Origin: Nanobdellota archaeon | Lineage (GTDB): Archaea; Nanobdellota; Nanobdellia; Nanobdellales; Nanobdellaceae | Direction of reading: 5' to 3' | NCBI GenBank assembly: GCA_042850255.1 | Contig: AP031373.1 | Span: 690,001-722,000 of the forward strand | DNA length: 32,000 nt | Shown here: positions 1 through 32,000 of the stretch, piece by piece | Layout of the letters: every line of letters starts with the position of its first letter | How positions within the stretch are numbered: position 1 is the first letter of the stretch | Translations under genes and position numbers: made by a program | The notes under the pieces: model-generated | What the model was told of the DNA's origin: nothing | The model's input: only the letters and a program-made list of their open reading frames with translations | The model's database searches: none

Positions 1-363
1 ATATTTTCTATTAATATTATATTTTTTAATATAATAAGATGTATCTACATCTACTTTTTTATTTGATACTATATTTTTTGCTCCAAATATTATTCCATCT
101 TCTTTTAACTTATTTTTATGTAAATTAACAGTATTCTGGTCAAATGCTATAATATAATCAAAATCTGAATCATAATATGAATATAAATTATCCTTTGATA
201 TTGTTACAATATTATAACCATGTCCTCCCCTTATTAAACTCATATACCATCTATAATTAAATGCATTATATCCTAATTTTATGAATACTCTTGATATAAT
301 ATCTGCGCTAAATTCTATTCCTTGTCCAGCTTGTCCTCCTACTAAAATATTTAGGTCAACCAT
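1..363 (-). CDS. 2-oxoacid:ferredoxin oxidoreductase, gamma-type domain (N-terminal part only; the gene runs off the window start)
   Basis: The reverse-strand frame is open from the window edge up to an ATG (complement of 361-363). Hand translation gives MVDLNILVGGQAGQGIEFSADIISRVFIKLGYNAFNYRWYMSLIRGGHGYNIVTISKDNLYS.... This shows the GGxxGxG ... xIRGGH signature of the gamma subunit/domain of pyruvate/2-oxoacid:ferredoxin oxidoreductases, as at the N-terminus of Sulfolobus-type alpha subunits. It is absent from the ORF track because no stop lies inside the window. Confidence 0.6.
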   Translation of the reverse strand, partial: MVDLNILVGGQAGQGIEFSADIISRVFIKLGYNAFNYRWYMSLIRGGHGYNIVTISKDNLYSYYDSDFDYIIAFDQNTVNLHKNKLKEDGIIFGAKNIVSNKKVDVDTSYYIKKYNINRKY

Positions 364-522
364 AAAAGGTATAACTTCATTATTATTTAAATTCCTTTTA
401 TTTATCTTCTTAGTAATAACATAACTATTATTTGGTAATCTAAGAAATAAATATAGATTTCATTAAAAAACTTTATTTAATTTTTACTTCATTTTTGTTA
501 AATCCATTAATTATCGAAAAAA

Positions 523-530
523 TTTAAATA
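523..530 (+). promoter_or_regulatory. TATA-box-like element for the leaderless gene starting at 554
   Basis: TTTAAATA is preceded by a purine-rich GAAAAAA (BRE-like) and centred about 27 nt upstream of the ATG at 554, with no SD in between. Such A/T boxes are frequent in this DNA, so specificity is limited. Confidence 0.4.
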
Positions 531-553
531 TCAGATATTATTATTTTATTTAT

Positions 554-1324
554 ATGTATAAAAGATTATTATCATCTCCAGAAGTTTTGCTAGAAGAATT
601 TGGTGTAGAAAAGTTAACGGAAAGGGTTATTATTTCCCCTATAGAATGGGTTGAAGCATTACCTGATAATTGGATTGAAAGATTGAAAAATGAAGGATAT
701 AAAATTGAAGAAATATTAAAAGGAGATAGAATAATGAGAAGAATAGATAAAAATTATAAAATAAATAATACATTATTTTTAATAACTGGTAGAGGATTAA
801 CAGAATCTTTAGATAGATTTTATATATTATGTAATAATCCAGATGTAAAAGAAATAATCTTTTTAGGAATTGCTGCAAGTTTTCATGAAGATTTAACAGT
901 TGGAGATATAAATATACCTGAATATGTATTACCATGGGAATTTATCAGTACAGAATATGTAGACAATAATGAAGCATTACCAATTGCAGATAAAGAATTA
1001 TTAGATAGGGTTACTAATATTGCAAATGAAGTAACTAGTAAAGATATAAAAATAAGAAACTATAATCATGTAACAGTTGGATTGTTTTATTCTGAAACTG
1101 ATGAATTAATTGAATATTTTAGAAAATTTAATTTAGCAACAATTGATATGGAACTATCTGCATTATATAGATTAGCATATTATTATAAGAAAAAAACTGT
1201 AGGAATTTTAAGAATTTCAGAGGATTTATTAAAAAAGCAAAAAGTGTGGGAAACTAGAAAACATGAAAGAAAAGATCTAGGAAGGGAAATAATATATAAT
1301 ATAGTAAAAAAATTAATAATATGA
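554..1324 (+). CDS. PNP/UDP-type (phosphorylase superfamily 1) nucleoside phosphorylase/nucleosidase-like protein
   Basis: 256-aa ORF with an ATG start. It carries family-like blocks: LFLITGRGLTES ... VKEIIFLGIAASF..LTVGDINIP ... TVGLFYSE ... ATIDMELSALYRLA ... VGILRISEDL (compare G.G ... vGD ... T.g.FY ... DME.aA ... i.SD in DeoD/Udp/MtnN-type enzymes). Its stop overlaps the next ATG (ATGA at 1321-1324). Confidence 0.55.
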   Translation: MYKRLLSSPEVLLEEFGVEKLTERVIISPIEWVEALPDNWIERLKNEGYKIEEILKGDRIMRRIDKNYKINNTLFLITGRGLTESLDRFYILCNNPDVKEIIFLGIAASFHEDLTVGDINIPEYVLPWEFISTEYVDNNEALPIADKELLDRVTNIANEVTSKDIKIRNYNHVTVGLFYSETDELIEYFRKFNLATIDMELSALYRLAYYYKKKTVGILRISEDLLKKQKVWETRKHERKDLGREIIYNIVKKLII

Positions 1325-2334
1325 AGATAAGTTTCTTTAATCTAGAAGAATGGGCATGGAATAAAGTAAAAGAATGGACAAATAATTTAAATATTGAAGT
1401 TAAGATATATAAAAATTCTATAAATGATGTAAATGTAGAGGAATATAAAGATTCTGATATAATATCTACAGATAGCCATTCGAAATTAGATAAAAATATA
1501 TTGGAAAAATTAGATAATTTAAAATTCATAATAACAAGAACTGTTGGAATTGATCATATAGACTTAAACTATTGTAAAGAAAGAAATATAAAAGTGTATA
1601 ATATACCAGATTATGGATCTAGAACAGTTGCAGAATTTACTTTTATGTTGATTTTAATGTTATTAAAAAATTATAAAAAGATAGAAAAATCATTAAGGGA
1701 AGATTTAATTATAAATCCATATAATATTAGAGGATATGATTTACAAGGATTAACATTAGGAGTTGTTGGTACTGGTAGGATAGGAACAGAAGTTATAAAA
1801 ATTGCAAAAGGATTTGATATGAATATCATTGCATATAATAAAAGTATTAAACAGGATTTAATAGAAAAATATAATGTAAAATTTGTATCATTCGAAGATT
1901 TATTAAAAAATTCAGATATTATTACACTACATTTACCTTTAACAAATGAAACATATCATATAATAAATAAAAATAATATTAATTTAATAAAAAGAGGTGC
2001 TTATTTAATAAATGTATCTAGAGGTTCTTTAATAGAAACAGAAGCATTAATCGAAGCTTTGGAAAAGGGTATATTATCTGGAGTAGCATTAGATGTTGTG
2101 GAAGGAGAAGAATTAATAAGAGATGAATTGGATATATTAAATAAAAACATAGAATTAGAAAAAATAAAGAAAGCATTTTTAGTAGAAACATTAATGAAAT
2201 TTGATAATGTAATAATAACACCACATATTGCATATAATACATGGAATTCTGTTAATAATATTTTAAATAAAACATTAAATACAATAGAAGAAATATTAAA
2301 AGGAAATTACGATTTATATAATAAAATACTCTAA
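1321..2334 (+). CDS. D-isomer-specific 2-hydroxyacid dehydrogenase family, NAD(P)-dependent (lactate/glycerate/phosphoglycerate dehydrogenase-like)
   Basis: 337 aa. It has the Rossmann motif GVVGTGRIGTEV and the catalytic-triad context NVSRGSLIE ... ALDVVEGEE ... TPHIAYNT typical of this family. It is translationally coupled to the upstream gene. Confidence 0.85.
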   Translation: MKISFFNLEEWAWNKVKEWTNNLNIEVKIYKNSINDVNVEEYKDSDIISTDSHSKLDKNILEKLDNLKFIITRTVGIDHIDLNYCKERNIKVYNIPDYGSRTVAEFTFMLILMLLKNYKKIEKSLREDLIINPYNIRGYDLQGLTLGVVGTGRIGTEVIKIAKGFDMNIIAYNKSIKQDLIEKYNVKFVSFEDLLKNSDIITLHLPLTNETYHIINKNNINLIKRGAYLINVSRGSLIETEALIEALEKGILSGVALDVVEGEELIRDELDILNKNIELEKIKKAFLVETLMKFDNVIITPHIAYNTWNSVNNILNKTLNTIEEILKGNYDLYNKIL

Positions 2335-2427
2335 AAATATAAATAATTGTAATTTTTATTAAATTGTTATTAACTACTAGGGAATAATTACAAAATATTA
2401 TTAAATGTCGCAAGAGAGTATAAAGGT

Positions 2428-3294
2428 ATGAGTACAGAAACCTATGAAAAACCAATGAATGCAATAATTAATCTGACAAAGAAAGGAAAACCAGTACCAT
2501 TAAAAATAGATAAAGTAGAAATTTATATGAACGAAGATGAAGGAAATATATATCATGCTAAATTTTCATATGGAGGATATAGTGTAGATACTTTATATAA
2601 AACTAGATTAGATTTAGTTGATATTTTAAATTCTATAAATAAAATAAAAAATTCTAATATTTATTTAATTGTTGGAAAAGGAAATACTGTAATGACAGGA
2701 TTTTTTCCAATTGATCTATATATAATAGATGATAATCCAGTTTTGATAATATCTCCATTGGAAAGTATGCAAATGAAAGATTTTTTAGAAAACCCAAATA
2801 GATATGTTTTCAATTTAGTAAATATATCCTCAAAAGATGATCGATTGGAGACAAGAATTTTCAATAATTATATGAAAAAGGATGATATTATAGCTTTAGT
2901 AGATGATACTATAAATAAAAAAGACAATAACCACAAATTAATAGGGAAAATTAATGAACAATATCTAGGTATAGTATCAGATATAGTTAAAGACGTCATT
3001 GAAAAACATAAAAATAAGAATTTATATTACGAAAGTAGAAACAAACTTGTAAACGAGGTATTAAATGAATTATATAATTATAAGATTGGAGAATTAAGGG
3101 AATATATAACAGAATATTACAAATTTGCCAAAGATAAATTTAAATTAGAACCATATATACTAATTTTAGAAAAAGTAGATAAAGAAGAAGAATCTAATAA
3201 ACTATATTTAGAGAGAATACCTATTGCAATAGTAGGTGAAGGAGATACTATAAATAAAAAATTATATGAAGTATATAATTTATTTTTATTCTAA
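2428..3294 (+). CDS. hypothetical protein (288 aa), no recognisable motif
   Basis: Long ATG-initiated ORF with composition like the neighbouring real genes. The antisense ORFs over it are low-complexity shadows. Confidence 0.6.
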   Translation: MSTETYEKPMNAIINLTKKGKPVPLKIDKVEIYMNEDEGNIYHAKFSYGGYSVDTLYKTRLDLVDILNSINKIKNSNIYLIVGKGNTVMTGFFPIDLYIIDDNPVLIISPLESMQMKDFLENPNRYVFNLVNISSKDDRLETRIFNNYMKKDDIIALVDDTINKKDNNHKLIGKINEQYLGIVSDIVKDVIEKHKNKNLYYESRNKLVNEVLNELYNYKIGELREYITEYYKFAKDKFKLEPYILILEKVDKEEESNKLYLERIPIAIVGEGDTINKKLYEVYNLFLF

Positions 3295-3297
3295 TTT

Positions 3298-3498
3298 TTA
3301 AAAATCATCATTGCAAGTACAATTTTCTCCATCACATCCACATTCTTCTTCATAAGTTCCAATAGATTGCTTGACTATTTCTAAATTACAACTTTTATGT
3401 TCTTTACACCATTCTTCGCATTTTTCTGCTAATTCTTTACTTTCATATACGTTATGACATTCTTCACAACCCCAATATTCTCCTATTTGAACTACCAT
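3298..3498 (-). CDS. small cysteine-rich (9 Cys, 2 His) putative metal-binding protein
   Basis: 66 aa: C11xxC14H, C27xxxC31xxH34xxC37, then C53xC55 and C60xC62 in an acidic tail. It is noticeably richer in G+C than its surroundings, as expected for a conserved gene. TATA-like TTTATAAAAA lies about 23-32 nt upstream. Confidence 0.6.
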   Translation of the reverse strand: MVVQIGEYWGCEECHNVYESKELAEKCEEWCKEHKSCNLEIVKQSIGTYEEECGCDGENCTCNDDF

Positions 3499-3655
3499 AT
3501 AAAGTTTATATTATTTCTTTTTATAAACTTATTAAGACTTGCCTATAGCCCAAAGTACCATATAAAATATAATGAACTTATTTTTAAACATTAAATTAGA
3601 TTTATAAAAATATAATAACAAAAATTTTTTAGATATTCTCATTAAGATACTTATA

Positions 3656-4531
3656 ATGAGAGATCTATCTAGTGAAAATATATCAATAAGAGCATCTTAT
3701 GGAATAATATACACTTTTTTATACAATAATAGGAAAAATAATATAGCATATTCCACAAAAGTTGATAAAATAAATATTGTAAGAGATGATAAAAATTTAA
3801 AATTATTTAGTGATGATTTTCCTGAAAATAAGCAAAAATATAGATATAAAATTATAATAGAAATTAAAAATTTTAATTATTCAAAATTAGAAAAACCAAG
3901 CTCTATATCTTTTATAAATCCATTGGATAGTACTGAGATTGTTTACTTTACAGATTTTCGATTATATAATCTACTAGAATATTTATATCATGGAAAGTTA
4001 TCTTTAACATTAATAAGAGAAAATAGCAAAAATATAGAATTTAGAATAGAAATTTTACCTTATGTAAGAATGACTAAGGATCTCAAAACAATTTTAAATG
4101 ATCTAAATGTACCTATTGATAGCATACAGGAAGATGGGGTGGATATTAGTAATTTAAAGATAAATAATAATACTACATTAAAGTTCATTACTAGAGGTAT
4201 AGATGGTATTATAGATTATTATATTGCTAAAAATAAAGGAAGAGGTATTCTAGCAATTTCTAGTAATATCATTAAAGAATATGCTGGGTATAAGTTATAT
4301 GATATAGGAAGAAGATATGAAGAAGGAAAACCTTTATTGTTGTTAGCAAATGTTTTTACACCCAAATATAACAATCTTGTCGATTATTTACCTCATATCA
4401 TTAAAGAAATAGATAGAGAAGGAAATGTTTATACTATACAGCCTACAGGTGAAGAAAGAAAAATAAGAAATTATCTAGTAGAAAATATGATAACAAAAGA
4501 TCCTCTATATTTTATTAGACCAGATAATTAA
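3656..4531 (+). CDS. hypothetical protein (291 aa)
   Basis: Long ATG ORF, divergent from 3298-3498. No motif recognised. Confidence 0.6.
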   Translation: MRDLSSENISIRASYGIIYTFLYNNRKNNIAYSTKVDKINIVRDDKNLKLFSDDFPENKQKYRYKIIIEIKNFNYSKLEKPSSISFINPLDSTEIVYFTDFRLYNLLEYLYHGKLSLTLIRENSKNIEFRIEILPYVRMTKDLKTILNDLNVPIDSIQEDGVDISNLKINNNTTLKFITRGIDGIIDYYIAKNKGRGILAISSNIIKEYAGYKLYDIGRRYEEGKPLLLLANVFTPKYNNLVDYLPHIIKEIDREGNVYTIQPTGEERKIRNYLVENMITKDPLYFIRPDN

Positions 4532-5070
4532 CGTATTAAATATTTAGAGCATAATAAACAATAAAATAAATAATATATAAATTTATATTTATGTAATTAA
4601 AGGAGATTGATGTTTTATTTAGTTATTGCAATAAAAATCAATTAATAAAAAAGATAGAAATATAAAGGAAATCTATGAGTAAAATATTTTCAAATATATA
4701 CTTATATTTACCAATAATAATCATAGATATGCTTTAATATAATAGACTCCATGTAAATAAAGAATCGGATTTTCAAGATAATATTAATCATAATAGCATT
4801 CATAATAATCTATTACTTAATTATACATTTTTTATCATATATAGCAAAAATATTGCCAAAAAATTATGGAAAGCTATTAATATCTAATCAAGTTATTATT
4901 TCAGAGATATTGGAATCTATAATAGTATTTATTTCAGGATATCTAATTATAAATATTTTTAGAAATTTAATTTATTCTAAAACTTTATCTAAACTAGAGA
5001 AAAGGACAGTAAGACATTTAAAAGTATAGGTAGCAATGAAAGAAAAGCTTGGGAGGAAAATTATAAAAAA

Positions 5071-5316
5071 TTGATAGTTGGTAATGCTTTTGGAACAAAA
5101 GAAATTAATAGCTCAGTATATAGAGCTTTAAATATATTTGTAAAAATCTATGATACATCATCTAAAATAGATATAAATAATAGTGATCGTCTAAGTAAAT
5201 TGTCTTATTATATGAGAAAAGCTGGTGAAGCTTATTTATTATTACCAGAGAATATTAGAAATAAAATAGATTCCATATATTCGGAATATTATCAAAAATT
5301 TAATATAAAATACTAA
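5071..5316 (+). CDS. doubtful small ORF (81 aa, TTG start), possibly the 3' remnant of a decayed gene
   Basis: It has only a TTG start and no early in-frame ATG. Short sense-like ORF pieces in other frames (4675-5070) lie immediately upstream. Confidence 0.25.
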   Translation: MIVGNAFGTKEINSSVYRALNIFVKIYDTSSKIDINNSDRLSKLSYYMRKAGEAYLLLPENIRNKIDSIYSEYYQKFNIKY

Positions 5317-5539
5317 ATATTTTTTATTTCTTTTCTTTTGATTTGTCATCTATTTTATTTAATTTTAGTAATGCATAAATATTATTATATACTATAATAA
5401 AGATGGATAATAAAATATATAATCTAATAGGAAGTATTACAGCTGGTATTTATAATTAAAGACTTCATAGTTTAAAATATCTAAAAAGGATTTTATATAT
5501 TTTTATCTAATTTTTATAAAATTCTATAGTATATAATAT

Positions 5540-7042
5540 CTAACTATTTGTTTTATCACTAAGATTATAACACCAGACATCATCTTTTTCATTGTATAAT
5601 ACTTCTTCATCTTTTTTTAACTTACTTAGATATTTTTTTATAGTAATTTTATTAATTTTAGTTTTTTCATATATCTCTTTTACTGATAAACACTGTTCAC
5701 TTTTTAATATCGATAATATAATATCTTTTCTAGTACCAAAATCCCTTTTCCATCCAGAATATAATTCCAATAATTTTTCCTTATCTTCTTTACTTAACTC
5801 ATAATCTTTATATCTTATAATTTCATCAGGATTTTCTATAACCTCTAATATTGGTTCTATAACTTTTTCATATAATTCATATAATCTCTTTGTAGGTTTT
5901 ATAATAGAGAACTTTTCTTTAGATTTGTATCTACTTTCAACAATTCCCAATATTCTTAAATCTGCTATTATTGTTCCTGAATAGTTAGAATCATATCCCA
6001 ATTTTTCTACATCTTTTGTAGTAATTTCTTGTAGATTATTTTCCTTTATATATTCTAGTGTTTTTATTATAGCTTCTTTAGATGTATATATAACCTTTAT
6101 ATTGTCTATATTATTTAATACTTTATCTAATCTTTGATAATTAACTTTATAGATATTTCTTTCTTTTTTAGGATAAAAACTTTCATATTCTACTAATCCA
6201 AGTTTCTTTAACTTATCTAAGTGAATAGAAATACTATAGTGAGCTATTTTTAATTCTCTAGATATTTCAATAGTAGTTAATTCATAATCCTTTATTTTAT
6301 CAAATGCTTCTTCCAATTTTTCAATATTGATAGAATATATTTTTTTATTAGAAATATCATATTCTATTATTCCTAATTCTTTTAATTTTTTTAAATTATT
6401 ATAAACTAATTTTTCAGATATATTTAGTTCTTTAGATATTCCTTCAATTGATAACTCTTTTTTATCTTTGTTATTATATATGTATTTTATTATACCCATT
6501 TCAGGATACTTTTTAATTATGTAATTTATCATTTTTATAACATTTATTGGAGATCTCTTTTCTTTTGATTCCTTAGTACTTCCTAATATATCCCAAGGAT
6601 TAATTTCTAATTCTGCAAATTGTTTTAATATATATGAAGTAAATCCTTTCATTTCTTTTCCAAAATCTGTTAGAGTATATCCAATTTTATTAGGTCCTAT
6701 TTCTACCCTTGTAACTAAGTTTATTCTGGTCAATACACCAGCTCTTGGTTTGCTATCATCAACATATTCCCAATATATATGTTTAGCAACAGGTATTAAA
6801 TCTCTATAATTATCTTTATTTTTTATAAAATCACCTAAGGGTATTCCTATATATGATAAAAAATCTCTAAATAATTCTTCGCTATTAGAATATATTTTAT
6901 CATCCTTCATTGATAAATAAGTAAGTGCTCTTGGTATATGATTAACTAAAGTAGCAAGTATTTCTAATCTTTTATCTAAAGGTTCATTTTTAAAATCTTC
7001 TAATGTATAGTTGTTGAAACTATATCCACTAGGTAGTGACAT
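5540..7042 (-). CDS. multi-winged-helix (tandem wHTH) DNA-binding protein, 500 aa
   Basis: At least four repeats follow the pattern 'short name-like helix ... recognition helix ... LxKLK(E/K)LG(I/L)(I/V)EY'. They are ISKELNISEKLVYNNLKKLKELGIIEYD, ISRELKIAHYSISIHLDKLKKLGLVEYE, VEKLGYDSNYSGTIIADLRILGIVESR and IYEKTKINKITIKKYLSKLKKDEEVLYN. A TATA-like AAATTTATAAG lies about 25-35 nt upstream of the ATG. Confidence 0.75.
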   Translation of the reverse strand: MSLPSGYSFNNYTLEDFKNEPLDKRLEILATLVNHIPRALTYLSMKDDKIYSNSEELFRDFLSYIGIPLGDFIKNKDNYRDLIPVAKHIYWEYVDDSKPRAGVLTRINLVTRVEIGPNKIGYTLTDFGKEMKGFTSYILKQFAELEINPWDILGSTKESKEKRSPINVIKMINYIIKKYPEMGIIKYIYNNKDKKELSIEGISKELNISEKLVYNNLKKLKELGIIEYDISNKKIYSINIEKLEEAFDKIKDYELTTIEISRELKIAHYSISIHLDKLKKLGLVEYESFYPKKERNIYKVNYQRLDKVLNNIDNIKVIYTSKEAIIKTLEYIKENNLQEITTKDVEKLGYDSNYSGTIIADLRILGIVESRYKSKEKFSIIKPTKRLYELYEKVIEPILEVIENPDEIIRYKDYELSKEDKEKLLELYSGWKRDFGTRKDIILSILKSEQCLSVKEIYEKTKINKITIKKYLSKLKKDEEVLYNEKDDVWCYNLSDKTNS

Positions 7043-7259
7043 AATTATTATTGTATAATTAAATCTTATAAATTTTTAGTACTTGTTAGTAATAAAAATG
7101 CTAATAAAAAATTGCAATATTTTATATGACAATAACCAACTGATTTCTTGCTAAGATCTATAAAATAGTTTGAAATTTATACTTAAAAATTTTATAACTT
7201 GTATAATTATATTATAAAAAATAAAAAATTATATAAGAAATATATTTTATATCTAAAAA

Positions 7260-7796
7260 CTAATATATCCCCGTATCTTTATATAATGTCTTTACTTGCT
7301 TATCTATTTTTTCTAATATATCTCCATATCTTTCTCTAATTTTTTCGGATATGTTATATAATCCTCTTAAGCATGGATCATTCTCAATTACATATAAAGC
7401 ATTGCTATTTGGTCTATATAAATTTTTGTATACACCATTGGTTTTTAATGTCTCTAAACGATTAAATGCTTCTATTTTATCCATTGCTACCCTATAAGCT
7501 GTTTGTATCAATAATTTGTCTATTTCTTCAGAGTTTTTAATATAAGGACTTTTTACTTCTTCTCTAGAAGTTATTATATCTTCTATCATCTTTTCTAATA
7601 CGTAAGGGGCTTTCATTGCTAAAACTTGTATACCTGATGTTGGAGAACTTATATTTATTCCTTTTCTTTGGCATTCTTCAACTAAATACTTTTCTAATGT
7701 AGATTCTACTTCTCCAACTGCTAATTTTTCTCCTTTTACTGCTAGATCAATATAAAAATTTAATTCGTCTATATAGGATTTTTTTCTATCTTCCAT
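7260..7796 (-). CDS. conserved-looking hypothetical protein (178 aa)
   Basis: ATG ORF with less biased composition than the ORFan neighbours (A, G, V, R present). No family recognised. Confidence 0.6.
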   Translation of the reverse strand: MEDRKKSYIDELNFYIDLAVKGEKLAVGEVESTLEKYLVEECQRKGINISSPTSGIQVLAMKAPYVLEKMIEDIITSREEVKSPYIKNSEEIDKLLIQTAYRVAMDKIEAFNRLETLKTNGVYKNLYRPNSNALYVIENDPCLRGLYNISEKIRERYGDILEKIDKQVKTLYKDTGIY

Positions 7797-7972
7797 AATA
7801 AATTTCTTGATAAGATATATTTAAAAATTTTACTATTCTTAACATCATTTACTAGTAATTAATAACATCATGATTTTTAGAAAATTTTTTAATTATAGTA
7901 GGCATACCTAAACATATCAAATTTTTATTAAAATATAAGACTCTATATATTATAGAATTTATTATATACCTA

Positions 7973-7998
7973 TGTCGGATAACGATAGTTATCCGACA
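7973..7998. promoter_or_regulatory. perfect 11-bp inverted repeat / hairpin (TGTCGGATAAC-GATA-GTTATCCGACA)
   Basis: Read directly from the sequence. It has an 11-bp stem and a 4-nt loop, and is relatively GC-rich against very AT-rich DNA. It lies in the divergent intergenic region between the genes starting at 7796 (-) and 8079 (+). Confidence 0.6.
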
Positions 7999-8044
7999 AT
8001 ATGGAGGCGAATATAAGGGATATTTATACCATAATAAATATGAA

Positions 8045-8143
8045 AAAAATATTTAGATATTTTTAATAAAAATTAGGTATGCCCGATACATTTGAAAAAT
8101 TTATATCTTGTAGGTATATTGGGATGAGGATCTTATTTTATAT
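8045..8143 (+). repeat. copy 1 of a 99-bp duplicated promoter + 5' coding segment (partner at 13053-13151)
   Basis: Gap-free hand alignment gives 10 mismatches in 99 positions: 2 of 34 upstream of the ATG and 8 of 65 in the first 65 coding nt. Confidence 0.8.
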
Positions 8144-8909
8144 TGTCATGGGTTTTATAATAAGTATTGGAGCATATTATGATATCACAGCTCTAATAAT
8201 AAAAAGTATTACAAATAATCCTAACAACATCCAAAATAGTGTAATATCTCAACTAGGATCATTAGCAATTCATATTATTTTATCAGAAACATTTTTTCCT
8301 ATATTATATGGTATGTTCATTTTGTTTTTAGCTTTGCTTGCAATAATTTTTATTTTAAAAATATTAATAAAAATACTAGAAAATAATTTTAATAAACATT
8401 CATGTTTTAAAATATTTATAAATAGCTACCTTTATAGTTATTTAATAAGCTCTTTAGTATCTATTATTATATTGATATTCTTACCACTTGTTGCGGGCTT
8501 TCAAAATATTTCTGCATTTATAGAAGTTTATTTATCATACCTTACAATTATAGCAATAGCAGTATTTATATTTTTACCATTTCCATTAGAATTTTATTTT
8601 TTAATTTTAAATTTATCTCATAAAAGAGATTTTAATATAAACATATCAGATAAATGTTTAAAATTTATTTATATTATACCAAAAATGAGTTTTATTTTCT
8701 TATATGTTTTTTCGTTAATATATTATGGATCTTTAATTTATTATATTGGTTTATTTTTTATAAAAGGATTAATCATTAACATTGCCTATTTTAACTATTT
8801 ATTAGCAAATCTATTATTAGTTATATTTAACATAATACTTACAATACCTGCATTTGAAAAATACTTCTTTCCCGAAGAATTTGAAGAAGAAAAAATAAGA
8901 ATAGTATAA
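8079..8909 (+). CDS. polytopic membrane protein (276 aa), paralog of the broken gene at 13087-13609
   Basis: ATG preceded by AGGT. It has multiple long hydrophobic segments. The N-terminus MPDTFEKFISCRYIGMR is shared with the second copy. Confidence 0.7.
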   Translation: MPDTFEKFISCRYIGMRILFYIVMGFIISIGAYYDITALIIKSITNNPNNIQNSVISQLGSLAIHIILSETFFPILYGMFILFLALLAIIFILKILIKILENNFNKHSCFKIFINSYLYSYLISSLVSIIILIFLPLVAGFQNISAFIEVYLSYLTIIAIAVFIFLPFPLEFYFLILNLSHKRDFNINISDKCLKFIYIIPKMSFIFLYVFSLIYYGSLIYYIGLFFIKGLIINIAYFNYLLANLLLVIFNIILTIPAFEKYFFPEEFEEEKIRIV

Positions 8910-8911
8910 AC

Positions 8912-10066
8912 TTACTTTGATGTATTTTTTATTTTATTTTTATAACATTTTTTACAAAATATTTCTCTATTATATTCATGCATATGTTTCTTGCATATTA
9001 ATCTAGCACAATCTTCACAAATTGCAACAGGTTTTTTCTTAAATAAATGAAAAAAAAGAACAATAAGAAAAACCATCCTCTATTATCTGCATATTATGTC
9101 CAAATATCATTCTTTTATATTGAACATTTTTATATGAATATACTACAACAATTATTGGAACTTTAATAAGATAAAATTCTAAGTTAATATCTTTTCTTGT
9201 AGGAGAAATTATTATTGCATCTTCTTCATCTCTTCTTTTTCTATATCTTAATTCTGTAGTATATTTATATGATAGGATCTCTTTTATTTTTTCAAATAAA
9301 GATTCTCTGTTACAATATTCATATTTTTTATGATCTATTACTTCTAAATTTTCAGATAACGGAATAAATATATCTTTAGAAACTATATCATTTATAGATT
9401 TTATTATTATGTTCTTTTCGCTTAATATTGAACCGTCTAAAGCATTTATCCATAATACTCCAGTACCAGAAATACTTCCTCTACTTCTATCTGGTAAGCG
9501 TATTTTTTTATATATGTAGTATCTTACTCTCCATATAGGAATAAATTCTATTCTAATATACTCTATTGACAATTTATTAGCATTTTTTAGATTTAATTTT
9601 ACTAGATCATTAATATCGGAGTATAAAGGTAGGCTATTTCTTATAATCATACCTTTTTCTTTAGCTTGTTTTCCTATTTTAACCTCAAAATATTTTTCCA
9701 TTAATTTTCTTTTATCCCATAATATTATATTATAATCTTTTGCTATAGCTTCTGCATCAATGGTAAAACCAGAAGTAGAGACAAATAAAAGTTTCTTTAT
9801 AGGATATTTATCAAATTCTTTTGAACATTGTTCAACTTCTTTATAAAGGATTCTATTTCTTTTTTACTCACTTTATTTTCCCAATTCTTACACTCTATTA
9901 TGTATATAATATCTTTTTTGTGAGCTAATATATCAAATTCATTTCTTTCACCGCTTTTACCTATTATTATTTCGTTTCTTTCAACAGAAAATCCTTCTTT
10001 TAAAAATATTTCTGAAACTAAATCTTCTAGTTCACTTCCAATAAATTTTTTATCAGAATTTATCAT
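8912..10066 (-). pseudogene. Mrr-like (PD-(D/E)xK) restriction-endonuclease-domain protein with a C-terminal CxxC...CxxC zinc ribbon, split into three frames
   Basis: Fragment 1 (9797-10066) reads ...NEFDILAHKKDIIYIIECKNWENKVSKKEIESFIKKL, carrying the D...ExK core. The rest of the domain (KEFDKYPIKKLLFVSTSGFTIDAEAIAKDYNIILWDKRKL) continues in another frame that is open from 9863 and runs into the 9039-9701 ORF. A third frame, open from 9079, encodes ...KKKPVAICEDCARLICKKHMHEYNREIFCKKCYKNKIKNTSK* and ends at 8912. The frame switches coincide with a T4 run (9819-9822) and an A8 run (9050-9057). Confidence 0.6.
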
Positions 10067-10151
10067 AATTTATTTATTTTATAAAAGATATAAAAATAAC
10101 TTATACGTTATCTTATATTTCTGTATTATCATTTGATATCTAAAGGAATTT

Positions 10152-11435
10152 TCAATAAACTATTTCTTGTACATCAGATTTAGAAAGAATATGTAGGTTA
10201 TTCGATTGATCTAGAAATACTACACTATCTCTGTTTTGCAATAAAAGTATTACGTTGTTATATGTAATGCTATCTTTTGTTCTTATATAGTATGCTCTAA
10301 AAGGAATTATTAATAACTTATCGTATAAAGTTACGATATCTAATATAATTTGAATTGATAAAAAGTCTAAAGAGAATTGAACTATGAAAGGTAGATTTAA
10401 ATAACTAGATACGAAAATTATAAATATAGGTAAAATGGCTAAAAAATTTCGAACATCATACGACATTTTATAAATCAAATAGAAATTTATAATTTTAGTA
10501 TTTATATAATTAATAAAAGTTTCTGCATTATTTATTTCTATATATCTTTTTAAAGAGATAGTAATTTTTTCAGCTATTATGCCAAATATAATAAGAATAA
10601 GTATCAAAATTATCAAAATTGATATAAAGATAATAGTTGAATATATTCTTATACTAATAATAAAAATAACAGTAATAGCAAATATAATAGTTAAAAAGTT
10701 AGAATTCATAAAAATATTTCTTAAATTCGTGATCCATCTATTAGATTCTGTTGTTAAGTGCATAAGATTTGAAAAAATTATAATTATAAAATCAGGATTT
10801 GTGTTTATAATTTTCTGCTTTGATAATATTCCTGTAAATACTAAAGAATTATAATAATTAGATATTATATTGCTATGAAAATTTAAGGCAATATTAAATA
10901 ATGTTCCTATTAGAAAAATAAAAATATAAAAAGTAAATATTGCTAACAGACTCAGCCATTTAAAAATAATAAACAAATACAGAAATACTATAAGAAGTAA
11001 AATGTTATTTATAAAAATGTTGTATGTAGAATGTTCTAATATCGAGAAAGGAGTTAGAATTTTTAAAATTTTATTATTTTCAGAATCTATTAGATTATTA
11101 TTATTTATAGAAGTGTGTATTAAATTATTTTTTGTTTTTATATAATCTAATAGATGATGTTTGTTGTATAAAGTATATACTTTATACCCATACCAAGCTA
11201 CTAATATGAATATAACTTTATTTTGAAAGATAAAATTATAAAAAGCATTGATTATTTTTCCTAAATTAAAAAAGATAGTGGAAGATAAAAATAAGTAAGA
11301 TAGAACAAATATTATAATAAGAAAAAGCACTATCATATTATAAAAAGTCAAAATTAGGAGATAAGTACTATAATCTATAAATAGAATATCTGGAACAATA
11401 TCTATATTTATACGTTTTCTTTGAGAACTAATCAT
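10152..11435 (-). CDS. large polytopic membrane protein (427 aa) with a short soluble C-terminal tail
   Basis: ATG ORF with many I/L/F-rich hydrophobic stretches. The antisense ORF 10579-10854 is a shadow. Confidence 0.6.
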   Translation of the reverse strand: MISSQRKRINIDIVPDILFIDYSTYLLILTFYNMIVLFLIIIFVLSYLFLSSTIFFNLGKIINAFYNFIFQNKVIFILVAWYGYKVYTLYNKHHLLDYIKTKNNLIHTSINNNNLIDSENNKILKILTPFSILEHSTYNIFINNILLLIVFLYLFIIFKWLSLLAIFTFYIFIFLIGTLFNIALNFHSNIISNYYNSLVFTGILSKQKIINTNPDFIIIIFSNLMHLTTESNRWITNLRNIFMNSNFLTIIFAITVIFIISIRIYSTIIFISILIILILILIIFGIIAEKITISLKRYIEINNAETFINYINTKIINFYLIYKMSYDVRNFLAILPIFIIFVSSYLNLPFIVQFSLDFLSIQIILDIVTLYDKLLIIPFRAYYIRTKDSITYNNVILLLQNRDSVVFLDQSNNLHILSKSDVQEIVY

Positions 11436-11460
11436 TTTTATAAATTGTTATATTATAAAC

Positions 11461-11466
11461 TTATAA
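11461..11466. promoter_or_regulatory. central TTATAA in a 55-nt divergent spacer (candidate shared TATA box)
   Basis: The hexamer lies 25-26 nt from both divergent ATGs (11435 on the - strand, 11491 on the + strand). Three further TTATAA hexamers occur in the same spacer, so the assignment is ambiguous. Confidence 0.3.
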
Positions 11467-11490
11467 ATTCTTTAAAAAATTTATAATTTT

Positions 11491-12018
11491 ATGAAAATCT
11501 TCAATCTTAGCTTTATTAATAAGAATAAAAAAGATAAGGAAAGATTAAATAAGTTAAGAGTACTTCTTTCTGCACTATATGATACAGGATATACTAAAAT
11601 TAGAAAAACATTATTTATGAAATTGATATTTTTAATAGATTATTATTTGGATGAAAAACTATCTAGGGAACCCAAAGTATTCGGTTATAATTTTTATATA
11701 TATAAGTATGGAGTTTTTACATCAAAAGTATTGATAGATCTGGAAAATCTAAATATATCCTATGAAAAAAACAAAGATGGAGTATATATAAAAATACCAG
11801 TTCCATCTTATGATGATAGAAAGTTAATAGAAGAGTACATAGAGCTGTACAATAAATTTAAAAAAATAATAGAAAAATATGTAAAACCATTTGAAGAAGA
11901 TCCAGATGGATTATCAAATTATATTCTAGAAAAATTATTAGGAGTACGTCCGGGACAGAAGATATTTTATTATTATACTAATGTAGAAGAACTTATTGAA
12001 GAAAATCATATCAGCTAA
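11491..12018 (+). CDS. Panacea / DUF4065 (SocA/GepA-like) domain protein, putative antitoxin-type protein
   Basis: 175 aa. IRKTLFMKLIFLIDYYLDEKLSREPKVFGYNFYIYKYGVFTSKVLIDL resembles the DUF4065 core (t.lKLqKLLYfa....l...g.plf...f.aw.yGPv...vy). Match is by eye only. Confidence 0.4.
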   Translation: MKIFNLSFINKNKKDKERLNKLRVLLSALYDTGYTKIRKTLFMKLIFLIDYYLDEKLSREPKVFGYNFYIYKYGVFTSKVLIDLENLNISYEKNKDGVYIKIPVPSYDDRKLIEEYIELYNKFKKIIEKYVKPFEEDPDGLSNYILEKLLGVRPGQKIFYYYTNVEELIEENHIS

Positions 12019-12967
12019 AAATTTCCTTAAGATATTCAACAAACTTCTTTTGATTCTCTTTTATATATTTTTCCATAATTTTCTTATCTAGTTTATTGTC
12101 ATACATTATATAAAATGGTAATACTATAGTTTTTGATTCTATTTGAACTCTACTAGTTAAATACTCAATATTATATTTTATAGTATTTAAAATTTTCTTA
12201 TAATCATCCTTACTAAGTTTATTTTTATTTTGTTTTATTTCTTCTTCTACATCTTTAATCTTCTTTATAACTAAACCATATACTCTTTTAGGGTTAAAAA
12301 AAGTTGGCAGAATATTTTCAAATAATCCTGAAAAATAAGATATTATGTCGTCAGTATTAGACTTAGAAATCCCTACTTGAATAACAAGAAACCAATAATC
12401 TGCTTTTAATTTTTCTATATCTTTTCTTCTTTTTAAAATTTTTAATATTTTCTTATCTAAATTACTTCCAGAGATTCCTGTAATTCTAGATAATTCTATA
12501 GCTACTCTTTTAGGAGGAGCATCAATAATAAAATCTGGTATTACTATTTTTCCTTTTATATTCTCTTTTGCTAGATATATCTTAATATCTTCTTCTTCAT
12601 AAATTTCTATATTCCCATTTGGAAAGAAATTTAAAAATTCTTTTATATTATAATTAATGTCTTTTTGAAAGAAGATAGTAGAAAATAATTTTCTATTTGC
12701 ATAATCATTAGAAAAATTTATGATTTTTTTAATTATATGTTTATGATCGGCATTAATTTTTTCTTCTACTTTTAGATTTTCCAGAATATCTTTAATAAGC
12801 TTGTTGATAGTATCTTCATATTTTTTTATTATTTCTTCTTCAGTACCCTTAGTTAAAATAGTAGCATGATAAATAGTAATTAAAGAGGTAATGTCTCTTT
12901 TCGACATTAATTCTAACAGTATTCTATCTAATATCTCTCTGTCACTATAACCATCATCACTAATCAT
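12011..12967 (-). CDS. hypothetical protein with a possible Uma2/PD-(D/E)xK nuclease-fold core (318 aa)
   Basis: IYEEEDIKIY...GKIVIPDFIIDAPPKRVAIELSRITG...KADYWFLVIQ fits the E...PD...(E)x(S/K)...YW pattern of Uma2 (DUF820)-type endonuclease folds. Its 3' end overlaps the convergent DUF4065-like gene by 8 nt. Confidence 0.35.
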   Translation of the reverse strand: MISDDGYSDREILDRILLELMSKRDITSLITIYHATILTKGTEEEIIKKYEDTINKLIKDILENLKVEEKINADHKHIIKKIINFSNDYANRKLFSTIFFQKDINYNIKEFLNFFPNGNIEIYEEEDIKIYLAKENIKGKIVIPDFIIDAPPKRVAIELSRITGISGSNLDKKILKILKRRKDIEKLKADYWFLVIQVGISKSNTDDIISYFSGLFENILPTFFNPKRVYGLVIKKIKDVEEEIKQNKNKLSKDDYKKILNTIKYNIEYLTSRVQIESKTIVLPFYIMYDNKLDKKIMEKYIKENQKKFVEYLKEIFS

Positions 12968-13052
12968 ATCCTTAGAGAAATCAATTTCATATTTATATTT
13001 TTTGGCATTACCTAGATGTTTATTATAACATTACTAGTAGTTACATAATTGT

Positions 13053-13151
13053 AAAAATATTTAGATATTTTTAATAAAGATTAAGTATGCCCGATACATT
13101 TGAAAAATTTACATCTTTGAGATATATTGGAATGAGGAGTATATTTTATAT
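13053..13151 (+). repeat. copy 2 of the 99-bp duplicated promoter + 5' coding segment (partner at 8045-8143)
   Basis: See copy 1. The two copies are colinear with no gaps, about 90% identical by hand count. Confidence 0.8.
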
Positions 13152-13609
13152 AATCTATTATTCTTTTAGTCTCATCGATAGGTCCTTATGGTATATTTTT
13201 ACTAGTTTTTGGAAATATAAACTACATAAATTCATATTTAAGTAACGAAAATATACTATCTAATATTTTTACTATATTAAGCAAAAATTTAACTTTTGTA
13301 AATTTATATATTGATTTATTAGGAAATATATTGTTAAATTTCTTTCTTATACTATATATATCTTTTATAATACCTTTCTATATTGCAAACCACAAAAATT
13401 TTGACAAAAAACTTGTCAACAAGCTCGATTTACTTATGATTATATTGTTGATTATTATAGTTATTCTAATTTATAATTATTTTAATTTTTATATAATTTT
13501 TGGTATTGTATGTTCAATTATTATCTTTTTTATTCTTATATATAAATATGGACACCAGGCATTCGAAAACGAGAAATTTAGATTATGTATATTTAAATAT
13601 ATATTATAG
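13087..13609 (+). pseudogene. frameshifted, shorter paralog of the membrane protein at 8079-8909
   Basis: The ATG at 13087 gives MPDTFEKFTSLRYIGMRSIFYII..., which then drifts to a stop at 13243-13245. Similarity to the paralog (IISIGAYYD versus VSSIGPYGI) resumes in the +1 frame, which is open from 13154 and contains the track ORF 13331-13609 (TTG start). The frame switch lies between about 13155 and 13169. Confidence 0.55.
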
Positions 13610-13611
13610 TT

Positions 13612-14327
13612 TTATTTAAAGGTATTATATTCTTCATCAATATCTTTCTTTATATCTTCCGGTAATTTATTATATTCTTTCAATATTTCTTTTTTAATAT
13701 CTTTTGGTAAACCTACATAGAAATTTCTAAAAATCATCATAAATCCATACATTTTAAGATAATCAATTTTTAATGATTTATTTTCTTCCAAAATAGATTT
13801 ATACAAAAATCTATAATAATCTGCTAAATCTTTGATAACAAATGATATTATATCATATGAAGAATTTTTATTCCTAATTTTATTATTATTAAAATTTTTT
13901 GCAAATTTTTCTTCAAGATACGTTTTTATTTCTGGATTAATATTATCAAATATTAAGTATAAAGCATAAGCTTTTCTTCTACAATCATTAGCTACATATA
14001 AGGCATCTGTTAGATCTAAAATTTTAATATTGAGTCCTTGTTCATATGAATATAAAATGCCAAGTTGTATAATCGTGGTAGAAAACATATTCATAGATAA
14101 TAAATTTTGTATACTGATTGGTCCTTCATATATATTTTGATATAAATTTTTTATTTCATAAAAATAATTTTTATTTTTTCATCATTTATAATTTTCTCTA
14201 ATTCTGATAAATTAGATTTTAATCTTTTTGAATCTGATTTCTTCAAATCTAATAATGTTTCATTAAGTTTTCTATCTATTTCATACCAAAATTTATTAAT
14301 ATCATCCTTATTATAGTTGTTACTCAT
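13612..14327 (-). pseudogene. family-B paralog B3, split by a frameshift (fragments 14151-14327 and 13612-14178)
   Basis: A 58-aa ORF from the ATG at 14327 (MSNNYNKDDINKFWYEIDRKL...SELEKIINDEKIKIIFMK*) overlaps the upstream-open frame of ORF 13612-14094. The joined length of about 235 aa equals that of B1 and B2. Family motifs: ANDCRRKAYALYLIF (compare IDMARRSALSLYLVY and ADLIRRCSFLLEKTY) and IKTYLEE (compare AKTYLNN and YKEKLNN). The shift window 14151-14178 is made of A5/A5/T5 runs. Confidence 0.55.
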
Positions 14328-14397
14328 TAATAATTAATACGTAATATATTTTATAAACACTTATTTATATAAGTAAAATTAAAATAAATGAAGAATT

Positions 14398-14988
14398 TTA
14401 AGTTATATTTATTATTTTTTCTACATAGCTTTTAACATTATTATTTCTTTTAGGGAATATTATTGCTGTAGGATAAAATTCTTTTTCATTAATTATCTCT
14501 GAATCTATATAATTATTTTTATATGTTAAAATTCCAAAAATTGGTCTATAACTTTTCGGCAATAAATAATAAAAACCTATAGTTTTTAATAAAAGATTAT
14601 TTAATTCATCATAGTTTTCTTTTATCCCATTACCTTTATTATCTACTTTAAATAAAATATAATTATCTAAATTATCTATATTTTTATTTTTAGAGATTAA
14701 ATAAAATATTTTTAATTCTAAATTATTATAATTTCCTATAAGAACTCCATATAATTGATAATCTTTAGTTTCCAATACCATTTCTTTTAAATTTATATAT
14801 CTTTTTCCATCCATTCTAAAGGAAGGAATTTTTATATAATCTGAAGGAACTTTTAGTTGTTTACTCTGATCATTAGAATAAATAATATAATAATTATTAA
14901 TAGAAGAAATATCTTTTTTCAATGATGATATTTTAAAAATTTTTGCTTCATATCTATTTCCTCCATAAAACGATTCATATACCTCCAT
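14398..14988 (-). CDS. hypothetical protein (196 aa)
   Basis: ATG ORF, co-directional member of the 13.6-23.7 kb cluster. No motif recognised. Confidence 0.55.
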   Translation of the reverse strand: MEVYESFYGGNRYEAKIFKISSLKKDISSINNYYIIYSNDQSKQLKVPSDYIKIPSFRMDGKRYINLKEMVLETKDYQLYGVLIGNYNNLELKIFYLISKNKNIDNLDNYILFKVDNKGNGIKENYDELNNLLLKTIGFYYLLPKSYRPIFGILTYKNNYIDSEIINEKEFYPTAIIFPKRNNNVKSYVEKIINIT

Positions 14989-15060
14989 AAAAATATAAAC
15001 ATTCTAAAATTATATATAACTTTCTTCAATTTACCATCTATCTTTAAATATTTTGAAAAC

Positions 15061-15939
15061 CTATATATATCTGTATACCATAAAATTATCGCTTTTATTT
15101 AGTATCTCCGTTACCTTTTCTTTTATTCTACTATATAGGTAAATTAGGGAGAAGGACAGATGATCAAATGATTCATATAGATTATTTAATATATTTTTCA
15201 TATCTTCTTTATTATAATGATTAAATAGACAATTTTTAATATATAAATTTTCAATTTTAAAATTATATTCTAACATACTATATTTTAATTTATCATATTC
15301 CTGATCATTATCTTCTAAATTATTATTGCTCGATTGATTACTATCTATAGAAAGAGCTACCTCAGAAAATATTAATCTAAAAGTAAATAACAGGTGATAT
15401 AAATTTTTATATGCATATTGGATTTTTATTATATAACCATTTTTATTATTATAATTATTATAACTAAGCAAAATTTCCTTATTATTTACTATTATTCTTA
15501 AATTATCTTCTATTATTTTTTTATAATTTTCTATTACTTTATCTCCCGAAAAATTATAGTCCAATAGTTTAAAATATATATAATCAAATATCATATTTTC
15601 AAATATTCCATTTAATTTATTTAAATGATTATAAAATTCCTCAATCTCTTTATCATCAATAAAATAGAATATATTTTGATTATTTATATATTTAGACAAA
15701 TATTCATTATATAAATAATTTATTGCTCCTCCAACAAGCTGTATATTTATTAAATAATCTAGTCTATCATTACATACTACATTTTTTAATTTTTGAATAT
15801 TTTTTACATATTCTTCTAAAGATTTTAAATTTATATTTAAATTATCTAAAAGATTTCTGAGAAATTGTGGATCTTCTTTTATACTTTTAGTTTGAAAGAA
15901 ATAATCTTGATAATCTGAGTAATTTTCGTTATTACTCAT
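15061..15939 (-). CDS. hypothetical helical protein (292 aa), possibly distantly related to family B
   Basis: ATG ORF. The C-terminal FDHLSFSLIYLYSRIKEK resembles the B2 segment EDALLYLFMVYSNIKNDK. This similarity is weak. Confidence 0.55.
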   Translation of the reverse strand: MSNNENYSDYQDYFFQTKSIKEDPQFLRNLLDNLNINLKSLEEYVKNIQKLKNVVCNDRLDYLINIQLVGGAINYLYNEYLSKYINNQNIFYFIDDKEIEEFYNHLNKLNGIFENMIFDYIYFKLLDYNFSGDKVIENYKKIIEDNLRIIVNNKEILLSYNNYNNKNGYIIKIQYAYKNLYHLLFTFRLIFSEVALSIDSNQSSNNNLEDNDQEYDKLKYSMLEYNFKIENLYIKNCLFNHYNKEDMKNILNNLYESFDHLSFSLIYLYSRIKEKVTEILNKSDNFMVYRYI

Positions 15940-15987
15940 CTATAACATATAGTAAAATAAAAGGTTTTAAATATTATAGAAGTTATG

Positions 15988-16665
15988 CTACAAATTTCTA
16001 GAAAAAATATCGTTTAGGTATTTCTTTCCTTTTCTATTTAGATATCCAATAACCAAGTATATAGCATCCTGACCAACTATATTTAAATTATTATCATCAA
16101 TTTTATAACTACTAGTATTGATAAAAATTACTGGGAATGAATTATATTTTTCTTTCTTTATTTCATTTGAAATATTTATAATTTCTTTAATATAATTTTC
16201 ATTTCCTCCAATAATATTTAAATATCCTAAATTTTTATTATAACCCAAATTGTCTTTTAATAATATTATTGGTTTATAGTTTTCTATTTTATTTTCTAAA
16301 TTGTATCTGGATATATCAGTATTTGGAATAATATATAAAATTGGTTTACTATTTTCTTTAACCATATACAAATTTTTTCCATGTTTCTCAGATATATTAT
16401 ATATTTTTCCTATATTATATAATATAGCGTCTAAATCTGTTGCTTCAGAAACATATATTAATTTATTTTTCCTCTTTTCTAAATATCCTCCTATTTTATC
16501 TATAAGATATGCAGTAGAAAGGATAATCGAATATAATATTGTTGTATATTCTAATGCTTTTAATGGATTTTTACCATTTTCTATATCTATATATGTAATC
16601 AAATATAATAATGCATATCCAGAAATTATTCCAGTAGCAACCGATAACTTTACTTTACTTACCAT
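15988..16665 (-). CDS. membrane-anchored protein (two N-terminal TM helices plus a soluble domain, 225 aa)
   Basis: Hydrophobic segments VATGIISGYALLYLITYI and ILYSIILSTAYLIDKIGG are followed by a polar domain. The antisense ORF 16301-16669 is a shadow. Confidence 0.6.
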   Translation of the reverse strand: MVSKVKLSVATGIISGYALLYLITYIDIENGKNPLKALEYTTILYSIILSTAYLIDKIGGYLEKRKNKLIYVSEATDLDAILYNIGKIYNISEKHGKNLYMVKENSKPILYIIPNTDISRYNLENKIENYKPIILLKDNLGYNKNLGYLNIIGGNENYIKEIINISNEIKKEKYNSFPVIFINTSSYKIDDNNLNIVGQDAIYLVIGYLNRKGKKYLNDIFSRNL

Positions 16666-16729
16666 ATAATAGTAGTAATAAAATAAATTTTAATAAAGTT
16701 TGTTAATTAAAAAATATCTAAATAAAAAA

Positions 16730-17143
16730 TTATTCTTTATCTAGTTTCCACAATAGTGCAGTTACTATTATCAATATTAATCCTAATGCAAAGTCTAATT
16801 CTATTAATGGTATGAAGAATGGCAATGGTACTCCTATCAATGGTGCAGGTCCTACTCTACTTTCTATTAATAATAAGAAGTTTATTACATAGAATATTAA
16901 TGTTGGTAGATACCAATTTCTCTTTCCTAACATATATACTACTACGCTAGCTGTTGCTAATGATGATATGAAACCAAAATATAATCTATATACTTCTGTT
17001 GCTAATGCATTATTTGGTACTGTAAATATTGATGATGCTACTATATGTATTCCCGTCCATAATGCTGCTGCTAATAAACCTATCCATCTCAATATTGTTA
17101 CTCCCATATTTTTGCTTGAATGAGTAGTACTTTCTTCTGCCAT
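16730..17143 (-). CDS. small 4-TM membrane protein, paralog of 25072-25506 (faint DoxX-like flavour)
   Basis: 137 aa. It shares these blocks with the paralog: LR(W/F)..L..AAL....H in TM1, G(K/L)R.WY.P, PLIG, and a C-terminal (W/L)K(L/Y)DK. Its G+C is higher than its neighbours. Confidence 0.7.
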   Translation of the reverse strand: MAEESTTHSSKNMGVTILRWIGLLAAALWTGIHIVASSIFTVPNNALATEVYRLYFGFISSLATASVVVYMLGKRNWYLPTLIFYVINFLLLIESRVGPAPLIGVPLPFFIPLIELDFALGLILIIVTALLWKLDKE

Positions 17144-17226
17144 ATAACTTTATTATAATTATAACTTAAAAATATAACTACTTTAGATTATTTACTACGA
17201 TATCGTAACTTATGAAATTTTTTAAA

Positions 17227-18195
17227 TCAAAATAGTCGCCAAATATTAGTAATAACTTCATAATAATCTGCTACTTTAAACTTTTTAGTTTCATTTATAT
17301 ATTCTAAATCTTCTTCTTTATCTTCATTATTAACATCATTAAATAGATCATTAGTATATCGATTGAATTCATCTACAGAATTTATTTTTTTGATTTCCTC
17401 TATCGAATTTTTTCCATATTCTTCATATAATAATTTTCCAAATATATTTCCAAAGATTAGAGATTTATAATAAATCATTTTATTTAAAATATTTACATAT
17501 TCATCCTTTTGTCTTTTTAATTCTAATATTTTATCAACTGGTAAATTTCTTATATTTTTAGATGAATTATAAGCTTCTATTATGTTTTTGCTATGGTTTA
17601 ATATTAACGAATTTAAATTATTAAGGTAAATTTTTGGTAATTGGGATATTTTAATGTTATATTCTTCCATTTTTCCATTTTTATATGTATTATAATAAAA
17701 TATAGCTGTAATTGCTTCAGATAATAGATTATTTAAGAACAATAAATCATCTATAAGGTCTCTTTTGTATATTTTTATATTTCTTGTATATGGAAATTTT
17801 TCATTCACAATATATTCAATAAATCTTCTTGAAATAGTCCATTCTAAAGGTTCATAAGTTATATTTTCTATTTTTCCATTTTTGTAATTTTTTATATTAT
17901 CCAAATATTTTATTGGATTATTTATTACTATAATAACTCTGTCATCTTTATATATAATATTTAATTTATTACTCTCATCATTAGAATACAATATCTGTAT
18001 ATGCTTATCTTCATTAAATTTCTCTTTAACTTTTTTAATTATTTCTCTACTCCTTTCTTCAGAATATTCTATAAATTTTATAAGTAATTCATTTATTTTT
18101 TCTTTATATAAATCTTTATATTGTTCATATTTATTATAATCATCCAATATACTATCTAATTCTCCTTTCTTATTAAATCTTATATTAAATACCAT
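17227..18195 (-). CDS. family-A paralog A4 (322 aa), unknown function
   Basis: It shares the architecture and motifs of A1-A3. DDRVIIVIN matches the strand motif (compare GNKIYIYLP, NNTLYLIPG, NNIIYIEE). FGKLLYEEYGKNSIEEIKK is close to A1 ISKKYYEKYGKNSINYIKN. Confidence 0.65.
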   Translation of the reverse strand: MVFNIRFNKKGELDSILDDYNKYEQYKDLYKEKINELLIKFIEYSEERSREIIKKVKEKFNEDKHIQILYSNDESNKLNIIYKDDRVIIVINNPIKYLDNIKNYKNGKIENITYEPLEWTISRRFIEYIVNEKFPYTRNIKIYKRDLIDDLLFLNNLLSEAITAIFYYNTYKNGKMEEYNIKISQLPKIYLNNLNSLILNHSKNIIEAYNSSKNIRNLPVDKILELKRQKDEYVNILNKMIYYKSLIFGNIFGKLLYEEYGKNSIEEIKKINSVDEFNRYTNDLFNDVNNEDKEEDLEYINETKKFKVADYYEVITNIWRLF

Positions 18196-18259
18196 AACTA
18201 AATATTATATTACATAGTTATATTTATATGTATAATCAAATAACAGTAGTAAATAATTT

Positions 18260-19162
18260 TTATTCATAAACTTTATCATATATAGGAAATATTAAATACT
18301 TTTTATCTCTGATTGAATTTATTATATTTTCATTATTTTTATTTACAATTTTTATTGTAGAATTGTCCAATTTTAATAATTTTTTATTATTTTCTTTTAT
18401 AGTATTCCAACCAAGTATATTAATTATTTCTGAATAATCTTCATTTTCTATTGTCTTTAAAATATCTAATATTTCTCTTATATAACGACTTTTATTATTG
18501 AGATAATATTCTGCAATAAGAATTCCAAAAAGTTCTGATTTCTTTTTTATTATATCTTTTAATATCCCTATTTTCCTTATTTCTTCTCTTTTATTTTTTA
18601 TTAATTTATTTATCGTTTCACATAAATCTTTATAAAAATGATCATATGATTTGCTGCATGAATCATTCCTTTTATTTAGATAATTTTTATATTCATTTAA
18701 AATATAACTTTTTTCAATTTCGTTGGATAAAAGATAAGATATCTTATTCTTTATATTATTTACTTTAATATTATTTTTAGATAAAAATATATATGAAAGA
18801 AAAGAAATTAAAAAATACTTAATAGATATATAATCATTGAATAAGTTATCCTCTTGAACTATTTCATCTTTTAAATTTAAATTATCTAATAAAAATTCTA
18901 TGTATCCTTTTATAGAATTCCATATTATTATATTTTCTTCTTTATCATTTATTAAAGAGTCTATATAATCTTTATTTCCAGGTATTAAATATAATGTATT
19001 ATTACATAATACATAAGATAATTCTTCTCCAGTAATTATTTCTATACCACTTATTTCTATATTTTTTATTTCTTTGTTTATATCTTTTATAATTGTATTT
19101 AGATATTTTTTAATTTCATCTTTTTCATTATTTAATATATTATCCAAATTCTTGTCATACAT
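18260..19162 (-). CDS. family-A paralog A3 (300 aa), unknown function
   Basis: The N-terminus LDNILNNEKDEIKKYLN matches A2 LDNIIKEGAKKYIEKSL. ELSYVLCNNTLYLIPGNKDYI matches A2 EIAYELEGNKIYIYLPKDYF. The C-terminus IKIVNKNNENIINSIRDKKYLIF matches A2 IVIFSIKNENIENAIIKALEEKNLVL. Confidence 0.65.
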   Translation of the reverse strand: MYDKNLDNILNNEKDEIKKYLNTIIKDINKEIKNIEISGIEIITGEELSYVLCNNTLYLIPGNKDYIDSLINDKEENIIIWNSIKGYIEFLLDNLNLKDEIVQEDNLFNDYISIKYFLISFLSYIFLSKNNIKVNNIKNKISYLLSNEIEKSYILNEYKNYLNKRNDSCSKSYDHFYKDLCETINKLIKNKREEIRKIGILKDIIKKKSELFGILIAEYYLNNKSRYIREILDILKTIENEDYSEIINILGWNTIKENNKKLLKLDNSTIKIVNKNNENIINSIRDKKYLIFPIYDKVYE

Positions 19163-19192
19163 ACTAATATTTAATAAAAAAGTTTTACAATT

Positions 19193-19879
19193 TTATTTAA
19201 AATATTTACTTTTTGCTTCTTTATACTTCTCTTCAAATTCTTTTTTATATTCATCTTTAAGATTGTTAAAAGACGAACATAGAGAAATAACATATTTAAC
19301 CATTTTATCATTTTTAATGTTTGAATAAACCATAAATAAATATAATAAGGCATCTTCAGGATTGTCTAAAACTTTTAGACTTAAATTATTACCTACTTTA
19401 AGACATTCTTTTATATTAAAATTGGCTTTTTCTAATGTAGTACTATATAAATTATTTAAATATGTTTTTGCTTCTTCAGATAAATTTTTGTAAGTTTTTT
19501 CTAATAAAAAAGAGCATCTTCTAATCAAATCCGCTATTTTTATGAATTCGTTAAGATCCATTAAATTTGTTTTTTCATCTACACTAGCTAATTTGTTTAA
19601 AATAGAAACTATCGATAAATATCTAAGCATTTCTAATGAGTCTCCTAAATTTGTAAAATTATTTGTTTCATATTTATTTTTTAGTTCTTTTAATTCCATT
19701 CTTACATCATCCCTTTTTAAATACTCTAGAAGTTTTTTCGAATATTCTTTTACTTTATTTGGATCCGCATAACTTTGTGAGTAATAAGGTGAAGTTATTT
19801 TATTTAATAATGAATCTATATTATCTAAAACATCCATTTCTTCTTTATTTTCTTTTTTAAATATTTTTCTTATATCCAT
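19193..19879 (-). CDS. family-B paralog B2 (228 aa), unknown function
   Basis: It aligns by eye with B1: LEMLRYLSIV versus IEFLRYRILS; ADLIRRCS versus IDMARRSA; YLNNLYSTTLE versus KLNNIYYNLLE; and the C-terminal EYKKEFEEKYKEAK versus SYKKYIDEIYKYVKK. Confidence 0.65.
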   Translation of the reverse strand: MDIRKIFKKENKEEMDVLDNIDSLLNKITSPYYSQSYADPNKVKEYSKKLLEYLKRDDVRMELKELKNKYETNNFTNLGDSLEMLRYLSIVSILNKLASVDEKTNLMDLNEFIKIADLIRRCSFLLEKTYKNLSEEAKTYLNNLYSTTLEKANFNIKECLKVGNNLSLKVLDNPEDALLYLFMVYSNIKNDKMVKYVISLCSSFNNLKDEYKKEFEEKYKEAKSKYFK

Positions 19880-19947
19880 AAAAATAAAATTGTAAAAATA
19901 TTTATAAATATTTACTTAATAGATACTACCTGTATATAACTATAAAA

Positions 19948-21072
19948 TTAAAAAATCTGGTGTAAATATTTCGTACCATGGTCTGGTAGTATTACGATAA
20001 CATTTCCACTTATTTTCCCTTCATTATATAATTTCTCTACTGCAGATAATACTGCACCTGAACTAATACCAGGAAATATACCTGTACTTCTAGCAACCTT
20101 CATTATAGACTCCAATGCTTCTTCATATGTTATATCAATTATTTCGTCAAATTCCCCATATTTTACCCATTTCATTCCTGTTTCTATTCTTCTAATTCCT
20201 GGTATATGAGAACCTTTTGCAGGTTGTACTCCATAAGATCTTATATTATATCTAGATTTAAGATAAAACGATACTGCAGATGCATGACCTGAAGTACCCA
20301 AAGATCCTACAAATGCATCAGGTTTTATATTTGCTTTTCTTAATTGATAATCTATTTCCTTACCAGTTAATATATGCATCCTGAAATTTGCATCATTTTC
20401 AAATTGATTTAATACTATTGCATTATCCCTTCTAGCATCTTCGTATAATTCTCCCAAACTTTCTACAGTAGTATTATATTTAGTAACTTTAACTCCAGAT
20501 CCATATATAACTAAAAATAATTTCACTATTTCTTCTGGTATATTTTTTGTTAAATATATTACTGTCTTATAATTAAAATGTCTAGACATACTTACTAATG
20601 CAATACCTGTATTAGTAGATGTAGCTTCATATAATAACTTTTTATTACCATCTAGGATACCTCTCTCTTTTGCATCTTTTAACAATCCTAATGCTGTTCT
20701 ATCCTTTACACTTAAACTAAATGGATGATACCATTCTAATTTTGCATATATATTCAAACCTGGTATATAATCTAATTTTACTAATGGAGTTACAATATCT
20801 TTTTCTAATAGTTCTAATGGATTATTATATACTTTCGGACCTGATAATTTTTCTTCTATATCTCTATATGGATCTAAATTATCTAATGATATTCTTTCAT
20901 TATTATTATCCCCTATAGGTACATACTTTAATCCCAATGTTTTTAATGCATTATAGATATCCAAATTTTCTATTTTATTGTCCCTTATTACTATTGGCTC
21001 TGTAGACCAGGTTCTTATTATATCCCTTAACTTTACTATATATTTATCTATAGGTAGTAGTTCTCCTTTCAA
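19948..21072 (-). CDS. PLP-dependent O-phosphoserine sulfhydrylase / cysteine synthase of the crenarchaeal long type (about 90-aa N-terminal extension)
   Basis: It has the Schiff-base lysine motif LEWYHPFSLSVKDR, plus GSLGTSGHASAVSFYLKS and VQPAKGSHIPGIRRIETGM. From memory, these blocks closely match the Aeropyrum pernix OPSS-type enzyme. The only in-frame start is the TTG at 21072, so the start is uncertain. Confidence 0.85.
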   Translation of the reverse strand: MKGELLPIDKYIVKLRDIIRTWSTEPIVIRDNKIENLDIYNALKTLGLKYVPIGDNNNERISLDNLDPYRDIEEKLSGPKVYNNPLELLEKDIVTPLVKLDYIPGLNIYAKLEWYHPFSLSVKDRTALGLLKDAKERGILDGNKKLLYEATSTNTGIALVSMSRHFNYKTVIYLTKNIPEEIVKLFLVIYGSGVKVTKYNTTVESLGELYEDARRDNAIVLNQFENDANFRMHILTGKEIDYQLRKANIKPDAFVGSLGTSGHASAVSFYLKSRYNIRSYGVQPAKGSHIPGIRRIETGMKWVKYGEFDEIIDITYEEALESIMKVARSTGIFPGISSGAVLSAVEKLYNEGKISGNVIVILPDHGTKYLHQIF

Positions 21073-21139
21073 AGAATCGATTGGTACTGCACCGACTATC
21101 CATTGTTTTTAGTATTATTATCAAAATTTTTAATTTTTA

Positions 21140-21835
21140 TTAGGATTTATAGTAATTTTCTATATTTTTAAATACTAATTTTTTAACATATTTATATATT
21201 TCATCTATATATTTTTTGTATGATTCTGAGAGTCTATCATAAATTTTAGATAAAGTTTTTGCATAGCTAGAAATTCTTTGATCATTTTTATATATCATAT
21301 ATATTAATTCTGCGGTTTCTTTTATACTTCTTGGTATCGAAAGATTATTAGAACTAACATTTTCATCTTTTATATCAAGATTTTCTAATAAATTATAATA
21401 TATGTTATTTAATTTTTCTTTATATTCATTACCAATATAATAATATACTAAATACAAAGATAAAGCAGATCTTCTAGCCATATCTATTAAACTTGTATTT
21501 TTAATCCATTCTTCTAAATCACCTGATCCGTCTTCAGAAGCTCTCAATATATCCATTAAATCAGAAAGAATTCTATATCTTAAAAATTCTATTATTTCTT
21601 CTAAAGAAATAGGTTCGTTTTTTAATTTACTATTATTTTTAGCGAATATATCGAAAAAGCCTGTTTTTTTATTCTTTTTTCTCATATTAAAAATTTTTCT
21701 ATACATATATACAAAATTTTGATCTGTTCTTTTTTCTTTATCATGAAATATCTCTGTTACATAATTTAAAATAAAATCTAATTCTGAGTATTCGTATCCC
21801 AAATCTTTTAAACTTTTTGCCTTTTTTAGATCCAT
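21140..21835 (-). CDS. family-B paralog B1 (231 aa from ATG 21835), unknown function
   Basis: The track ORF begins at a TTG (21850). The ATG five codons downstream gives MDLKKAKS..., parallel to the B2 start MDIRKIFK. That ATG lies 1 nt after the A2 stop (21837-21839), which implies translational coupling. Confidence 0.65.
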   Translation of the reverse strand: MDLKKAKSLKDLGYEYSELDFILNYVTEIFHDKEKRTDQNFVYMYRKIFNMRKKNKKTGFFDIFAKNNSKLKNEPISLEEIIEFLRYRILSDLMDILRASEDGSGDLEEWIKNTSLIDMARRSALSLYLVYYYIGNEYKEKLNNIYYNLLENLDIKDENVSSNNLSIPRSIKETAELIYMIYKNDQRISSYAKTLSKIYDRLSESYKKYIDEIYKYVKKLVFKNIENYYKS

Positions 21836-21836
21836 A

Positions 21837-22820
21837 TTATATACAATCAATTAATCTTTTTGAAAATACATCTCTTGCCAAATCATATATATTATAGTTA
21901 GATTGAACAGCTAATACTAGATTCTTTTCTTCTAATGCTTTTATTATAGCATTTTCTATATTTTCATTTTTAATAGAAAATATAACAATATCTCCCTTTA
22001 TATAATCTTTTCTTTTTTCTACTGTGGGTTTCAGTTTATAGTATTTTATTATATCTATACTTTCTTCTCCCATATCTTTATATAAATATATACCAGCCAA
22101 AATTCCATAAACATTTGAAATATACTCTACCATTTTATCTATAACCTTATTATTTGAAAAAGATTCTAACTTTTTTTTAATTTCATCTTTATCTAAATTA
22201 TTTTTACTTTTTTTAATGTTTTCTATATATATTTTATATTCATTAATATCCGTTTCATTCTCTTTATATAAGTCTTCAAATTTTGATAAATATAAATATG
22301 TCCTATACACTAATCCAAACCTATGATATTGAATATCTTCTTCTTCATCTAGATAATTATATAAATAAAATATAGATGTGATTAATTGTCTTAAAAATAC
22401 GTCATTAAAAATATAATCTCCAATTATTATTCTATAATTTGCTACAGGAAATGTATCTTTTAAAGCATAATGTAAATATGCATCTAAAATTATAAATGGT
22501 AATGCATCTTCATCTCTTTTATTTATTTCCGAGTTTTTAATAAGTTTTTTGGTATATTTTTTATTTATAATTCCTTTAGTTTCTTTTAAAATAGATGGAA
22601 AATAATCTTTAGGTAGGTAAATATATATTTTATTACCTTCTAATTCATAAGCAATTTCATTTCCATCACGTTCATTTTCATAAGGATTATTTACTATATT
22701 TTCATAATCTTCAGTATGTAACTTTTCTTTTATACTCTTTATAATATAATTCGCAATTACTAAAGATTTTTCTATATATTTTTTAGCCCCTTCTTTAATA
22801 ATATTATCTAAATCATTCAT
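21837..22820 (-). CDS. family-A paralog A2 (327 aa), unknown function
   Basis: See A3 and A4. Its ATG overlaps the A1 stop (ATGA at 22817-22820). It contains LDAYLHYALKD at the position where a peptidase-like HExxH would sit, but that motif is not intact. Confidence 0.65.
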   Translation of the reverse strand: MNDLDNIIKEGAKKYIEKSLVIANYIIKSIKEKLHTEDYENIVNNPYENERDGNEIAYELEGNKIYIYLPKDYFPSILKETKGIINKKYTKKLIKNSEINKRDEDALPFIILDAYLHYALKDTFPVANYRIIIGDYIFNDVFLRQLITSIFYLYNYLDEEEDIQYHRFGLVYRTYLYLSKFEDLYKENETDINEYKIYIENIKKSKNNLDKDEIKKKLESFSNNKVIDKMVEYISNVYGILAGIYLYKDMGEESIDIIKYYKLKPTVEKRKDYIKGDIVIFSIKNENIENAIIKALEEKNLVLAVQSNYNIYDLARDVFSKRLIDCI

Positions 22821-23668
22821 CTTATATATTTTTGAATATCTCCTATAAGTTTAACCAGTCTATTATCTAATCTATAATTATTCATTTCTTTTATTGTATT
22901 ATCTTCCTTAATATTTTTCAATATACTATCTTCAATTATCTTATCTAATCCTATATATTCTTTATCTTCATTAGCCCATATGTTATTTTTAATATAATTT
23001 ATACTATTTTTTCCATATTTTTCATAATATTTTTTTGAAATAACTAAAGATAAAAGTTCTGTTTTAGTTTCTAAAAAATAATATATAGAATCTGATATAA
23101 TATTTTCGTTAAAATTATTTATATGATTTTTTATAGTCTCTAAATATTTATATTTTTCTTTAATTTTATCTAAAAGATAATTTACTTCTGAATTATAATC
23201 TTTATAATAATTACTTAGTATATTTAATAATGTGAATGTAAGAACTTTAGACCATAAATCCTTACTTAAAATATAATCACCTATACTATCCTCAAAGTAT
23301 ACTTTATTTTTCTTAAATAAATTCGATATCATTGGAGAAATCAAGGACATATATTTAATTACTATTATATAATGTAAAGGTCTATAATATTTTATATTAG
23401 GGTCATCTAAATTATCAGTCCTGTAATAATAATATTCAAAATTTTTACATTCTAATTCCTCTATATATATTATATTATTATTTTTACTATTGTATAATTG
23501 AATTATTTCATGATTATTACATGGATTAAATATTTTTATCCTCCCTATTATATCGTTTAATTTACTTTTTATACCCAAAATTTTATTTATTTTTCTAATC
23601 AATCCTTCAGAAATATCTAAAGACGCAAGTATATAAGAATCTGAAGGTTCTATAACCTCTTTATCCAT
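22817..23668 (-). CDS. family-A paralog A1 (283 aa), unknown function
   Basis: First gene of the A1-A2-B1 overlapping trio. It shares the E(K/E)YGKNSI(N/E)(Y/E)IK motif with A4. Confidence 0.65.
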   Translation of the reverse strand: MDKEVIEPSDSYILASLDISEGLIRKINKILGIKSKLNDIIGRIKIFNPCNNHEIIQLYNSKNNNIIYIEELECKNFEYYYYRTDNLDDPNIKYYRPLHYIIVIKYMSLISPMISNLFKKNKVYFEDSIGDYILSKDLWSKVLTFTLLNILSNYYKDYNSEVNYLLDKIKEKYKYLETIKNHINNFNENIISDSIYYFLETKTELLSLVISKKYYEKYGKNSINYIKNNIWANEDKEYIGLDKIIEDSILKNIKEDNTIKEMNNYRLDNRLVKLIGDIQKYIR

Positions 23669-23798
23669 ATTTTAATATAATTATTTATTTTAGCCTTTGA
23701 ATGATTCATATAATACTATAGAAGGAAATCTTAATAAGTTATATCTATATAGTAGTAAAAATTATATTTCTTAAATAACTTATTTTAGAAAATAAATA

Positions 23799-24635
23799 AT
23801 GCTATCAAACAATCTTATAAAATTCTTATCGAATAATGAAGGGACATTGAATATTATAAAAAATGCTCCAGAATCTGATGAAGAATTTAGAAAAATAATA
23901 AAAGAAATAATAATAAAAGAATCTAAGATTTTAAAGAATATTATACTGGGAAAAGATATTATAAATTCCATGAAAGCAGGATACAAAAATGCAATTTTAG
24001 GATATTTACATTCTGCTGAAGAAAATAATAGATTTATAATAGAAAGAGCTTCTTTAATTGTATTTATTAAGAATACAACAAAGAAATATTATAAAGCATT
24101 AAAGAATATGGATTGGCATAAGTTAGTTGATGATAGTTTTATAATAAGATCTGGAGGAGAAGCTTTTGGAAAAATAAGAAAGTATATAGATATTAAAGAA
24201 ATAAATAAATATACAATATATTTAGCTGGAAATCCAGTATGCGAAAAACATTTAAAATGGAAAGAATATTCAATATCTATTAATAAATTGTATAAAAAAT
24301 TTGAATTTAAAAGGGAAATAAAATGTAAGTATTGTAATAAAAAAGCAAAATATTTTACTTTATGTATGCCAAAGGCGAGTGCTTTAATATATTTAGCATG
24401 TAAAATTGTAAATAAGAATCCTAATAATTTATTAAAAATATATTCTAATATTTCTAGAATACTACATCCTTATGGATTTACAGATTTAAATGAAGATATT
24501 GTATTTTCAATATGGGCTAGAGATTTATTATTAATAATTATTGAAATAAATAATTTATTATTTCCAGATAAATATAATGAGAAAATTTATCCAATAGATC
24601 TAGTAAAAAATTATAAAAATATTTTAAAAAGTTAA
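23799..24635 (+). CDS. hypothetical protein (278 aa) with a possible CxxH...CxxC zinc-binding element
   Basis: ATG ORF containing PVCEKH...(about 27 aa)...CKYCNKKAKYFTLC. Its 3' end overlaps the convergent DsrE-like gene by 12 nt. Confidence 0.55.
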   Translation: MLSNNLIKFLSNNEGTLNIIKNAPESDEEFRKIIKEIIIKESKILKNIILGKDIINSMKAGYKNAILGYLHSAEENNRFIIERASLIVFIKNTTKKYYKALKNMDWHKLVDDSFIIRSGGEAFGKIRKYIDIKEINKYTIYLAGNPVCEKHLKWKEYSISINKLYKKFEFKREIKCKYCNKKAKYFTLCMPKASALIYLACKIVNKNPNNLLKIYSNISRILHPYGFTDLNEDIVFSIWARDLLLIIIEINNLLFPDKYNEKIYPIDLVKNYKNILKS

Positions 24636-24965
24636 AATTGTATAACCTCTATCTGCATGTTCTAATATTATTTCTGCTCCTTTAGATATTTCATCTACGT
24701 ATACTAAATCTTCTTTACTTATATTATAATTTTTCATTGCAGTTTCACATGCAAATACTTTTACTCCCAATTTATTTAAATTATCTTTTGCATTTAATAT
24801 TAAATTTGATAACTGATTATTTTTTGTTAAAACTCTAATTCCTGGTCCTAAAAATACTATTTTAACATCTTCTGCTCCCAGATTTTTTAATGCTTGTGAT
24901 ACATTCAATCCTGTTCCTACATTTAAAGAATCTTCAGATTTTATTACAACTAAGAACTTTGCCAT
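24624..24965 (-). CDS. DsrE/DsrF-like family small protein (113 aa)
   Basis: Typical layout: MAKFLVVIKS (beta1) ... ALKNLGAEDVKIVFLGPGIRVL ... LGVKVFACETAMKNYNI (conserved Cys) ... GYTILTF. Confidence 0.6.
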   Translation of the reverse strand: MAKFLVVIKSEDSLNVGTGLNVSQALKNLGAEDVKIVFLGPGIRVLTKNNQLSNLILNAKDNLNKLGVKVFACETAMKNYNISKEDLVYVDEISKGAEIILEHADRGYTILTF

Positions 24966-25071
24966 TTATATTAAATTTACAATAATCTTATAAGCATGTT
25001 ATATTATCCTATAAAAATCATCTTATAAAATTAAAATATATTACAACCACATTAGATAAATCCTCAATATA

Positions 25072-25506
25072 TTAGCTTTCCATTAATAATTCATTTATTT
25101 TAGATCCTTTATCATATTTTAATGCTATAGCCCCAAATATTATTAAATAAATCCAACAAATTACAGATCCTGCTCTTCCAAATGAATATTGAGAAAATTC
25201 TAAATGTCCTATTAAAGGTTGAGAAGTTACTCCAGGAATTGCAATTATTCCTGATATAAAAAATAATACAATATTAATTATTGAATATATCCATGCAGGC
25301 CAATACCACATTCTTAATCCAAAAATATATATTATTGCTACAAATGTATATAATGCAATTTCTGTATCTAAATACATAGTTGCAACTGGTGTTGCAGCAG
25401 GAATTGCATATAAATGTGCAGCTATTTCAAATAGAGCAGCAAATGCTAAAGAAAACCTTAGGAATTTAATTAAAGAATATGGACCAGTTCTAATATTTAT
25501 CTTCAT
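25072..25506 (-). CDS. small 4-TM membrane protein, paralog of 16730-17143
   Basis: 144 aa, with the shared motifs listed under 16730-17143. It lies directly upstream of, and co-directional with, the DsrE-like gene. Confidence 0.7.
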   Translation of the reverse strand: MKINIRTGPYSLIKFLRFSLAFAALFEIAAHLYAIPAATPVATMYLDTEIALYTFVAIIYIFGLRMWYWPAWIYSIINIVLFFISGIIAIPGVTSQPLIGHLEFSQYSFGRAGSVICWIYLIIFGAIALKYDKGSKINELLMES

Positions 25507-25530
25507 ACTTTGTTTTAAATATTTAGAAAT

Positions 25531-25536
25531 TTATAA
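25531..25536. promoter_or_regulatory. central TTATAA in a 52-nt divergent spacer (candidate shared bidirectional TATA box)
   Basis: The hexamer lies 25 nt from the minus-strand ATG (25506) and 23 nt from the plus-strand ATG (25559). It is the only TATA-like element in the spacer with suitable spacing to both. Confidence 0.4.
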
Positions 25537-25558
25537 GGATTTTTACAATAACATAGTT

Positions 25559-26098
25559 ATGAAAAGGGAAATAATTTATATAGGAGAAAATAAAGTTTCT
25601 TTAAAACAATACATCTTTATTTTATTTTTAATAGCTTTATTAGGAACTTTTATATATTACATATTATCACAATTTTTACCAAATTTGATAGGTATTTTAA
25701 TATGTTCTATAGTAGTTGCAATAAATTTAGTTTATTTAAATAGATATTATATTAAAAAAGGATTAGTAATACCAACATTTAGAAAAAGAATAAATATAAA
25801 TAATATATTTGTCTTAGGTGATAAAAATAGTCCTATAGATCAGGAAGTAATAAATAAAAATGAAGAAATAATAAAAAATTTAGATCAAAACTCTAAGGAA
25901 TATAAAAGAAGATTAATATTATTGAGTTTGATGTATTTACAAAATTCAATAGTATATAATAATAAGGAATATTATGATAAAGCTAAAGAATATTTAGAAA
26001 AAATAGATAATTTTGAAGATTTAGATAACGATACAAAAAATTTATTTAATGCACTTAAAAATAAGATAGAAGAATATAAAAATTTATTTTATAATTAA
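25559..26098 (+). CDS. membrane-anchored hypothetical protein (two N-terminal TM helices, helical C-terminal domain, 179 aa)
   Basis: ATG ORF. Hydrophobic segments IFILFLIALLGTFIYYIL and LIGILICSIVVAINLVYL are present. Confidence 0.55.
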   Translation: MKREIIYIGENKVSLKQYIFILFLIALLGTFIYYILSQFLPNLIGILICSIVVAINLVYLNRYYIKKGLVIPTFRKRININNIFVLGDKNSPIDQEVINKNEEIIKNLDQNSKEYKRRLILLSLMYLQNSIVYNNKEYYDKAKEYLEKIDNFEDLDNDTKNLFNALKNKIEEYKNLFYN

Positions 26099-26733
26099 AT
26101 ATTATTTAAATCAATAAAATCAGCCAATATATCTTCTTGTAAATCTAATAATAAATATTCTTTAACATTTTTTAATCCTTTATAATATAGAGTTCTCCTA
26201 TCTCTTATATTTAAATCTGCAAAATCTCTAAATATTAATGCAGGAATATATTTATCTTCAAATATTCTTAAAGAGATAAATCTTGTAATTCTTTTTTTAG
26301 TAGAATCAATTAACCACCATTTATTTCCATCATATACTAAATTTACTACATGATCTGACATTAAACTTTCATTAGGTTGAAATACATTTTTTATATCTAT
26401 TGTACCCAATAGTGCTACAGGAAAATCTAATTTTCTCAATATTGCAGCAGTTAATAACGCAAATTCGGAACATGCTCCTCTAATCTTTTTATCTTCCATT
26501 TCTTTTACAGAATATATATGCTCTACAGGTACATTATTTAATGGTCTAAAATAGTTAGAAATTATTTTAAATGGTGCTCTTAATTTTTCTCTTAATGGTT
26601 TATCTTTATATTCTTCTATAGCTTTTGCAATAATTTTATCTTCGTATGGTTCACTAAATTCTCCAAATGTTTTAAAGAAATCTATGTTATTTAATAAAAA
26701 TTTATATTGTTCTATAAAATCTTCTGGATACAT
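26095..26733 (-). CDS. transglutaminase-like cysteine protease-fold protein
   Basis: Cys-His-Asp triad context: RGACSEFALLTAAILRKLDFP ... SDHVVNLVY ... KWWLIDST. Confidence 0.65.
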   Translation of the reverse strand: MYPEDFIEQYKFLLNNIDFFKTFGEFSEPYEDKIIAKAIEEYKDKPLREKLRAPFKIISNYFRPLNNVPVEHIYSVKEMEDKKIRGACSEFALLTAAILRKLDFPVALLGTIDIKNVFQPNESLMSDHVVNLVYDGNKWWLIDSTKKRITRFISLRIFEDKYIPALIFRDFADLNIRDRRTLYYKGLKNVKEYLLLDLQEDILADFIDLNNI

Positions 26734-26881
26734 ATTTATGTTTATTATATTTATTCTTTTAAATAAATTAGCTAATTTTTATTAATCAAGATTATAAATA
26801 TATTTTACAATAATTTATTATACATAATAAATTTACTAAGAATTTATTATGACTCTATTGCTTTTGTAAAAATATCAAAAA

Positions 26882-27463
26882 TTATTCCTTTAAAAACTTT
26901 ATTATTTCTTCATTAAATTTCTTAGGATCATCTAAATAACATACATGATTATTACCTACATATACTAATTTTGCAGTTTTTACATTATTTAATATTAATT
27001 CTGCATTACTTATTGGAGATATATTATCATTTTTACCCCATATTAATAATATTTTCTTTCCATCCAATACTTTTAATTTTTCTTTATATTTTTCTACTCC
27101 TACAGGTCCTACCAATATTAATCCTTCTACAAAATCTGGATTATTTACTGCAAACCCTAAAACTGCTTCTCCACCCATTGATGCACCTAGATAATATGCT
27201 TTATCAACATTATATGTTAATACTAGATCTTTTATAAATTCTGATAAATTATAATAATTTCCCCTTTCAGATTTTCCGAATCCTGGAAAATCTACCGAAA
27301 CTACTTTAAATCCTGAATTTACTAAAGAATCTATTGTATTTGTACTTAACCAGGTTTCTGCATTAAATCTTGCTCCATGAAATAAAAATATATATTTTCC
27401 TTCTCCTTTTTCAATAACTCTTATTTTTGTTCTATTTACATTAATATATTTTTCATCTTCCAT
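26882..27463 (-). CDS. alpha/beta-fold hydrolase (193 aa)
   Basis: It has the oxyanion HG (FLFHGARF), the nucleophile elbow GASMGG (GxSxG), an acidic residue in GKNDNI, and a C-terminal His in GNNHVCYLDDP. Confidence 0.8.
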   Translation of the reverse strand: MEDEKYINVNRTKIRVIEKGEGKYIFLFHGARFNAETWLSTNTIDSLVNSGFKVVSVDFPGFGKSERGNYYNLSEFIKDLVLTYNVDKAYYLGASMGGEAVLGFAVNNPDFVEGLILVGPVGVEKYKEKLKVLDGKKILLIWGKNDNISPISNAELILNNVKTAKLVYVGNNHVCYLDDPKKFNEEIIKFLKE

Positions 27464-27832
27464 AAAATTTTATTAAATAAAAGTATAATTTTTAAATATG
27501 AGATTATTATTAAAATCTTAAAAAGGTGTAAATAGAAAACTTTTCATCTTACTATCTTATTCTTAGAACTGGTCTGTAAATTTAAAGAGAATTAGAATAT
27601 TGAAAAATTTCCAAATATTATTTTATGCTTTTAGAATAGATTATTTTAATAATAAGTAAAATTATTATAAGAGAAAATTTAACTTTTTGATTAAATTATT
27701 TCTACTTTAATAAATTGGATAACACTAAATTTTTCTACTAATAGCAAACTGTAAAGTCTTCGAAACTTTAAAAGAAAGTAAAATTATTTTGATTTAGAAA
27801 ACATTTATATAGTTATATATAAATAATAAATA

Positions 27833-28258
27833 ATGAGAAAAATCTACAAAAACAATCCAGAGGATATATTATTTGAGGTATATATGGAAATATTAAAAGA
27901 ATATTGGGACGTTGTATCTTCCAAAAGATATATAGATGTATATGTTAATGTATTGGGTCAATTGGTTCAGAATACGCATATAATAAATAATCTCGATATA
28001 TTTAGAGTAGCTCAACAAGTCGCAGAATATTATGAAAAAATTATCATGAAGAAAGAAATGGATGCATATATATCAAAAATAGTTTCAATATTAGAAGCTT
28101 ATAAAGTTAAAATTCCAGAAAAACCAAAAGAACTTGAAAATTTTGAAGATTATATAAGATACATCGAAAAACTATTGGCTACTTTGGCTAAATTAATGAT
28201 AGATAACGGTGTTTTACCCAAGCCTATAAATGAAAAAGATCCTAAAAAAGATATTTAA
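27833..28258 (+). CDS. hypothetical helical protein (141 aa)
   Basis: ATG ORF with TTTATATA about 30 nt upstream. No motif recognised. Confidence 0.5.
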   Translation: MRKIYKNNPEDILFEVYMEILKEYWDVVSSKRYIDVYVNVLGQLVQNTHIINNLDIFRVAQQVAEYYEKIIMKKEMDAYISKIVSILEAYKVKIPEKPKELENFEDYIRYIEKLLATLAKLMIDNGVLPKPINEKDPKKDI

Positions 28259-28601
28259 TTTTCATTTTTATTTTAAATCTACCAAAATTTCATCGATCAC
28301 TTTTGCTGTATATGTTTTAATATAAAATATAGATTTAAGTAATAGTTTATGTTTAAATAAAATTAGAAATATCAAATTCAAGATTAAAATGAAAAGGACT
28401 AGAGATTTTACAGTACCAAAATTAAATAAAATAGAATGCAAATTAAAAGAAATAGGAAAAGATATAATGTATTATATGATAATTAATGAAAGAAATGAAA
28501 GATTATTTAGAGCATATGTTTTATATTGAATTTTTATATTCTAATTTAAAATAAGATATAAATTTATTTAGATTTTTAAAAATAACTAAAGATTTATTAT
28601 T

Positions 28602-29441
28602 ATGCCTAGTTGGAAATTCCATAATAAATGGGCTAATAAATTTGGAATCCCTTACTATATTTCAGAAGAAATGAACAAATTTATAGATCTTGGAGATAGT
28701 GAAGTATACAATATGTTTGTGGAATCTGGAATGATAGATAAAGGTGAGAAACATGATTTAAAAAGAATATTTAGAAGTAAATCAGTTTTAGAAAGTGTTA
28801 TTAATGAAATAAAAATGAAATATGGAGAGAATTCTATTCTATATATTAAAGCTTTTGTATTACACTATTTATTAGATAAAATTAGAGACTATACAAGGGA
28901 TTTTCTAAAAAATGAAGTAATTCAAAAGTTATCAAATAAAGAAGAAATTTCTTTAGATAAATTAAAGATATATTTTGAAGATCCTAATTATTTCTCTATT
29001 TTAGTTAATAATGTAGCTGAAAATTTGATAAAATGGAAATTCAATCATATTAATATTGTAAATCTATCAGAAGATATATATGATAAAGTTATGATGAATA
29101 TCCAATATATAATACAAGATTTATATCTTTCTAAAGATGTAAAACTAGAGGATATATATGAAGCCTCTAAAAAAGAATCGCAGAAAATTATAGAAGAAAG
29201 AAATAAAATCTTAGAGCTAATAGATGAATATAACAATATAATATATTTGGCTATGCGATATAGTAATGCCTCTTTTCTCAAACCTATTAGAAAAGAAGAA
29301 TTAGAAGATAATGATAATCTAAAAGAAAAAATAAAAGAAATTAAAAAGGTTTTAGGTTTAATAGCAAGAAGGTATAATTCAAGGATTCCTCAATGGTTGG
29401 CGGATAGATCTAGATCTTTATTATATTTAATAAAATGGTAG
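28602..29441 (+). CDS. hypothetical protein (279 aa) with a sparse H ... HD ... HxxxD pattern in the N-terminal 95 aa
   Basis: ATG ORF reading MPSWKFHNKW ... GEKHDLKR ... AFVLHYLLDKIRD. A metal-dependent hydrolase (HD-like) reading is possible but weak. Its stop overlaps the next gene (ATGGTAG at 29435-29441). Confidence 0.5.
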   Translation: MPSWKFHNKWANKFGIPYYISEEMNKFIDLGDSEVYNMFVESGMIDKGEKHDLKRIFRSKSVLESVINEIKMKYGENSILYIKAFVLHYLLDKIRDYTRDFLKNEVIQKLSNKEEISLDKLKIYFEDPNYFSILVNNVAENLIKWKFNHINIVNLSEDIYDKVMMNIQYIIQDLYLSKDVKLEDIYEASKKESQKIIEERNKILELIDEYNNIIYLAMRYSNASFLKPIRKEELEDNDNLKEKIKEIKKVLGLIARRYNSRIPQWLADRSRSLLYLIKW

Positions 29442-30538
29442 AGCTATATGAATTATTAAAGAATTATGGATTAGAAAGTCTATATGAACCAATTAAAAAT
29501 ATTCTAATTAGAGCATATCTTAATAGAGGTTTTGAAACAAATAGAGGAGAAATAAGAGCTATTGCCAATAAGTATAATGTCAGAGAAGATATAGAAAGAA
29601 TACTATTAAATCTAGGATTTATAAAGGAGAGCAGTTATAATTATACAAAAGGGGTAGTATTATATTATTTAAATCCAGAAAAATTAAATATTATAGAAGA
29701 AGTTATTTTGGAAAATATAGAAGAAAACAAAGAGAAGATAGTAGAGATTACTAGTAAGTATCCATTATCATTTTTAAAATATTTAAGTCTTGTATATGAT
29801 AGAAATGGTCACATATTTGAAAGAATGTTAACAGATTCTTCTTTTCCCATTTATAAATATGAAACACCGGCAGATAATTTTCTTAAGTATTTAGAAGATG
29901 AGATCAGTACAAGACATATAGAAGACTTAAGAAAATTAGGAAATATGATGGCTTTTATAAAACATGAAGTTCCAAAATATGTTAAAAAGGAAACAACAGA
30001 AGATATATTTATTAAGAATTTTGTTAAATCTATAATATTTAATACAGATACTGGAAGAAAATTATTTTTCGATTTAATCAAAGATCTGGAAAAAATAAAC
30101 TTAGCAACAATTAGTACTTTATATGATAGTAGATTAGATCATGCGGGCTTATTATATTCTACACATATACTGGTTATAAAACAAATATTAGAACTACTAA
30201 ATGTAGAAAATAAAACAGAAGATATTGTAGATGAAATATTAGAAAAATTCGATAAGGATATTAAAATGATGTATGTATTAGCAATTTTAGGTAAAATAGA
30301 GATAGAATCAAGAAAAGGTTCATTAAATAGAAATGAATTATTAAGATATCTAGATAATTATGGAGTTCCAGAAGGAATGTTTGCAGAAGTAATAGATAAT
30401 TTATTATATCCATTAGGTATAACTTCTAAATATAATTATGAAAATTCTATACCATTTGTTATGACAAATCCTGAAAAATTAAAAGAACCCATAAATAAAT
30501 ATTGTGAAGAATTGGCTAAGAGAGTATTATATAGTTAG
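29435..30538 (+). CDS. hypothetical protein (367 aa), translationally coupled to 28602-29441
   Basis: ATG ORF overlapping the upstream stop by 7 nt. No firm motif recognised. Confidence 0.55.
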   Translation: MVELYELLKNYGLESLYEPIKNILIRAYLNRGFETNRGEIRAIANKYNVREDIERILLNLGFIKESSYNYTKGVVLYYLNPEKLNIIEEVILENIEENKEKIVEITSKYPLSFLKYLSLVYDRNGHIFERMLTDSSFPIYKYETPADNFLKYLEDEISTRHIEDLRKLGNMMAFIKHEVPKYVKKETTEDIFIKNFVKSIIFNTDTGRKLFFDLIKDLEKINLATISTLYDSRLDHAGLLYSTHILVIKQILELLNVENKTEDIVDEILEKFDKDIKMMYVLAILGKIEIESRKGSLNRNELLRYLDNYGVPEGMFAEVIDNLLYPLGITSKYNYENSIPFVMTNPEKLKEPINKYCEELAKRVLYS

Positions 30539-30734
30539 TTTTTTATAAAAGTATATTAATATTGAATTTTTATAAGAAGGATATATAAAAAGTATCTACA
30601 CAATTTTTACTATATTTATATGTTCTCTAATTAAATAACTTAATAAGATATAAACACTGAAATTTTTTAGTGTTCTTATTATAATATATTATAAAAATAT
30701 ATTTGCCTTGAGACTACAGGAATAATAATATAAT

Positions 30735-30998
30735 ATGGAAGGAAAAATATATCCACAACCTACTGTAAATATCCGAAGGAAGAAAATTATAGAAAAGTTA
30801 GAAAATTTAAGGTAAAAGTTAGAATTGGAGAAAAAGGTAGGTACTGTTGCATACCTATTGGATTTCTATGGAAAGCATAGTCAAATTCAAAGCATTGAAA
30901 ATCAAAATGTACCTAATGATATAAATAAATTAAAGGAAGAATTAGATAAAGTAAATCAGAGAATATATAATATAGAACAAAAATTGAATAAAATTTAA
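30735..30998 (+). pseudogene. ribbon-helix-helix (CopG/Arc-like) small protein with a coiled-coil tail, interrupted by one in-frame TAA (30813-30815)
   Basis: Hand translation of a single frame gives MEGKIYPQPTVNIRRKKIIEKLENLR*KLELEKKVGTVAYLLDFYGKHSQIQSIENQNVPNDINKLKEELDKVNQRIYNIEQKLNKI*. The beta-strand (TVNIRR), helix 1 and helix 2 (VGTVAYLLDFY) of an RHH fold span the stop codon. Confidence 0.4.
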
Positions 30999-31286
30999 CA
31001 ACAATGGAAATTAAATGATAACAATTGTAATAAAATATTAAGAACTAAATTATTTGAATTTTATAATAATATTATGAATACATCAAGAAAAATAATGTAA
31101 ATCCTAAAATATTGGAAAAATAGTGGCAATATATAAGAAATATATAAACTCTAATAATCTTTTTTAAATTTTTTAATAATTCTATAAAAATCTTAATGTT
31201 TAAAATTTTAAAGATATTTTATTAAAATAACTACAAATTTATAATAAAAATTATCTTAATAAAGTTTAGAATATATTTCAGAATGT

Positions 31287-31775
31287 ATGATAGATGATGA
31301 TCATGATTTCATAAAAGAATTTGAAGACTATTGGATGTCTTTAATAAAGAAAGTTACTAAAAATTATGTAATAATTGAAGATGAGACCCAAAATGTAAGA
31401 ACAAAAATAAAAGTAAATGGTAAAGCAGATTTATTTATGTTATTTTGGAGATCTTTTATAGATGGTTTCTCTAGAAATAATTTAGATATTATAACAGAAT
31501 TTGCTGCACCTTATCTAATAAAAGTATTAGGTATGAAAAGAGAATGGAAATTTAAAGTAGGTATAGGATTTGGAGATTTATTTTTAATAGATTCAGATTT
31601 ATTCTTTTATTTAATAATAATAGGAGAAAATCTATATAACTCTGGATATTTTGATTATAGAAAATTAAAAGAAATAAAAGATAAATTATCTGAAGATCCT
31701 AAAAAAGATTTTTATTGTTGTGGCATGATAGATAAAGTAAGAAAAAATAATTTAATGACATTTATTTTATATTGA
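31287..31775 (+). CDS. hypothetical protein (162 aa)
   Basis: ATG ORF. No motif recognised. Confidence 0.5.
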   Translation: MIDDDHDFIKEFEDYWMSLIKKVTKNYVIIEDETQNVRTKIKVNGKADLFMLFWRSFIDGFSRNNLDIITEFAAPYLIKVLGMKREWKFKVGIGFGDLFLIDSDLFFYLIIIGENLYNSGYFDYRKLKEIKDKLSEDPKKDFYCCGMIDKVRKNNLMTFILY

Positions 31776-32000
31776 ATTTATATAATTAAGGACCTCTTTA
31801 TATAAACTTTTTATATATTCATTTTCAGGTAAATAATCTGTTAGTTCATAAATTATATATTTTATATTATCTAAACTATTAGCCTTTATTAATTTATGTA
31901 CTATTTCCCTTTGTTTTTCTTTATCAATATTTAATAATATATTGCCTAAAAGACTACCAATAAAATATTCTTTACTTCCATAACTAATTATATCATTCAT
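31767..32000 (-). CDS. hypothetical protein, possibly 5'-truncated by the window end
   Basis: The ORF reaches the last base of the window. The terminal ATG may be internal. Its 3' end overlaps the convergent gene by 9 nt. Confidence 0.4.
   Translation of the reverse strand: MNDIISYGSKEYFIGSLLGNILLNIDKEKQREIVHKLIKANSLDNIKYIIYELTDYLPENEYIKSLYKEVLNYINSI

Follow-up and report, generated by a model that had tools for sequence, protein, structure and literature searches.

Two locally duplicated orphan gene families in a ten-kilobase cluster of the Nanobdellota archaeon YN1

A 10-kb cluster in the genome of the Nanobdellota archaeon YN1, a symbiont from hot springs, encodes two protein families, here termed A and B, which we hold with high confidence to be real, locally duplicated, and restricted to YN1. 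Family A comprises four intact genes; family B has two, plus a third copy that is decaying. The YN1 genome measures 773 kb, and the seven genes occupy a single 10-kb stretch of it. The fuller reading, in which these are two locally duplicated accessory families acting together, is close to an even bet, falling slightly short of it. YN1 has a strongly reduced genome of 889 CDS, grows only with Sulfurisphaera ohwakuensis as host, and shares 86.5% 16S identity with its closest cultivated relative (PMC11420986).

Layout of the Cluster

The cluster was analyzed within a 32-kb window, the whole stretch of DNA under study, and spans locus tags YN1_7980 to YN1_8100 (Table 1). The original prediction described a run of twelve minus-strand genes, and the ORF list places every one of them at the coordinates then given. 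An extra, thirteenth gene on the same strand occupies positions 12011–12967.

Table 1. Genes of the YN1 cluster, with positions in the window
Feature	Position	Strand	Locus tag	Description	Basis
A1	22817..23668	-	YN1_8100	Family A, most diverged member, 283 aa	ORF and hhalign
A2	21837..22820	-	YN1_8090	Family A, 327 aa; ATGA overlap with A1	
B1	21140..21835	-	YN1_8080	Family B, 231 aa counted from ATG	
Cysteine synthase	19948..21072	-		OPSS-type (by sequence), 374 aa	PALP domain and PDB 1WKV match
B2	19193..19879	-	YN1_8060	Family B, 228 aa	
A3	18260..19162	-	YN1_8050	Family A, 300 aa	
A4	17227..18195	-		Family A, 322 aa	
4-TM membrane protein	16730..17143	-		137 aa	Four hydrophobic segments
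Membrane-anchored orphan	15988..16665	-		225 aa; N-terminal hydrophobic segment(s)	
Soluble orphan	15061..15939	-		292 aa; outside family A	
196-aa orphan	14398..14988	-		Cys = 0, His = 0	
B3	13612..14327	-	YN1_7980 (160-aa ORF)	Family B, split by a frameshift into 58-aa and 160-aa ORFs	

Packing is tightest in A1-A2-B1. The A1 and A2 reading frames share the 4 nt of the ATGA overlap and the A2 stop is separated from the B1 ATG by 1 nt, both as first described, and this arrangement fits the co-translated unit that had been proposed. The remaining intergenic gaps measure 30–83 nt, that between B2 and A3 being merely 30 nt. Apart from A2 and B1, most genes begin after an AT-rich spacer of 48–83 nt that could house a separate promoter, and transcription of all 12 genes as one operon is therefore not established.

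Paralogy within Two Separate Families

Relationships among 13 window proteins (78 pairs) were assessed by Smith-Waterman alignment with 200 composition-preserving shuffles per pair. Within-family pairs make up nine of the 78 and fill all of the top eight places, a ranking with an arithmetic chance probability of ~4e-10. In family B, the shuffle test gives p values of 2e-7 for B1-B2, 2e-3 for B2-B3c, and 3e-3 for B1-B3c. In family A, A2-A4 (8e-6) and A2-A3 (4e-4) are followed by the weaker pairs A1-A3 (0.013), A3-A4 (0.019), and A1-A4 (0.021); the A1-A2 pair by itself is not significant (0.11). BLASTP detects the two closest relationships directly, aligning A2 with A4 across 178 aa (E 1e-7) and B1 with B2 across 139 aa (E 6e-7). 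Identity among paralogs is about 25–30%, at 25–45 bits. The similarity within each family, as had been claimed, thus exceeds composition-matched chance, and the families are distinct from one another, with an hhalign probability of 2.5% for A against B.

Profile methods give a consistent picture. Leave-one-out HMMs recovered B1, B2, B3c, A2, and A4, each family B member appearing as the top match at E values from 5e-8 to 3e-5, and missed A1 and A3. A1 aligns by hhalign with the A2/A3/A4 profile over 141 colinear columns at a P value of 3.5e-4, and controls similar in size and composition gave 0.063 and 0.48 against the A profile. A1 also has a YGKNSI block in common with A4 (44% identity over 39 aa), underlain by a 51-nt DNA repeat. 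A1 is a weak member of family A. The 292-aa orphan, at P 0.48 against the same profile, falls outside it, and neither the A nor the B HMM finds a further member among all 56 window ORFs.

The motifs originally listed for the two families are only partly shared. In family A, the LDNI/KKY element is present in A2, A3, and A4 and lacking in A1, and the YGKNSI-type element occurs in every member except A3. In family B, RR[SCK][AS] holds in all three proteins, B1 and B2 but not B3 contain LRY, and a C-terminal [YI]KKx[IF][DE]ExY motif is common to B1–B3.

Duplication and Turnover

The strongest pairs, A2-A4 and B1-B2, together with A3 as the best partner of A1, fit duplication of an A-A(-B) block. 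The two families arose and grew in place via local gene duplication.

B3 documents the other side of this process. The frameshift reported for this gene is real, consisting of 1 nt in an A6 run at 14174–14179; addition of one A to the run restores an uninterrupted protein of 238 aa, which can be aligned over its full length to B1 and to B2 (p about 0.0015 each). The same lesion occurs in an independently assembled Logan contig, DRR287338_231, which is 100% identical to the window. The B3 tail additionally carries a 15-aa tandem duplication (DNA repeat at 13623–13710), and the frameshift and tail duplication together point to ongoing turnover.

Such decay raises the question of whether all of the paralogs might be functionless duplicates drifting toward loss in a region under relaxed selection. 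The B3 frameshift, the extreme divergence among copies, and the lack of homologs kept elsewhere are the expected marks of such drift, but six intact ORFs of 228–327 codons persist in DNA of about 20% GC, a composition at which a random stop would arise about once in 10 codons by calculation. The coding signature of the A and B genes is also normal (GC1 > GC2 > GC3, with a purine-rich first codon position), as in the conserved genes of the window, and a reduced genome of 889 CDS argues that useless DNA is purged (PMC11420986). We consider general loss of function quite improbable.

Searches for Relatives outside YN1

The original prediction recognized neither family and described both as lineage-specific. 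Consistent with this view, profile searches returned no confident match to a well-characterized family, and by sequence and profile searches A and B are restricted to the YN1 lineage and to this 10-kb cluster. Searches of Pfam, NCBIfam, PADLOC, PHROGs, and PDB sequences yielded only YN1 proteins or noise for both families, as did profile searches of 5.8 billion proteins by means of a word index. For family A alone, a full HMMER scan covered 1.84 billion representatives and found nothing beyond YN1; a single-sequence search with A2 returned YN1 proteins alone. Scans of viral, phage, plasmid, and metagenome collections likewise gave no outside relative of A or B. This absence holds at database-wide significance, a level that divergence of the kind seen among the paralogs (25–45 bits) could never reach. 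Other Nanobdellota, Nanobdella aerobiophila among them, may for that reason harbor relatives that escaped detection.

The sequences themselves offer few functional clues. A motif scan bears out the absence of a P-loop, HExxH, or other catalytic signature, finding no HExxH, Walker A, CxxC, or Rx4-6H in either family. Three specific assignments were rejected on these grounds: a zincin metallopeptidase for A (HExxH/HxxEH absent from all four proteins, the aligned helix having no conserved His or Glu), a P-loop NTPase for either family (no GxxxxGK[ST], even in loose form), and a HEPN domain for B, considered because these proteins are small and helical with a conserved Arg (no Rx4-6H, and no histidine at all in B2 or B3). 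Each A or B protein contains 0–3 His and 0–3 Cys, the A proteins having 1–3 His, and the alignments show no conspicuous polar column. Both families are soluble and have neither TM segments nor signal peptides. The AlphaFold2 models of A and B are too low in confidence to use (pLDDT 37.7 and 40.4); at that low confidence, both families are predicted to be mostly helical.

One or both families might instead belong to a known family from which they have diverged to an extreme degree. The profiles are thin (3–4 sequences, Neff about 2), residues K, N, I, Y, and E account for 47–61% of A and B and could mask a relationship, the structural models give no help, and YN1 stands far from its nearest cultivated relative. 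The profile searches in Pfam, NCBIfam, PADLOC, PHROGs, and PDB nevertheless return no match, and neither family conserves a catalytic or metal-binding motif. We judge this explanation unlikely, if still the most credible of the alternatives.

A single defense-related match emerged from PADLOC-DB 2.0, between B2 and AbiTi (E 0.0024, 16 bits, 67 residues). B1 does not match AbiTi at E ≤ 0.1, B3 was left out of the scan, and no other scanned cluster protein matches a defense component. AbiT, a lactococcal two-gene abortive infection system, bears a general likeness to the YN1 families, in that its AbiTi model describes a small, low-GC, helical protein with no mechanism assigned and belongs to a two-gene module. 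It differs in the lack of an AbiTi match for B1 and of an AbiTii-like partner in the YN1 cluster. The B2 match is best explained by shared K/N/I/E-rich composition.

Neighboring Genes

The gene between B1 and B2 was predicted to encode an OPSS-type cysteine synthase, an assignment that comparison with known structures upholds. Its best PDB match is Aeropyrum pernix CysO (1WKV, E 1e-61), colinear from residues 34–371 against 41–376, whereas for CysM/CysK chains the match starts no earlier than residue 94 (about 1e-29). The alignment takes in an N-terminal extension that is present in CysO, unlike in the ~300-aa CysK/CysM enzymes, and Thermoproteota relatives align from residues 1–7. The protein also contains a PALP domain, the fold-type II PLP domain (PF00291, 8e-43), and an SVKDR Schiff-base lysine motif at residue 121. 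It differs from its Thermoproteota relatives, the nearest known, in sharing 39–50% identity with them, and it scores under the NCBIfam CysK/CysM cut-offs. By homology the enzyme is a crenarchaeal-type OPSS, with O-phosphoserine as its putative substrate, in a genome from which amino-acid biosynthesis is reported to be generally missing (PMC11420986).

The cysteine synthase gene has a GC content of 28%, compared with 17–21% in its neighbors, and was probably acquired from Thermoproteota. No A or B gene lies near its relatives at 80 Thermoproteota loci. As these loci never hold A or B, gene context marks the OPSS gene as an unrelated neighbor of the two families, in line with the earlier suggestion that it might be a mere bystander.

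The membrane proteins were originally thought to take part with A and B, a link that finds no support. The 4-TM protein has a paralog at 25072–25506 (BLASTP E 2e-5), 8 kb away and outside the cluster, that adjoins a DsrE gene (Pfam, 9e-13), suggesting a tie to sulfur rather than to A and B. Neither the 225-aa nor the 292-aa orphan matches anything in Pfam, NCBIfam, PADLOC, or PHROGs. The OPSS gene and the 4-TM protein are neighbors, not subunits, and the same probably holds for the other four genes of the cluster.

These observations bear on the system first envisaged for the cluster, a dedicated multi-subunit assembly of fixed 2A:1B modules working with the adjacent membrane proteins in a structural, regulatory, or defensive role. 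The triplets A1-A2-B1 and B2-A3-A4, the tight spacing in the former, the placement of all genes on one strand, and the two membrane proteins directly after A4 would suit such an assembly. The stoichiometry, however, is drawn from one genome in which four A genes stand against three B genes, B3 being broken and alone, with no A gene adjoining it. The two triplets also differ in gene order, the searches found no homologs in a second genome with which to gauge conservation, the 4-TM paralog keeps other company, and PADLOC yields nothing beyond the weak B2-AbiTi match that B1 does not share. We regard a fixed 2A:1B system as improbable.

A mobile origin would account for the cluster in another way, with A and B as genes of an integrated virus, plasmid, or other element and the cluster as its cargo or remnant. 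The low GC of the region (16.5–21% against a reported genome mean of 23.4%; PMC11420986) fits this idea, as do the very high ORFan content across 7–24 kb, the foreign OPSS gene inserted in the cluster, a small PD-(D/E)xK nuclease ORF nearby, and a 17-mer at 13047, at 19888, and, with 2 mismatches, at 24609. That 17-mer, though, may be a promoter element, as its distance from two genes is that of a promoter. The 32-kb window contains no integrase, capsid, or replication gene and no tRNA, and so no tRNA target, and the PHROG search gave no match. Searches with B in IMG/VR, B2 in phages, and A4 in plasmids gave no relatives, and the remaining cluster proteins, including the 225-aa, 292-aa, and 196-aa orphans, have no viral relative in IMG/VR. 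We give a mobile-element origin as little credence as a fixed 2A:1B assembly.

Possible Roles of A and B

Under our preferred reading of two locally duplicated accessory families, A and B may be non-enzymatic binding or scaffold proteins that pair into A-B hetero-complexes. Joint action is suggested by the coupled packing of A1-A2-B1, the 30-nt gap between B2 and A3, and the joint duplication of the two families, but genes left side by side by a segmental duplication need not be linked in function. A joint A-B complex is accordingly a tentative proposal, with the balance tipped somewhat against it.

Their function would be accessory and fast-evolving instead of core, for instance in genetic conflict or in interaction with the host that is specific to the strain. 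Lineage restriction and turnover are the sole grounds for this role, which we regard as unlikely in either form; the proteins have no secretion signals, and the searches associated them with no marker of defense or of mobile elements. A more ambitious version, to which we attach very little probability, would make A and B two wholly new folds that form a hetero-oligomeric, YN1-specific module for dealings with S. ohwakuensis or with parasites of YN1 itself. Such a module might consist of cytoplasmic cargo or adaptors sent via the attachment organelle, or constitute a new conflict system. Under diversifying selection, its genes would have duplicated and diverged at this locus.

Lineage-specific expansions of orphan gene families are a general phenomenon in reduced, host-dependent genomes. 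The A and B copies resemble such expansions in being tandem, fast-diverging, confined to a single lineage, and set in a variable, ORFan-rich region, with one copy pseudogenizing. They differ in having no secretion signal, repeat domain, or surface feature hinting at an effector or adhesin, and in being known from a single genome.

Significance

A and B at present constitute a well-defined new family pair and a candidate list, not a demonstrated system. The seven genes amount to about 0.8% of the 889 genes of YN1, or about 6 kb, and come from families known in no other organism. YN1 is among the few DPANN archaea in stable co-culture, and A and B are thus open to transcriptomics, proteomics, and structural work. 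Orphans that a reduced genome has retained and amplified are reasonable candidates for functions that set YN1 apart from its relatives, for example in its host specificity or its conflict with mobile elements.

Gene Order and Genomic Context

The cluster belongs to strain YN1, which lives as an obligate ectosymbiont on Sulfurisphaera ohwakuensis and has a genome of 889 CDS at 23.4% GC; even the closest relative in culture, Nanobdella aerobiophila, is only 86.5% identical to it in 16S (PMC11420986). The window is very AT-rich, at 16.5–28% GC per kb. Neither the YN1 genome paper nor a supplement to it (PMC11420986) mentions the cluster genes, and A2, one of the four members of orphan family A, is identical to 'hypothetical protein YN1_8090' on the 773,326-bp YN1 contig.

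ORF coordinates agree with the twelve-gene minus-strand order originally proposed, in which an O-phosphoserine sulfhydrylase-type (OPSS) cysteine synthase gene sits between two of the three members of a second orphan family, B. The contacts described for the first three genes are likewise present: a 4-nt overlap joins A1 to A2, and the A2 stop lies 1 nt from the B1 ATG. The remaining intergenic gaps span 30–83 nt and are AT-rich, with TATA-like strings. Coupling is visible only in A1-A2-B1 and perhaps in B2-A3, and spacing does not demonstrate that the twelve genes form a single operon.

Genes of the A/B cluster and the same-strand gene that follows it
Feature	Position	Strand	Assignment
A1	22817-23668	-	family A
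A2	21837-22820	-	family A
B1	21140-21835	-	family B
OPSS	19948-21072	-	cysteine synthase
B2	19193-19879	-	family B
A3	18260-19162	-	family A
A4	17227-18195	-	family A
4-TM protein	16730-17143	-	cluster neighbour
Membrane-anchored 225-aa protein	15988-16665	-	cluster neighbour
292-aa protein	15061-15939	-	cluster neighbour
196-aa protein	14398-14988	-	cluster neighbour
B3, split	13612-14327	-	family B
Thirteenth same-strand gene, after B3	12011-12967	-	

Two Distinct Paralogue Families

Because K, N, I, Y, and E make up 47–61% of the residues in the cluster proteins, raw similarity among them is unreliable. Smith-Waterman scores for 13 window proteins (78 pairs) were calibrated with 200 shuffles per pair, and the eight best pairs all fall within a family, within-family pairs numbering nine in total; by our own arithmetic, the chance probability of this ranking is ~4e-10. 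Composition-corrected BLASTP links B1 to B2 (E 6e-7) and A2 to A4 (E 1e-7 over 178 aa), and leave-one-out HMMs recover all B members together with A2 and A4, missing A1 and A3. A3 joins family A through its match to A2 (p 4e-4), and A1 joins via hhalign against a profile of A2, A3, and A4 (P 3.5e-4, 141 colinear columns), where controls of similar size and composition give P 0.063 (32 columns) and P 0.48. A relationship between A and B is rejected by an hhalign probability of 2.5%. Families A and B are real and new, and the ranking of pairs and the hhalign comparison bear out the original prediction of two distinct families; the sequence motifs proposed for them are present, without occurring in every member. 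Two candidates for additional membership were also rejected: the 292-aa protein, which would have been a fifth member of family A (hhalign P 0.48), and the 318-aa downstream protein (P 0.063 over 32 columns), and no further A or B members were found elsewhere in the window.

The strongest paralogue links are A2–A4 and B1–B2, and the best Smith-Waterman partner of A1 is A3, a pattern that fits a history in which an A-A(-B) block was duplicated and later underwent rearrangement and insertion. Sequential duplication of single genes is also compatible with these data, which comprise four sequences and no outgroup.

A less probable rival explanation holds that the A/B paralogues are decaying duplicates. 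For B3, a decaying copy is the simplest reading. If the A6 run at 14174–14179 is lengthened by one A, ORFs of 58 and 160 aa become a single 238-aa protein that can be aligned over its whole length with B1 and B2. Over 6211–14910, the A6 run included, the window matches the Logan assembly of DRR287338 at 100% identity. The published assembly is therefore not alone in carrying the frameshift, although the Logan reads may derive from the same culture. The B3 tail additionally carries a 45-nt tandem duplication (13623–13710) encoding LPKDIKKEILKEYNK and LPEDIKKDIDEEYNT, which doubles, as 15 residues, the C-terminal motif of family B. The cluster genes as a group show GC1 > GC2 > GC3 and an excess of purines at the first codon position, like the conserved genes of the window, and open frames of 228–327 codons would not be expected to survive by chance at ~20% GC.

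Homologue Searches and Predicted Structure

A second rival, also less probable, is that A and B are hidden members of a known family. Pfam, NCBIfam, PADLOC, and PHROGs match A, B, and the remaining orphans at noise level only, and PDB sequence profiles give nothing but low-complexity noise (RPN8 tail, ScoE). Word-indexed searches of 5.8 billion proteins with the single A2 sequence, an A profile, and a B profile find YN1 proteins only, and the A profile, run in full with HMMER against 1.84 billion representatives, recovers exactly the four A proteins. Such searches demand database-wide significance, and relatives as diverged as the A/B paralogues are from one another would escape them. For the likewise less probable rival view of the cluster as the remnant of a mobile element, the relevant comparisons are those with viral and plasmid sequences: family B has no match in viral or metagenome contigs, the 292-, 225-, and 196-aa proteins have none in viral contigs, and tblastn finds none for B2 in phages or A4 in plasmids. 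A metagenome scan anchored on DsrE also found nothing.

AlphaFold2 reaches a pLDDT of 37.7 for A2 (four-sequence alignment) and 40.4 for B1 (three-sequence alignment), values too low for fold matches to carry meaning. The low-confidence secondary structure suggests N-terminal helices, a β-hairpin, and then about ten helices in family A, and an all-helical fold in family B. Both families lack TM segments and signal peptides, and His and Cys are nearly absent from them. As the original prediction stated, no catalytic signature is evident: a motif search finds no HExxH, Walker A, CxxC, or Rx4-6H, and assignment as zincin, P-loop, or HEPN proteins is rejected on that basis. From their sequences, A and B would be soluble, non-enzymatic proteins.

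The Cysteine Synthase and Other Neighbours

The OPSS-type assignment of the cysteine synthase stands, its best PDB match being A. pernix CysO (1WKV, 1e-61, N-terminal extension included) and the SVKDR lysine being present. Its GC content is 28%, versus 17–21% in neighbouring genes, and its nearest relatives, at 39–50% identity, are in Desulfurococcaceae, Thermofilaceae, and Pyrodictium (Thermoproteota). The best 80 loci are all from Thermoproteota; none is nanoarchaeal or from Nanobdellota, and none has an A or B relative near the OPSS homologue, which supports the earlier suggestion of a mere neighbour. The YN1 genome is said to lack amino-acid biosynthesis (PMC11420986). The gene was probably transferred horizontally from Thermoproteota and looks like an acquisition unrelated to A/B.

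A paralogue of the 4-TM protein lies 8 kb upstream (25072–25506; 31.6% identity over 76 aa, E 2e-5) and directly adjoins a DsrE/DsrF-family gene (24624–24965, Pfam 9e-13). This adjacency, together with OPSS, suggests a dispersed set of sulfur/cysteine-related genes interleaved with A/B.

The exact 17-mer AATTGTAAAAATATTTA occurs at 13047–13063 and 19888–19904, upstream of the 318-aa gene and B2, with a two-mismatch copy at 24609–24625, near the DsrE start (four matches versus 0.9 expected). The 17-mer may serve as a common promoter element, or it may be a repeat that flanks parts of the cluster. Divergent from A1, a 278-aa orphan (23799–24635, plus strand) without a family match contains five Cys, two of them in a CxxC (CKYC), and could regulate the cluster as a zinc-ribbon protein.

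Orphan coding sequence makes up about two thirds of the 32-kb window, and most of its other ORFs, at 7260–13000 and 28600–30540, likewise have no Pfam match (178, 276, 220, 427, 175, 318, 279, and 367 aa). An 89-aa ORF (9797–10066, minus strand) is a stand-alone or truncated PD-(D/E)xK nuclease domain, called Mrr_cat/NERD in the Logan gene call and matched in its C-terminal part by PADLOC CARF_PDDEXK models (2e-7). A 500-aa protein (5540–7042, minus strand) has several winged-helix DNA-binding domains, with ArsR/MarR/TrmB-type matches at three positions. At 26095–26733 and 26882–27463 (minus strand), a transglutaminase-like protein scoring just under the Pfam cut-off stands beside a short, 193-aa α/β-hydrolase, perhaps truncated, that aligns with the N-terminal portion of the fold models alone.

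Implications for YN1

A and B constitute two new orphan families that are co-localised, co-duplicated, and partly co-translated. The observation behind the original prediction holds, and its interpretation is supported in part: formation of an A–B complex, any ratio within it, and a function for it remain a matter of inference. The families are new; orphan paralogue arrays as a phenomenon are already familiar in poorly sampled, fast-evolving lineages. Cone structures like those of the attachment organelle have been reported in related strains (10.64898/2026.06.04.730037). Because the core parts of the organelle should then be conserved and A/B are not, the two families are unlikely to belong to it. 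The most economical guess is an accessory role particular to the strain.
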